Positions 1 to 64,000 of a DNA stretch of 64,000 nt are shown piece by piece. The stretch is from Bacteriovorax stolpii (GTDB lineage: Bacteria > Bdellovibrionota > Bacteriovoracia > Bacteriovoracales > Bacteriovoracaceae). Every line of letters starts with the position of its first letter. Position 1 is the first letter of the stretch. The translations under genes and the position numbers were made by a program. Location of the stretch: assembly GCA_945860895.1 (NCBI GenBank), contig CAMASK010000004.1, forward strand, positions 11,390-75,389, read 5' to 3'. The notes below the pieces were generated by a model. That model saw only the letters and a program-made list of their open reading frames with translations, was not told the origin of the DNA and ran no database searches.

Positions 1-47
1 GTTATTAAATAATGCACCTTGATATTCACAGTTATCCTTGGAAAAGT

Positions 48-230
48 TTAGTGACGGTTAATCATTTTTCTTCCAGTGACCATACTTGCAATAAAACTGA
101 TCACAGCAAGTATCAGAAAGACGAAGAGCAATGTCTTACCGATATCCATCGATAATCCACCGACCCCATTAGCACCTAACAAGATCGCAACCAAGCCTAA
201 AACAAAAAAAGCAATTGCTGCTCGTAACAT
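48..230 (-). CDS. DUF1328 (UPF0391/YtjA-like) small membrane stress protein
   Basis: MLRAAIAFFVLGLVAILLGANGVGGLSMDIGKTLLFVFLILAVISF two-TM pattern. RBS AGGAGAG precedes ATG at 230, so the ORF-track start at 260 is probably too far upstream. Confidence 0.85.
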   Translation of the reverse strand: MLRAAIAFFVLGLVAILLGANGVGGLSMDIGKTLLFVFLILAVISFIASMVTGRKMINRH

Positions 231-278
231 AAACTCTCTCCTTGTAATGTCAGAGATCAAATCTCTTGTAAGACTTCT

Positions 279-294
279 GTCATTTAATGTGCCA
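279..294 (-). promoter_or_regulatory. imperfect sigma54-type -24/-12 motif upstream of DUF1328 gene
   Basis: Minus strand TGGCACATTAAATGAC: strong -24 (TGGCAC), but GA instead of GC at -12; about 40 nt upstream of the RBS. Confidence 0.4.
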
Positions 295-384
295 ATAATT
301 ACACCTTGAAAAATTAGGTAGTTACCAAATTCATTTCATTTTAAAGGGGCATTCTACCTCTCGAAATTATCCATTTTGACTCAC

Positions 385-633
385 TCATTTCGTTTTCAAT
401 GGTGATCGATTCTTAAAAGTATTTTCCAATTTGTTTTTTAAAAGATCATAACCTTCTGCAAGATCTTCTCTTAATTTAAAAATATCATCTCGGATAACTT
501 TTGCTTGTTCGTTTAAGTTTTTATCATTCAAAACTTTTTCACTTTCTTCACGTTTATTTTTCTTTGCATTAGTAGCTAAAACTTTGGCAGCATGTGCTCT
601 TCTGTTATTGTCGATTAACTTGGTTGTCGTCAT
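385..633 (-). CDS. small helical hypothetical protein, weakly ElaB/YqjD (DUF883)-like but without a C-terminal TM anchor
   Basis: Strong RBS GGAGGA before ATG at 633 (MTTTKLIDNN); charged amphipathic segment IRDDIFKLREDLAEGYDLLKNKL. Confidence 0.7.
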   Translation of the reverse strand: MTTTKLIDNNRRAHAAKVLATNAKKNKREESEKVLNDKNLNEQAKVIRDDIFKLREDLAEGYDLLKNKLENTFKNRSPLKTK

Positions 634-677
634 CGAATCCTCCTTTTTATGAATTGAATTTCCTTTTTTATATTTTC

Positions 678-693
678 TGCAAAGTCGGGACCA
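678..693 (-). promoter_or_regulatory. sigma54-type -24/-12 promoter for the 385..633 gene
   Basis: Minus strand TGGTCCCGACTTTGCA (GG-N10-GC, TTGCA at -12), about 35 nt upstream of the RBS. Confidence 0.6.
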
Positions 694-710
694 CACATTT
701 ACTTTTGTTT

Positions 711-726
711 TGGCACTTTATATGCA
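711..726 (+). promoter_or_regulatory. sigma54-type -24/-12 promoter for csbD-like gene
   Basis: TGGCACTTTATATGCA, near-consensus TGGCAC-N7-TGCA. RBS GGGAGGA at 746-752, ATG at 755. Confidence 0.7.
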
Positions 727-754
727 AATTTAAATTTCATAACCGGGAGGATTT

Positions 755-1108
755 ATGCTTTCTTCAAGTCAAATCAAAGGAAAATGGGCAGAGATTAAAG
801 GCGGAGTAAGAAATTTATGGGGTGAAATTACAGAAGATGAGATTGAGCAGACCAAAGGTAATCTGTACTCTCTTACAGGGATCGTTCAACAAAAATATGG
901 AGAATCTAAGGAGAGCATAATACAAAAATTAGATCGTTTAATCACATCTTTTGATAATGAAACTGATAAAAGTTTAAAGATCAATGATGGCGAAGCATCT
1001 TATCAAAGAAACCCAACAGGGGTAAGATCGCAAAATTTAAATCAAGTAGACACAGATGAAATATACAATGAGAGTCGGCCTTCAGAGGATCGTATTAGTC
1101 GTCACTAA
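755..1108 (+). CDS. CsbD/YjbJ family general stress protein with hydrophilic C-terminal extension
   Basis: QIKGKWAEIKGGVRNLWGEITEDEIEQTKGNLYSLTGIVQQKYG matches the CsbD/YjbJ pattern; strong RBS. Confidence 0.9.
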   Translation: MLSSSQIKGKWAEIKGGVRNLWGEITEDEIEQTKGNLYSLTGIVQQKYGESKESIIQKLDRLITSFDNETDKSLKINDGEASYQRNPTGVRSQNLNQVDTDEIYNESRPSEDRISRH

Positions 1109-1862
1109 GTATTTTAGTAAGATAACAGTATTTTCTAATTACCATTTGTAGATTTAAAGAATCTTTTTTAAAGCCAAAATAAGGTACAAAAGAATAATTT
1201 TCTTTTACATGCTTTAAAAATTTTTGTCCTCTTTCATAATTCAATAACCTGGTATCTAAGGGATGGTTACTATCAATCAATCTTAGAGCATAGCCATTCG
1301 CTACCGTCTTCATATCTAAAATCAAAAAAGCATGTGAGGAAACACCCTTGATTTGGGCCATGATCCATACAGGAGTGGGTGAGTTTTGAAATTGAGCGTA
1401 TAAAATATCCATTCTTGCGATCATGTCATCTGAACTTAATTCAGATCTACCAGATATTCCTCTAAGCCATTGCTGATTTAAAAATCCATCTTCTCTTTGC
1501 CAAGCCTCCAGAAATTGCTGAACTTCCTTGGAAAAAAAATTAGTAAAAGAATTGAAATCTTCAAAACCGGGTATTACAACAACTGACTTCATTGCCTTAA
1601 TTTTTTTGAGTATTTTAATGGCCTCTTCAGAAGTTGGTATACTCATCTTAGGTTCAAATTCTACCAAATAGGCTGATGATCTTTGTAATCTGGAATGCCA
1701 CCAACAAACTCCGCCATTCAATAGGCCACCATGATTTTTAAAATTAATTCTTGAAGTGCTATCTTCTAGGTAATTGCTGATTCCTCCTTCAATTCTCTGG
1801 CACAAGGTTTGAGCACTGGATTCTAAAGACGCCAAGATCAAGAAAAAAAAGAATAATTTCAT
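1095..1862 (-). CDS. secreted hypothetical protein, possible papain-like Cys-His-Asp fold
   Basis: Signal peptide MKLFFFFLILASLESSA from ATG 1862; motifs GGVCWWHSR, SSHAFLI, LIDSN. The ORF-track extension to 2006 overlaps the SET gene and is unlikely. Confidence 0.7.
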   Translation of the reverse strand: MKLFFFFLILASLESSAQTLCQRIEGGISNYLEDSTSRINFKNHGGLLNGGVCWWHSRLQRSSAYLVEFEPKMSIPTSEEAIKILKKIKAMKSVVVIPGFEDFNSFTNFFSKEVQQFLEAWQREDGFLNQQWLRGISGRSELSSDDMIARMDILYAQFQNSPTPVWIMAQIKGVSSHAFLILDMKTVANGYALRLIDSNHPLDTRLLNYERGQKFLKHVKENYSFVPYFGFKKDSLNLQMVIRKYCYLTKILSDD

Positions 1863-1868
1863 GCCAAA

Positions 1869-1897
1869 AGCATAGAAAAATACAAGAAGGATGACAA
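1869..1897 (-). promoter_or_regulatory. sigma70-type promoter, probably leaderless
   Basis: TTGTCA-17nt-TATGCT followed 6 nt later by ATG 1862; no RBS. Confidence 0.6.
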
Positions 1898-1918
1898 ATT
1901 TTCGTTTAAGATAATTCA

Positions 1919-2506
1919 ATGCTCCATCCTCACACAGAATTAAAATTTGTTTCAGAAGAAATTGGATATGGGATATTCGCAACTTGCCGCATCCCCATTG
2001 GAACAATTATGTGGGTTAAGGATGAGCTAGATAGAATAATCCTGAAAGAAGATCTATCCAAACTGACTCCTGCCAATCTTGAAAATTTAATGAAATATTC
2101 ATATCGCAATTCTCTGGGTAACTTTGTTTTCTGTTGGGATCTTACTCGATACGTGAATCATAGCTATCATCCAAATTCAATCCTGACGCCATTGGGCTTT
2201 GAAATATCAGTCAGGGATATTGAGCCAGGGGAAGAAATTACAAATGACTATGGAACCTTGAATATCATTGAACCATTTCAATGCGCCAATGGTCCTGCTC
2301 ATGAAAGAGAATTTGTCTGTCCTGATGACCTGTCCCGCCATTATAAAGTTTGGGATGAACAGATTCGACTGGCCTTTAAATTGATTAGCACAGTGGACCA
2401 ACCCTTACAGAAGTTTTTAACTCACCTTCAAAATGATGAGATTAGTTTAATTAACCGGGGTGAAGCAATGATCCCATCGGTTTTAAATAATCTGTATCGA
2501 CTTTAA
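1919..2506 (+). CDS. SET domain protein-lysine methyltransferase
   Basis: GYGIFAT (SAM motif I), YVNHSYHPN (NHSCxPN motif), GEEITNDYG (EELxxDY motif). Confidence 0.88.
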   Translation: MLHPHTELKFVSEEIGYGIFATCRIPIGTIMWVKDELDRIILKEDLSKLTPANLENLMKYSYRNSLGNFVFCWDLTRYVNHSYHPNSILTPLGFEISVRDIEPGEEITNDYGTLNIIEPFQCANGPAHEREFVCPDDLSRHYKVWDEQIRLAFKLISTVDQPLQKFLTHLQNDEISLINRGEAMIPSVLNNLYRL

Positions 2507-2530
2507 CTGTCTTTTCACCTTGTTAATTTT

Positions 2531-2546
2531 TGGCATGTTTTATGCT
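2531..2546 (+). promoter_or_regulatory. sigma54-type -24/-12 promoter
   Basis: TGGCATGTTTTATGCT (GG-N10-GC), followed by RBS-like GAGGT at 2564-2568. Confidence 0.6.
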
Positions 2547-2566
2547 AATTTACCTCACAAATAGAG

Positions 2567-2785
2567 GTGTGCATCATAGAACAAGACAAAGAAAAATCAC
2601 ACACTCAGCACCATGGAGCCCATAGTGGGACGAGGAAAGGTATTTCTGACTATAATGATGGAGGAGATCTTTCCCATTATGGGGGAAATGATGACATTCA
2701 TAAACAAGACCCTGAATCAGCCAATAAAACTAAAAGTGATGAAATCGGAAAAATTGCTTACGGTAATGATAACGAAGATGGATAA
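2567..2785 (+). CDS. small hydrophilic (His/Gly/Asp-rich) hypothetical protein, start uncertain
   Basis: Open frame EQDKEKSHTQHHGAHSG...GNDNEDG behind a sigma54 motif and GAGGT. The GTG start lies inside the RBS; the best-spaced codon is ATA at 2576. Confidence 0.45.
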   Translation: MCIIEQDKEKSHTQHHGAHSGTRKGISDYNDGGDLSHYGGNDDIHKQDPESANKTKSDEIGKIAYGNDNEDG

Positions 2786-2790
2786 CAGTT

Positions 2791-3612
2791 TTATAAAACC
2801 ATGTCGCTAATAAGATAATCTCTAAAGTATTTAACTTCAGTTGCTAATCCTATGGCATTAAGTTTTCTTCTCGAATTTAAATCGTATGATGAATCAACAG
2901 TGGATGCGCTTCCGCCCCAAATTACCCCAATAACTTCACCCCGATTATTAAGGGCCGGACTTCCGGAATTACCGCTAATAATAGGACAATTTTCCAAAAA
3001 AAGAGAAGCCCTTTCATTTTCATCCACTACTGTGCAGGAAAATTCAGTAATCCTCGAATCTAGTAAATTGCCAGGTATACTATCTAGTCCAGTCTGATCA
3101 ATTACCCATGTAGAAATTAAATCATCTGCTACTGCGGGAGTATCTGCGAGGAGAAAAAAATCGTCTGAATAATTATCAGTGATTTCCATTACCGTAAAAT
3201 CTAGTTTTCGATTTGGATCGTTTGGGTCGCCTATGTCTTCAATGGTTTTAACTATTGACTTGCATTTAGTTTGCATGTGATTACTACCTGTATAAATAGC
3301 AAGATATGTATTGGAACATTGTTGCTGAGTTGCCACGCAATGGTGGTTAGTAACAAGTCTAGAAGTAGAAATCATGAACCCTGTACATACAGATGATCGA
3401 TCCGGTTTCACTTTATTAATAATGAAAATTCTTGCTATCCCATTTGGACAAATTCCACCTAGTGAAGCACATTCAAAATTTTGATTTTTTAAAACTTCTT
3501 GAATTTCTAATTCAGTAATTAAGGGTTTAGGTTTGTTTGAATCATTGGTCTTTCCACAAGAATAACTTGAAACCAAAAATATAAATAATGCAACATGGGA
3601 AATGGTCTTCAT
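2791..3612 (-). CDS. trypsin-like (S1) serine protease, lipoprotein
   Basis: Catalytic motifs TNHHC, LDFTVME, GNSGSP; lipobox SSYSC in the signal peptide; RBS AGAGG. Confidence 0.9.
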   Translation of the reverse strand: MKTISHVALFIFLVSSYSCGKTNDSNKPKPLITELEIQEVLKNQNFECASLGGICPNGIARIFIINKVKPDRSSVCTGFMISTSRLVTNHHCVATQQQCSNTYLAIYTGSNHMQTKCKSIVKTIEDIGDPNDPNRKLDFTVMEITDNYSDDFFLLADTPAVADDLISTWVIDQTGLDSIPGNLLDSRITEFSCTVVDENERASLFLENCPIISGNSGSPALNNRGEVIGVIWGGSASTVDSSYDLNSRRKLNAIGLATEVKYFRDYLISDMVL

Positions 3613-3846
3613 CGGTTACCTCTCTTTGAGAATAAAGGTAACTTGAAGAGTCAATCATCACTAAGAGCGAGATTTAATGATTTTTTATGCGGGTAAACAT
3701 ATGTTCGAATTTTCGCGGCATCGTAAGTTTTACAACGCATCCACGCTTTCCGATTTTGGAAATCTCTTTTGAAAAAATTGATATTGATGTCGCATCAATG
3801 AAACTTACCTCCGTCAAATCAATGTGGATTTCATGTTGATGAAAAA

Positions 3847-4146
3847 ATGCAAGAGCTTATGAATTTAATCGACAATGCCATTGATTATAGTCCCCAAGGT
3901 AAAACCATCGACATCTTTCTCACTTTTCAAAGCCCAAATTTAATTATCAAAATAAAAGACAATGGCCCAGGTATTTCAGAGGAAATGCTACCTAGGTTAT
4001 TTGTTCGATTTGCCAGAGGAAGTAATAATAAGCTCAAAGGTACTGGCTTAGGTCTTTCCATTACTAAAAAGATTATTGAAATGCACAAAGGAGAAATAAG
4101 TTTAGTGGAATATAAAAATGGAACAACATTTCAAATCATTCTTTAA
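3847..4146 (+). pseudogene. stand-alone histidine kinase ATPase (HATPase_c) domain, probably a truncated sensor kinase
   Basis: N box NLIDNAIDY, G1 DNGPGI, F box LFVRF, G2 GTGLGLSI. In-frame TGA at 3799-3801 excludes an upstream HisKA or sensor domain. Confidence 0.6.
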
Positions 4147-4159
4147 TTTTGATCTTAAA

Positions 4160-4236
4160 TGGCGCAGTCGGCACGATTCGAACGTGCGACCTCTTGATTC
4201 GTAGTCAAGTGCTCTATCCAACTAAGCTACGACTGC
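4160..4236 (-). tRNA. tRNA-Arg(ACG)
   Basis: 77 nt; acceptor GCAGTCG/CGACTGC, anticodon arm CTTGA-CTACGAA-TCAAG, T-loop TTCGAAT, encoded CCA. Confidence 0.97.
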
Positions 4237-4257
4237 GCTGAAGACTTGAAGGTTTAG

Positions 4258-4286
4258 TTTTTAAACAAGATTAAGCAATTATGCAA
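4258..4286 (-). promoter_or_regulatory. possible sigma70 promoter for tRNA-Arg
   Basis: TTGCAT-17nt-TAAAAA about 20 nt upstream of the tRNA 5' end. Confidence 0.35.
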
Positions 4287-4510
4287 GACAGAAATGTAAT
4301 AACCCTGTAAACAATATTGTGCCGCAATAGTAAAATTCCCTCTGGATAAACTATATCAATGAGATATCTCCCTTTTTATTCTAAGGGAAAAGAACATACA
4401 AATTATCTATTGAATTTGATTGAAACGACAAACAATGCTCTAGTGAACAATTCAAGAAAATGGCAAAAAATTTTAATTAAAATTAGATAAAAAAATGAAT
4501 TAGTGAAAAG

Positions 4511-4600
4511 TGGCGGAGACGATGAGATTTGAACTCATGGAAGGAATTACCCTTCGCACCCTTAGCAAGGGTGTGGTTTAAGCCACTCACCCACGTCTCC
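4511..4600 (-). tRNA. tRNA-Ser(GCT)
   Basis: 90 nt, long variable arm, anticodon arm CACCC-TTGCTAA-GGGTG, encoded CCA. Confidence 0.97.
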
Positions 4601-4653
4601 GCTAATATGGCTTAGAAACAACTTACCAAGATCTGAATTTTAAACAAAAAAAG

Positions 4654-4743
4654 TGGCGGAGGACTAGGGATTCGAACCCCAGGTAGGCGTTAACCCACGA
4701 CAGTTTTCAAAACTGTTGCCTTAAACCGCTCGGCCAGTCCTCC
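4654..4743 (-). tRNA. tRNA-Ser(TGA)
   Basis: 90 nt, long variable arm, anticodon arm ACAGT-TTTGAAA-ACTGT, encoded CCA. Confidence 0.97.
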
Positions 4744-4789
4744 ACTACAGGACATTAAATATAAAGAAAGTTCGGAAAAATGACAATGG

Positions 4790-6064
4790 CTATTTGCGGA
4801 TCTCTTTCATCCCACCCATATATGGCCAAAGAACTTCTGGAATCTGCACCGATCCGTCTTTTTGTTGATAGTTTTCCAAGATTGCTACTACGGTACGCCC
4901 TACAGCGAGCCCAGAACCATTTAGCGTGTGTACAAACTCTGGCTTTCCTTCCTTGTTACGGAAGCGAATATTCGCTCGACGCGCCTGAAAATCACCACAA
5001 TTTGAGATGGATGAGATTTCACGATACTTATTCTGACTCGGAACCCAAACTTCTAGGTCATACGTTTTTTGCGATGCGAAACCAATATCACCCGAACAAA
5101 GAGCGATGGCCCTGTAGGGGAGATTCAATTTTTCTAATATCTCTGTTGAACTGGCCAGCATCTTCTGGTGAATTTCTTCTGATTGAGAAGGCAAACAAAT
5201 TGAAACCATTTCAACTTTATTAAATTGATGCATACGAATCAGACCTTTCACGTCTTTTCCGTGAGAACCAGCCTCGGAACGAAAACAGGGAGAATAGGCA
5301 GCATACAAAATAGGGAATTCAGATTCTTCTGAAATTGTTTCACGCTTAATATTAGTGAGAGTTACTTCTGAAGTTGGAATTAAATACCAAGGTTGTTCAG
5401 AATTTAACTTAAAAAGTTGATCTTCAAATTTTGGAAGATTTCCCGTTCCAAATAATGATCTTTCATGAGCAATGAAAGGAGTCATCATTTCAGTGAAACC
5501 TTTAGAAATCTGATGATCGAGCATGAAATTAATCAGGGCCCTTTCAAGTCGAGCAATGCCTGATTTATAAATGACAAAACGCGCTCCAGTAATTTTTGCA
5601 GCCGTTTCAAAATCAAGCATTCCCAGTTTTTCACCAATGTCCGCGTGATCTGCTGGAGTAAAATCAAAATTACGTGGATGACCCCATTTTTTAACTTCTA
5701 CGTTGTCGTCTTCTGATTTGCCAACAGGAGTCGCAGCATCTAATAAATTTGGTATGCCTGCAAGAATAGAAAACTGTTTATTCTGAACTTCTTCAAGTTC
5801 GTTGGCTTCTTTTTCCATGTCATTTTTAAAAGTTGCAACTTGAGACATTAAATTAGAAGCGTCTTGTTTGTTCTTTTTAAGTTCACCTATTTCACGTGAC
5901 AGTTTATTAATTTCTGCTTTCTTGGTTTCAGAAGCAGTTGTTAAAATTTTTCTTTGTTTGTTAAGTTCAACGATTTGATCCAGAATTGAAATATCAAAAT
6001 TTCTATTACCTAGATTTTTTTTAACAGCTTCAAAATCGTTTTCGATTTTTTTAATATCCAACAT
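4790..6064 (-). CDS. serS: seryl-tRNA synthetase
   Basis: MLDIK N-terminus, coiled-coil arm, YLIPTSEV, FRSEAGSHGKDVKGLIRMHQFNKVE, EISSISNCGDFQARR, TLNGSGLAVGR. Confidence 0.98.
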   Translation of the reverse strand: MLDIKKIENDFEAVKKNLGNRNFDISILDQIVELNKQRKILTTASETKKAEINKLSREIGELKKNKQDASNLMSQVATFKNDMEKEANELEEVQNKQFSILAGIPNLLDAATPVGKSEDDNVEVKKWGHPRNFDFTPADHADIGEKLGMLDFETAAKITGARFVIYKSGIARLERALINFMLDHQISKGFTEMMTPFIAHERSLFGTGNLPKFEDQLFKLNSEQPWYLIPTSEVTLTNIKRETISEESEFPILYAAYSPCFRSEAGSHGKDVKGLIRMHQFNKVEMVSICLPSQSEEIHQKMLASSTEILEKLNLPYRAIALCSGDIGFASQKTYDLEVWVPSQNKYREISSISNCGDFQARRANIRFRNKEGKPEFVHTLNGSGLAVGRTVVAILENYQQKDGSVQIPEVLWPYMGGMKEIRK

Positions 6065-6075
6065 AGAACACCCAT

Positions 6076-9000
6076 TTATTGCATTAGATTAATATAGGAT
6101 TGAATCTGGGACCTATCAGGAGCCTCAGGATTCATTTCAAGATACAATTTATAGGATTCTACGGCAAGAGCACCTTGACCTAGTAGACGGTAAACATCTC
6201 CAATTTTCTTATGAATAATTGGTTGATCACCCTTTTCGATCATGGCTTTTTTATAGAGATCCAGTGCTAAGTCAAAATTGTTTCGCTTCGTACTGAGATC
6301 AGCTAACCCCATCAAAGCATCGAAATTTTTAGGGTTAATTTTCTGAGACTTCTTATACATATTTTCGGCCTGTATAAGGTCTCCTTTCTCGACAAAAATC
6401 TGGGCCATTAAGGTTAAATCAGCATCATTATCCCCATTGGCCTTAAGATCGGCTTCAACATCCTTCATAGCGCCGTCAAAGTCTTTGCTGAGATATTTAA
6501 TTTTAGCTATATAGTATTGAACTTTAGGATAAGTTTCTAGTTTTTCTTGAATCCGCTTAAACCATTTAGCTGCTTCAACTAATTTTCCATTTTCATATAG
6601 AACTCGACCAGCAGTCATCATTGCTTCAAGTTCACCAGGTTCTATAGCGATCAACTGTTCTACTAAATTAGGAATCTCATCAAAACGTTCATCTAATAAA
6701 GCAGCTCGAATCAAAAATTCATAGAGGGACTTATCTTTAGTTGTTAGTTTTTCTAGTTTTTCTTTATAGACTTGAAAATCTTTTATTTTTCCTGCACGGT
6801 AATAGAAAACCGCTATCTCAGATAATATCCTAGGGTTCTCGCCAAATTCATTTAATAAGCCAAGTAGATATCCAATTGCTGAAGTGTCATCTTGTTGTTC
6901 ATAAACTATCTTAGAGTAGGCAATGCGGTAATCAGTATTAACGGGATCGAGTTCCATACATTTATTTAGCAGTAATCTGGCGGCATCAAAATTTGCTCGT
7001 TTGATTAAAAGTTCCGACAAGAGATAAATGTCATGGTCATTTAATGGATTCATATTAATCGAATTTCTTAACCATGAAATTGCTTGTAGCGAATCACCCA
7101 TTTTAATATACAGACGACCGTTGGCGGATGCGAATTCGTATGAGTTTTTTAAAACTGTACCTGATACAACAGCAATTCTATTTTTTGCATCATTAAATTT
7201 ATATGTATCTATATAGGCATCAATAAGTGCAAGATTAATGCTGTTATTATCTGGATATATTTTTATTAATTCTTCTAAAGTTTTCAATGCTTGTTTTGCC
7301 AAACCTAACCTAAGTTGAACTTTTGCGAGGAATAATTCTGATGGAATATGCCCAGGAAGAACGTCTGTGGCTTTAGCAGCAGCACTCATCGCCAATTCAT
7401 AATTTCTTTTCTCAAAGAATTCTTTTGCCAAAGATAGTTGTTTTATCGCCTTAGATTCAGCAATTAATTTATCTGTTTCACTTTGGGGATTATCAGAACC
7501 TGCAAGATCGGCAAGCTTCATTCTAAGTTCTATTGAGTCTTCTATTTGAAGAGATTTCATAAAAAGGGCAGTCGCGCCTTTAGTATCACCCTGCTTGGCT
7601 AAAATTAAACCTTTAAGTTCTAAATATCGCGCACGATTAAAATCGCTATTCTCCATATTAAGCTCCTCCAGTTTTACGAGAAGAGCTTTGGCTTCGTTGA
7701 AGTTTTTATTCTTGATTACAAAATCTAATTTATACAAATAAAACATAACTGATTTGGGATTATTTTTGATCGCCTCATTCATATATTCAAGTGCCTGTTC
7801 ATGCTCCTGATTAAGCAGTGAATATTCAATTAAAGCATCATAAGTATATCGATTTTTTTGTGGAGCTTTTAACAGCGGCTTGTGAAATTGCGAAATTGCA
7901 TCTATTTTTCCAGTTTTGATCAATGTTTTGAGATAAACGGCGAATAAATCTTGAGTAACGTTTTTTGGATACAACTTAAGATATTTACTTAATACATCAG
8001 ACGCAGCTTCTGGTTTATTGATTGCCATATAAAATAAATTTAAACCAATGGCACCATTTGGATTACGAACAAGAAATGGTCTTTTTGCTTGTATCAGATT
8101 GAAAATAATTTGTGCGTCTAAAAGTTTTTCTTTGGAATGCTTCAATTCCTCAGCATAGACCCTTACAAGAAGTGAGAGGATGTCCTCAGAATCAATATTA
8201 TTTTCATAAGCACTTTTAAGTAATTCTCCCGATTTAATTAAATTAGGATATTCACCTGATGCAAATAATGAAACTGCCTTTTCGTACTCAATTTGAGCTC
8301 TTTTGCTATCTGCTTTGTCAAAAGGTACAGGAAAGACAATTATTGGATTTAAATGAACGAATGGAGGGTTTTTTGGTTTTTCATCACTTGGAAAAAAAAT
8401 GGCGTATAAAATTCCTAAAATTGCCAGAAATCCAATAAGTTTAATTTTCTTTTTCTTAACGAATTCTTCATTTTCTTTCTCTTCATCTTTTAAATCTTGT
8501 TCGACTTGCTCTTCTTCTGCTTTTTTCTTTTTCTTTATTGCTTTAATTTCTTTTTCAATTTTTTCTTCTTCTTCCTGAGCAACTAACATGAGATCTCTAT
8601 GGCTATCTAGACGAATCATCTGGGTAGTTTCATCAGCTTCTTCAATGCTTTTTTGAGCTTCCTGTTTTTTATAAATCTCTAGCTCGTATTTTTTTTGTTC
8701 TTCTTCGGCTTTTTTGCTTGCCTCAAATACCTTCTGTTCTCTTTTGAGCCTTTCAATCTCTTGTTGGGCAACAGGATTTATAATTGTTTTATTTCCAATA
8801 TCATTCTCAACATCAACTCCAGAGGTATTATCGAGTTGCATTTCAAATAAAGTATTATCTGAAGCCGTTTTAGGAATATCTTTTTCAATCGACAAAGGAG
8901 AAGCAATGCGTATGGTTTCAGTTAATTCTACAACTGGCTGATGCTTCACAACATCAATCTGATCAATTTCAAATTCATTTTTTTGGTTTCTAAGTTTAGT

Positions 9001-9237
9001 CAAATCTATCACGAAAGTTGATTCTGATTTATCTGGTGTAATTGAGGTAGTTTTATTTTCTTTTATAAGTTCAGCATAAAATTCAAATGATTTTAAAGGC
9101 AACCAATCACCGGTTGGAAAAATCTGAGCTTCCTCAGAACCTACGATATGATTTTTCGCCTTCAGCTCATGAAGCTGTTCAATCAGGAAGGGTCCTATAA
9201 CCCGTCCATTTTTGAGCCGGATGCGATATTTCGTCAT
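6076..9237 (-). CDS. large bitopic protein: N-terminal GYF_2-like domain, acidic coiled-coil linker, one TM helix, long TPR array
   Basis: YRIRLKNGRVIGPFLIEQL...DWLPL (GYF_2-like); KKKKIKLIGFLAILGILYAIFF TM; many TPR repeats (e.g. ALMGLADLSTKRNNFDLALDLYKKAM). Confidence 0.85.
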   Translation of the reverse strand: MTKYRIRLKNGRVIGPFLIEQLHELKAKNHIVGSEEAQIFPTGDWLPLKSFEFYAELIKENKTTSITPDKSESTFVIDLTKLRNQKNEFEIDQIDVVKHQPVVELTETIRIASPLSIEKDIPKTASDNTLFEMQLDNTSGVDVENDIGNKTIINPVAQQEIERLKREQKVFEASKKAEEEQKKYELEIYKKQEAQKSIEEADETTQMIRLDSHRDLMLVAQEEEEKIEKEIKAIKKKKKAEEEQVEQDLKDEEKENEEFVKKKKIKLIGFLAILGILYAIFFPSDEKPKNPPFVHLNPIIVFPVPFDKADSKRAQIEYEKAVSLFASGEYPNLIKSGELLKSAYENNIDSEDILSLLVRVYAEELKHSKEKLLDAQIIFNLIQAKRPFLVRNPNGAIGLNLFYMAINKPEAASDVLSKYLKLYPKNVTQDLFAVYLKTLIKTGKIDAISQFHKPLLKAPQKNRYTYDALIEYSLLNQEHEQALEYMNEAIKNNPKSVMFYLYKLDFVIKNKNFNEAKALLVKLEELNMENSDFNRARYLELKGLILAKQGDTKGATALFMKSLQIEDSIELRMKLADLAGSDNPQSETDKLIAESKAIKQLSLAKEFFEKRNYELAMSAAAKATDVLPGHIPSELFLAKVQLRLGLAKQALKTLEELIKIYPDNNSINLALIDAYIDTYKFNDAKNRIAVVSGTVLKNSYEFASANGRLYIKMGDSLQAISWLRNSINMNPLNDHDIYLLSELLIKRANFDAARLLLNKCMELDPVNTDYRIAYSKIVYEQQDDTSAIGYLLGLLNEFGENPRILSEIAVFYYRAGKIKDFQVYKEKLEKLTTKDKSLYEFLIRAALLDERFDEIPNLVEQLIAIEPGELEAMMTAGRVLYENGKLVEAAKWFKRIQEKLETYPKVQYYIAKIKYLSKDFDGAMKDVEADLKANGDNDADLTLMAQIFVEKGDLIQAENMYKKSQKINPKNFDALMGLADLSTKRNNFDLALDLYKKAMIEKGDQPIIHKKIGDVYRLLGQGALAVESYKLYLEMNPEAPDRSQIQSYINLMQ

Positions 9238-9243
9238 AGGAAG

Positions 9244-9274
9244 ATTATAAAGGTTTTTAAATTATTGTGGATAA
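9244..9274 (-). promoter_or_regulatory. leaderless promoter with a perfect DnaA box over the -35 position
   Basis: TATAAT at 9249-9244, 6 nt before ATG 9237. TTATCCACA at 9274-9266 covers the position 17 nt upstream of the -10. Confidence 0.6.
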
Positions 9275-9300
9275 AAACAAAGAAGGGACCCGAAGGTCCC
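9275..9300 (-). terminator. intrinsic terminator after nuoN
   Basis: GGGACC-TTCG-GGTCCC hairpin followed by TTCTTTGTTT. Confidence 0.85.
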
Positions 9301-9312
9301 AACTTTTAAGAA

Positions 9313-10779
9313 TTACTTGATGAAAAGGGAGGCATTCCCAGAAATGGTCATAACCTTTTCCCAAAAGATTCCCAAGAAAAGAACAGGAATGAAAAGGGCA
9401 ACAATCACGGCCTGATTCACAGGAGTGAAACCAGTTACCTTAACATCGCCATCGGCTTGGTCAAAGATCATGGTTTTAGCGAGCTTCATATAATAATAAA
9501 GTGCAATAACCGAGTTAATCGCTGCTACTAAGGCTATTCCATATAACTTCTTCTCAATAATGACAGAGAAAATATTAAATTTGGCCACAAATCCGCTAAA
9601 TGGAGGCATACCAGCCAATGAGAAAAGTACAGCGGCCATAATTAAGGCCATGCCAGGGTGCTTATAGATCAAACCCTTAAAGACATCGTATGAGTCAGTT
9701 CCATACATATCAGACAAGTGTGAAGTGATATAGAAGGCAATCAAAGTCATGAACATGTAAACGATTCCGTAAAATAGAATCGCCTGAACGCCTGCTTTAT
9801 TCAAAGTCACAATACCTAAAATCATCAAACCGACGTGACCAATCGAAGAGAAAGCCAGAAGACGCTTAACAGAATTTTGACCAATAGCTGTTACGTTACC
9901 AACTGTCATAGTCATGGCAGAAATGAGCAGCATTAATCCAGTCCATGAAACAGCAAGAAGTGATCCACCATCAAAAAAGATAAACGAAACACGTACCAAA
10001 GCTGCAAGACCAGCCATTTTAGGAACAATAGCAAAAAAAGCAGTCACTGGAATTGGTGATCCCTGGTAAACATCCGGAGTCCACATATGAAAAGGGAAAA
10101 CTGAAATTTTATAGCCAAGCCCAACAAAAAAGAAGATGAAAGAAACCATGACGATCGCAAGATTAGTGCCTTCAAGGCCAGGAAGCTTAGTGATCATATC
10201 TACAAACTGGATGGAACCCAAAACACCGTAAAGGTGACTGATACCATATAAAGCCACACCAGCTGAAAGACCACCGTATAAAGCGTACTTCATACCAGCT
10301 TCAGTTGAAGTTGATTCATCTCTTTTAAATGAAGCTAGTACATATGAAAGGATCGAAAGTGTTTCAATCCCTAAATATAGAGTCAGCATATTATTAGCTG
10401 AAGCTAAAAGCATTCCACCGATTAAAACTCCAACTGCCATGATAGCGAATTCAGATTTTAGATTAGTGTAAATATCTTTTGATGAATAACTTAGGAAAAT
10501 AGCACCCATTGTTCCCAATACCATGATGATTTTAACAAGCGTGCTAAAAGGATCAATTGTTATAGCATTGTGAAAAATATAAACGGGAGCTTCACCCAAG
10601 TTCTTAAATAAGAAAATTAGTGTTATTGAAAGAAGTGCCAGGGCATAACCGATGATCTTGCCACGATTACCATGTTCTTCTTTTACTAAGGCTTCAAGTA
10701 CTAACAAAGTCGTCATCAGCACAATGCAGATAAGTTCCGGAATGTAGTAGCTTAAAAAACCAAAGAGCTGCTGTATCAC
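9313..10779 (-). CDS. nuoN: NADH-quinone oxidoreductase subunit N
   Basis: YLGIETLSI, EAGMKYALYG, YKISVFPFHMWTPDVYQGSP, KRLLAFSSIGH; GTG start. Confidence 0.93.
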   Translation of the reverse strand: MIQQLFGFLSYYIPELICIVLMTTLLVLEALVKEEHGNRGKIIGYALALLSITLIFLFKNLGEAPVYIFHNAITIDPFSTLVKIIMVLGTMGAIFLSYSSKDIYTNLKSEFAIMAVGVLIGGMLLASANNMLTLYLGIETLSILSYVLASFKRDESTSTEAGMKYALYGGLSAGVALYGISHLYGVLGSIQFVDMITKLPGLEGTNLAIVMVSFIFFFVGLGYKISVFPFHMWTPDVYQGSPIPVTAFFAIVPKMAGLAALVRVSFIFFDGGSLLAVSWTGLMLLISAMTMTVGNVTAIGQNSVKRLLAFSSIGHVGLMILGIVTLNKAGVQAILFYGIVYMFMTLIAFYITSHLSDMYGTDSYDVFKGLIYKHPGMALIMAAVLFSLAGMPPFSGFVAKFNIFSVIIEKKLYGIALVAAINSVIALYYYMKLAKTMIFDQADGDVKVTGFTPVNQAVIVALFIPVLFLGIFWEKVMTISGNASLFIK

Positions 10780-10790
10780 AAAGACCTCGC

Positions 10791-12308
10791 TTAAAATTTC
10801 GCTAACAGATCAACTAACTGACCTACAGAAGCTTTCATCACGTTAAGAAGTGGGCTTGGGAAAATTCCAAACACAACTACACAAATGCAAAGTGGAATCA
10901 TGTAGAACACTTCACGAGCATTCATATCATCGTATTCTTCAGTTTCAGGATTAACTTCACCGAAGAACATACGCTTAAACATCCATAATAAGTAAGCAGC
11001 ACCAATTAAGAGACCAACTACTGCAATAACTGTGATGGTTGTGAACTTCTGATAGATTCCAAGGAAAATAAGAGCCTCAGAGATAAACCCTGAAAGACCT
11101 GGGAGACCAAGTGAAGCAAACATACCGATAATGAACACAGTTGTGTACTTTGGAAGTTTAGTTGAAAGGCCGCCGTAACCTTTTGAACCATCAGGTTTAA
11201 CAATCCAACGGTGGTGAGAGCGCTCATACAGAATCCCGATAAGTAAGAACATCATGGCTGTAGAAGTACCGTGGTTAAACATCTGAAGAACAGCACCATT
11301 CATGCCTTGAGTAGTCATGGCCGAAAGACCCAGCATGACAAAACCCATGTGTGAAACCGATGAGTAAGCGATAAGTTTTTTCATATCATCTTGGGCCATG
11401 GCACAGAAGGCTCCGTAGATAACAGAGATCAAACCTAACCAAGCGATGATTGAAGAGTAATCAACTGCTGCTTGAGGGAAGATTGGGAATGCAATTCTTA
11501 AAAATCCGTAAGTCCCCATCTTGAGTAGTACACCGGCGAGAATTACAGAAACTGCAGTTGGGGCCTGAACGTGAGCGTGTGGTAACCAAGTATGGAAAGG
11601 GAATACAGGAACCTTGATGGCAAAACCAAGGAACATAAACCAGAAGAATAAGTGTTCAAAAGAGAACGTGTGACCAAAGATCATCACTGTTTCATTTACA
11701 AATTTACCACCTTGCAGTGCAAGGATATTAAATGAATCAACACCTTTTCCACTAGCGTAATAAAGAGCGATGATACCTACCAACATGAAAATCGAACCAA
11801 AGAAAGTATAGAGGAAGAATTTGATCGCTGCATACTCTCTGTTTTCTCCACCCCAGATTCCGATGAGAAAGAACATTGGCAGAAGCATAACTTCCCAGTA
11901 AACGTAGAAAAGGAAAAAATCTAAAGAGAAGAAAACTCCAAACACTGTTGATTGAAGCATCAACAGTAGAGCGAAGTAAGCTTTTACATTTTTTTCAACT
12001 GTCCATGAAGACAAAGTACAGATAAAGAAGAGAAGAGCATTCAAGAACGTCATGAGCATCGTGATGCCATCGATTCCTAAAAAGTAATTGATATGAAATT
12101 GTTCAATCCATGGAAACTTCACTACAAACTGCATGTCTGCTGTCGAAGTATCAAACTTCAAATAAAGCAGCACTGATAGAATCAGCGTTATTGAAGTAGT
12201 AAATAAAGTCACCATACGGATTACATTTTCTTTTGCCTTCGGAGTAACAATAACTCCAAGAGCGCCAAGGATAGGTAACCATAAAATCCAATTCAGTATT
12301 CCGTTCAC
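10791..12308 (-). CDS. nuoM: NADH-quinone oxidoreductase subunit M
   Basis: FYVYWEVMLLPMFF, AIKVPVFPFHTWLPHAHVQAP, LLKMGTYG, KKLIAYSSVSHMG, FISE. Confidence 0.95.
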   Translation of the reverse strand: MNGILNWILWLPILGALGVIVTPKAKENVIRMVTLFTTSITLILSVLLYLKFDTSTADMQFVVKFPWIEQFHINYFLGIDGITMLMTFLNALLFFICTLSSWTVEKNVKAYFALLLMLQSTVFGVFFSLDFFLFYVYWEVMLLPMFFLIGIWGGENREYAAIKFFLYTFFGSIFMLVGIIALYYASGKGVDSFNILALQGGKFVNETVMIFGHTFSFEHLFFWFMFLGFAIKVPVFPFHTWLPHAHVQAPTAVSVILAGVLLKMGTYGFLRIAFPIFPQAAVDYSSIIAWLGLISVIYGAFCAMAQDDMKKLIAYSSVSHMGFVMLGLSAMTTQGMNGAVLQMFNHGTSTAMMFLLIGILYERSHHRWIVKPDGSKGYGGLSTKLPKYTTVFIIGMFASLGLPGLSGFISEALIFLGIYQKFTTITVIAVVGLLIGAAYLLWMFKRMFFGEVNPETEEYDDMNAREVFYMIPLCICVVVFGIFPSPLLNVMKASVGQLVDLLAKF

Positions 12309-12338
12309 AACGAACCTCTCTCTATAAAAAAAACTAAC

Positions 12339-14549
12339 TTAAAAATTTAATGTCCAAATATAACTAGCTAAAACCATCACTAACATAATGAAATAAAACT
12401 GGATCTTTCCTGATTGAACAATTCTCAATACCAAGTTGAAAAGATTTACGGCAACACCGGTTCCATCTACACCAATGGCATCAATAACGACGTTATCAAA
12501 CCATTTTGCCACTTTATACATCACGCGATTAACAGCTGCTGCTCCATCAACTACATATCGGTCATAGATGCCCATATCAATCCACGCCAAGCCACGATTA
12601 AGTCCAAGTAAACCTTTTTTAATCAAGACATCGATGTAGAAATCATCGAAGCCGTATTTGTTCTGAAGAACTTTGGTTAGTCCAGGAAATCTGGTTGCCC
12701 ATGGGTTAACAGATTTCTTGATGTACATAAGGAAGGCAAGTAATACACCGGCAAAAGCAATAAAGATTGAAGCAATGGCACCAATAGTGTGAGCTGAATG
12801 AAGTTTGTGCTCATCAGGATTTGGTCCTGCATAACCAGTTTGGTGATGATAATGTGCATGCTCAAGATGGGATTGCTCTCTTGTATCCATTTTAGAAAAA
12901 TCTTCGCGCTTATGATTAACGAATTTTTCAACTTGGGGAGCTTCAACCAGAATTTTAAACCATTCAGTCTTTGCTCCAAAAAGATTTCCAAAACTCTGGC
13001 CTGTAAGTGTTCCACTAAACCAAAAACCAAGCGTAAAAACTGCAAGAATAAGAAGAGGGACGTTCTGACGGACATCAAGGTGCTCATGATGGATGTCGTG
13101 TCCATGAGATTTGTGTCCTTTAGCATCGTGATGTCCATGACCATGACCGTGGTTATCATGATGCTGTTTATTCTCTCCATAGAAAGTGAGAAACATCATC
13201 CTGAACATATAGAAAGCTGTAAGCCCCGCGCCTGCGAAACCAAGAATTGGAACAATCGCAAGAAGTGGATTCTGACCAGACATGAAACCATAATAAAGAG
13301 CATCACCAAGAATTCTGTCTTTAGATACAAAACCAGAGAAGAATGGAATACCCGCAATGGCTAGTGTACAGGCCATCATTGCAAAATGCGTGTAAGGAAG
13401 ATACTTACGAAGTCCACCCAACTTAGGCATTTCCTGCTCGTGAACAGAATGAATGATTGAACCGGCCGACAAGAAGAGACACGCCTTAAAACAAGCGTGA
13501 GTAATAACGTGCATGAAAGCTGCATTATACGAACCAACCCCCACACCAATGATCATATAACCAAGTTGTGAAAGAGTAGAGTAAGCGAGTACTGCTTTAA
13601 TATCAGTTTGTACGGTTGCAATAGTGGCTGCACCAAAAGCGGTGATGGCCCCAATCACGGCAATGAACCAAGTGATGTCACCCAGAACCATTAATGGATA
13701 CATACGAAGAGAAACCCAAACACCCGCTGTAACCATAGTAGCAGCGTGGATGAGAGCAGAACCTGGAGTCGGCCCCATCATCGCATCAGGAAGCCAAACG
13801 TGAAGTGGGAATTGAGCTGATTTACCCATGGCACCTAAGAAAATACAAAGAGCCGCAAAAGTCGCAAATGAAATTCCAAGAACAGATTGTCCGTCAAATT
13901 TTCCTTCAGCAATGGCTGCGTAAATATCAACGTAGTTCACACTTCCAAGCAACATCCAAAGGGCAACTATACCTAATAAGAGAAAAACATCTCCTACTCG
14001 AGTTGTCATAAATGCTTTAAGAGAAGCATCGCCCGCTTTCTCTTTTTTATTATAGATACCAATGAGAGAGTAAGAGCAAAAGCCCATGATTTCCCAAAAG
14101 ATAAAAAGAGAGAAAAGGTTATCAGAAAGAACTAAGCCAAGCATGGCCGAAGTAAAAAGAGGAAGGAAAACAAAAAATCTTCCGTGCTTCTCATCATGAT
14201 CCATATACCAGGTAGAGAAAAGGTGAATTAAAAATGCCACACCAGAAACCATCAAAAGCATGATGGCAGACATGTTATCTAAATAGATACCCATATCAAC
14301 TTTCCAGATTTGAGAACCATGAGATAGATCAAACCAAGTGAAAGTTTTATGGATAAAGAAATCGGTAGCAAATTGGCCAAAAACGAAATCCCCAAAAATT
14401 CTTGCGGAAAAAATAAAAGAAATAAAAATACTTAGTGTTGCGAGCCAATCACCCTGACGAGGGAGCTTTCTTCCAAAAAAAGCGTTGATTACAAACGCAA
14501 TTACTGGGGAAAGAAAAATCGGTGCAATACTTCCAACTGTATATTCCAT
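12339..14549 (-). CDS. nuoL: NADH-quinone oxidoreductase subunit L with His-rich insertions
   Basis: FIFWEIMG, KAFMTTRVGD, GKSAQFPLHVWLPDAMMGPTP, IKAVLAYSTLSQLGY, QSGKIQFY. Confidence 0.95.
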   Translation of the reverse strand: MEYTVGSIAPIFLSPVIAFVINAFFGRKLPRQGDWLATLSIFISFIFSARIFGDFVFGQFATDFFIHKTFTWFDLSHGSQIWKVDMGIYLDNMSAIMLLMVSGVAFLIHLFSTWYMDHDEKHGRFFVFLPLFTSAMLGLVLSDNLFSLFIFWEIMGFCSYSLIGIYNKKEKAGDASLKAFMTTRVGDVFLLLGIVALWMLLGSVNYVDIYAAIAEGKFDGQSVLGISFATFAALCIFLGAMGKSAQFPLHVWLPDAMMGPTPGSALIHAATMVTAGVWVSLRMYPLMVLGDITWFIAVIGAITAFGAATIATVQTDIKAVLAYSTLSQLGYMIIGVGVGSYNAAFMHVITHACFKACLFLSAGSIIHSVHEQEMPKLGGLRKYLPYTHFAMMACTLAIAGIPFFSGFVSKDRILGDALYYGFMSGQNPLLAIVPILGFAGAGLTAFYMFRMMFLTFYGENKQHHDNHGHGHGHHDAKGHKSHGHDIHHEHLDVRQNVPLLILAVFTLGFWFSGTLTGQSFGNLFGAKTEWFKILVEAPQVEKFVNHKREDFSKMDTREQSHLEHAHYHHQTGYAGPNPDEHKLHSAHTIGAIASIFIAFAGVLLAFLMYIKKSVNPWATRFPGLTKVLQNKYGFDDFYIDVLIKKGLLGLNRGLAWIDMGIYDRYVVDGAAAVNRVMYKVAKWFDNVVIDAIGVDGTGVAVNLFNLVLRIVQSGKIQFYFIMLVMVLASYIWTLNF

Positions 14550-14558
14550 GTATGACCC

Positions 14559-14864
14559 TTAATTTCTTAACTGTGTGGCTTCATCAATATGGATTGTTTC
14601 TTTTATTTGGAAGAAACGAATCACAATCGCAAGCCCCACTGCTGCTTCAGCAGCGGCAACAACAATAATAAATAGACTAAAAATGTGACCATCAAGGTTG
14701 TTAGTCACGTAGCGAGAGTAAGCGACAAAATTCAAAGCTGCCGCATTAAGAATCAATTCAATCCCTAAAAGAATCGCCACAATGTTTTTTCGGGAAAGCA
14801 TGACAACTAATCCAATGACAAAAAGGATTAGAGAAATAATTAAATAAGAACCTAAACTCATCAT
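14559..14864 (-). CDS. nuoK: NADH-quinone oxidoreductase subunit K
   Basis: LLGIELILNAA and AAAEAAVGLAI with both conserved Glu. Confidence 0.95.
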   Translation of the reverse strand: MMSLGSYLIISLILFVIGLVVMLSRKNIVAILLGIELILNAAALNFVAYSRYVTNNLDGHIFSLFIIVVAAAEAAVGLAIVIRFFQIKETIHIDEATQLRN

Positions 14865-14875
14865 AATTAACTCGC

Positions 14876-15412
14876 TTATTTTTGCTTACGTGGACGAGCA
14901 ATAATTGCAGCTCCCACTAAGGCACCAAGTAAAAGAACAGAAGAAATTTCGAAGGCAAGTACATGATCCTTAACTAATAAGTGACCAATTTGAGAAACAG
15001 TTGATGGATACTCATCTCCAATCACTTTAGGAGCATGAGAATTCATTACATTTGAAATAAGTCTTATGTTAGTTAAAAGTAGAACAAGCCCAACCAGACC
15101 GCCCACTGAGTAAGTCCATTTATTTCCCATTGAACTAGGGAGGCCGAGTAAGTTTTGAGCACGTGAAATAAAGTCTTTTCCGCCCGTTAACATGACGGCA
15201 AATAACATAAGAATGACGACACCACCCATATAAACCATAATTTGAGTCACAGCTACGAAGTCCGCACCTAAAGTTGCAAATAATCCAGCCACTCCCATGA
15301 GTGAACCCAGAAGAAAAATACATGAATGCATAAGGTTTTTAGTGGCCAGCACACCGAGAGCGCATCCAACCGTTAAAGTCGCAGAAGAAGCAAAAAGTAA
15401 TTGTATGAACAT
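14876..15412 (-). CDS. nuoJ: NADH-quinone oxidoreductase subunit J
   Basis: FVAVTQIMVYMGGVVILMLFAVML; FEISSVLLLGALVGA. Confidence 0.93.
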   Translation of the reverse strand: MFIQLLFASSATLTVGCALGVLATKNLMHSCIFLLGSLMGVAGLFATLGADFVAVTQIMVYMGGVVILMLFAVMLTGGKDFISRAQNLLGLPSSMGNKWTYSVGGLVGLVLLLTNIRLISNVMNSHAPKVIGDEYPSTVSQIGHLLVKDHVLAFEISSVLLLGALVGAAIIARPRKQK

Positions 15413-15428
15413 GAGTGTCCCTTAAATA

Positions 15429-16547
15429 TTAATGTCCGCCGCCGAAAATTAATTCGGCGATAGATTTTCCGTTAAATGCAACAGTCCAAATTGCACAACC
15501 AACCAGGTTAAAAATTGCGATTGGAGTTAAATATTTCCAACAGACGGCCATAAGTTGATCAACTCGAAGACGTGGAAACGTCCAACGAATCCAAATAACC
15601 ACATAATAAAGAAGTAATGTTTTAGTCATGAAAATCACGAACTGAACAGCTTGAATAGGAAGAATATCGAGGCTGATTCCTGGAACTTGGTAACCACCGA
15701 GGAATAAAGAAGCGGCGACACCACAAACAACAAATACTTCAATATATTCTGCCAAAGCAAAGAAGCCAAATCTCATGCCGGTATATTCTGTATGATAACC
15801 CGAAACTAGTTCTGATTCAGCTTCCGGAAGATCAAAGGGAGCGCGGTTTGTTTCGGCTAGAGCGCCAACTCCATAAACAAAGAAGGCTAAAAATGAGAAT
15901 GGGTTATGGAAAATAAACCATTCATGAGGCAATCCACCTTGATGACCGACAATGGTCCCAAAGCTCATTCCACCGGAAAGCAATGTGATGGCAAGAATAG
16001 AAATGGTTACTGGAATTTCGTAAGAAATAATTTGCGAAGCTCCACGCATACCGCCAAGCATTGACCATTTTGAGTTAGAGGCATATCCACCAAGAAATAC
16101 ACCTACTCCAACTAAAGATGAAATCGCTACCAAGTAAAAAATTCCAACGTTAAGATCGGCCATAATAAAGCCGCCAGAAAATGGAAGAACTGCCAATGTA
16201 GCAAACACGCCAGTTAAGCAAAGTAGAGGAGCAAGATAAAATAGCATCTTATCAGCAGTGAACGGCATAATGTCTTCTTTAGTCATCATCTTCACGCCAT
16301 CAGCAAGCATTTGAAGAAGCCCATATGGTCCAACACGATTTGGTCCAATACGCGCTTGTAAGTCGGCAGAGATTTTTCTTTCTGCATATGTTCCAAGTCC
16401 ACCTATAGTGGCACACATACCAACAATCGCAAGAGAGAGAAGAAGATAAATAGTGAAGGCTAAAGCACCTTGGTTATTTTTAAAAAGCGCCAAAAGAGTG
16501 TCATAAAACTCATACTGTGAAAGATAACTTACAACGGTTTGATTCAT
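15429..16547 (-). CDS. nuoH: NADH-quinone oxidoreductase subunit H
   Basis: AERKISADLQARIGPNRVGPYGLLQMLADGVK, ETNRAPFDLPEAESELVSGYHTEY, PRLRVDQL. Confidence 0.96.
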   Translation of the reverse strand: MNQTVVSYLSQYEFYDTLLALFKNNQGALAFTIYLLLSLAIVGMCATIGGLGTYAERKISADLQARIGPNRVGPYGLLQMLADGVKMMTKEDIMPFTADKMLFYLAPLLCLTGVFATLAVLPFSGGFIMADLNVGIFYLVAISSLVGVGVFLGGYASNSKWSMLGGMRGASQIISYEIPVTISILAITLLSGGMSFGTIVGHQGGLPHEWFIFHNPFSFLAFFVYGVGALAETNRAPFDLPEAESELVSGYHTEYTGMRFGFFALAEYIEVFVVCGVAASLFLGGYQVPGISLDILPIQAVQFVIFMTKTLLLYYVVIWIRWTFPRLRVDQLMAVCWKYLTPIAIFNLVGCAIWTVAFNGKSIAELIFGGGH

Positions 16548-16559
16548 AAATAATGGACC

Positions 16560-16979
16560 TTATTTTGTTTCTTTTTTTAATGATGACTGGAAAGATTTAA
16601 CCCAATCTAGGTCACCTTTTCTCCAGCAATAAGCGATGCCTTCTATAAGAACTGAAATGAAGCTTAAGAAGATAATTAATGCATATCCACCTTGACCCAT
16701 ATCGTTTAGCTCTCTAAAGATTGAAGCGACTGGAAACATAAGAACAGATTCAACATCGAAGATGATGAAAATTAATCCGACCACGTAGAATCGTACGTTG
16801 AACATGGACCAAGCTGAACCAACTGGTTGCTCACCACACTCGTATGGAGTAGATTTGAGATGCGAAGGCTTCTTTGGGGCGAGGAGAACAGAAGCATAAT
16901 GTCCCCCGAAGAATAGCAAAACTGCTAAACCCATAAAGATAACAACAGGCATTAAGCCATCGAATGAAGCTGGTATCAT
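16560..16979 (-). CDS. nuoA: NADH-quinone oxidoreductase subunit A
   Basis: KSTPYECGEQP, FYVVGLIFIIFDVE, WRKGDLDW. RBS GGAG favours ATG 16979 over GTG 16991. Confidence 0.95.
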   Translation of the reverse strand: MIPASFDGLMPVVIFMGLAVLLFFGGHYASVLLAPKKPSHLKSTPYECGEQPVGSAWSMFNVRFYVVGLIFIIFDVESVLMFPVASIFRELNDMGQGGYALIIFLSFISVLIEGIAYCWRKGDLDWVKSFQSSLKKETK

Positions 16980-17152
16980 GGACGTCTCCACTACATTGAG
17001 TTCTTAAGAAAAAGTAGTTTTAAGATACAAAAGATGTTGAAAATAGGAAAGATGTTATTTTATTTGTCACAGAGTAAACTAACTTTGGCGAAATGCAGAA
17101 AACGAAATAATAATTAAAATAAAACTAACGAATTTAATCGGATTTAAACTTT

Positions 17153-20100
17153 ATGTTGTTTAGTGGACTTCAAAGTAAATTGCAATATTGGCAAGAACAT
17201 CAGCAATCACTGTACCTCAAGGGGATTTCTCCCAATCAATGGTGTTTTCTTGCGGGAAGTTATTTTAAGGAGCAGATCTTTTCTGACACACATCTCCTTG
17301 TTTGCTCAGATCAAGATGAAGCGGAAGATGTTTATGAAGCGCTGAAACAATTAAAAAATGTTTATTTTTACCCAGGGCATAATCACTCCCTTTATTCCAG
17401 CATCATTACATCCGAAAGTTCTTTACTGGCAAGATGGTCTGTCCTCCAAAGGATAGTTAAAGGCGAAAAAATTATTGTGGTAACCACCTGGGAAGCCGCT
17501 TTAATGCTTGGACCTGATCCCGATTTTTTTAAAGAAAAATCTTTCTTCATTAAAAAAGAAGACATTATATCGCCATTTGATTTAGCAAAAAAATTAACAG
17601 AGATGGGTTATTACCCATCAAGTACAGTTGAAGAACCGGGAACCTTTTCTAGGCGCGGCGAGATTTTTGATATCTATCCCATCGCTCATCCCCCGGTAAG
17701 ATTACATTACTTTGATGATCTCATTGAAGAAATGTTCGCAATCGAAATTGAAACACAGAAAACAAATCGGGAAACGAGTTTTACGGAAGTTTGTTTAATT
17801 CCCGGTCCCGGATACTTAACTCGTGATCCCTTTGCTACGAATTTACGATCTAAAATTGCTCAACCCCAACCCCGTTTTAAAAATCGTTACGAAGTTAGAA
17901 AACAACTTTTTCAAAAAATGAGTGAGGGGCAGTTGTTTGATAATTACCCCTTATTTATTCCCTTGTTTTTTGAGAAACCTCAAACCCTTTTAGATTATTT
18001 AACCCAAAATGCGAAGTTAACTTTTTTTAATACCGATAATGGTCAAAAAAACTTTGACTTGTTTTTGGCCCAACAGATTGAAGATTTCGAAGCTTTGCAA
18101 AATGATGTTAAAAGTTCATCCATTGTCCCATCGCCTGATAATTTTTATCTTCAAGAATTTAAGGCAAATGCGCACAAAACCTTAATTGTGGATCAGTTAG
18201 ATATTTCCTATTTTTTGGATCAGCCACTTGATCGTGAACTTCATTTTAATTTAGAAAAACTGAAGGCTCATCTGCAAACTAAGCTGCAGATATCCGGTGC
18301 TGTTCCAGAAAATAAATTTGAGTATATTAAAGGCAGCCTCAAGGTTCTAAAAAATGAACTCAAAAATTACGGACATTTAATTGTTACCTATAAATCTGAA
18401 AATGCCCGGCAAGAGCTGGCCTATCTTTTAGAAGAAAATGGATTAACTTCTTTAGGAGATCGTTTACATTTTGCTTCGGGCAAATTAGATGAAGGTTTTT
18501 ATTATAAAAATGAACACATTTTCGTTTTATCTGAAAGTGATTTTTTTTCCGTTAAAAAACAAAAAACTAAAAAAATATCTACGGTAAATAAAGATTTATT
18601 TGCCGAACAAATGGCGACTTTAAAAATCAATGATTTTGTGGTCCACCGAGATTATGGAATAGGTATTTATAAAGGTCTTGAAACAATTCAAGCAATGGAT
18701 CAACAAAATGATTACTTGGTTATTCTTTATGAAGATAACGATAAAGTTTATGTTCCAGTTTATAAATTAAATCTAGTTCAAAAACATGCTGATGCCTCAT
18801 CAGGTCTTAAAGTTGCCTCTTTAAAATCTAAAAAGTTTAATGAATTAAAAGCCAAGGCTCGTGGCTCGGTTAAAAAACTCGCCATTGATTTAATACGACT
18901 GCAAGCCGAAAGAAAACTTAGCGGTGGATTTGCCTTTTCACCACCTGATCATATGTATAAAGAATTTGAGCTATCTTTTGCTTTTGAAGAAACTCCAGAT
19001 CAGCAAAAAGCCATCAATGATGTCATAGAAGATATGCAGAAACAATTTCCGATGGATCGTCTTGTCTGTGGTGACGTGGGATTTGGTAAAACCGAAGTAG
19101 CCATGCGGGCAGCAATGAAAGCGGTTTTAGATAAAAAACAGGTTGTTATTTTAGTTCCAACGACTGTTTTGGCGCTTCAGCATTTTCATTCTTTTACCAA
19201 ACGTTTTGAAAACTTTCCAGTGAATGTAGATTTCATTTCTCGTTTCAAATCACCTAAAGAAAAAACTCAGACCATGCTTAAAGTAGCCGAGGGCAAAGTC
19301 GATATCTTAATTGGTACTCATGCCATACTATCTGAGAAAATGGAATTTCATGATCTAGGCTTATTGATCATAGATGAAGAGCATAGGTTCGGCGTGGGCC
19401 ATAAAGAGAAACTTAAAGTATTAAAATCGGGCATTGATGTTTTAACCATGACAGCTACACCCATTCCTAGAACTTTACAACTTTCCTTTCTGGGAATCAG
19501 AGACCTCTCTTTAATTCAAACCGCTCCACCTCGCAGGCAATCAATTAAGACTTACATCATTAAAGAAGATGATTTAACACTTAAATCCGCGATTGAAAAA
19601 GAACTCGCGCGAGGAGGACAGATCTATTATGTCCACAATCGAGTGCACGATATAGAGGAACATGAAATCTATCTCAAAAAACTTGTACCCAAGGCACGGG
19701 TCAGTGTGACTCATGGACAAATGGCGGAGCGAGAATTAGAAAAACGAATTAATGATTTTTATGATCACAAAGCCGATATTCTTTTGGCCACAACAATTAT
19801 TGAATCTGGTATTGATATACCAAATGCTAATACCATGATCATTGATCGTGCTGATACATATGGTTTGGCCCAACTTCATCAACTACGTGGAAGAATTGGT
19901 CGTTCAGATAGAAAAGCCTATGCCTATTTTATGGTGCCAGAAAATAGAATATTAACAGAAACTTCACAACGCCGTCTTCAAGCTTTACAAACATATGCAG
20001 AAATTGGCGGTGGATTTTCTCTTGCTTCGTCTGACATGGAAATCAGAGGTGCAGGTGACATCTTAGGAGGAGAACAATCCGGTCATATTGAAGGAATCGG

Positions 20101-20626
20101 TCTTGAATTTTACATGGATTTATTAACCGAAGCGATTCAAGAAATTCGTGGAGAGCAAAAAGTTTCTGCAAAAAATATTGAGATACAAGCACCATTTTCA
20201 GCCTACATTCCTAATGGATATATACCGGATCATGCCCTAAGACTTAAATATTATAAGCGTCTTTCGAATTCTAATGAACATGGACGTCTGGAAGATATTA
20301 TTTCTGAATTAACTGATGCATTTGGCATCACCCCAAGAGAACTAGAAACATTGTATTCAATTCTGCGTTCAAGAATTTATTTCCAATCTTTAGGGATTCG
20401 ATTAATTAAGGTTTCTGGTCCTCAGATCAATTTGTATTTTGACGTGGAAATACTAAACCATAATAATCAGTTAAGAGATAAAATGTTGAGTTTTTTCATG
20501 AATAAGCCCAAATTATACAAGCTTAATCCGGATTCTTCGGTTATCTGCTACTTTAAAGAGCTCGTAAGTCATCAGATGCTTTTAGAATTTGCGAAACATA
20601 TTGCCGCACAAATGGGCGCATGTTAA
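17153..20626 (+). CDS. mfd: transcription-repair coupling factor
   Basis: UvrB-homology module, RID (VVHRDYGIG), CGDVGFGKTE, DEEH, TATPIPRTL, QLRGRIGR, TRCF C-terminus. Confidence 0.97.
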   Translation: MLFSGLQSKLQYWQEHQQSLYLKGISPNQWCFLAGSYFKEQIFSDTHLLVCSDQDEAEDVYEALKQLKNVYFYPGHNHSLYSSIITSESSLLARWSVLQRIVKGEKIIVVTTWEAALMLGPDPDFFKEKSFFIKKEDIISPFDLAKKLTEMGYYPSSTVEEPGTFSRRGEIFDIYPIAHPPVRLHYFDDLIEEMFAIEIETQKTNRETSFTEVCLIPGPGYLTRDPFATNLRSKIAQPQPRFKNRYEVRKQLFQKMSEGQLFDNYPLFIPLFFEKPQTLLDYLTQNAKLTFFNTDNGQKNFDLFLAQQIEDFEALQNDVKSSSIVPSPDNFYLQEFKANAHKTLIVDQLDISYFLDQPLDRELHFNLEKLKAHLQTKLQISGAVPENKFEYIKGSLKVLKNELKNYGHLIVTYKSENARQELAYLLEENGLTSLGDRLHFASGKLDEGFYYKNEHIFVLSESDFFSVKKQKTKKISTVNKDLFAEQMATLKINDFVVHRDYGIGIYKGLETIQAMDQQNDYLVILYEDNDKVYVPVYKLNLVQKHADASSGLKVASLKSKKFNELKAKARGSVKKLAIDLIRLQAERKLSGGFAFSPPDHMYKEFELSFAFEETPDQQKAINDVIEDMQKQFPMDRLVCGDVGFGKTEVAMRAAMKAVLDKKQVVILVPTTVLALQHFHSFTKRFENFPVNVDFISRFKSPKEKTQTMLKVAEGKVDILIGTHAILSEKMEFHDLGLLIIDEEHRFGVGHKEKLKVLKSGIDVLTMTATPIPRTLQLSFLGIRDLSLIQTAPPRRQSIKTYIIKEDDLTLKSAIEKELARGGQIYYVHNRVHDIEEHEIYLKKLVPKARVSVTHGQMAERELEKRINDFYDHKADILLATTIIESGIDIPNANTMIIDRADTYGLAQLHQLRGRIGRSDRKAYAYFMVPENRILTETSQRRLQALQTYAEIGGGFSLASSDMEIRGAGDILGGEQSGHIEGIGLEFYMDLLTEAIQEIRGEQKVSAKNIEIQAPFSAYIPNGYIPDHALRLKYYKRLSNSNEHGRLEDIISELTDAFGITPRELETLYSILRSRIYFQSLGIRLIKVSGPQINLYFDVEILNHNNQLRDKMLSFFMNKPKLYKLNPDSSVICYFKELVSHQMLLEFAKHIAAQMGAC

Positions 20627-20653
20627 CGTTTTTATTAGATATAATTAACAAGG

Positions 20654-21460
20654 ATGTTTATGAAAAACTTCATGCTTTTTTTAGTGGCGACCATTATGGT
20701 CCTTCCGGCTTTTGCACAACAAAAAGATGTTGTTGCTACAGTAAATGGAAGAGTAATTACCAAAAAACAATTTGAAGAATATCATCTTCAAAATCTAAAA
20801 TTTGTTGGTCAGAGAAGAATAACCAAAGAAATTTCTCTTCAAGATTTAATCAGTCGTGAATTGGGAATTCAAAAAGCAAAAAAGACCGGGCTCGACAAAG
20901 ATCCTGCAGTTATTGCAAAACAAGAAGATATTCTTTTCCATGCACAAATTTCGAAAGATCTTGAAAATGAATTTAAGAAAATCAATGTAACCGATGCTGA
21001 CGTAAAAAATTATTATGAAAATAATAAAGAATATCGTTCTGCCCACATTCTTTATCGATTAAGAGCTGAACCAACTCCGGAAGAAGTAAAAGGTGCATAC
21101 GATCAAAGTATGGGAATTTATGCCCAACTTCAGCAATCACCAGAAGAGTTTGCTAAACTTGCCAATAAATACTCACAGACGTCTGCGGCAGCCGTAGGTG
21201 GCGATCTTGGTTTCCAGCCACCAACGCGTTTAGCCCCTGAATATTTTGAATCAATTAAAGGTCAAAAGGTTGGATTCATTTCTAAGCCAGTGCGATCTCA
21301 AATGGGTTTCCATATTATTAAGGTGCTCGGTGTTAAGAGCTACGATCAGGTCGACAAAAACTTGTACAAGAAAATCATTTACGATACTAAAAGAGATGCC
21401 ATTATTGAGAACTACTTCAAAGGTCTCGCTAAAGGCGTGGATATCAAGAAGAACCTATAA
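20654..21460 (+). CDS. secreted parvulin-type (PpiC) peptidyl-prolyl isomerase
   Basis: Signal peptide, VVATVNGRVIT, YRSAHIL, GGDLGF, GFHIIKV. Confidence 0.88.
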   Translation: MFMKNFMLFLVATIMVLPAFAQQKDVVATVNGRVITKKQFEEYHLQNLKFVGQRRITKEISLQDLISRELGIQKAKKTGLDKDPAVIAKQEDILFHAQISKDLENEFKKINVTDADVKNYYENNKEYRSAHILYRLRAEPTPEEVKGAYDQSMGIYAQLQQSPEEFAKLANKYSQTSAAAVGGDLGFQPPTRLAPEYFESIKGQKVGFISKPVRSQMGFHIIKVLGVKSYDQVDKNLYKKIIYDTKRDAIIENYFKGLAKGVDIKKNL

Positions 21461-21472
21461 CATTGAAGTGTC

Positions 21473-22387
21473 GTGAAAATATTACTGTTAATTATAATCT
21501 TAGGCTCAAGCTCAGCTTGGGCCTCTGAAAAACTCATCGATAAACTTGTTGCTGTTGTAAATACTCGCATCGTCTCCCTTTCAGAAATAAATCGAATGGA
21601 CGAAACTTTAAGCGCTCGCAAAGAAATTTCTCCCATGATTTATAGTGAAACCAAATACGATAAAAAAAAATTACTCGATATAATCATTAAATCATTTATT
21701 ATTCGAGATAAAATCAGCGCACAAGGCTATATCATAAATGATGATGCCGTTGAATCCAGAATCAAAATGACTGAAGGTCGTTTAGGCTTAAAGCGAGCTG
21801 ATCTTTTGAACTTTCTTAAAAGTAAAAAATTAACATTTGAGGAGTACTTTGAAGTTATTCGTGAAACCATGGAATATAACGTCTTTGCTTCAAAAATCAT
21901 TGCTCCATTAATTTCAGTTACAGAGCAAGAAATTAAAAATGAGTATTATCGGAGAAACACCGCCAACAGTGCGCTCGCGTTCAAGTATAATCTTGTGGAT
22001 TTCTACATTAAAGAAAGTAATCTGGTAGATAAAAATGAAAATCGTTTTCTTGAAGTTTTAAAAGACTATCAATTAACAGGCAAACTTCCTGAAGAGTATC
22101 GTGATCTTGAAACTAATAATCTCGAAAACCTAACAGAAGATTCACTATCAAAAGAGCTTGGTAATACTCTTAAAGTTACATCTGAAGGATCTTTTTCTAA
22201 GGCAACTTCCCTGGGTGGATATCTACACATATTTTATGTGCAGAAAAAAGACCTAGTTGAATCACAGGATTTTCTTAAATTTAAAGAGCAAATTCAAAAC
22301 GACATCTTTATGGAAAAAGGTAAAGCTGTGACCAATAATTGGTTCGACCGTGAATTTTCTAATTACTACATTAAAAATCTTCTTTAA
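21473..22387 (+). CDS. surA: SurA-like periplasmic chaperone
   Basis: IDKLVAVVNTRIVSLSEI SurA N-terminal motif; signal peptide; directly upstream of pdxA as in the usual surA-pdxA pair. Confidence 0.75.
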   Translation: MKILLLIIILGSSSAWASEKLIDKLVAVVNTRIVSLSEINRMDETLSARKEISPMIYSETKYDKKKLLDIIIKSFIIRDKISAQGYIINDDAVESRIKMTEGRLGLKRADLLNFLKSKKLTFEEYFEVIRETMEYNVFASKIIAPLISVTEQEIKNEYYRRNTANSALAFKYNLVDFYIKESNLVDKNENRFLEVLKDYQLTGKLPEEYRDLETNNLENLTEDSLSKELGNTLKVTSEGSFSKATSLGGYLHIFYVQKKDLVESQDFLKFKEQIQNDIFMEKGKAVTNNWFDREFSNYYIKNLL

Positions 22388-22389
22388 AT

Positions 22390-23343
22390 ATGAAAGTGTA
22401 CGTTACCCAAGGTCATCAAGAGGGTATCGGCTTAGAAGTTTTCTTTAAAAGCTGTCTCTTTTTATCCCAAGAAAAACTACACCATCTCAATTTGATTGCT
22501 TTTAAAGAGGGTGTTAAAGAAACTCTAATTTCTTTAAAGCTTCCTTTCAAACTTCATGAAGACAACATTGAATTGGCGCATATTCAAATTCCAGTTACTT
22601 GGCTAAAAAAGACAATTCATTCACAAAGTTTAAGTAGTCTTGAACTAGGTATGCGTCTTTCAGAGAGCGGGGGAGTTTTGTACACTCTTCCAACTTCTAA
22701 GGATCAATTTCCAACTGGTTTTGCCGGACATACCGAATATTTTCGCCATGTTTATAAAAAACCAGAATTGGGCATGTTTTTTTCTGCACCGGATATGCAA
22801 ATGTTATTAATCACTGATCATGTCGCAATAGACAAGCTGGATGAGACTTTGACTCAAAAGCGTATTTTTTTAAGCTTAGAAAATGCATATAACTGTCTGA
22901 ATCACTGGAAATGGCCGACTGAAAAATATCTAATTTCAGGATTAAATCCACATGCAGGAGAAAATGGTTTGATAGGGTCTCAAGACCAACGTGTTTTTGG
23001 TGCCATTAGACAGATGCAAGACAAATTCAAATTAGATATCGCAGGGCCTTTTCCGGGTGATAGTATGCTTAAGGAGAGAAAATCCCCATTAGACGTGTTA
23101 GTTTATCTCTTTCATGATCAGGGGCTTGGTCTGTTTAAAGGTCTTCAAGGTTTTATCGGATCTAATATTACATTGGGTTTGCCATATCCAAGATTTAGTC
23201 CCGATCACGGTACATCATTTAATCTCTTTGGTAAAAATGAAGCAGATTACAGAGGTGTTCAGTATTCTTTAAATCAGGCGCTCCTTCAGCTCAAGAGGAT
23301 GTTAGATGGACGAGATTCGAGTAACAAAAGCAAAAGTACATAA
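22390..23343 (+). CDS. pdxA: PdxA-family dehydrogenase (4-hydroxythreonine-4-phosphate dehydrogenase-like)
   Basis: GHTE, LNPHAGENG, GPFPGD, FHDQG, SPDHGT. Confidence 0.85.
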   Translation: MKVYVTQGHQEGIGLEVFFKSCLFLSQEKLHHLNLIAFKEGVKETLISLKLPFKLHEDNIELAHIQIPVTWLKKTIHSQSLSSLELGMRLSESGGVLYTLPTSKDQFPTGFAGHTEYFRHVYKKPELGMFFSAPDMQMLLITDHVAIDKLDETLTQKRIFLSLENAYNCLNHWKWPTEKYLISGLNPHAGENGLIGSQDQRVFGAIRQMQDKFKLDIAGPFPGDSMLKERKSPLDVLVYLFHDQGLGLFKGLQGFIGSNITLGLPYPRFSPDHGTSFNLFGKNEADYRGVQYSLNQALLQLKRMLDGRDSSNKSKST

Positions 23344-26110
23344 TCTAAAAAATATTGATGTCGCAATACCCAGACATTCATTAACTGTTATCACTGGCCC
23401 ATCCGGATGTGGTAAATCTTCACTTGCCTTCGATACCATTTTTGCTGAAGGCCAGCGTCGTTATATAGAATCTCTTTCAAGTTATGCCAGGCAATTCATA
23501 GGTCAAAGTGAAGCACCAGAAGTTGAAAGTATAACCGGTCTTTCTCCAGCTATTGCTATTGATCAGAAATCCACAACAAAAAATCCTCGCTCCACTGTGG
23601 GCACAATCACTGAAGTTTATGATTATTTGCGCTTACTATATGCCAGATTAGGTGAAGCCCATTGCCCAGACACTGGTGAAAAAGTTGCCAAACAAACCCC
23701 ACAACAAATTGTGGATCAAATAATGAAGTTCAAAACAGGCACAAAGCTTCAGATTCTCTCACCTGTTATTCGGAATAAAAAAGGTGAACATAAAGAAGAG
23801 TTAGCAAAATTCGTAAGCATGGGGTTTTCGAGAATTCGAATTAATTCAATCATATCGAATCTCGATGATCAGATTTCAATTAATAAATCAAAATTTAATA
23901 ACATTGATATCGTTATTGACCGTCTGGTGATGAAAGAGGGTATTAAATCAAGATTAACTGAATCAGTAGAGCATGCTTTAAAAATTTCGGATGGATATCT
24001 AATTATTCTAGCCGATGAGAAAGAGCACTTCTATTCTGAAAAAAATTTTTCATTTAAATCAGGTAAGAGTTATCCTGATCTTGAACCAAGACTTTTTTCT
24101 TTCAATTCTCCACTCGGAGCATGTCAAACTTGTAAAGGAATGGGGATTTCTAAAAATTTTGATATTGAAAGTTTACTTCAGGATGAAACTTTAAATTTAG
24201 ATGAAGGTGCAATTCCTATTTTAAAGAAAAATGTTTTCCTTATGCAAATGTTGAGATCGGTCGCTGTTGTAGAAAAAGTTGATTTGGAAATACCATTTCA
24301 AAAACTTCCTGAAAAATTCAGAAAAATTATTTATGATGGCGGTGGGGACAAAATTTATAATTATAAATTTGAATCCGAAAATTCTTCCTGGAATTTTAAA
24401 AAAGAATTTCCAGGGATCGTAAATTGGCTGGAAAAAAAATATATCGAATCTGATTCCGAAAAAACCCGTTCAGACCTCGAAGAATACATGATCATTAAAA
24501 AGTGTCCTTCCTGTAAGGGAAAAAAACTGAATCCCTTTGCTCTGGCGGCTACGATTAATGGCGAGTCCATCATGGATGTTTGTGACCTTTCGATTTATGA
24601 TGCGGCTGAATTCATTAATAAACTTAACTTTACAGGTAACCAGGCAATAATTGCCAATAAAGTGCTTAAAGAGGTTAAGGACCGGCTTAAGTTTCTATTA
24701 AACGTCGGTCTAAATTATCTTACGTTAAATCGAGACGCCATGACCTTATCAGGTGGAGAATCGCAGCGTATTCGTCTTGCCACACAGATTGGCTCTGCGC
24801 TTTCTGGAGTGCTCTATGTTTTAGATGAACCAAGTATTGGGCTTCACCAAAGAGATAACGAAAAGCTTATAAAAACTCTTATTGATTTGCGGGATATTGG
24901 AAACACTGTGTTAGTCGTTGAACATGATGAAGACACCATGATGGCAGCAGATTATTTAATCGACATGGGCCCTCGTGCTGGTATTCATGGTGGGGAAGTC
25001 GTGGCGGCAGGGACTCCTGAAGAAGTTAGTAAAAATAAGCAATCCATTACCGGAAAGTATCTTTCGGGTGAGCTTAAAATACACACTCCTACGGAAAGAA
25101 AAAAACTCACCAATAAACTGATATTAAATAATGCTCGCGAGCACAATTTAAAAGATGTCACATTAAATCTTCCACTTGGTGGTTTAGTTTGTATCACAGG
25201 TGTTTCGGGTTCAGGAAAATCGACTCTAATTCATAAAGTTTTAATTCCAGCAATTAAGAATGCATTTTCTCGTGGAAAAAGAGGCAGCACTAAAAATTAT
25301 CAGTCTCTAGTTGGAGCCGACAAAATTCAAAGCCTCATTGAACTTGATCAATCACCAATTGGTCGAACACCACATTCAAATCCAGCCACCTATACCGGCC
25401 TGTTTGATGATATACGAAATATCTTTTCTCAAACTAATGAAGCAAAAGTACGTGGTTACAAACCCGGAAGATTCTCATTCAATGTAAAGGGTGGACGTTG
25501 CGAAACTTGTGAAGGCAATGGGATGTTAAAGATTGAGATGCATTTTCTCCCAGATGTTTACATCACATGTTCTGAATGCCGAGGTTCGCGGTTTAATAAT
25601 GAAACTCTATCCATTTTATACCGTGGAAAAAATATTGCTGACGTACTTAGCATGAGTATTGAAGAAGCAGCTCCTTTTTTTGAAAATCACCCAAAAGTTA
25701 ACCGGGCATTAAAAGTTATGAATGATGTCGGACTGGGATATATAAAACTTGGTCAGCCTGCTACCACACTATCTGGCGGCGAAGCTCAAAGATTAAAATT
25801 ATCAAGGGAGTTATCAAAATCTACAAAGGGCCAAACACTCTATGTCTTAGATGAACCAACAACAGGACTTCATTTTGAAGACATTAATATTCTATTAAAG
25901 TCACTCAATAAACTTGTTGATCAAGGACACTCTCTTTTAATTATTGAACACAATTTAGACGTTATCAAAACCGCAGACTGGGTTATAGACTTAGGACCTG
26001 ATGGTGGTAAAAATGGTGGTTTCATCATAGCTGAGGGAACGCCCGAACAAGTGGCAAAAACCAAAGGATCTTACACTGGTCATTATCTGAAAAAAGTTTT
26101 GAAATCCTAA
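23306..26110 (+). CDS. uvrA: excinuclease ABC subunit A
   Basis: Two ABC cassettes (GPSGCGKSS, GVSGSGKST), LSGGESQRIRLA, LSGGEAQRLKL, Zn fingers. Confidence 0.98.
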   Translation: MDEIRVTKAKVHNLKNIDVAIPRHSLTVITGPSGCGKSSLAFDTIFAEGQRRYIESLSSYARQFIGQSEAPEVESITGLSPAIAIDQKSTTKNPRSTVGTITEVYDYLRLLYARLGEAHCPDTGEKVAKQTPQQIVDQIMKFKTGTKLQILSPVIRNKKGEHKEELAKFVSMGFSRIRINSIISNLDDQISINKSKFNNIDIVIDRLVMKEGIKSRLTESVEHALKISDGYLIILADEKEHFYSEKNFSFKSGKSYPDLEPRLFSFNSPLGACQTCKGMGISKNFDIESLLQDETLNLDEGAIPILKKNVFLMQMLRSVAVVEKVDLEIPFQKLPEKFRKIIYDGGGDKIYNYKFESENSSWNFKKEFPGIVNWLEKKYIESDSEKTRSDLEEYMIIKKCPSCKGKKLNPFALAATINGESIMDVCDLSIYDAAEFINKLNFTGNQAIIANKVLKEVKDRLKFLLNVGLNYLTLNRDAMTLSGGESQRIRLATQIGSALSGVLYVLDEPSIGLHQRDNEKLIKTLIDLRDIGNTVLVVEHDEDTMMAADYLIDMGPRAGIHGGEVVAAGTPEEVSKNKQSITGKYLSGELKIHTPTERKKLTNKLILNNAREHNLKDVTLNLPLGGLVCITGVSGSGKSTLIHKVLIPAIKNAFSRGKRGSTKNYQSLVGADKIQSLIELDQSPIGRTPHSNPATYTGLFDDIRNIFSQTNEAKVRGYKPGRFSFNVKGGRCETCEGNGMLKIEMHFLPDVYITCSECRGSRFNNETLSILYRGKNIADVLSMSIEEAAPFFENHPKVNRALKVMNDVGLGYIKLGQPATTLSGGEAQRLKLSRELSKSTKGQTLYVLDEPTTGLHFEDINILLKSLNKLVDQGHSLLIIEHNLDVIKTADWVIDLGPDGGKNGGFIIAEGTPEQVAKTKGSYTGHYLKKVLKS

Positions 26111-26142
26111 CCTGCTGCACACTTTGTAGATGGATTATATCT

Positions 26143-26172
26143 AAAATTAAGAAGCCCTCTTTCGAGGGCTTC
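26143..26172 (-). terminator. intrinsic terminator after atpE (probably bidirectional, also facing uvrA)
   Basis: GAAGCCCTC-GAAA-GAGGGCTTC hairpin followed by TTAATTTT on the minus strand. Confidence 0.85.
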
Positions 26173-26199
26173 ATCTTGTTACAAAATTTCTTTTAAAAA

Positions 26200-26436
26200 T
26201 TAAGCAAACTTCTGAAGGATAAGGAATGCGATACCAAATCCGAAAAGAACTAGAGACTCGATAAGAGCAAGAGCAAGAATCATCGGAGTCTGAAGCTTAT
26301 CAGCAGCAGCTGGGTTACGAGCGATACCTTCAAGAGCTACAGAAGCAGCTTTACCTTGAGCAAATGTTCCGCCGATTACAGCAGAAGCAAAAGCGATACA
26401 TGCAGAAAGCACAACCCATGAATTAACGTGTTCCAT
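26200..26436 (-). CDS. atpE: ATP synthase F0 subunit c
   Basis: Two TM helices, ARNP loop, LIES ion-binding Glu. Confidence 0.95.
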   Translation of the reverse strand: MEHVNSWVVLSACIAFASAVIGGTFAQGKAASVALEGIARNPAAADKLQTPMILALALIESLVLFGFGIAFLILQKFA

Positions 26437-26469
26437 TTAAATTTTCCCTTGTTAGAAAGTTTGATCTTC

Positions 26470-27240
26470 TTAGTGGTGTGACTCATGCTCACCATGATCG
26501 TGGTGTGCAGTGGCCATTCCAATATAGATCATTGTTAATAGTGTAAATACGAAAGCTTGTAAAAAACTTACGAAAAGACCCATTCCATAAAAAGGAATTG
26601 GAACTAAGTAGGGAACCAGATCAGAGAAAATTCCTAAGATCAAATGGTCACCGTCCATGTTTCCGCGAAGACGAAGTGCCAGTGAAAGTGGTCTTACTGA
26701 AATAGAGATAATTTCGATTGGAAAAATAAGAAGAGCAAGTGCTGGCATTGGACCTGCAAAATGCTTTAAGTAATTAACGATCCCAACAGCTTTTATACCC
26801 TGATAGTTAAAATATAAGAATGTGAAAATACCAAGAGCAAGTGTTGTATTTAAATTTTGGTTGGGAGACATTGATCCAGGAAAAACCCCAAGGATGTTGT
26901 TAATCAAGATGAAGCAGAAAACGAAGATTACATATGAGAAGTAGCGTTTGGCACTTTCTTCACCCATAACAGACTTGGCAGTGTCATACATAGCCTGACC
27001 CAAAGACTCTACAATATTTCTAAGTGAGATACCTTTATCTGGGATTGTTGCATTTTTAAGACCAGAAACTTTTGCACGATAGAATAAACCAACAACCAAA
27101 AACATGATTGAACCGAAGATTAATGCAAGTGTATGAGCTGGAAGGTGAGTCGCGTGTGAGGCATTAGTGAAGAAATTATAGCCACCGCTCGCCCAAACTG
27201 AATTGGTGAAAAGTAATGCAATTAAATACAAGTATTTCAT
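26470..27240 (-). CDS. atpB: ATP synthase F0 subunit a
   Basis: NNILGVFPG, PIEIIS, RPLSLALRL, LQAFVFTLLTMIYI. Confidence 0.95.
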   Translation of the reverse strand: MKYLYLIALLFTNSVWASGGYNFFTNASHATHLPAHTLALIFGSIMFLVVGLFYRAKVSGLKNATIPDKGISLRNIVESLGQAMYDTAKSVMGEESAKRYFSYVIFVFCFILINNILGVFPGSMSPNQNLNTTLALGIFTFLYFNYQGIKAVGIVNYLKHFAGPMPALALLIFPIEIISISVRPLSLALRLRGNMDGDHLILGIFSDLVPYLVPIPFYGMGLFVSFLQAFVFTLLTMIYIGMATAHHDHGEHESHH

Positions 27241-27257
27241 GGATTTCCTGGCAAAAT

Positions 27258-27623
27258 TTAATAATTGTTTTTAATACTAACAACCTGAATTATCAATTGG
27301 AAAATCATGAGAATAAGGACTTTCAGAGTTAATTCTTGCTTATAAAAATAGATTGAGGCAACTATAATAACCAGCAGCATCATTTTGGCAAACATGAGGA
27401 AAAAAGTCTTACGTAACGCGCGCTTCGCATTATCCCCATTTAGAGTCATAGATCTCATAGCTTCAGATATAAGTCTCAATAAGGTAGCATGGTTGAGAAT
27501 TAAAACTATCAGGACAGCAATCAAGGCGAGACTGTCTTTAGGATCACCACCCGCCAAAACGACTGCTGAAATCACGTTTAAGGATGAAAACATCAAGAAT
27601 TTTTTAGTTATTTTTTTTTCCAT
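27258..27623 (-). CDS. atpI: AtpI-like membrane protein
   Basis: Four hydrophobic segments, directly upstream of atpB. Confidence 0.6.
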   Translation of the reverse strand: MEKKITKKFLMFSSLNVISAVVLAGGDPKDSLALIAVLIVLILNHATLLRLISEAMRSMTLNGDNAKRALRKTFFLMFAKMMLLVIIVASIYFYKQELTLKVLILMIFQLIIQVVSIKNNY

Positions 27624-27796
27624 GAGACCATAATCATTTTAATTAATATTGAACTAACCACTAAAAGCAAAATTATCTGCGCCCAACCCTGACTCACGTA
27701 ACCAAGTTTTACAAGCTCTTGAAATAAAAAAAATATTCCAATGATCGTAGAGGGTAAACCGAGGGCCAGTGCTAAGGCTTTTTGCCAGCTTTTCAT
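27608..27796 (-). CDS. AtpZ/AtpI-family small membrane protein
   Basis: 62 aa, two TM helices (ALALALGLPSTIIGIFFL; WAQIILLLVV); position of atpZ upstream of atpI-atpB. Confidence 0.6.
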   Translation of the reverse strand: MKSWQKALALALGLPSTIIGIFFLFQELVKLGYVSQGWAQIILLLVVSSILIKMIMVSWKKK

Positions 27797-27835
27797 TCAA
27801 TTTTATCCAAGTAGTTTAGACTTAAGATAATGAAC

Positions 27836-28654
27836 TTATCTCTTTCTGGCAACACGACGATCAAATAAGGATTTAAGACGCGCCCGTAAAACATCCGGGT
27901 TCGGATAGGTGGGAAGTAATGAGTAATAAATATTATAAGCTTCTTTTAATTTCTCGTTGGATTCGTAGGCATTGGCGATAAGAAATTTCACCTTGGTGAT
28001 TTGATCACGACGGCGCTCTCGTTTTAGATATTCCATCCAAAATTCAACGGCCTTATCCCAGTTCTTGTTATAAAACTCGATCAAACCCATTTGATTATAA
28101 GCTTCAACGTAATAGGGATTAGTCGGTTGGCTGATAATCTGATTAAAAATCTCCCGTGCTTTATTATATTTTCCCATCTCAAAATAAGATTCACCTACAC
28201 GGAGAAAATAATAATCGTAATTTTTTAATCGAGGTTTAACTTCCATCAGAATTTCATAAGCATGAATAGCATCAGTAAAGTTTTTAGCAAAACTAAAATT
28301 AATATCAGCTATTTTCTCGAGGGATTTTACCTGCCAGAGAGGATCATCCACATTATCCACAATAAATTGATAATACTTCAAAGCCTTAACCTGCTCATCC
28401 AGATACAGATAATAAATTTCTGCTAGCTGATAGTTAATTTTGGTCTTGATAATTTTAGAGGGATTTTTTTTGAGGACGCGCTCGTATAGCTCTACTGCTT
28501 TTGCAAATTCTTGTCGGTCCACATTCTTTTGAGCAGAGAGAATGTCTTGATTAAGTCCTGAGGTAAAGTCACATGAACTTAACCCCAGGAGCATTAAAAA
28601 AATTAAATTACTGAACAGGAGTTTCAGAAGATTCACCACCTTCAGTTTCTTCAT
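27836..28654 (-). CDS. TPR-repeat lipoprotein (BamD/CpoB-like), start uncertain
   Basis: Lipobox LGLSSC; about six TPR repeats. Candidate starts (28675, 28654) overlap the gyrA 3' end. Confidence 0.8.
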   Translation of the reverse strand: MKKLKVVNLLKLLFSNLIFLMLLGLSSCDFTSGLNQDILSAQKNVDRQEFAKAVELYERVLKKNPSKIIKTKINYQLAEIYYLYLDEQVKALKYYQFIVDNVDDPLWQVKSLEKIADINFSFAKNFTDAIHAYEILMEVKPRLKNYDYYFLRVGESYFEMGKYNKAREIFNQIISQPTNPYYVEAYNQMGLIEFYNKNWDKAVEFWMEYLKRERRRDQITKVKFLIANAYESNEKLKEAYNIYYSLLPTYPNPDVLRARLKSLFDRRVARKR

Positions 28655-31094
28655 CAGGATCAATGATCTTCTCAACGGCTACAACTTTTTCATCTGGTTT
28701 CACATTAATCAAGCGAACACCTTGAGTGTTACGACCAAGTAATGAAATTCCAGAAATTTTAGTTCTGATAACCTGACCTTTGTCCGTAATAATCATAAGG
28801 TCATCTTTATCTGTCACAGGAAGAATACCCATAATCTCACCTGTTTTCTCAGTGAGCTTCATCGCGAGGATACCTTTACCACCACGAGACTGCTTGCGGT
28901 ATTCTTCAGCAGCTGAACGCTTACCATAACCACGAGAAGTTACAGTTAGAATTTCAGATTTGTCATCGATCACTTCCATACCGATAACTTCTTCACCTTC
29001 TTGGAGACTCATACCTTTCACACCTTGAGAGACACGTCCTTGAGGACGACAATCGTCTTCAAAGAATCTGATCGACTTACCACCTGAAGAAGCGAGGAGA
29101 ACGTCTTTCTTACCGTCAGTGATTCTAACAGCAAGAACAGCATCACCATCAACAACCTTGATAGCTTTCAATCCGTTTTGGCGCATATTTTTGTATTCAG
29201 AAAGTTCAGATTTTTTCACGATACCGTGTTTAGTAGCGAAGATTAGGAATGAGCCTTCAGCTTCTTTAGGAACAGTGATGATCTCTTGAACTTTTTCATC
29301 GGAAGGAACATTAATGATGTTCACGACGTTTCTTCCCTTAGAAGTTCTGAGACCTTCAGGAATCTGGTAAACCTTAATCGAGAACACAGTTCCTTTATCA
29401 GTGAAAATCATCAACGTATCGTGAGTATCGGCCGTAAAAATTGATGTGTAGAAATCTTCATCAAGATCCGCACCTTTCACGCCTTTACCGCCACGTTTTT
29501 GTGAACGATAAGTATCGATCGCCATACGCTTCAAGTAACCTTTCTGCGTAATCGTCACGATCACTTCTTCATTTTTAATCAAATCTTCCATCTGAATTTC
29601 ATCAGCTTGAGCAATGATTTCAGTTCTACGAACATCACCATAGTTTTCACGTATTTCAGTGAATTCATTACGAATTATGTCTTTGATTTCTTCTTCTGAA
29701 CCGAGAATAGATTCTAAGCGGAAGATTTCTTTCATGATGGCTTCGTAGTCAGCAATGATCTTATCTCTCTCGAGACCCGTAAGTCTTTGGAGACGCATAT
29801 CGAGAATGGCTTGGGCCTGGATCGGAGACAGAGTAAATCTGTGCATCAACTGATCTTTCGCCTGAGCTGGACCTTCTGCTTTTTTTACAAGTTCTACAAT
29901 CTCATCAATATTTTCGACGGCAATTTTCAGACCTTCTAAAATATGAGCTCGCTCTTTTGCTTTTTTAAGTTCGTAAGTTGTACGACGGATAACGATCTCA
30001 CGACGGTGCTCAATGAAGCACTGAAGTTGTTCTTTAAGATTCATAACTTTCGGCTGACCGTTATAAATCGAAAGGAAGATGATACCGAAGGACACTTGCA
30101 TCTGAGTCTGTTTGTATAAACGGTTAAGTAATACAGAAGCAGATTCTCCACGCTTAACATCGATGACAACACGGATACCTTCACGAGAAGATTCATCGCG
30201 GATATCTGAGATACCTTCGATTGCTTTCTCACGAACTAAATCCGCAATTTTTTCAATCAAACGGGCTTTGTTAACTTGATACGGTATTTCAGTGATGACG
30301 ATTTTTTCTCGATCATTCTTTCCAACTTCAATATCGGCTTTAGCACGAATTTGAATTACACCACGACCAGTATGGTAAGCAGATTGAATACCAGCTGTTC
30401 CATGAATTGCCCCGTAAGTAGGAAAGTCTGGACCAGGAATAAGCTTAATTAAATCATGGATGGTAACTTTATCATCATCGATCAGCACCAATAATCCGTT
30501 CATCACTTCAGTTAAGTTGTGAGGAGGAATATTTGTTGCCATACCAACGGCAATACCCGAAGAACCGTTAATTAAAAGATTTGGAATTTTTGTGGGAAGA
30601 ACAGTTGGCTCTTGTAATGAACCATCATAGTTATCCTGCCAATCAACCGTTTCTTTATCGATGTCACCCATCATATCGTTGGTGAGTTTCATCATACGAA
30701 CTTCTGTATATCGCATGGCCGCAGCGTTATCTCCATCAATGGAACCAAAGTTTCCTTGACCATCGATGATTGGATATCTCATTGAGAATTCTTGAGCCAA
30801 ACGAACCATAGCTCCGTAAACAGCAGAGTCACCGTGTGGGTGATACTTACCGATAACGTCACCTACCACACGTGCCGATTTTAGATACGGACGGTTGTGG
30901 TAGTTATTAAGCATGTGCATTGCAAACAATACACGTCTATGAACTGGTTTAAATCCATCACGTACATCTGGAAGTGCACGACCCACGATAACTGACATCG
31001 CGTAATCGAGGTAACAGCTTTTCATCTCATCTTGTATTAAAAGAGGAGTGATATTTCCGTGATTATGGTTAGCATTCTTGTTGTCGTCACTCAT
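28608..31094 (-). CDS. gyrA: DNA gyrase subunit A
   Basis: [18 protein letters not shown] catalytic Tyr, GyrA box QKRGGKG, acidic tail. Confidence 0.98.
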
Positions 31095-31111
31095 AAATCT
31101 GATCCTTCAAA

Positions 31112-33559
<2,448 letters not shown>

Positions 33560-33580
33560 TCAGATGCTCCAATCCATGGT

Positions 33581-34672
33581 TTAAGTAAGTTTTCCATGTT
33601 CAATAAAAAACTTTTTTGATTCAGGTATACGTTCAAGTTCCTTCCTAAAGCTTTCATTGGCCGTAGTGATCAAAACTTGGAATTTTTTGGTTTCCAAATA
33701 TGAGATCAAATTTTTCCATCTCTGGCTATCCAATTCGCCAGAAACGTCGTCGATAAGTACGATAGGATAAGAGGTAAATTTATACCTAAAAAGCTCAATA
33801 TAGGCAAATATAAGGCTTAGAAACGCCATTTTTTGTTGGCCTAGCGAACAGAATTCAAACGCATTGAGTCCATCAAAACTAAAAATGAAGTCATCTCGGT
33901 GAACCCCTACCCGTGTCAGCTGCGCTTTTATATCACTCATTTCCTGATGACGATAAAAGTCAAATATCTTTGTCGCATCCCAATGAACAAACATGCTGTC
34001 TAAATCTAGTTCTAGCTTATGATCTTCTGAAAAAACCGCCTTAAAAGTAGGCGTAATGTGCTGATTGAGCTCATTTAAAAAATTTTCTCGTCTAGCTGTT
34101 AAAAAACTGGAGTATTCAGCTACTTGTTCATCAATGGCTTGCAACTGGCTGGATGCATTTTTTCCACCCATGCTCAAAATGGAATTCCTGAAGCGGATAG
34201 ATTTTTGAAAACGAGCTAGCACCTGCTTATATTCTTTATCAATTAAAGAAATATGAGAATCAAACCAATGTCTTCGAAAAGTGGAACTAGTATGAAAAGA
34301 GTACGAATCAAAAGGATTTATAAAAACTGAAGTCGATGGTGTCTTAGATTTTTCAAAAACATTATTTAAATACCTTTCTTCCAGCTCGTCAGTCATCCGT
34401 AGAGAATAAGCGACTTGATCATCATCTTTTTCAAAGACTGATTGAATAATCATTTCAGGACTTGCACCTTCAATGTTGATCATTTGTGAATAACTTGTAT
34501 TTTTACGGAAGGATTTTTTATTTGTGAGAAGATAAACGGCTTCTAAGAGATTAGTTTTTCCATTTCCGTTCTGCCCGAAGATACAATTTATTCCAGCTGA
34601 AAAATCAAAAACATCTTTTCCTAGATTTCTGAAATTTTGGACCTGTAATTTTTTAACTTTCCAACAATTCAT
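33581..34672 (-). CDS. recF: DNA replication/repair protein RecF
   Basis: GQNGNGKTNLLEA, CSLGQQK, LIDDVSGELD; position between dnaN and gyrB. Confidence 0.93.
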   Translation of the reverse strand: MNCWKVKKLQVQNFRNLGKDVFDFSAGINCIFGQNGNGKTNLLEAVYLLTNKKSFRKNTSYSQMINIEGASPEMIIQSVFEKDDDQVAYSLRMTDELEERYLNNVFEKSKTPSTSVFINPFDSYSFHTSSTFRRHWFDSHISLIDKEYKQVLARFQKSIRFRNSILSMGGKNASSQLQAIDEQVAEYSSFLTARRENFLNELNQHITPTFKAVFSEDHKLELDLDSMFVHWDATKIFDFYRHQEMSDIKAQLTRVGVHRDDFIFSFDGLNAFEFCSLGQQKMAFLSLIFAYIELFRYKFTSYPIVLIDDVSGELDSQRWKNLISYLETKKFQVLITTANESFRKELERIPESKKFFIEHGKLT

Positions 34673-34679
34673 CCACAGA

Positions 34680-35792
34680 CTAGAGCTTAAGAGGCATGAT
34701 GATGCCTAAGAACTCTGGAAGATCATCAGCCTTGATAACTACAGGGCTCAATTCATTGTTAAATTCAAAAGTCACATCTGTTTCATTCAAAACAGACAGG
34801 CTTTCAATTAAATATTTTGCATTAAAACCAATCTCAGTAGCTTTGCCATCATAAGCAATTGGCAAAGTCTCATTGGCCTGCCCTAGTGCTGGGTGATTAG
34901 TAGAAATAGTTAAATTACCGGCAGCAATATTTAGTTTAATTCCATTTGTCTTTTCATTAGAAAGGATTTTCACTCTCTTAACAGCATTTAAGATCGAATT
35001 ACGATCGATGAAAAATCGATTAGTTGTCTTCGCTGGAATAACAGTCTGGTATTTTGGATATTCACGAGCAATCAAACGAATCGAAAGATAGTACTCATTT
35101 CGTGCATTAACGAACATGAATGAATCATCTAATGAAATAGCTGCATCATCTTCAGGATATGTTTCTGCAATCTTTTTAAGCTCTGAAATACCCTTACGAG
35201 GAACAATAACACCATCTACCAGATATTTATTTTCTCCGATAAATTCAGGTGTATCGAGAAGTGCCAGACGGTGACCATCAATAGCTACTGATCTAAGTTT
35301 AGAATCAATCATCTGAAGATAAATACCATTTAAGTACAATCTCGTTTCATCAGTAGAAATTGCATGAGAAGTCTTGTTAATGATATGAGCTAGTTGTTTT
35401 GTCTTTAAACGAAATTCTGAACTTTGATTTTGAAAATTTAATTGTGGGAATTCATCTGCACTTGTAACAAGCAAAGAATAATTAATGTTTTTACAATTTA
35501 AATTTAAAAGATTCGAGTTATCAACATTAAATAACAATTCATCGTTTGGTAGTTCTCTTAAAATATCAGCGATGTTTTTGCTGTTTATACAAAAAGATCC
35601 TTCTTTTTCAATTTTAGCATTTAAAATTATTTTAGCTGAAACTTCTAAATCAGTTGCAATCAATTCAAGCTTCTGACCATTAGTTTTTACCAGACAGTTT
35701 GTAAGTATTGGTCTGGAGTTTTTCTTGTCAACTACCGAGAGTACTTTATTAATAGCGTCGCGTAGAGCATGCGCTTGAATTGTAAGTTTCAT
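34680..35792 (-). CDS. dnaN: DNA polymerase III beta sliding clamp
   Basis: ATDLEV, STDETRLYLNG, VAIDGHRLA, IGFNAKYL, IIMPLKL. Confidence 0.98.
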   Translation of the reverse strand: MKLTIQAHALRDAINKVLSVVDKKNSRPILTNCLVKTNGQKLELIATDLEVSAKIILNAKIEKEGSFCINSKNIADILRELPNDELLFNVDNSNLLNLNCKNINYSLLVTSADEFPQLNFQNQSSEFRLKTKQLAHIINKTSHAISTDETRLYLNGIYLQMIDSKLRSVAIDGHRLALLDTPEFIGENKYLVDGVIVPRKGISELKKIAETYPEDDAAISLDDSFMFVNARNEYYLSIRLIAREYPKYQTVIPAKTTNRFFIDRNSILNAVKRVKILSNEKTNGIKLNIAAGNLTISTNHPALGQANETLPIAYDGKATEIGFNAKYLIESLSVLNETDVTFEFNNELSPVVIKADDLPEFLGIIMPLKL

Positions 35793-36330
35793 ATTAAATC
35801 CTTATTAGGTTCAAATGTTTTAACTTTAGCAGCTCGCTTTATCAAGTCTGCCTTTAACCCTATTGAGCATTTCTTTTCCTTTCTTATTATATTCTTTATA
35901 TATTCTTTATATTAATATGCGCGGACAGTGTGGATACATTTCTGATTTTTGAACAATTCATAGGGGTTAGCGAAATTTTATCCCCAATTCATCCATTTTT
36001 TTTTAATAGGTTCCATTTTTTACCAGCGTATATCTTTTTAAATTTTTGATTTAAACGCATTCCATCCACACAATTTCGTTACTTTATCCATCTTGCATAT
36101 TGTTAAGTATTTTTTTTATTTGAACTCACTTAGTCATTTAATAGTTTCTTCCACAACTTTATCCACAATGTTGAAGAAATGACTGTTGATACAATTTAAT
36201 CCACATTTAGTTCTGTTAAATTGTTAAGAGATAAATAAGTAAACCAATTTGAGGCTTCATTTGTCCACATAATGCAGTTTCTATCAACAATGATGGTGAA
36301 TAATATTGGGATTTAAAATTTGAACGGAGA
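35793..36330. other. chromosomal replication origin oriC (dnaA-dnaN intergenic)
   Basis: DnaA-box cluster. Perfect: TTATCCACA 36159-36167. One mismatch: 35929-35937 (reverse), 35978-35986, 36147-36155, 36197-36205, 36261-36269. Two mismatches: 36062, 36084, 36184, 36281. AT-rich DUE-like tract about 35871-35918. Predominant gene orientation diverges around this region. Confidence 0.9.
35889..35910 (+). repeat. perfect tandem 11-mer ATATTCTTTAT x2 in the putative DUE
   Basis: 35889-35899 and 35900-35910 are identical; the tract lies next to GCGCGG and the reverse DnaA box at 35929. Confidence 0.8.
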
Positions 36331-37935
36331 CTAGAGTTGTTTTTCTATATCCAGAACTTGTTGTGCCAACAGCATTTCAACTTTAATCCGATCCCTGATG
36401 GTATTAATAGCATGAAGAACGGTTGAATGGTCACGGCCACCAAAGTAGTGTCCATTTTCTTTTAACGTGGGTTTTATAAGCTTATTTATAAGATACATGG
36501 CAACTTGTCGGGGAAGTGCAACTTCCTTAGTCTTTGCCTTTCCACGTATATCGCCTATAGGAATTTTAAAAAAGGTACTTACTGTCTTTGTTATAGATTC
36601 AATTGTAATGTGCTTTTGATTTTCAAGTTCATCACTTAAATTTAAATGCTCTTTAGCGACTTCAAGATCAATATCAACTTTCAATATAGAAGTGACAGCA
36701 CCTAGCTTAATTAAGCAGCCTTCTAGTTCTCTGATATTACTCTTTACGCATTTTGCGATCAGTGTAACAACCTCGTCACTTAAATATATGTCTTTTTCAA
36801 TTGCTTTCTTTTTAAGAATGGCAATTCTAGTTTCTAAATCCGGCTGTTGAATTTCAACAGGCAAAGCCGATGAAAGGCGAGTACGAATCCTATCTTCAAT
36901 TCCATCAATTTCTTTTGGTGGTTTGTCAGAAGTAAAGACCAGTTGTTTGCCTTTTTCCATGAGTTCATTGAAAATATGGAAAAACTGATCTTGAGTACCA
37001 GTACGATTTTTTAATTCATGAATATCATCAATTATAAGAACGTCTGTTTTTTCCACATATTTTTGTCGAAATTCTGTGAATTTTTGATCCCGGATTGCCT
37101 GGATCATTTCATTCATAAATTTATTGGCCGAAGTCATACAGATACGAATACTTGGTCGAGAATTTTGAATACTGTTTGCAATAGCGTGAACCAAATGGGT
37201 TTTGCCTAAACCTGAATTTCCGTAAACATAGAGAGCAGGGTAAGTTTTTCCCGGATCTTTCGCTACGGCCATTGCTAGAGCATTGGCTATGTTATTAGAT
37301 GGTCCAATAATAAAGTTTGAAAAAGTTTTGTTAGTATCAATTTGCGCCGAAACCGTTGAGGATAGGTGTTCAAGAACCTGAGAATCTACTGCTTTAAAAA
37401 GATCATCTTTGGTTGGAGCTAAATCTTGAATGAAGAAAGTAGAGCTTTTAACAGTTTCTACTTTCTTAGTACTTTTAATAGAATTTAAAATGCTTTCATC
37501 ATTAGAAATCATTGGTTTTGCACTTCCGAGAACCTGAATATCCACTTGATATTCCTTCCCAAGAATTTCCATTAAGGCTTGCTTAATCGTCTCTATATAA
37601 TGAGTCTCCACCATCTTTTTAATAAAGCTGGTAGTGACCACGAATTCTACTGTATTCTGGCTAATTGCCGAAACTGTTAAGGTATTAGCAAAATAAGCAT
37701 GGTATTTATTAGCATTAATTAGGCTTTTAATGTGATCCAAGAGTGCTTCAGTAATTGTCTTCAATTCATCTATTGAAAATTCAGGGGATATTTTTGGAGT
37801 TCCAATGTTCAAAGTCTTTAAAGTTTGCTCAACGATTACTGGGGAAGCCGGTATTTGTGCCTTTCTGTTTGCAGATTGCAGCTCGTTAAGGCTATCTAGT
37901 TTCAAGAAATGATCAAATGGGAACTTTTGTGTCAT
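36331..37935 (-). CDS. dnaA: chromosomal replication initiator DnaA with N-terminal extension
   Basis: YPALYVYGNSGLGKTHL, LIIDDI, RLSSAL, SNIRELEG, RQVAMYL, GGRDHSTVLHA. Confidence 0.98.
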   Translation of the reverse strand: MTQKFPFDHFLKLDSLNELQSANRKAQIPASPVIVEQTLKTLNIGTPKISPEFSIDELKTITEALLDHIKSLINANKYHAYFANTLTVSAISQNTVEFVVTTSFIKKMVETHYIETIKQALMEILGKEYQVDIQVLGSAKPMISNDESILNSIKSTKKVETVKSSTFFIQDLAPTKDDLFKAVDSQVLEHLSSTVSAQIDTNKTFSNFIIGPSNNIANALAMAVAKDPGKTYPALYVYGNSGLGKTHLVHAIANSIQNSRPSIRICMTSANKFMNEMIQAIRDQKFTEFRQKYVEKTDVLIIDDIHELKNRTGTQDQFFHIFNELMEKGKQLVFTSDKPPKEIDGIEDRIRTRLSSALPVEIQQPDLETRIAILKKKAIEKDIYLSDEVVTLIAKCVKSNIRELEGCLIKLGAVTSILKVDIDLEVAKEHLNLSDELENQKHITIESITKTVSTFFKIPIGDIRGKAKTKEVALPRQVAMYLINKLIKPTLKENGHYFGGRDHSTVLHAINTIRDRIKVEMLLAQQVLDIEKQL

Positions 37936-38133
37936 TGATCCTACAAATTTGGTTGAGTTTAATTAAAAAAGTCTGAATGAAGTAACACTCCCCAAATTCA
38001 AATTCAATCTTTGGCCTCTAACAAGACCTTACTCTGACGCTTTGGTTTACAAAAATTATTGACTCCATTTCCTTTTTACCGTAGATAATGATTTCCCAAA
38101 AACATACAAAGTACCTTTTCGAGGAAGAATCAT

Positions 38134-38292
38134 ATGAGTATGCAAAAAAGAACCTGGCAACCAAAGAAAGTTAAGAGACTCCGTGATCACGGCTTCCTTG
38201 CTAGAATGTCTTCAGTTGGCGGTAAAAAAGTAATCGCTCGTCGTCGTGCTAAAGGTCGTAAGAGCCTTTCAGTATCAACTGGCGCTAAGTAA
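38134..38292 (+). CDS. rpmH: 50S ribosomal protein L34 (missing from the ORF track)
   Basis: [52 protein letters not shown]; RBS GAGGAAG. Confidence 0.96.
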
Positions 38293-38299
38293 GTAATAG

Positions 38300-38659
38300 A
38301 TGACCGAAGAAGCACTTTTCGGCTTACCTAAAACTCTTAAAATTACTAAAAAAAAAGATTTCGAACACCTTCGAGAGCAGAGCCAACGTGGCTTTGCTCA
38401 TCCGTTGGTTTGTTTCTATAAGCCAACTTTAAGCCAATCTGGTTCGGCTCGTTTTGCTTTAAGCGTTTCCCGTAAAATAGGTAAGTCTCACGATCGTAAC
38501 CGCTACAAGCGTCTTTTAAAGGAAGCTTTTCGCTTACATCCTAAAATTCGCAAACAACCCTTAGATATGATGTTCGTGATTATTAAGACTCCTGATAGTG
38601 AGGAACAGCTTTTAAACGCCTTTTCTAAGGTGTCCAATTATCTTTGCAGTGCGAAATGA
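38300..38659 (+). CDS. rnpA: ribonuclease P protein component
   Basis: [25 protein letters not shown] (RNR motif); rpmH-rnpA synteny. Confidence 0.93.
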
Positions 38660-38865
38660 AAAAGTTAGCTGATCTTTTTATTCGTTTCTATCAATTTTTT
38701 ATTTCGCCACTTTTGGGTCCGCGCTGCCGGTTCTATCCGAGCTGCTCGCAATATTCACGAGAATGCTTTAAGAAGTTTTCCTTCCCTAAAGCTTTGTGGT
38801 ATTCATCGAAGCGAATTTGCAAATGTCATCCGTATCATCCTGGAGGGGTAGATCTTATACCCTAA
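38656..38865 (+). CDS. yidD: membrane protein insertion efficiency factor
   Basis: [36 protein letters not shown]; ATG 38656 overlaps the rnpA stop. Confidence 0.95.
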
Positions 38866-38889
38866 TCCTATGTCTTTATTGGAGAAAAA

Positions 38890-40350
38890 ATGGGTTCCGA
38901 GCAAAAAAATGCCTTTCTAGCGATCTCTCTTTCTGCCGTGATTTTATTCGGATGGCAGTACTATTTCGCGCCTAAAAAATTAGCTGATGCCCCCATAGAG
39001 GCACCTATTACGACTCAAGCCGAAAAAGAGGGAAAACCGAATATAACTCCAGCAGCTGGTCCTATAGAACCAGTAGTATCTGAAGCTTCCCGGTTCACGT
39101 TAAATCGCGGGGAAGTGTCTGTTACTTTTGATAATAATCTCATTATTAATGATTTTAAAAATCCACAAGCTGCATTTGGTTTTGCCGATACCGTTGGCTC
39201 AACTAAACCATTTAAAATCGAATTTGATTTTGGACAAGGCTTTACTTCTGCCAATGTTGCTCAGGCTGGTGATAACAAATTTTACGATGCAACTCATGAC
39301 TTAACAGTAACCACTTCTCTCGATGAGAAAGGCGCTGCTACTTTTAATGTAACTTCTCCGAAGGCTTTCCGTTATCGCATGTTATTTGTAAGTGAAGCAA
39401 AAAAACTCGAGAACGGTCAGCAACGCTTTTTCGATATCTATACTGACTCTCTAACACATCTTGATATTAATGATGAAGATTCAAAAGATCAGGCGATAAA
39501 GTGGGCAGGTATTGATTTTAACTATCATCTATTCGGAGTTTATTTCGAAAAAGAGACAAATTTAATCTATAAAAATTCCACTAACTCTACTCTTAGTATT
39601 CATTCAAACAAGTCTGAGAATGCAGTTAGCTTTAGCACAGTTTTTGTAAAAAAAGACTATGATTATCTAGCACAGCTAGGTCATAAACTTCAGAATTCTG
39701 TCGACTTCGGAATTTGGGGCTTTTTTGCGGTTTGGATTCTAAAAGGTCTTCAATTTTTCTATACATGGTTCCCTAATTACGGGATTTCAATTATTCTTCT
39801 GACTTTCCTAATTCGAATGATTACTTTTCCTCTTCAGTATAAATCAATAGTCTCAATGAAAAAGTTACAATTAGTTCAGCCTGAACTCACCAAAATTCGT
39901 GAGAAATTCAAAGATGATCCACAAAGAATGCAGAAGGAAAGCATGGAGCTTTTCAAGAAATCTGGGGCTAATCCTATTGGTGGATGCCTTCCTTTAATTC
40001 TTCAGATGCCTGTGTTTTTTGCTTTCTATAAGGTGCTAAATCACTCGGTAGAATTAGTGGGTGCTCCATTCATGTTATGGATCTATGATCTTTCAAATAA
40101 AGATCCTTATTATGTACTTCCAGTACTCATGACAATTGCTATGTTTCTACAGCAGAAGCTGACTCCGAATACTATTTCTGACCCTGTTCAAAAGAAAGTT
40201 ATGTTGTTCATGCCAGTAGTGTTTGGCTTCATTATGAAGGATCTTCCTTCAGGTCTAAGTTTGTACATTTTTGTATCAACTATCCTGGGCATTCTTCAGC
40301 AGGTATTTGTTTTCAACTCTAAGAAGAGTACTGATCCTGTAGTGGTATGA
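38890..40350 (+). CDS. yidC: membrane protein insertase YidC
   Basis: NYGISIILLTFLIR, NPIGGCLPLILQMPVFFAFY, DLSNKDPYYVLP, PSGLSLY. Confidence 0.97.
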   Translation: MGSEQKNAFLAISLSAVILFGWQYYFAPKKLADAPIEAPITTQAEKEGKPNITPAAGPIEPVVSEASRFTLNRGEVSVTFDNNLIINDFKNPQAAFGFADTVGSTKPFKIEFDFGQGFTSANVAQAGDNKFYDATHDLTVTTSLDEKGAATFNVTSPKAFRYRMLFVSEAKKLENGQQRFFDIYTDSLTHLDINDEDSKDQAIKWAGIDFNYHLFGVYFEKETNLIYKNSTNSTLSIHSNKSENAVSFSTVFVKKDYDYLAQLGHKLQNSVDFGIWGFFAVWILKGLQFFYTWFPNYGISIILLTFLIRMITFPLQYKSIVSMKKLQLVQPELTKIREKFKDDPQRMQKESMELFKKSGANPIGGCLPLILQMPVFFAFYKVLNHSVELVGAPFMLWIYDLSNKDPYYVLPVLMTIAMFLQQKLTPNTISDPVQKKVMLFMPVVFGFIMKDLPSGLSLYIFVSTILGILQQVFVFNSKKSTDPVVV

Positions 40351-41714
40351 AGTTTCTTTATTCGGATGAACCGATCATTGCCAGCAGTACATGCAATCAT
40401 GCTAATGCAGCTTTGGCGGTTATCCGAATCTCTGGTTTCAAGCACTTATCTCAATTTTTAACTTTTTTTAGTCATTCTGGTCCTATAGAACCAAGACGTG
40501 TTTATTACACCAAATTCATCTCAGGATCAGAAGTTCTAGATGATATCTGCCTTACTTATTTTGAAGGCCCAAAATCTTATAACGGCGAAAATATTCTCGA
40601 GCTTTCAATTCACGGAAACACACTCAATACGGAAAGAATTTTAAAATTCTTTATCGAGCACGCCGGCTGCAGGTTGGCTGCACCTGGTGAATTCACTTAT
40701 CGTGCTTTAAAAAATAAAAAACTTACACTATCTCAAGTTGAAGGTTTAGATTTATTTCTCAACGCTAATTCTGGATACGCTCTTGATCAAGGTCTATCTT
40801 TATTGAGTGGAAATCTTCAGGAAATTTATTCTGAACTTTATGATCTTTTTTTAAAACATAAATCGGCTCTCGAATTATCTATCGATTTTATCGATGACGT
40901 AGGGGAAGCGACTGCTAAAGGTTATTTTGATTCTTCATTGGAGAATTTTAAAAATAAATTTGAAACTCTACATCGTAGAGTTATTCCCATGGAGCATAAT
41001 TTATTACAACCAGAGCTTGTGATTGCGGGCTTACCGAATTCTGGAAAAAGTTCTTTATTTAATTTTATTTTGCGTGATGAGCGCGCGATCGTTTCTTCGA
41101 TTGCAGGTACTACTCGCGATTATCTTTCTGAAACGCTAGTTATAGAGGGTGTAAAATATAAATTGATTGATACTGCTGGAATAAGAGATGCCAGTGATGT
41201 GATTGAGGCAGAGGGAATTAAACGCACTAAACAGAAAATGCAGCATAGTTTTTTCTCAATTCTACTCGTAAATCCATTTGAGATGCGTGAAGAATTTATG
41301 GAACTTTCACAGCTAAAATTTGATGTTGTATATTTTACCCATGCCGATCTTCCTGGTTTTGATGCTGCAAAAAATAGTGTTTTAAAAATTTACCCACAAT
41401 TTGGTTCTATAGGGGCGATTTCCCTCACTAAAAACATCCACCATTTTGAAAAAGAACTGACGGATTCTATAAATATAAAATACTTATCTGTTACCAAAGA
41501 TAAACCAATTTTATTGGACAGGCATAAGTCATTGATATCACAAGTGAGTAGTCAGCTGATTATTTATGAAAAATTAGTTACTTACGAGACGGATGTAGCG
41601 ATTCTCTCCTCTGAATTAAATATCTTAGCCTCTTGTCTATCAGAGCTCCTAGGTATAGTTTCACCCGATCAAATCCTAAATTCTATTTTTTCAAATTTCT
41701 GTATTGGAAAATAG
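40347..41714 (+). CDS. mnmE: tRNA modification GTPase MnmE
   Basis: GPKSYNGE, PGEFTYRA, GLPNSGKSS, AGTTRD, DTAG, C-terminal FCIGK. Confidence 0.95.
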   Translation: MKFLYSDEPIIASSTCNHANAALAVIRISGFKHLSQFLTFFSHSGPIEPRRVYYTKFISGSEVLDDICLTYFEGPKSYNGENILELSIHGNTLNTERILKFFIEHAGCRLAAPGEFTYRALKNKKLTLSQVEGLDLFLNANSGYALDQGLSLLSGNLQEIYSELYDLFLKHKSALELSIDFIDDVGEATAKGYFDSSLENFKNKFETLHRRVIPMEHNLLQPELVIAGLPNSGKSSLFNFILRDERAIVSSIAGTTRDYLSETLVIEGVKYKLIDTAGIRDASDVIEAEGIKRTKQKMQHSFFSILLVNPFEMREEFMELSQLKFDVVYFTHADLPGFDAAKNSVLKIYPQFGSIGAISLTKNIHHFEKELTDSINIKYLSVTKDKPILLDRHKSLISQVSSQLIIYEKLVTYETDVAILSSELNILASCLSELLGIVSPDQILNSIFSNFCIGK

Positions 41715-41717
41715 ATT

Positions 41718-41733
41718 TGTTCCACGTGGAACA
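41718..41733. promoter_or_regulatory. parS centromere site 1 (mnmE-mnmG intergenic)
   Basis: Perfect palindrome TGTTCCACGTGGAACA matching the canonical parS consensus. Confidence 0.93.
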
Positions 41734-41754
41734 ATTTGGGTTTTTAGGGAACAT

Positions 41755-43602
41755 ATGACTTTTGATATTTCCATTATTGGTGGCGGACATGCTGGAATTG
41801 AAGCAGCTCATATTGCAGCTCAGTTTGGATTAAATGTTTCCATTATAACTATTCCTGGAATTGGTCTTGGCTCAGCTCCTTGCAATCCATCGGTGGGCGG
41901 AGTAGGCAAGGGCCAGGTAGTTCGCGAGCTCGATGCTCTTGGTGGACTAATGGGAATTCTCGCCGATAAATCCGGCATCCAGTTTCGTACCTTGAATGAC
42001 TCGAAAGGCTTCGCAGTTCAATCGACACGAGTACAAATTGATAAAGACCTCTACTCTCAAAGAGCGGAAGAACTCATAGCTACCATTCCAAATATTACCG
42101 TTATTCGTGAGAAAGTTTTAGAGATAAAGCCCATTGATTCTGTGTTTGAAATCATCACAACAGTCCGGTCCTATAGAACCAAAAAAGTAATTATGACAGT
42201 GGGGACCTTCCTAAATGGGAAGCTCCATACTGGTTCTGAGCAGACTATTGGTGGAAGAGTAGGATGTGATTCTTCCAGTGGATTACAGACTCTTTTCTCA
42301 GAAATTAAGACTCGTCCTTATCGATTTAAGACGGGAACTCCTCCCAGATTAGATAAAGCGACTATCGATTATTCTAAGCTTGAAGAGCAGCCATCTGATT
42401 CTACAGTGAGAAACTTTCATTGTTTGCATGATCCCTTTACCCGTTTTTCTGTCCAGGCTTCTTGTTATTTGGCTCGTACAAATCCAGAAACTATGGACAT
42501 TATCAGAAACAATAAAGAAAAAAGCCCAATTTTTAATGGGCAAATTAAAGGTGTAGGGGCTCGTTATTGTCCCTCTATTGAGGACAAAGCTTTCCGTTAT
42601 CCAGATAAAAATGTTCATCATGTTTTCATTGAACCAGAAGGTTTAGAGCTCGATACAATGTATCCTTCAGGCATTTCTTCTTCACTTCCAAAGGAAGTTC
42701 AGCTGGATTATGTCCGTTCAATTGAGGGATTAGAGGAAGCTGAGATTAAAGTTTATGGATACGCTGTTGAGTATGACGTTATTGATACGACAGATTTAAA
42801 ACTCACACTTGAACACGTTCAGATCCCAAATTTATACTTCGCGGGCCAGGTAAATGGCACTTCTGGATACGAAGAAGCTGCTGGCCAAGGTTTTATTGCT
42901 GGTGCAAACGCTGCTGTATCTATCCTAGGCTTAGATCCTTTAATTTTGAGTAGGCACGAGAGTTATATTGGAGTGATGATTGAGGATTTGACCTCTAATA
43001 CTCGAGATGAACCTTATCGTCTTTTCACTGCAAGATCAGAAAATAGACTTTTTATTCGTGAAGACAATAGTCTTTTGCGAATGTTTCCTTATCGTAGTCA
43101 GTTTCTTTTAAATTCTGCGATTGATTCCTATCAAAGAAACTTCATTGAAAGCTATGAAGAACTCATGGAGTTTTGTGATGTAACTATGATTCCGGAATAT
43201 TCTCCTTTAATGGAAGAATTTTCAGGTGAAGGTGAATTGCAAAAACTGACTAGGCGTATGTCAGTTTCAGAAATTCTTCGTCAAGCGTGGCTAAATCCCA
43301 TAAATACTCTCGAGACAGTGCTTACCCACCATGGGGTTACACTGAAACACGATTTAATCCGAACTGTAGCCATTTCTAAGAAATATGACGGTTACATCAA
43401 GCGTTCGGACTTCCAATTTGAGAAATTGAAGAAAATGGACTCTATGAAGTTAAATTGGGAAACCGTTTGTGGTTCAGCCAATATTTCTTTTGAGTGTCGG
43501 CAGCGAATTGCCCGTATAAAGCCAGAAACTTTTGGACAGTTAAAACTTATTGAGGGAATTCGTCCCGCCACTTTAGCAGTAATAGCAGCAAAGGCACTTT
43601 AA
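41755..43602 (+). CDS. mnmG: tRNA uridine-5-carboxymethylaminomethyl modification enzyme MnmG (GidA)
   Basis: IIGGGHAGIEAA, CNPSVGG, FKTGTPPR, RYCPSIEDK, AGQVNGTSGYEEAAGQG. Start at ATG 41755 (RBS AGGG). Confidence 0.97.
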   Translation: MTFDISIIGGGHAGIEAAHIAAQFGLNVSIITIPGIGLGSAPCNPSVGGVGKGQVVRELDALGGLMGILADKSGIQFRTLNDSKGFAVQSTRVQIDKDLYSQRAEELIATIPNITVIREKVLEIKPIDSVFEIITTVRSYRTKKVIMTVGTFLNGKLHTGSEQTIGGRVGCDSSSGLQTLFSEIKTRPYRFKTGTPPRLDKATIDYSKLEEQPSDSTVRNFHCLHDPFTRFSVQASCYLARTNPETMDIIRNNKEKSPIFNGQIKGVGARYCPSIEDKAFRYPDKNVHHVFIEPEGLELDTMYPSGISSSLPKEVQLDYVRSIEGLEEAEIKVYGYAVEYDVIDTTDLKLTLEHVQIPNLYFAGQVNGTSGYEEAAGQGFIAGANAAVSILGLDPLILSRHESYIGVMIEDLTSNTRDEPYRLFTARSENRLFIREDNSLLRMFPYRSQFLLNSAIDSYQRNFIESYEELMEFCDVTMIPEYSPLMEEFSGEGELQKLTRRMSVSEILRQAWLNPINTLETVLTHHGVTLKHDLIRTVAISKKYDGYIKRSDFQFEKLKKMDSMKLNWETVCGSANISFECRQRIARIKPETFGQLKLIEGIRPATLAVIAAKAL

Positions 43603-43603
43603 G

Positions 43604-44239
43604 ATGTTGGATTTTTCCGTACGTTATCTCAACATATTAAAAACAAAACTCGCTGGTCTTAATCTCACAAACATCCTGGATCCAGATGAGTTTTATCACA
43701 AGCAAATTCTAGATTCGATTAATCCTTATCTAGAATCTAGGCTCTTCCAGGAAGATGTAAAGAAAACGGGAATTATAGTTGATGTAGGTTTTGGTGGGGG
43801 GTTTCCAATTCTTCCACTCGCTAAACTACTTCCAGACGTTAAATTCGTTGGAGTAGAGTCAAAAAGAAAAAAAGTAGATGCTGTTAAATTAATTGCTGAA
43901 GAGCTGGGTCTTACTAATGTGAAATTAGTTCATTCCAGACTGGAAGATTTCTATTTCGATGTTCCTGCTACAATTACCTTCAAAGCAGTGGGAACAATTG
44001 GAGATTACCTTCCAATTATTAATCGTAAAGATAAGGTTAAAGTCTTCTTCTATAAGGGTCCTAGCTTTCAAGAATTAGAGGGCGAACAAATAAAAAAACT
44101 CGAAATAAACTGGAAATTAATTGAGAATCAGCAAATTAAAGTGCCTGGAACTCAAGAACGCTATTTAATTTCATTTCAAGCCCAAAATGTTCCACGTGGA
44201 ACAGTTAAAACCCTTGTCAAACTCAGCGACTTTCTCTAA
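43604..44239 (+). CDS. rsmG: 16S rRNA m7G527 methyltransferase RsmG (GidB)
   Basis: HKQILDS, VDVGFGGGFP, VESKRKK; position between mnmG and parA. Confidence 0.9.
   Translation: MLDFSVRYLNILKTKLAGLNLTNILDPDEFYHKQILDSINPYLESRLFQEDVKKTGIIVDVGFGGGFPILPLAKLLPDVKFVGVESKRKKVDAVKLIAEELGLTNVKLVHSRLEDFYFDVPATITFKAVGTIGDYLPIINRKDKVKVFFYKGPSFQELEGEQIKKLEINWKLIENQQIKVPGTQERYLISFQAQNVPRGTVKTLVKLSDFL
44188..44203. promoter_or_regulatory. parS centromere site 2 (inside the rsmG 3' end)
   Basis: Perfect TGTTCCACGTGGAACA, read as N-V-P-R-G-T in RsmG. Confidence 0.93.
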
Positions 44240-44275
44240 AACTAGAGCTCCAGATCATACTTTGTGAGGACATAA

Positions 44276-45121
44276 ATGACTAAAATCATTGCGATTACCA
44301 ACCAGAAAGGTGGAGTAGGAAAGACAACTACTTCTGTTAACTTAAGCGCATGTCTCGCTGCAGCAGAAAAAAGGACACTTCTAATCGATCTTGATCCTCA
44401 AGGCAATGCCAGTTCTTGTTTAGGCATGGATAAAGAATCGTTTACCAAAGCCAATATTTATCATGCATTGATCAACGAAGAAAATTTCGAAAACTGTATA
44501 TATAAGACAGAACTTCCACTTTTGGATGTTTGTCCTTCAAATAATGACTTGGTTGGTGCTGAACTTGAACTCGTTCATATGTTTGCACGTGAATCAAAAT
44601 TAAAAGTTGCTCTTGAAGCAATTCAAAACAAATACGATTACATCATTATTGATTGTGCTCCTTCATTGAATCTTTTAACTGTGAATGCTTTCACTGCTGC
44701 TCACACTTATCTTGTTCCAATGCAGACTGAATATCTAGCAATGGAAGGTCTGTCTCAGCTATTAAATACAGTTCGACTAATCCGCGCTTCATTGAATCCA
44801 AGATTAACTCTAGAGGGCATTCTTCTTACTATGTATGACTCTCGTAACAATCTTTGCAAATTAGTTGCAAACGATCTGATGGCCCACTTTAAAGATGATA
44901 TAATGAAATCCATCATTCCGAGAAATGTGAAACTCTCTGAGTGCACTAGCTTTGGAAAACCTATAATTCTTTACGATATTACCTCAAAAGGAAGTGAGGC
45001 TTATTTATCTCTAGCAAGAGAACTTATTCTCAAGTCTGAGAAGAAACCTGAGTCACCCCAGGTTAAGCTGCCTATTAACTCTCAAATTCCAAAATTTGAA
45101 GATTACCAAGTTAATCCTTAG
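44276..45121 (+). CDS. parA: chromosome partitioning ATPase ParA/Soj
   Basis: NQKGGVGKTT, DLDPQGNA, IDCAP, IPRNVKLSE. Confidence 0.96.
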   Translation: MTKIIAITNQKGGVGKTTTSVNLSACLAAAEKRTLLIDLDPQGNASSCLGMDKESFTKANIYHALINEENFENCIYKTELPLLDVCPSNNDLVGAELELVHMFARESKLKVALEAIQNKYDYIIIDCAPSLNLLTVNAFTAAHTYLVPMQTEYLAMEGLSQLLNTVRLIRASLNPRLTLEGILLTMYDSRNNLCKLVANDLMAHFKDDIMKSIIPRNVKLSECTSFGKPIILYDITSKGSEAYLSLARELILKSEKKPESPQVKLPINSQIPKFEDYQVNP

Positions 45122-45132
45122 GAGAAATTGTT

Positions 45133-46035
45133 ATGCAAAAGAAACCCATCCAGCTCGGTAAAGGTATGGCCGCTCTCTTAGGAAATAATCCTGGTGGCTA
45201 CTCTAACGAAACATCTGCCCCTATAGAGGCAAAAAAAGAATTTCAAATCGAAACTCAACCCATGCTGGTTGATATAGATAAGATTGTTGCGAATAAATCT
45301 CAGCCAAGAAAAATTTTCAAAGAAAAAGAACTTCTTGAGCTTGCTGATTCAATAAAAGAAAATGGAATTATTCAGCCTCTTATCGTTCATGAAAAAGACG
45401 GTGTGTTTGAAATAGTAGCAGGAGAAAGAAGATACCGCGCTTCTAAGCTTGCTGGATTAACAAAAGTACCAGTTGTCGTAAAGCGTGTGACTAAGAAAGA
45501 TGTCCTGGTTATGTCGATTATCGAGAACGTTCAGCGCTCTGACTTAAACTGCGTTGAAGAAGCACTTTCATATTTTCAATTAATGAATGAGTTTGAACTT
45601 ACCCAAGAAGAAGTAGCGAAAAAAATAGGTAAAGAGCGTTCAACAATTGCTAATTACCTTCGTATTTTAAAACTACCGAAGGGAGTTATTGTTTCGATCC
45701 AGAAAGAGCTCTTAAGCTTTGGTCATGCCAAAGTATTAGTTAGTATGAATGACGATGAATTAACCAAACGTCTAGCCAATGAAGTAATCTCAAAAAATCT
45801 TTCTGTAAGAGAATTGGAAGATTTGGTTAAAAACTCAAAGAAAAAAATCAAACCGGTAGCGAGCAATAATAATAAATTTATAGCTGAGCAGTACACACAA
45901 CTTAAAAATAAACTGGAACAGAAAACAGGCCTTCATTTTAATGTAAAAGCTAAAAAGCATGGTGCCGGTGAAATAGTTATTAAATTTGGCAATGAAGCTG
46001 AATTCAATGATATATTCAGTTATCTGATGAAATAG
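45133..46035 (+). CDS. parB: chromosome partitioning CTPase ParB/Spo0J
   Basis: QPRKIF, GIIQPLIV, AGERRYRAS, ENVQRSDL, HTH GKERSTIANYLR. Confidence 0.97.
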   Translation: MQKKPIQLGKGMAALLGNNPGGYSNETSAPIEAKKEFQIETQPMLVDIDKIVANKSQPRKIFKEKELLELADSIKENGIIQPLIVHEKDGVFEIVAGERRYRASKLAGLTKVPVVVKRVTKKDVLVMSIIENVQRSDLNCVEEALSYFQLMNEFELTQEEVAKKIGKERSTIANYLRILKLPKGVIVSIQKELLSFGHAKVLVSMNDDELTKRLANEVISKNLSVRELEDLVKNSKKKIKPVASNNNKFIAEQYTQLKNKLEQKTGLHFNVKAKKHGAGEIVIKFGNEAEFNDIFSYLMK

Positions 46036-46053
46036 TCCTGATGGGGTAGCGAT

Positions 46054-46389
46054 TTGGCTAAAAAAAATGATATTTGTGCCATTATTGAAGAAGGTTGCAA
46101 GTTTGAAGGTAACCTTTCATTTAGCGGTACAGTGCGTATCGCTGGTTATGTTAACGGTAGTATTTTTTCCAATGACACGCTGATTATTTCTGAGGGTGCT
46201 GTCATTAACGCAGATATTAACGCAAATATCGTAATTATTTCAGGATCAGTGAAAGGAACTATTAAAGCCTCTTCTCGAGTAGAAATTAGACGCCCTGCAA
46301 GATTTGAGGGAACTGTGACATCCCCGAGTTTAATTGTAGAAGAAGGCGTTATTTTCCACGGTATTACTAAGATGAAAGACAAAAAATAG
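46054..46389 (+). CDS. bactofilin (polymer-forming cytoskeletal protein)
   Basis: IIEEGCKFEGNLSFSGTVRIAGYVNGSI...VKGTIKASSRVEI...FEGTV beta-helix pattern; TTG start with GGGG RBS. Confidence 0.92.
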   Translation: MAKKNDICAIIEEGCKFEGNLSFSGTVRIAGYVNGSIFSNDTLIISEGAVINADINANIVIISGSVKGTIKASSRVEIRRPARFEGTVTSPSLIVEEGVIFHGITKMKDKK

Positions 46390-46401
46390 TACCCAAATTT
46401 C

Positions 46402-46430
46402 TTGACTGTATAGACCCCTACGCTTAAAAA
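46402..46430 (+). promoter_or_regulatory. possible sigma70 promoter for atpF'
   Basis: TTGACT-17nt-TAAAAA in the bactofilin-atpF' gap. Confidence 0.45.
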
Positions 46431-46470
46431 ATTATCTAAATTAAATTCAATCCAAATCCAAGGTATGTTT

Positions 46471-46902
46471 ATGGAAATATTCACACAATTAGGTGTCGAC
46501 TCGTCGCTTACTTACCAATTCGTCATTTTGGTTGTTGTTTTTATTCTCGCTAATTTTATTTTCTTAGGAAAACTTCAAGAAGTTCTTGAAGTAAGGGAAG
46601 AAAAAACGGTTAAGCTTGAAAATTCTGCTGATGAAATTATTGAGAAAGTTTCAAATATGCAGAGTGAATATAAAATAAAAATTGATGAAGCCAATCGCGT
46701 TGCACTTAAAGTTTCTACTGATAAAAAACAATCGATTACTCAAAAATATACTGACCAGTACAAACAATCTGAAAAAGAAGTGAATCATTTAGTGGATACA
46801 GCTCGCAATGAATTCAGCAAAGAAATTGCTGGAAATAAAACGAAGTATCTTGCCGAGTCTGAAGCTTTGGCTGAAACTCTCGTTCAGAAAATTGTTCAAT
46901 AA
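46471..46902 (+). CDS. ATP synthase F0 subunit b'
   Basis: N-terminal TM followed by coiled coil; first of two b-type genes. RBS AAGGT favours ATG 46471 over 46465. Confidence 0.88.
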   Translation: MEIFTQLGVDSSLTYQFVILVVVFILANFIFLGKLQEVLEVREEKTVKLENSADEIIEKVSNMQSEYKIKIDEANRVALKVSTDKKQSITQKYTDQYKQSEKEVNHLVDTARNEFSKEIAGNKTKYLAESEALAETLVQKIVQ

Positions 46903-46913
46903 GGATATAAGAT

Positions 46914-47462
46914 ATGCGTTTTTGGACTGCTTACGCTTTTATTGCTCTTAGTGTTGTTGCGAAAGCCCACGGGTCAGATGGTGGAGAACACCACACACCC
47001 TCTCTCTCAAGCTTAATTGCACCAACTATCAACGTTGCCATTCTTTTTGCTGTTTTGATTTATTTTACAAAAGATAAGTTGAAAGGTTACTTTATTTCTA
47101 AGTCAGATCAAGTTGCCAATACTCTTGACCGCGCTAACATCAAATCTAAAGAAGCACAACTCATGCTTGATACTCAAAAGCGTAAGATGGCCAATCTTGA
47201 AACAGAAGTAAAAAACATCAACCAGCAAACTGAAACTGATGTTTTAACTTATAAAAAGAAGCTTTCAAAAGATGTGGAAGATAAGATTGGAAAGCTTAAA
47301 GTTGATGCTGCCTCAAAAGTTCAAGCTGATAAAAAAGCCATGATGAATGATTTGAACGCTGAACTTCTTGAGCAAGTAATTGCGAAAACAAAATCAACAA
47401 TCAAAAACAATAAAGATTTCCAAGGAAAAGTTTCTTCGAAAATGTTGCAAGGATTACAATAA
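46914..47462 (+). CDS. atpF: ATP synthase F0 subunit b
   Basis: INVAILFAVLIYFTKDKL TM, long coiled coil; N-terminal extension with His patch. Confidence 0.9.
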   Translation: MRFWTAYAFIALSVVAKAHGSDGGEHHTPSLSSLIAPTINVAILFAVLIYFTKDKLKGYFISKSDQVANTLDRANIKSKEAQLMLDTQKRKMANLETEVKNINQQTETDVLTYKKKLSKDVEDKIGKLKVDAASKVQADKKAMMNDLNAELLEQVIAKTKSTIKNNKDFQGKVSSKMLQGLQ

Positions 47463-48001
47463 TGAAAGAGCAATTAGTTGCAAAAGTTTACGCCAAATCA
47501 ATTCTTGAACTTGGTGATGATCAGAATCTAAAGATTGCTGATGAAATGATCAAATTAACTGAAGTGATAAATAAGTCTAATGATCTTGAGAACGTTTTGT
47601 TTTTAGACGTTTTCACGATGGAAGAAAAGAAGGCTATTTTTATTGAAGTAGCTAAAAAGCTTTCACTTTCAACGCTTGCCACTGAAGCTGTTAAATACTT
47701 AATCGATGAAAAACGAATTGGAATTCTTCCTCTCATAATTAAAGAAATCATCGTTATTGATGATGAGAGAAGAGGTTTCATGAAAGGAACGATTGAAGGC
47801 AATAGTGCTGAAATTGATCCTGTTTTTAAAACAAAAATTGAAACATTTCTGAAGAAAAAAATTGGTCGTGAGCCACAATTGTCTTACATTCAAAACTCTA
47901 AAATCAGTGCTGGTTATAAAGTGACTGTTGAAGATCTTCAGCTAGATGCTTCTATAGATAATCAATTAGAACAATTTAAACAATCAATTCTTAGCGAATA
48001 A
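47462..48001 (+). CDS. atpH: ATP synthase F1 delta subunit
   Basis: VAKVYAKSIL, LIDEKRIGILP, QLDASIDNQL; position before atpA. Confidence 0.92.
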   Translation: MKEQLVAKVYAKSILELGDDQNLKIADEMIKLTEVINKSNDLENVLFLDVFTMEEKKAIFIEVAKKLSLSTLATEAVKYLIDEKRIGILPLIIKEIIVIDDERRGFMKGTIEGNSAEIDPVFKTKIETFLKKKIGREPQLSYIQNSKISAGYKVTVEDLQLDASIDNQLEQFKQSILSE

Positions 48002-48026
48002 TAAACCCTAAAGGGAAGGAACTCTG

Positions 48027-49541
48027 ATGACTACATCAATTAGACCTGAAGAAATTACAGGAATCATCAAAGAGCGCATTGCAAACTTTGAATCGCGCCT
48101 TCAGATGAATGAAATTGGAACAGTACTAACCATCGGTGATGGTGTGGCCCGCGTTTTTGGTCTTAAAAACGTTCTTGCCGGCGAGCTTGTTGAGTTCGAA
48201 GGCGGAGTTAAGGGAATGGTACTTAACCTTGAAACCAACAACGTTGGAATCGTGGTTCTAGGTGAAGATGCAAAAATTAAAGAAGGTTCAACTGTTAAGC
48301 GCACTGAAAAAATCGTTTCAGTTCCAGTTGGTAACGCTCTTCTTGGCCGCGTAGTTAACGCTATCGGTGAGCCAATTGACGGTGCCGGTGAAATTAACAC
48401 AAAAGAATTTCGTAACGTTGAAATTAAAGCTCCAGGAATTATTGCTCGTAAATCAGTTCACGAGCCAATGCAGACTGGTATTAAAGCCATCGATGCTATG
48501 ATTCCAATCGGTCGTGGTCAACGTGAACTTATCATTGGTGACCGTAAGACTGGTAAAACAGCTGTGGCCATCGACACCATCATCAACCAAAAAGGTAAAG
48601 ATGTTGTGTGTGTTTACGTAGCTATCGGTCAGAAACAATCTACAGTTCGTCAGGTTTACCAGAAACTAATGGAAGCCGGCGCTCTAGAGTATACAATCAT
48701 CGTTTCAGCTACTGCTTCTCACTCAGCTCCACTTCAGTATCTAGCTCCGTACACTGGTTGTACAATGGGTGAGTACTACCGTGACCAAGGTAAGCACGCT
48801 TTGATCGTTTATGATGATTTAACAAAACAATCACAAGCTTACCGTCAGCTTTCTCTTCTTCTTCGTCGTCCACCAGGCCGTGAAGCTTTCCCTGGAGACG
48901 TATTCTACATTCACTCACGTCTTTTAGAGCGTGCATGTAAAGTTAACGATGCTTTGGGTGGTGGTTCATTAACAGCTCTTCCAATTATCGAAACTCAAGA
49001 GGGTGACGTTGCTGCTTACATTCCTACAAACGTAATTTCGATTACTGATGGTCAGATCTACCTTGAGTCGGATTTATTCAATTCTGGTATTCGTCCAGCG
49101 GTAAACGTGGGTCTTTCAGTTTCTCGAGTGGGTGGTGCTGCACAAGTTAAAGCCATGAAAAAAGTTGCTGGTACACTTCGTCTGGATCTTGCTCAGTACC
49201 GTGAACTTGCAGCTTTTGCTCAGTTCGGTTCTGACCTAGATGAAGCGACTCAGAGACAGCTTAACCGTGGTGCTCGTTTAGTAGAACTTCTTAAGCAAGC
49301 TCAGTACTCACCAATGGATGTTATCGATCAATCTGTAAGTATCTTCGCTGCTACTAAAGGTTATTTCGATTCAATTCCTGTTAACAAAATCCGTAATGCT
49401 GAAGCTGATCTTCACTCTTCTTTACACTCACGTAATGGTGACTTAATGAAGACGATGAAAGCTGAAAACCAAATGTCACCTGAAAGTGAGTCTAAATTGG
49501 TTGAAGCAATTAAGGCTTTCGTTAGTAGCTATAAGGTTTAA
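48027..49541 (+). CDS. atpA: ATP synthase F1 alpha subunit
   Basis: [34 protein letters not shown]. Confidence 0.99.
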
Positions 49542-49559
49542 TTTTAAGGATTAAAGAAA

Positions 49560-50429
49560 ATGGCAAATATTAAAGAACTCAAGAAAAAGATCAAGAGTAC
49601 CAAAGGTACTTTTAAGATCACAAAGGCGATGAAGCTTGTTTCAGCTGCGAAGCTAAGCAAAGCTCAAATCCGCATCTTGGGTCTTCGTCCATATTCAACT
49701 GAGCTAGAAGGAACTGTTCGTACAGTTTCAGCTTTGGCCCAGAACTACACCAATGAATATTTCTTACCTAAGAATAATAAACAAGCTGTAGTACTGGTTG
49801 TTTCTTCTGATAAAGGCCTTTGCGGAGGATATAATTCATCTCTGGCAAAGAACGTAAGAAGATTCATCGGTGAAAACAAAGATGAAGATCTTAAATTTTT
49901 ATGGATTGGTAAAAAAGTCAGAGACCTTATTTCTAAGGAAGTAAATTCTGGCAAAACTTATACTTTCTCTAAAAACGAAGCTTCTTATGATGAAGTGAGA
50001 AAGATTGCGGAAGAGCTAGGTAGTTTATTTATCAATGGAGAAATTGGAAAAGTGTACATTGCGTATAACTCTTTCGTTTCCGCTATTGCTTTCGATTCTA
50101 TCGTTAGACAACTTCTACCAATGCAGGTATCTGCTTCAGTAAAAGAAGAAATTAAGACTAAGTATCCATACGATTTTAAATACGATCCAAGTGCAGAAGA
50201 AATTCTTGATACATTGGTTCCTGAAGTTTACCTCACAACAGTTTATACCTGTATTTGTGATGCTATCGCTTCGGAACACGGAAGTCGTATGAACGCTATG
50301 GAAAACGCGTCTAAGAACAGTAAAGAAGTGATTAAGAAGCTTTCGTTAAAAATGAATAAGTTGAGACAGGCAAAAATTACAACTGAGTTAATCGAAGTTG
50401 TTTCTGGTGCCGAGTCTCTGAACGGTTAA
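49560..50429 (+). CDS. atpG: ATP synthase F1 gamma subunit
   Basis: KITKAMKLVSAAK, SDKGLCGGYN, SEHGSRMNAM, RQAKITTELIEVVSGA. Confidence 0.98.
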   Translation: MANIKELKKKIKSTKGTFKITKAMKLVSAAKLSKAQIRILGLRPYSTELEGTVRTVSALAQNYTNEYFLPKNNKQAVVLVVSSDKGLCGGYNSSLAKNVRRFIGENKDEDLKFLWIGKKVRDLISKEVNSGKTYTFSKNEASYDEVRKIAEELGSLFINGEIGKVYIAYNSFVSAIAFDSIVRQLLPMQVSASVKEEIKTKYPYDFKYDPSAEEILDTLVPEVYLTTVYTCICDAIASEHGSRMNAMENASKNSKEVIKKLSLKMNKLRQAKITTELIEVVSGAESLNG

Positions 50430-50440
50430 GGAGCCATTAA

Positions 50441-51856
<1,416 letters not shown>

Positions 51857-51858
51857 TT

Positions 51859-52269
51859 ATGGCCGGTTTTAAACTCAATATTTTCACTCCTAAGGGAGTA
51901 GTAATTAAAGATCTTGAGTGTAATGACATCGTAATACCTACAGTCAGGGGAGAGATTAATATCCTCCCTGAACATACTCATATCTTAACTGAATTGAGTA
52001 CAGGGCTTATGACAGTTAAAACTTCAATGGGAGCTCGTCACTATTCAGTGACTGCAGGTCTTTGCCGAGTTTTAAAAGATACCGTAACTATTCTTTCATT
52101 CACTTCTGAAAGAGCCGAAGATATCGATATGGAAAGAGCGAAGTCTGCAAAGTCAAAAGCTACTGACCGTCTATCTGGAAAAGTATCTCTTAGTGATGTG
52201 GACCTAATTAAGTTCCGCAGAAAGCTTGAAAGAGCTGAACTACGAATTCGACTCGCAAATTTGAAATAA
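51859..52269 (+). CDS. atpC: ATP synthase F1 epsilon subunit
   Basis: GEINILPEHT, C-terminal helix pair ending ELRIRLA. Confidence 0.95.
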   Translation: MAGFKLNIFTPKGVVIKDLECNDIVIPTVRGEINILPEHTHILTELSTGLMTVKTSMGARHYSVTAGLCRVLKDTVTILSFTSERAEDIDMERAKSAKSKATDRLSGKVSLSDVDLIKFRRKLERAELRIRLANLK

Positions 52270-52297
52270 AAAAAAGCCCTCGAAAGAGGGCTTTTTT
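52268..52297 (+). terminator. intrinsic (bidirectional) terminator after atpC
   Basis: AAAAAAGCCCTC-GAAA-GAGGGCTTTTTT. Confidence 0.92.
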
Positions 52298-52468
52298 ATG
52301 GCTAGCCTTAAATCCAATCAAAACACTCTAGCTTTCTTAAAGTTGCCCCTATAGGGCCAGTCCATGCCAACTAGTCATGAGTATTCACGTAATGGTTATT
52401 CACTAAATAGGAACAACCGTTTTTGCCGACTGTAGAAAAACTGAGAATAACGTAAAATAATCCTGATT

Positions 52469-54616
52469 ATGTCTTATATGCTTACACGGATGTGCGTTTA
52501 TTTCACGGTCTTTTGTTACCTTGTATTAGGTACGGTTGTCGTGCGTTTTACTCTTCCGGAAGTTCAAACCATTCATTTTTCAACCTCATACTTAGATGCC
52601 TTTTCAGACGCTCCAATAATTCGCACAGTTACCACATCGATTGTTTCAGAACCTGATGTTACGTTTGCTAATATTCAAATACCTGTCGAAGCTAAAATAG
52701 TTAAATTAGTGAAAATTGCTAAAGATGTAGAAACTATAAAAGTTAGTAAGGTGATCGAAGTTCCATTGGAAAAAATAGAGATTTTACAAAAAAATGAGCT
52801 TCCTTTCCATGAGCCAATTAAGCTTTCTAAAGTGATAATAAAAAACGATCAACCAGTAAATTTGGTTGCAAGTTACAAAGAATTTAGTTTTCAAGAGCCC
52901 ATCGTTGCTAAAGCTGAAGAAGTGACTGATGAAATCAAAACGACTCAAGCTGTAACAGAAGAAGTAGAGCCTGAAATTTTTGAATATAAACAAACTCAAA
53001 AGATTACAGAAAAAGAAATGAATCCTAAGGTCGAAAAAGAAAATAATGAAAAAAAGAATTTTGAAGTTGTTTTAAATAATGAAGTTGAAAATCAAAATGT
53101 GGCAGATCTGATTGAGGAAAGATCGGAGTCCTCTCCAATTCCTGAAAAAACAGACACTGAACCAGAATTTTTTGACTACCCAGCCAAATTGACTACTCAA
53201 GGCTTAGTGAGCTCTCCAACGCCGGAGATTTTAAATAAAGAACCTTTGAAGAATCAAGCTTCAGCAATAATCGCTTTTGACTACGCAAAAGCAAATGCGG
53301 ATATAAAGTCTGTATCAATTACATCTGTTAAAAAGGTGACTAGTCACAATTCTAACTTCACTAAATCATTATCATATAAAGTAAGTGACACCCAAAAGAT
53401 GGTAAGTCCTGAAGCAGTTGTTCCTCAAGAAGTGACGAATACAGCGTCAGTTGTCACAAATTATTCTATGGAATTATTAGTAGCTGCTGTCGGAAGTGAT
53501 CTGAATTCAAACGAAAAACTTCAAGGCTTTGAAATTCGCTTTCAGGATGATTTATCCGAAGCCCAGGAAGACTATGGTTCTGGTGAAATTAGTATTGAAA
53601 GTCTATTAAGCCAGCCTAAAATGACTCGATCGGTAACGATGTTAAAAAGGGGTTTTGTTCCTACATCTACAGAAATCATTATGGAAGAAGGTCAGAGTGC
53701 TGTGACAATTCCAATGATTCAAGAAGACACTTTCAATAAATTTCAAGCAGTTTATGAGAGAAGAGGCAGTGTTGGAGCACTTTTGGTTGAATTAGATGAT
53801 GAAACTGAAGTGGCCAAAATCGATATCCCATTTGGTGATGTTATTAAGCTTGATGGTGATTTAAGACGTACTGATAATGAAGACTTTAGATATCAATTAT
53901 TTGTTGGCGTTAAGGCTGGAAATGCACTTTTGTCTTATCACCATAGTAATGGAGAAATCATCAAAAAGATTGTTCATGTTCATGAGAATGAAATTACATA
54001 TGATGCTAATTTTTATGAAGATGTTGTAAATGAAAAGGTAAAAATTTACGAAGAAGACTTATTGGCCAAAGAAAGCTCTCCACTTATTATTTCGGAAGAT
54101 CAGGTAAGAATTTTTGCAAGTGATTCCTATGCAAAAAAAATTAACAATCATACGTATAAGCTGAATTTTGGTTCTTCTCACCTTGCCGGTCGTCGTTATC
54201 TTGAACTTAATCATCAAAGTGAACCGCTTTTTGTTGGAATTCGGGATAATAATAATGTCACAGTTCCTTCTGAAAATTTAATGCGGTTTATTCTCTCTAA
54301 TGTTGAGGGTGCAAAACTAGGAAACAGATGCTTGGTGCAGGTAAACTTAAATAAAAAAGCTGAGAACGTAGAGGTAGCTGCAGAGTCAGTGGCTTCTTCT
54401 TTAATGACTTACACTCAGATGTTAGATTCAGATGGTAAATTCTATGATTCAATCAGCAGTAAAACCCAGAAAGTAATTATAGTTGGCGAAAGTCAAAGCT
54501 CATCGGATCTTTCAGCGGATGCGAAAATTAATGTTAAAATTAGATATCAAGACGGATCAATCCAGTTCTTAAACTCTTACTGTTCTCCAAATACTTATTT
54601 GGTTGAACAACTTTGA
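52469..54616 (+). CDS. membrane-anchored hypothetical protein: N-terminal TM, long E/K/V-rich linker, globular C-terminal half
   Basis: 715 aa open frame; hydrophobic CVYFTVFCYLVLGTVVV; low-complexity acidic stretch about residues 140-330; no family recognised. Confidence 0.75.
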   Translation: MSYMLTRMCVYFTVFCYLVLGTVVVRFTLPEVQTIHFSTSYLDAFSDAPIIRTVTTSIVSEPDVTFANIQIPVEAKIVKLVKIAKDVETIKVSKVIEVPLEKIEILQKNELPFHEPIKLSKVIIKNDQPVNLVASYKEFSFQEPIVAKAEEVTDEIKTTQAVTEEVEPEIFEYKQTQKITEKEMNPKVEKENNEKKNFEVVLNNEVENQNVADLIEERSESSPIPEKTDTEPEFFDYPAKLTTQGLVSSPTPEILNKEPLKNQASAIIAFDYAKANADIKSVSITSVKKVTSHNSNFTKSLSYKVSDTQKMVSPEAVVPQEVTNTASVVTNYSMELLVAAVGSDLNSNEKLQGFEIRFQDDLSEAQEDYGSGEISIESLLSQPKMTRSVTMLKRGFVPTSTEIIMEEGQSAVTIPMIQEDTFNKFQAVYERRGSVGALLVELDDETEVAKIDIPFGDVIKLDGDLRRTDNEDFRYQLFVGVKAGNALLSYHHSNGEIIKKIVHVHENEITYDANFYEDVVNEKVKIYEEDLLAKESSPLIISEDQVRIFASDSYAKKINNHTYKLNFGSSHLAGRRYLELNHQSEPLFVGIRDNNNVTVPSENLMRFILSNVEGAKLGNRCLVQVNLNKKAENVEVAAESVASSLMTYTQMLDSDGKFYDSISSKTQKVIIVGESQSSSDLSADAKINVKIRYQDGSIQFLNSYCSPNTYLVEQL

Positions 54617-55965
54617 TTCCCTAAAAGAGCTGCCCAATCTTTAGGTTTTTTAGCAAGCAAATGATGAAATTGTAATTTCAAAAACTTATTCAATGGTAAA
54701 TTTTCTTTGCTTGTAACAATTAAACCTCTGGGATAAGCCTTATTTTCATCTTTAATATGATGGCTATGATAAAGGATATCATTTAGATGTGACCTTTTTA
54801 GGTGTTTATCTAATCTAAGTGAACATTTTAAAAGATAAAAATGTAATTCATCATCGACATTGTAACGATCATCTTTATGGATATCATTAAATAGCTCCTC
54901 TTCATAGGCCAGTGCATGTACCAAAGCTAAAAACTCACTATAAAAATTTTTAGAAGCAAATCCGAAATGCTGTGAATCACTGCTTTTTATAATCATTTCA
55001 AGGTCAATTTTAGTCTTCTTGAAAGCAAGTTCTCGTCGTGTCTTTAACAGATGCTTAGTTCCCGAATTATAGGCCGTAACTGCGAGATCCCAAGACTTCA
55101 TCAATTGAAAGTTTTCCTTCATTAAAAAAGCGGCAGCCACCGAAGCAACTCCAATATTGGAACGATAATCGTAACGTAGATTCTTTTTTGGGACATAATA
55201 ACTACTAATAAGAGGCATGAACTGCCATACACCCAAGGCACCCACTTTTGATTCGGCTTTTGGATTAAAGCTCGATTCAAGAAAAGGTACGGCCAAAAGT
55301 TCGGGTGGTAGATTATGTTCCGAAAAATATTTTGTTAAAAAAGGTTTATAGGGGAGAGAACGTATTATTCCATCACGGATAAAATTACGCTGTCCTGCTT
55401 GAGTTCTAATATTATTTTTTAAGTTATTAAAGAATGCAGCTCTCGCCAGTTTTCCCAAAGGTAGCTTAATTCCTGCATTACTCAAGAGTCTATAAATTAT
55501 TTTTGATTCTGGCTCAAGGCTAAATGGGTTTTCGAAAAGATAATGTAGATTTTTTTTAATTATATTAATTTTTTCATCAGAAATTTTTTGTTGAAGAACG
55601 TATAAGGTATTTTTTGGTAAATCTTTGGCTTGTAGAGATGAAAAATCCAAAACTTTATAGATCATAGATAAATTCGTTTTATCGTGAATAACAACATGAC
55701 TTGCATCAAATTGGGTATAGATTAAAAACCAAAAATTGACGGTTGGGTAATAATAATTTGTTATCGGAAACCTGTTTGAGACGCGATCATCTTTGTCTAA
55801 AAGATAATCTTTAAAGGAGTCATTTGACATCCACGGAAGCTCACGAACATTATCCTGTTTTTGCTTGGGAATTGGGGTCCAAGATAAATCGGTTCCAAAA
55901 TGAGGATCTGAAGCCGTGACCCACCATAAAATCAAGCTAGAGATTAGGAGATACTTGTAAATCAT
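54595..55965 (-). CDS. lytic transglycosylase (SLT domain, MltD-like)
   Basis: PFLESSFNPKAESKVGALGVWQFMP (catalytic Glu), WDLAVTAYNSG; N-terminal signal/TM. Confidence 0.9.
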   Translation of the reverse strand: MIYKYLLISSLILWWVTASDPHFGTDLSWTPIPKQKQDNVRELPWMSNDSFKDYLLDKDDRVSNRFPITNYYYPTVNFWFLIYTQFDASHVVIHDKTNLSMIYKVLDFSSLQAKDLPKNTLYVLQQKISDEKINIIKKNLHYLFENPFSLEPESKIIYRLLSNAGIKLPLGKLARAAFFNNLKNNIRTQAGQRNFIRDGIIRSLPYKPFLTKYFSEHNLPPELLAVPFLESSFNPKAESKVGALGVWQFMPLISSYYVPKKNLRYDYRSNIGVASVAAAFLMKENFQLMKSWDLAVTAYNSGTKHLLKTRRELAFKKTKIDLEMIIKSSDSQHFGFASKNFYSEFLALVHALAYEEELFNDIHKDDRYNVDDELHFYLLKCSLRLDKHLKRSHLNDILYHSHHIKDENKAYPRGLIVTSKENLPLNKFLKLQFHHLLAKKPKDWAALLGNQSCSTK

Positions 55966-57146
55966 CTAGGACTCAAAATCTGCATAGTTCTCTTATAACC
56001 AGCCTCTACAGCATGTGCAGAAACTTTTGAATTTAGAGAAAATGAATTAGCAAAGAAAAGTTTATAATCATGATGATCGGGGTAAATATCTATTAATCTA
56101 ACTTTTGGGTTGATGTGTAGTTTACGTTGAAGAAGCGCCATAATTTCCCGTCTATGAGTATTAGAAAACTTTTCTTTTTTCATATAATCATTAACCGAGT
56201 CCATGATGTCGATGGCTTTTGCTCTTTCTGCTCTTGAGGCGACAATTTTTTTCTGAATCATTAAATAAATTGATTGTAGGGCTATTGGTTGTAAACCGTA
56301 ATTTACCAGCGAACCAACTTCATCATGGAAATGATAAGGTGTATGAGTCCATGAGCTGATAATGACTTCACATCCATTATCTTCTGCAACATGAGTAGAA
56401 AGTGTTTCTCGAATCTCTCCATCGATGTAGTAATCAATACCCTTAGTGATTGGATTTTTAATGGGATAAGGACAATAAAATGGAGGAACACTCATGCTGG
56501 CAGCCGCTGCATGTGAGACATTGGTTCCAGTATAGTAAACTGAAGTTGAATCGTGACTTGGATTGGGATAATTATATTTACTGAAGATTACTTTTCTCGA
56601 GTGATCAAGTTGAGTTGCAACTATAAATAAGTCAGCGACAAAATCTTCGAAAGTATCTTTTTCTATAACATTTTCTAAAAGATAATTACGGACGCCTTCG
56701 GTAGAGAATAAACCAGGCACTGAAACAAATGGCTTAAGGATGTTTTGAAGAAAAGTTGGAAAACCTTCCAGTGGATGATATAAGCCGCTTTTAGGAGCTT
56801 TAATATCAGGACGTTGAATCGTGAACATATCTTTGTAAGTGATGCCGCGAATCTTAGAACCCTTAATTCCTAGTGTAGCCTGTATAATATCTTGGGGTGT
56901 ATAGCCACTTGCCAGATAAACACAAATCATGGCCCCAGCACTAGAGCCAACGTAAGTTCCGATTTCAAGACTTCTTTGATTAAGAGAATGATCTAAAGAA
57001 GAGTTTTTATTACTTTTAAGGTAAAATCCCAATTCTTCCAGTGCATGAGTCACTCCGAGGTGCCACGCTGCTGCCTTAACTACGCCTCCAGATAAAACCA
57101 AGGCTATTTTTTTATTTTTTAGTTCGTTTAAATCAACTGACTTCAT
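55962..57146 (-). CDS. patatin-like phospholipase/esterase
   Basis: LVLSGGVVKAAAWHLGV, GSSAG nucleophile, AASMSVP, YIDGE. Confidence 0.88.
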   Translation of the reverse strand: MKSVDLNELKNKKIALVLSGGVVKAAAWHLGVTHALEELGFYLKSNKNSSLDHSLNQRSLEIGTYVGSSAGAMICVYLASGYTPQDIIQATLGIKGSKIRGITYKDMFTIQRPDIKAPKSGLYHPLEGFPTFLQNILKPFVSVPGLFSTEGVRNYLLENVIEKDTFEDFVADLFIVATQLDHSRKVIFSKYNYPNPSHDSTSVYYTGTNVSHAAAASMSVPPFYCPYPIKNPITKGIDYYIDGEIRETLSTHVAEDNGCEVIISSWTHTPYHFHDEVGSLVNYGLQPIALQSIYLMIQKKIVASRAERAKAIDIMDSVNDYMKKEKFSNTHRREIMALLQRKLHINPKVRLIDIYPDHHDYKLFFANSFSLNSKVSAHAVEAGYKRTMQILSPR

Positions 57147-57167
57147 TGCTCAACTTTATATTAGATT

Positions 57168-57196
57168 TTGCACTTATTCATCGGATTCTTTATCAT
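57168..57196 (+). promoter_or_regulatory. sigma70 promoter for the HTH-OMP operon
   Basis: TTGCAC-17nt-TATCAT; RBS AGGAGGA at 57211-57217. Confidence 0.65.
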
Positions 57197-57220
57197 TAAG
57201 ATTAATCCATAGGAGGATGA

Positions 57221-57559
57221 ATGCATACCACGGACGGGGTCTGGTTAACTATTGCTGACTACTCACTTTATAAAAAAGTTTCAGTTTCTACTATTCGTCG
57301 CCACATCAAGACTAATATCCTCAAATACAAAGAAGAGGATGGAAAGTATTTTATTTATGTCGCGAGCTCTGAACGAGTCAAACTCAAAGAAGAAGAAGAA
57401 ATTCTGCGCATAAAGCTTGAAGCAGAATTATTGAAATCTCAGATAAGACAATTAAAAGAAGAAAATAATGAACTTCGTATGCTAGTCGATCTGTATGAAA
57501 AAAATCCTGTTGATCTTAAAAAAATAGTCGAACCACCAGAATTACCAAAGTACATATGA
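57221..57559 (+). CDS. small MerR/excisionase-type HTH protein with C-terminal coiled coil
   Basis: WLTIADYSLYKKVSVSTIRRHIK HTH pattern; heptad-rich LKLEAELLKSQIRQLKEENNELRMLV. Confidence 0.75.
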   Translation: MHTTDGVWLTIADYSLYKKVSVSTIRRHIKTNILKYKEEDGKYFIYVASSERVKLKEEEEILRIKLEAELLKSQIRQLKEENNELRMLVDLYEKNPVDLKKIVEPPELPKYI

Positions 57560-59016
57560 AATATATTTTACTGTTATTATTACTTTTTTCTTTTAGTAGT
57601 TTCGCTCAACCTTCAATGAGAAGATGTACCCTTTTGCCGATAACGGACAGTGTTGGTGGCGCAATTGGATTTAAAGTATTTGAAGCCGTGGAACAGAATT
57701 TAAAGAAAAGTAATTGGTGCACCTATATTTCTAACTCCAGTATGGTGAGTGTTTTTAGTCGCTACAGTGAAAACTTACCTCAATATTTAAAACAAAAGGA
57801 CGTATTAAAAACAGTTTCTGAAAAACTTCAGGCTGGATCTTTAATCAGAGTGGCCTTAGTTAATGATATTAGTGGTGTCGAAGTTCAGATGGAAATTTAC
57901 GGTGAAAATGGTGAAGATATTTATTTCAGCGAAAAAACGGTACTTACAACAGATAATGTTGAAACTATTGCCCAAACGGTTAGTGATTGGCTTGAGATCT
58001 ATTCAAAAACAATTCCATATGATGCAAAAATAAATGGCATACTAGGTGACCAACTCACCCTCGATGTTGGTAAAGGCTATCCCATCTTTGAAGGACAAAG
58101 CTTCATTGTAAAACGTCCGGTTACAAAGATGAAGCATCCATTGCTGCATAAAATAGTAGACTGGGATACAACGCTCCTTGCAGAGGGTAAAATATTTAAT
58201 ATTTCTGATAATCAAGCTTTTGGAATGGTTAAAATTTACAAATCAGACAAGAAGCTCGCTCCTGGAGACTGGGTACGTCTTGAGCCAATGAGACAAGACG
58301 GTATTACTGATCAGTCCTTGGATGATAAAGCAAATGAGGAACCAGGAAGGCTTGGAATCTTGTCCTTAGCTCTTTTTAGTTCATCCTCAAGTATAGACAC
58401 TACTACTCCAACAGGATCTAAGCGCATATCGGGAAAATTATTTGGCTTTGATTTTAGAGGGGAAGGGTGGATTACTCGTCAATATTTCATTGCTTTAGAG
58501 GTAGCTCGGTCAGCGGGAACACTTTCTAAAACATCGGGAAATCCAGAGAAATCTACACTTAATGCAAACTTTGGAATTTTAAAAATAACTGGTGGATATA
58601 AGTATCTTCCGATTGGTTTTTTTTACGGCCCACAAATTGACATTTACGGTGGTTATGCCAATTACACTTTTGACCTAGATTATTCAAAAAATGATGGTTT
58701 TGGAAAAAGTGAGATATCTGGAGTACTCTTAGGGGTTGCGGCAAACATCCCTATAAATCGTCAGTACCGCTTTAATGTTCGTGCTGATTTTATTCCATTT
58801 CCTTCTTTTAAAGATTCTGATGATATTTATCGGTATTCAAATAGTGTCTCTCTGTTGGATTTAGAAGTGGGAGCAAAGTATCAATATACTCCTCGTATGA
58901 CGCTTGATGGATCGATTGGGACATTATCTGGAAAGGCTAAAACAAAGTCGGATTTCAAAGAGATATCATTTCATGATAATTTAAAGTTTAAAGCTGGAGC
59001 CTCATTCAATTTTTGA
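57556..59016 (+). CDS. outer-membrane protein: periplasmic CsgG/FlgT-like N-terminal region plus C-terminal beta-barrel
   Basis: Signal peptide ending SFA; LTLDVGKG...EGQSFIV segment resembling the FlgT C-domain; alternating beta strands and C-terminal GASFNF (BAM signal). Confidence 0.7.
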   Translation: MKYILLLLLLFSFSSFAQPSMRRCTLLPITDSVGGAIGFKVFEAVEQNLKKSNWCTYISNSSMVSVFSRYSENLPQYLKQKDVLKTVSEKLQAGSLIRVALVNDISGVEVQMEIYGENGEDIYFSEKTVLTTDNVETIAQTVSDWLEIYSKTIPYDAKINGILGDQLTLDVGKGYPIFEGQSFIVKRPVTKMKHPLLHKIVDWDTTLLAEGKIFNISDNQAFGMVKIYKSDKKLAPGDWVRLEPMRQDGITDQSLDDKANEEPGRLGILSLALFSSSSSIDTTTPTGSKRISGKLFGFDFRGEGWITRQYFIALEVARSAGTLSKTSGNPEKSTLNANFGILKITGGYKYLPIGFFYGPQIDIYGGYANYTFDLDYSKNDGFGKSEISGVLLGVAANIPINRQYRFNVRADFIPFPSFKDSDDIYRYSNSVSLLDLEVGAKYQYTPRMTLDGSIGTLSGKAKTKSDFKEISFHDNLKFKAGASFNF

Positions 59017-59085
59017 TAAATTTGTTTTTATGATCTGACAGATAGAGACTTTTCGATAGGCTTTCTAGTATCTATAATGAGCCCC

Positions 59086-60981
59086 ATGAAAGTAAATCGT
59101 ATTCAAGAATTAGAGAGGCTTATTCTTTATCATAAAGAACTCTATTATCGTGGCAAAGCTGAGATTTCAGATGAGGCTTACGATAAGCTTGAGGACGAAC
59201 TTAAAAAACTAGACGCTGAAAATCCCATACTTAAATTAGTTGGACACATGCAGGTTGATTCTAACTTGAAAGTGGCCCATCAAAAAAAGATGCTTTCTTT
59301 GGATAAAACCTATGAAGAGAAAGATCTTTATAAGTGGATTGATAAAGAAGATGTGATTAGCATTTTTAAAATTGATGGATCAAGCTGTTCTTTAATTTAT
59401 AAAGAGGGACATCTGGTGATGGCAAAAACCAGAGGGGATGGTTCTTTTGGCGAGAATATAACAAAGAAAGCTATGTTTATCGCCGATATTCCAAAAGCGA
59501 TTCCAATTCAAGATGAAATTGAAGTAAGAGGTGAGATTTTTTGTATTGAAGCTAATTTCTTTCATTTGTCTAGAGAGATGGAAAAACTAGGTTTAGAAAA
59601 GCCAACCTCGCAAAGAAATATTGTTGCCGGACTGCTGGGGCGGAAAGAAAATATTCAGCTTGCAAGTTATTTAAGTTTTAAAGCTTTTGATTTGATCAAC
59701 GAACAAAAATATAAAAAAGAACAGCAAAAACTAGATAAGCTTCAAGAGATTGGTTTTTCACTACCAGAATTTGAAATCCATAAAAGTAAAAAAGATGTCG
59801 AAAAAAGAATTCAAGAAGCAAAAGACTTCATGGTTAAAGGGGACTATCTCGTAGATGGACTTGTCTTTATTTATGATGATTTGAAACTTCATGCAGAACT
59901 AGGTGAAACGTCACATCATCCACGTTATAAAATTGCCTTCAAATTTGCTGGTGACACTAAAGTTACCGAGATAAAGAAAATTGAATGGGGCGTATCTCGA
60001 AATGGGACCCTTACACCTGTTGCCATGGTTGAACCTGTGGAGTTATCAGGTGCCATGATATCAAGAGTGACATTGCACAATTTTGGCATGGTTCAAAACT
60101 TTGAATTAAAAAGCGGGGACAAAATTGAAATCATTCGTTCTGGTGAAGTCATTCCTAAGTTTCTTGGAATAGTCGAGAAATCCCAAGGTCACTTCACTTA
60201 TCCTAAACATTGTCCAAGCTGTAAAAACAAACTAATCGTTCAGGATATCTGGCTTTATTGTGAAAACCTGAATTGTCCGGCAAAAGTAAAAGAAGAAATA
60301 TTAAACTATATCCAAAAATCAGGCATTGATGATTTGTCCGACAAACGTCTCGATGAAATGATGGGCAAAGGATTAGTTGAGACAATTCCCGACATTTACA
60401 AACTTAAAGTAGATGATTTTCTGATTCTTGATAAAGTTAAAGATAAGCTTGCTACTAAAATGTATGAAAATATTCAAAAAAGCCTGGACCAAACGCTGGC
60501 CCAATTTATCTCGGCAATTGGAGTTGAGGGTGTCTCCATAACCAAGAGTGAAAAGATTATCGCTCAAGGATATAATACGATCGAAAAGATTATGGCACTT
60601 GATCTGGATAAAATGATGAAGATTGAGGGCTTTGCAGAAAAATCCTCACAAACGTTTATTGAATCCATTAAATTGAAAAAAGATTTGATCAAAGAGTTAA
60701 TTAAGCTGGGTGTAAAAATCAAAGCCGATGAAATTAATACGGGTGAAGGGCCACTAAAGGATTTAAAGTTTTGCATAACCGGCGAATTATCTATGCCCCG
60801 TGGAGAATTTGAAAAATTAATTAAGAAAAATGGTGGAGTTATGGTTGGCTCTGTTTCAAAAAATACCAGCTACCTTATCACAAATGAAACAGATAGTACT
60901 TCCAGTAAGTTTGTGAAGGCCAAGGACTTGAATATTCTGATAATTACTGAAAAGAAATTATTAACAATGATTGGGGAATAG
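59086..60981 (+). CDS. ligA: NAD-dependent DNA ligase
   Basis: KMLSLDK, KIDG active-site Lys, EVRGE, IAFKF, CPSC Zn finger, BRCT. Start 59086 (leaderless after TATAAT) or 59077. Confidence 0.96.
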   Translation: MKVNRIQELERLILYHKELYYRGKAEISDEAYDKLEDELKKLDAENPILKLVGHMQVDSNLKVAHQKKMLSLDKTYEEKDLYKWIDKEDVISIFKIDGSSCSLIYKEGHLVMAKTRGDGSFGENITKKAMFIADIPKAIPIQDEIEVRGEIFCIEANFFHLSREMEKLGLEKPTSQRNIVAGLLGRKENIQLASYLSFKAFDLINEQKYKKEQQKLDKLQEIGFSLPEFEIHKSKKDVEKRIQEAKDFMVKGDYLVDGLVFIYDDLKLHAELGETSHHPRYKIAFKFAGDTKVTEIKKIEWGVSRNGTLTPVAMVEPVELSGAMISRVTLHNFGMVQNFELKSGDKIEIIRSGEVIPKFLGIVEKSQGHFTYPKHCPSCKNKLIVQDIWLYCENLNCPAKVKEEILNYIQKSGIDDLSDKRLDEMMGKGLVETIPDIYKLKVDDFLILDKVKDKLATKMYENIQKSLDQTLAQFISAIGVEGVSITKSEKIIAQGYNTIEKIMALDLDKMMKIEGFAEKSSQTFIESIKLKKDLIKELIKLGVKIKADEINTGEGPLKDLKFCITGELSMPRGEFEKLIKKNGGVMVGSVSKNTSYLITNETDSTSSKFVKAKDLNILIITEKKLLTMIGE

Positions 60982-60982
60982 C

Positions 60983-62353
60983 ATGGCCAAGATTAAAACC
61001 GTTTTTACATGTCAGGATTGTGGTTACCAGACAGCAAAATGGTTAGGAAAATGTCCTGAGTGTAATCAATGGAATTCATTTTCTGAAGAAGAAACTTTTA
61101 AACCATCAAAAGCCGCACCAAAATCAATTCTAGGCCGTGAATCAAAACCTAAAACAATAAACCAAGTTGAACATGAAACTGTAGAACGTTATTTAACTAA
61201 GATTGGTGAATTTGACCGAGTCATGGGTGGTGGAGTGACGATTGGTTCATTAACTTTGATTGGTGGGGAACCAGGCATTGGCAAATCCACATTACTAATG
61301 GAAGTTTGTGGAAAACTTCTAAATGAATATAAGGATGAAAAGATACTCTATGTAAGTGGAGAAGAATCAGAGTCACAAGTTGCTAGCCGCTCAAAGCGTC
61401 TTGGTGTGGGAAACGACGGTTTTTACATTTACAATGAAACGAATTGGCAAAAGATCCTGGAACAAGTAAAAATTTTAAATCCAAAATTTCTTGTTCTTGA
61501 TTCCATTCAAACTACGCATTCAAATCAAGTAGAATCGGCAGCTGGCACACTGACTCAAATAAGAGAAGTAACCTATGAGCTTATGAATTATGCCAAAGCT
61601 TATAATTTAACATGCTTTATCGTTGGTCATGTCACTAAAGAAGGTCAGATCGCTGGACCTAAAGTTTTAGAGCACATGGTTGATACCGTGGTCTATTTCG
61701 AGGGTGATCAATTAGGACAATATCGCATGCTCCGGGTTATGAAGAACCGTTTCGGAAATACTAACGAGGTAGGAATCTTTGAAATGCAAGAAACGGGATT
61801 GGTTGAAATTAAAAATCCATCTCAGTATTTTCTAGAGCAATCGTTGCCGGGATCCTATGGCAGATCCATCACTTGTATTCTTGAAGGCTCCCGCTCTCTT
61901 TTTGTAGAAATTCAAGCGCTGGTGGTTGAAAATAAATTTGCTGTTGGACGACGAACAACTCAGGGCCTTGATACAAATCGAGTCGCTTTATTAGTTGCAG
62001 TAATTGATAAGTATTTAGGTATTCCTCTTTCGTATAATGATATTTATGTGAACGTAGTGGGAGGCATGAAACTTTCAACGCGTGAAAATGATCTTTCTGT
62101 TATTGCGTCTCTTTTAAGCTCTTACTACGCCACGGCTATCGATAATGAAACCTTGTTTTTGGGTGAAGTTGGTTTAACCGGTGAAGTCCGATCTGTGCCA
62201 ATGATGGAAATGCGCTTAAAAGAAGTTGCCCAGATGAATTACAAGCGAGTTATTACTTCAAAGCGCGCCGCTGATGACTTGAAAGGAAAGTATAAGTTAA
62301 ATCTCATTGGTATTACCAAGGCCTGTGAGCTTAAAGAGTTATTGTTCAAATAA
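60983..62353 (+). CDS. radA: DNA repair protein RadA/Sms
   Basis: CQDCG...CPEC Zn finger, GEPGIGKST, KNRFG motif; RBS GGGGA before ATG 60983. Confidence 0.97.
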   Translation: MAKIKTVFTCQDCGYQTAKWLGKCPECNQWNSFSEEETFKPSKAAPKSILGRESKPKTINQVEHETVERYLTKIGEFDRVMGGGVTIGSLTLIGGEPGIGKSTLLMEVCGKLLNEYKDEKILYVSGEESESQVASRSKRLGVGNDGFYIYNETNWQKILEQVKILNPKFLVLDSIQTTHSNQVESAAGTLTQIREVTYELMNYAKAYNLTCFIVGHVTKEGQIAGPKVLEHMVDTVVYFEGDQLGQYRMLRVMKNRFGNTNEVGIFEMQETGLVEIKNPSQYFLEQSLPGSYGRSITCILEGSRSLFVEIQALVVENKFAVGRRTTQGLDTNRVALLVAVIDKYLGIPLSYNDIYVNVVGGMKLSTRENDLSVIASLLSSYYATAIDNETLFLGEVGLTGEVRSVPMMEMRLKEVAQMNYKRVITSKRAADDLKGKYKLNLIGITKACELKELLFK

Positions 62354-62355
62354 TC

Positions 62356-63834
62356 TTAAAAAAATAATTTTTTAATAGAATTATCCCAAAGATCTTTTTT
62401 CTTAGAATAATAATTATTTGATTCTTGCTTAAATTCTTTTTGTAACTTCCAATATTTACTCAAATCTTCTATGTTAATTTCGCCTCTACCCACCATCGCC
62501 CCCATGGCTACGCCATAAGCTGTGGTATCGATAACTTCAGGTCGCAAAATATTTTTTTGTGAAAAATTGGACTGCATTTGCATCAGAAGATCATTCGCCG
62601 CGGCTCCTCCGTCGACACGAATATCATTTAAGTGTGAGAAATCTTTTTTGAAACTAGTAACGGAATCATTAACAGATAAAGCGATGCCTTCCAGACAGGC
62701 GCGAGCGATATGGGCATTGGTTGTTCCTCGAGTTAAGCCAAGTATAGCGGCTTTAGCTTCTGAATTCCAATAAGGCGTTCCAATACCAGTAAAGAAAGGC
62801 ATGAAAAGCACATGTTCCATTTGGGAAAGATCTTTCACTTCTCTGGCCAGTGGCTCAACATCACTTGAATGTTGAATAGTTTTTAAATTATCTCGCAAAA
62901 ATTGTACAGCAGCACCAGCAATGTAAGCGGCTCCTTCGAGCGCATAAATCTTTTTACCCTTAAATGAATAAGCAGCGGTTGTTAATAGGCCTGTTTGGGA
63001 ATGAATAATTTTTTCACCAATATTTAATAATAAAAATGCCCCAGTGCCGTACGTGCATTTAATATCTCCTACATGAACGCAGGCTTGACCAAATAAAGCT
63101 GCTTGTTGATCGCCAAGAATTGAAAGAATGGGAATACCATCAGGAAGAAATGAACATCCTTGGGTTACTCCAAAGTTAGTAAATGATTCTTTTATTTCAG
63201 GCAGTACCTGACGATCAATTCCGAAAAAATTCAAAAGATCATTATCCCAATTAAATGTTTCAAGATTCATTAGAAGCGTTCTTGAAGCATTAGAAGCTTC
63301 TGTTGCATAGGACTTACAATTAGTCAGTCGATAGAGTAGAAAAGTATCTACTGTTGACATTAAAAGATCACCAACATCATTGGCAACTTTCACCGCGGGA
63401 ATATTGTCTAGAAACCAGCGCATCTTTGTACCTGAAAAATAAGAATCCAGAGGAAGGCCGGTTTTCTTTTGGCAGACTTTATTATAATCGGCTCTTCGTT
63501 CATCACAGTACGCTGAGGTTCGGCGATCTTGCCAAACAATAGCATGATGCAAAGGTTTGCCTTTCTTATCGTAGGCACAAGTAGTTTCACGCTGATTAGT
63601 AATACCGATGGCGATGATTTTTTTAGTATCTACATTACGTCGTTTAAGTAGGGTCGAAATGGATTGAGAAACGGAATTCCAAATATCTTCCAGATCATGT
63701 TCCACCCAAGAAGGTTTAGGATAAATTTGTCGGTAATCAATTTTCTCTTTATCGATGACAGTAAAGTTTTTAGCATCAATCAGAAGCGATGTGGATCCAG
63801 TTGTGCCTTGATCGATGGCCAATAGAAAGCTCAT
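62356..63834 (-). CDS. glpK: glycerol kinase
   Basis: AIDQGTTGS, GITNQRET, IVWQDRRT, YFSGTK, NASRTLL, GDQQAALFGQ, KCTYGTG. Confidence 0.96.
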   Translation of the reverse strand: MSFLLAIDQGTTGSTSLLIDAKNFTVIDKEKIDYRQIYPKPSWVEHDLEDIWNSVSQSISTLLKRRNVDTKKIIAIGITNQRETTCAYDKKGKPLHHAIVWQDRRTSAYCDERRADYNKVCQKKTGLPLDSYFSGTKMRWFLDNIPAVKVANDVGDLLMSTVDTFLLYRLTNCKSYATEASNASRTLLMNLETFNWDNDLLNFFGIDRQVLPEIKESFTNFGVTQGCSFLPDGIPILSILGDQQAALFGQACVHVGDIKCTYGTGAFLLLNIGEKIIHSQTGLLTTAAYSFKGKKIYALEGAAYIAGAAVQFLRDNLKTIQHSSDVEPLAREVKDLSQMEHVLFMPFFTGIGTPYWNSEAKAAILGLTRGTTNAHIARACLEGIALSVNDSVTSFKKDFSHLNDIRVDGGAAANDLLMQMQSNFSQKNILRPEVIDTTAYGVAMGAMVGRGEINIEDLSKYWKLQKEFKQESNNYYSKKKDLWDNSIKKLFF

Positions 63835-63854
63835 GAATCATCCTTGTTTCATTA

Positions 63855-64000
63855 TTAATCAATGGTGAGTTTAGGTTTAGTGGTATCGCCATCGTTCACG
63901 ACAATATTCACGCAATGTTCCCAATAGGAGCCTAAGTTACTATTCATAACCGCCACAAAACTATAGGAAAGCATGGAGATCACGGCCAATAAGAGCACAA
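63855..64000 (-). CDS. 3' end of a membrane protein running off the window
   Basis: Open frame VLLLAVISMLSYSFVAVMNSNLGSYWEHCVNIVVNDGDTTKPKLTID* ending 20 nt before the glpK start. Confidence 0.55.
   Translation of the reverse strand, partial: VLLLAVISMLSYSFVAVMNSNLGSYWEHCVNIVVNDGDTTKPKLTID

Follow-up and report, generated by a model that had tools for sequence, protein, structure and literature searches.

The small genes collected in Table 1 probably belong to a sigma-54 regulon of the Bacteriovoracales, in which each small gene has a -24/-12 promoter of its own and an adjacent NtrC-family regulator is the activator. They lie in the window, by which we mean the whole 64,000-nucleotide stretch of DNA analysed from Bacteriovorax stolpii, a freshwater predator of the Bacteriovoracaceae. 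The region would make up the right side of a conserved sigma-54 (RpoN) islet. Every small gene would be its own transcription unit, read from a TGGCAY-N5-nTGCW promoter: DUF1328 together with a 60-aa gene that follows it, the 82-aa helical protein, the CsbD-like protein and, as a further unit in this genus, a 70-aa His/Gly/Asp-rich protein.

Promoters of the -24/-12 type are silent until an AAA+ enhancer-binding protein (EBP) remodels the closed complex. In the mechanism that we propose, phosphoryl transfer would run from a candidate hybrid kinase to Hpt and on to the NtrC-family regulator, which would then switch the whole set on in an all-or-none manner, namely five to six small protein genes and a structured RNA. 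As a small-gene sigma-54 regulon the islet is previously undescribed and of an ordinary kind. Its demonstrated extent is that of a compact local regulon with a small number of paralogues elsewhere, which does not amount to a global response.

Table 1. Islet features in the window, with the matches, sequences and predicted TSSs that define them
Feature	Position	Strand	Details
DUF1328 (YtjA-like) small membrane protein gene, 60 aa	48..230	-	Pfam 7.5e-9, 36.2 bits against a cutoff of 27
Sigma-54-type promoter, DUF1328, mutated -12 (GA not GC)	279..294	-	TGGCACATTAAATGAC; predicted TSS ~267
Conserved upstream element	346..358	-	GGTAGAATGCCCC; ends 51 nt 5' of the DUF1328 -24 TGG
82-aa single-helix protein gene	385..633	-	alignment A2, 19 orthologues
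Sigma-54-type promoter, 82-aa gene	678..693	-	TGGTCCCGACTTTGCA; predicted TSS ~666
Sigma-54-type promoter, csbD-like gene	711..726	+	TGGCACTTTATATGCA; predicted TSS ~738
CsbD-like gene, 117 aa	755..1108	+	Pfam CsbD 7.9e-12, 45.3 bits against a cutoff of 40
Sigma-54-type promoter, small His/Gly/Asp-rich ORF	2531..2546	+	TGGCATGTTTTATGCT; predicted TSS ~2558
Small hydrophilic protein gene, 72 aa	2567..2785	+	HTQHHGAHSG...SDYNDGG...SHYGGNDD family

The -24/-12 motifs and their conservation

The initial annotation had placed four GG-N10-GC-type motifs in front of small genes. All four 16-mers were confirmed exactly in the sequence, as was the back-to-back arrangement of the csbD and 82-aa motifs, with 17 bp between them, and the RBS that it had credited to each small gene is of the GGAG/GAGG type. 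The ATG of the CsbD-like gene lies 28 nt past its motif; the corresponding distances are 44 nt for the 82-aa ORF (ATG at 633) and 48 nt for DUF1328 (ATG at 230). The exact GG-N10-GC rule is satisfied by 711-726, 678-693 and 2531-2546. The fourth motif had been described as having GA at -12. The GA is indeed present, and it is a strain-level substitution, with GC in close relatives: contig L087, which is 97% identical, reads TGGCACAATAAATGCC at the DUF1328 promoter, and in the related population X2 a T>G change at 280 restores the GC.

When the window was scanned with an approximate sigma-54 PWM, the top score fell on the 2531-2546 site (15.7 bits). The raw motif count is not significant, since three sites reach at least 13 bits where 2.8 are expected; at least 11 bits is reached by 16 sites against 9.5 expected. 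Placement was evaluated for sites at least as strong as the weakest of the three motifs (678-693, 12.05 bits), and three of the seven top sites are correctly oriented and 20-60 nt 5' of a start codon (P ~2.6e-4). An equally strong match at 26743-26758 falls within a gene of the opposite strand and appears to be a coincidence.

The comparison set comprised 22 orthologous loci from Bacteriovoracaceae, Halobacteriovoraceae and Peredibacter. In almost all of the genomes TGGCAY-N6-TGCW is present 23-52 nt 5' of the genes for the csbD-like protein, the 82-aa helical protein and DUF1328. Sites of at least 11 bits are found at 23-51 nt from the ATG for 23 of the 25 csbD copies of the Bacteriovoracales loci and at 35-52 nt for 23 of the 28 copies of DUF1328, and the orthologue of the helical gene is preceded by the motif in 23/23 loci. 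The motif is always oriented toward its gene, and the back-to-back layout of the csbD and helical promoters is kept among the loci, with gaps of 4-30 bp. Conservation in orthologous loci, which the initial annotation had made a test of its proposal, is thus found with exact spacing and constant orientation.

Across 82 tabulated sites G-25, G-24, T-14 and G-13 are invariant, as is a pyrimidine at -21, while C-12 occurs in 80, T-26 in 77 and A/T at -11 in 68. Position -23 is C or T, -22 is A or C, and the spacer positions are random. Position -15 is class-specific, with A in the csbD class and T in the helical class; the A, where the canonical base is T, counts against a sigma-54 reading of the csbD sites. 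The helical class has the consensus TGGTMY-N5-TTTGCA / TGGCAY-N5-TTGCW, with T at both -15 and -14 in 21/21 tabulated sites, and the sole substitution that relatives show in the helical promoter of the window, 685 T>C, lies in the spacer.

A spacing control gave 77 matches for N6, with an RBS and an ORF downstream of 47, against 0-8 matches for N3-N5 and N7-N9, of which at most one was followed by an ORF. Among the control genes of the islet, a sense motif was absent 5' of SET (0/13), the trypsin-like gene (0/10), the 255-aa secreted protein (0/3), smallCys (0/16) and Hpt (0/15), and was seen once 5' of the EBP (1/17).

From these comparisons it is well supported that the motifs behave like true sigma-54 (-24/-12) promoters, and the invariant core, strict spacing and orientation bear out the suggestion of one such promoter per small gene. 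RpoN probably recognizes them. The rpoN gene was seen neither in the window nor in any other sequence examined; among relatives it has been reported in Halobacteriovorax marinus SJ (PMC3526173) and in Peredibacter (PMC13147790), and the rpoN of B. bacteriovorus is bd0843 (PMC3464611).

The small proteins

The NCBIfam PRK13682 models matched the DUF1328 protein only below their cutoff (best 4.3e-13, 49.1 bits against 52), and its orthologues in related loci are 80-98% identical. The CsbD-like protein, which was compared with 56 homologues (alignment A1), has a lineage-specific C-terminal extension, SFDNETDKSLKxNDGESSYQRNPT. A sigma-28-like (CCGATA) promoter considered at csbD of Bdellovibrio and Pseudobdellovibrio was discarded; the conserved block there is the 3' end of the upstream ORF, which terminates in SFPISF and a stop codon.

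The family of the 82-aa protein is so far found only in Bacteriovoracales and has the conserved core QYxIIREDILKLREDLxKGYD. AlphaFold, run on the single sequence, predicts one long helix covering residues 3-75 (pLDDT 91.5), in agreement with the helical character originally assigned to it. The further assignment to the ElaB/YqjD type did not hold: neither the window protein nor any of 18 orthologues matches DUF883/ElaB, and since this set has no Pfam match (nor any match in the PDB) the protein is not a DUF883 member. The Peredibacter orthologues of the helical and DUF1328 genes (Peredibacter sp. HCB2-198, contig L012) are transcribed, being represented by short contigs in two soil metatranscriptomes; these contigs span the ORFs only and stop short of the predicted 5' ends. 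A search for RNA runs that contain the window or locus L004 gave no match.

The tiny ORF at 2567, judged by sequence comparison, is a real, narrowly distributed gene. It has six homologues of 61-99% identity that carry no family name, and in L081, L082, L084 and L085 TGGCAY-N6-TGCT is present ~30-33 nt 5' of the ATG; L084 and L085 are identical here, so that the four represent three independent contigs. The start of the window ORF is uncertain because the canonical ATG reads ATA at 2576-2578 (ATCATAGAA), compared with ATG in the 97%-identical L087 (ATCATGGAA). Two outputs of the sequenced strain therefore look weakened, one by the GC>GA change at the DUF1328 -12 and the other by ATG>ATA in this small ORF.

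The adjacent regulator and alternative explanations

The initial annotation suggested a search for an NtrC-family gene just left of the window, and near-identical contigs carry one with an Hpt partner. In these contigs (95.8-99.1% identical) the Hpt gene and the gene of the NtrC-family response regulator are ~1.7-3.2 kb left of window position 1. The accompanying statement that the activator is encoded elsewhere is wrong in detail, because this EBP adjoins the islet. No EBP was present among the large ORFs of the window that were tested (dnaA, yidC, mnmE, DNA ligase, radA-like, glpK-like, serS and others). The EBP and Hpt pair recurs in 20 of 22 more distant orthologous loci, the two remaining loci being short contigs that end before the expected EBP position. 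In contig L089, which is 99% identical, the EBP gene looks split because of a run of N in the scaffold, and there is no frameshift.

The EBP of L012 (182-1576) matches Pfam Sigma54_activat (2.5e-71), Response_reg (8.7e-28), AAA_lid_14 and HTH_8, and the L087 and L088 proteins have the same domains. The sequence shows the GAFTGA motif, and the domain order, REC, sigma-54 AAA+ and Fis-type HTH, is that of the NtrC family. With 81-91% identity across the order, the EBP exceeds all other large proteins of the islet in conservation and is equalled only by the 60-aa DUF1328 protein. It scores below every named NCBIfam EBP equivalog cutoff (best AtoC, 450 bits against 714) and is therefore placed outside all named EBP orthogroups.

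The contigs that extend the window to the left, with 96-99% identity to it, contain another two sigma-54-type promoters. Outward-facing motifs flank the EBP/Hpt pair, appearing as antisense matches in 14 of 17 loci for EBP and 13 of 15 for Hpt. One of them is followed by a conserved structured RNA of 130-190 nt, supported by covariation and with a terminator-like hairpin at its end. It has no Rfam match; the only matches in the window and the loci are tRNAs. This RNA is outside the window and directly 5' of a methyltransferase (MTase) gene, and could therefore be a cis-acting leader instead of a small RNA.

The element upstream of DUF1328 was seen at 17 loci, its end being 50-53 nt from the DUF1328 TGG in every case, and has the family consensus GGRAWK-nn-YRCCCC. 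Similar blocks also precede the sRNA/MTase and 72-aa-ORF promoters, and we infer that the element may be a binding site for the activator or a co-regulator. A palindrome, GAGTCA-N3-TGACTC, is present in only seven loci and only at the DUF1328 promoter. No enhancer (UAS) was found for the back-to-back csbD/helical pair, and an A/T-rich IHF-like block fits the consensus in only 4/23 and 4/17 promoters.

The position of the EBP gene suggests that its product activates the islet promoters. Lineages resembling the Deltaproteobacteria usually encode many EBPs, and one or more of these, encoded elsewhere, might drive the sigma-54 promoters, in which case the neighbouring EBP would not be the (sole) activator and its control would be limited to the structured RNA/methyltransferase unit or to unrelated genes. 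Sigma-54 has been noted as important in this group (PMC3526173). Such an arrangement would be consistent with two observations, that no upstream activator site common to all promoter classes was found and that some motif-bearing csbD and DUF1328 paralogues (L032, L034, L036) have no EBP within 4 kb. We consider it unlikely, given that the EBP remains syntenic with five sigma-54 units in 20 distant genomes, that sigma-54 promoters are present on both sides of the EBP/Hpt pair and that an EBP of 51-53% identity again adjoins csbD/DUF1328 in two Bdellovibrionales loci, L030 and L051.

A different proposition is that a dimeric transcription factor uses the 16-mer as its operator, a TGGCA-N6-TGCCA palindrome, and acts on ordinary sigma-70 promoters. 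Many sites of the DUF1328 class are near-perfect palindromes, for example TGGCATGAGACATGCCA and TGGCATTAATCATGCCA, and seven of them score at least 11 bits on both strands. The csbD (…ATGCT), helical (TGGTCT…TTTGCA) and RNA/MTase classes, however, are not palindromic, and the other half offers no partner for the T of TGG or for the pyrimidine at -21. The sites keep one orientation relative to the gene, their distance from the start codon fits a promoter, and the protein encoded alongside is an EBP, the sole known role of which is sigma-54 activation, all of which makes an operator very improbable. Chance matches in AT-rich intergenic DNA, devoid of function, would account for the number of strong PWM sites in the window, which is that expected, and for the intragenic match at 26743-26758. 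They would not account for a core that is invariant although the csbD proteins are only 45-65% identical and the intergenic DNA around the motifs is unalignable among orthologous loci, nor for the outcome of the spacing and placement analyses (77 against 0-8 matches; P ~2.6e-4). The comparative data effectively refute this explanation, and we assign it a negligible probability. A sigma-54 regulon activated by the adjacent NtrC-family regulator thus remains our preferred interpretation.

Comparison with known systems

Local stress regulons under an EBP and sigma-54 are known in E. coli, namely PspF-psp, ZraR-zraP and RtcR-rtcBA. In Desulfovibrio vulgaris, DVU3305 has been assigned to 'general stress response, transmembrane transport' (PMC4641369). 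As in the PspF, ZraR, RtcR and DVU3305 regulons, the EBP gene of the islet adjoins a few -24/-12 promoters and the outputs are small and stress-associated; the domain order of the EBP, REC-AAA+-HTH, is shared with ZraR, NtrC and AtoC. The islet differs from those four regulons in its targets, which are CsbD, DUF1328, an orphan helical protein, Cys-pair peptides and a structured RNA, in having a promoter for each tiny gene and not one operon, and in its proposed input via a stand-alone Hpt.

Small RNAs that depend on sigma-54 and an EBP and are encoded beside the activator gene include CrcZ with CbrB in Pseudomonas, Qrr with LuxO in Vibrio and GlmY with GlrR in the enterobacteria. The structured RNA of the islet likewise follows a -24/-12 motif beside EBP/Hpt, but has no sequence or Rfam relationship to any of them.

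The signal for the islet may be a stress or non-growth cue; the 'stress' label is taken by analogy from CsbD and DUF1328 homologues in other phyla. The initial annotation's proposal of a general stress or dormancy response of the lineage, possibly for starved attack-phase cells, goes beyond the compact regulon demonstrated. Bdellovibrio-like predators are hunters that do not grow for much of their life, and to our knowledge little has been established about how survival is regulated in this state. It is conceivable, if doubtful, that the Bacteriovoracales, and possibly much of the Bdellovibrionota, have no general stress sigma factor of the RpoS/SigB/EcfG type and use a phosphorelay from hybrid kinase via Hpt to the EBP, sigma-54 promoters and the EBP-adjacent structured RNA as the master switch of a compact set of small protective proteins for survival in attack-phase or starved cells. 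The analysis offers a concrete circuit of one response regulator, one Hpt, five to six putative sigma-54 promoters and one candidate small RNA. It is conserved from freshwater MAGs to cultured Peredibacter and is therefore testable in a cultured strain.

CsbD/YjbJ and DUF1328/YtjA proteins are small, of an abundant type and have no known biochemical role; together with similar tiny proteins they are among the most widespread members of stress regulons without a known function. In E. coli yjbJ and ytjA belong to the RpoS regulon, and in B. subtilis csbD belongs to that of SigB. The islet shares with the RpoS, SigB and EcfG regulons the CsbD/YjbJ and DUF1328/YtjA families, as assigned by Pfam, while DUF883/ElaB is absent from the 82-aa family. 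Those regulons typically comprise large, dispersed gene sets that respond to several unrelated stresses or to the onset of non-growth, and use -35/-10 promoters with an alternative factor of the sigma-70 family, whereas the islet is a compact gene set with predicted -24/-12, ATPase-gated promoters. The same gene families would thus depend on activator-gated promoters whose mechanism differs from that in model organisms, a difference that bears on how stress regulons are rewired between phyla.

Conservation of the -24/-12 motifs

The initial annotation had placed -24/-12 motifs in front of the small genes at the left end of the window, here called the islet. All four 16-mers that it quoted are present at those positions, and its two central motifs are indeed back to back, 17 bp apart. 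The motif count within the window is not above chance: against Markov shuffles, an approximate sigma-54 matrix gives three sites of at least 13 bits (2.8 expected) and 16 of at least 11 bits (9.5 expected). With regard to placement, three of the seven top sites, that is those scoring at least as well as the weakest of the three good motifs (678-693, 12.05 bits), are correctly oriented and precede a start codon by 20-60 nt (P ~2.6e-4). Because this probability was calculated after the fact, independent evidence was sought in related sequences. One of the three strongest matches in the window, TGGCATTGGACCTGCA at 26743-26758 on the plus strand (14.8 bits), falls within a minus-strand ORF; there is no plus-strand gene downstream and the match is probably fortuitous.

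An alignment of CsbD-like homologues was used to collect 80 genomic loci, 22 of which share the gene neighbourhood of the window (Bacteriovoracaceae, Halobacteriovoraceae and Peredibacter). At these loci the motifs first seen in the window are conserved: TGGCAY-N6-TGCW precedes 23 of 25 csbD copies, at 23-51 nt from the start, and 23 of 28 DUF1328 copies, at 35-52 nt; the gene for the 82-aa helical protein has it upstream at every locus. Neighbouring genes served as internal controls. The sense-strand motif was absent from the SET-domain (0/13), trypsin-like (0/10) and 255-aa protein (0/3) genes, from the small Cys-pair gene behind DUF1328 (0/16) and from the gene for the phosphotransfer protein Hpt (0/15), and was found at one of 17 copies of the regulator gene. 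The intergenic DNA flanking the motifs is unalignable between genomes. In many genomes the SET-domain, trypsin-like peptidase and 255-aa secreted protein genes (1095-3612 in the window) are syntenic with the islet, all lacking a sigma-54 motif.

Amongst 82 tabulated sites, G-25, G-24, T-14 and G-13 are invariant, position -21 is always a pyrimidine, C-12 is retained in 80 and T-26 in 77, with the six spacer positions essentially random. In 219,744 nt searched, the N6 pattern gave 77 matches, 47 of them followed by a ribosome-binding site and an ORF; otherwise identical patterns with other spacer lengths gave 0-8 matches, of which no more than one preceded an ORF. Sites of the csbD, helical and RNA classes are asymmetric, and this excludes a palindromic operator for them. 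The conserved core and strict spacing carry, at the level of sequence, the hallmark of sigma-54 -24/-12 promoters, and we know of no other promoter or motif class that has it.

The neighbouring candidate activator and the reach of the motifs

Sigma-54 promoters require an enhancer-binding ATPase (EBP). Testing of the window's large ORFs found none amongst them; the window, however, starts inside the islet. At orthologous loci the gene order is EBP (+), Hpt (-), methyltransferase (+), small Cys-pair protein (-), DUF1328 (-), helical (-) and csbD (+). Three contigs, L087-L089, are 95.8-99.1% identical to the window, reach further leftward and carry the same genes. Just left of the window, where the initial annotation had suggested looking for an NtrC-family gene, they encode a protein of REC-Sigma54_activat-HTH_8 architecture, some 1.7-3.2 kb from window position 1. 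An apparent break in the L089 copy is a run of N, and a broken gene was rejected. The protein has the GAFTGA loop and strong Pfam matches (Sigma54_activat, 2.5e-71), but reaches no named EBP's equivalog cutoff. At 81-91% identity across the order it is the most conserved large protein of the islet, matched only by the 60-aa DUF1328 protein (80-98%).

Two further sigma-54-type motifs flank the EBP/Hpt pair, facing outward. What the first drives varies between genomes: a 40-aa membrane peptide, a DUF1328 paralogue or a Cys-pair protein. The second lies between the Hpt and methyltransferase genes. The motif also precedes dispersed paralogues of csbD and DUF1328, as well as genes for Cys-pair proteins (L006, L012, L014, L032, L034 and L036), and the regulon is therefore not strictly local. 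In several Bdellovibrio and Pseudobdellovibrio-like genomes of the Bdellovibrionales (L029, L030, L051, L055, L062 and L066), -24/-12-type motifs stand before DUF1328, csbD and Cys-pair genes, and at two of these loci, L030 and L051, an EBP of 51-53% identity lies next to them. In five other loci (L022-L025 and L028) csbD directly follows an upstream ORF and has no motif.

The window is low-GC DNA (35-41%) from a lake-water metagenome assembly, and its nearest named relatives are Bacteriovoracaceae MAGs. Similarity to L087, 97% identical, stops at about 3835. Beyond that point L087 encodes a SulP-family transporter; the window instead has a 99-aa ORF (3847-4146) and then tRNA genes. This ORF has the appearance of a lone histidine kinase ATP-binding (HATPase_c) domain with visible N, G1 and G2 boxes, and the segment 3835-4146 reads as a rearrangement junction or gene remnant. 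Since dnaA, yidC and mnmE are found within 36331-41714, the window appears to span the chromosomal origin region, with about 35 kb between the islet and dnaA. The ORFs at 46054-52269 look like an ATP synthase operon, judged from their sizes and order alone.

Features of the islet and its surroundings; the seven genes, from DUF1328 to the trypsin-like peptidase, lie in this order in the first 3.6 kb of the window
Feature	Location	Strand	Remarks
DUF1328 gene	48-230	minus	
GGRAWK-nn-YRCCCC element	346-358	minus	upstream of DUF1328 promoter
82-aa ORF (helical protein)	385-633	minus	
CsbD-like gene	755-1108	plus	
255-aa secreted protein gene	1095-1862	minus	
SET-domain protein gene	1919-2506	plus	
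72-aa hydrophilic ORF	2567-2785	plus	
Trypsin-like peptidase gene	2791-3612	minus	
Structured RNA	L087:6385-6569	minus	97%-identical contig; ~1.0-1.2 kb from window position 1, to its left
Structured RNA	L001:1975-2160; L012:2002-2170; 9 other loci		

Promoters, RNA and small proteins of the islet

The motif with GA at -12 (279-294) occupies the exact orthologous position of the DUF1328 promoter. At this promoter L087 has TGGCACAATAAATGCC, with GC at -12, and in sequencing run X2, from a related population, T>G at position 280 restores GC; GA is kept in the window's own population (X1), in runs X5 and X6 and in L088 and L089. Position and variants together argue that GA is a strain-level substitution in a real promoter, which it would be expected to weaken. 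An independent -12 variant, TGTA, is seen at the DUF1328 promoter of L007. At 17 loci the rigidly spaced, non-palindromic element GGRAWK-nn-YRCCCC ends 50-53 nt upstream of the -24 TGG of this promoter, and related blocks precede the RNA/methyltransferase and 72-aa ORF promoters. Further upstream of DUF1328, seven loci have a GAGTCA-N3-TGACTC palindrome. The A/T-rich block between the upstream elements and the promoter matches the IHF consensus only occasionally.

In most genomes only 4-30 bp separate the back-to-back csbD and helical promoters, too little to fit an enhancer in; no activator binding site for this pair was identified in the related loci. Where the gap is 4-7 bp, competition for the DNA between the two closed complexes is probable. 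Prediction gives the 82-aa protein as one long helix. Its assignment as ElaB/YqjD-type did not hold, since neither it nor any of 18 orthologues matches DUF883/ElaB or any other family. Four loci (L005:814-1049, L007:3771-3945, L008:437-620 and L009:3766-3958) have an extra sigma-54-type motif between the two promoters. The roughly 190 nt after it lack a conserved ORF but have shared blocks UGUGUCGGGC and UAGCUG…CAGCUA and a GC hairpin. This region may be a candidate second sRNA; there is almost no covariation amongst its four sequences. L015 has a 68-aa ORF in its place.

Outside the window, the sigma-54 motif that lies between Hpt and the methyltransferase gene is directly followed by a conserved RNA of 130-190 nt. 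Three helices are present; the RNA features an internal hairpin, the long-range helix GCUAAC…GUUAGC and an invariant ACCUGCA stretch, and ends in a terminator-like hairpin with a U-rich tail. In 12 sequences 94.8% of cells are paired, with compensatory changes in 14 of 21 pairs; none of 500 shuffles reached the observed values and slid controls paired at no more than 42%. There was no match in Rfam. This RNA is a candidate EBP/sigma-54-dependent sRNA, or it could be a leader of the methyltransferase gene.

The 72-aa ORF, to judge from comparison, is a real gene: six homologues are found, with the conserved core HTQHHGAHSG…SDYNDGG…SHYGGNDD. Four of the homologue contigs extend far enough upstream to show the promoter region, and each has TGGCAY-N6-TGCT about 30-33 nt ahead of the ATG; three of the four are independent (L084 and L085 are identical here). 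In the window the canonical ATG is ATA (2576-2578), so the start used is uncertain; ATA also occurs in the 99%-identical L089, with ATG in L087. The change may mark decay of the gene in this strain. The proteins of the window, L087 and L089 do not have the C-terminal …EDYGKSHSGL tail of more distant homologues.

The probable regulon and known sigma-54 systems

The gene for sigma-54, rpoN, is documented in H. marinus SJ (PMC3526173), B. bacteriovorus (bd0843; PMC3464611) and Peredibacter (PMC13147790). A search for RNA runs that include the window gave none. For Peredibacter sp. HCB2-198 (L012), contigs from two soil metatranscriptomes are at least 99% identical over the helical ORF and the DUF1328/Cys-pair genes, with no cover of the neighbouring larger genes, showing that the small genes are transcribed in nature; the contigs end at ORF boundaries, with transcription start sites beyond their reach.

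The islet is most likely a compact sigma-54 regulon. In our model a kinase signal would pass via the Hpt protein to the NtrC-type regulator, which would activate one RNA gene together with five to six sigma-54 promoters, each serving a single gene. The 'general stress/dormancy response' label of the initial annotation is not supported by our analysis, its only basis being the roles of CsbD and DUF1328 homologues in other groups (E. coli, Bacillus and alphaproteobacteria). A link with attack-phase survival is speculation.

The promoter map of B. bacteriovorus gives only a FliA-type attack-phase consensus (PMC3627812). In a full-text literature search we found no paper joining sigma-54 with csbD or DUF1328, and no description of the islet in Bdellovibrio-like organisms. 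A neighbouring EBP with sigma-54 control of small stress-related outputs is a familiar design, as in PspF, ZraR and RtcR. We therefore count the regulon, a solid comparative prediction, as a further example of a known design. The structured RNA resembles CrcZ, Qrr and GlmY in its EBP-adjacent sigma-54 sRNA design. With PspF, ZraR, RtcR and DVU3305 of D. vulgaris, an EBP assigned to the 'general stress response' (PMC4641369), the islet has in common the neighbouring EBP, but its gene content is unusual.
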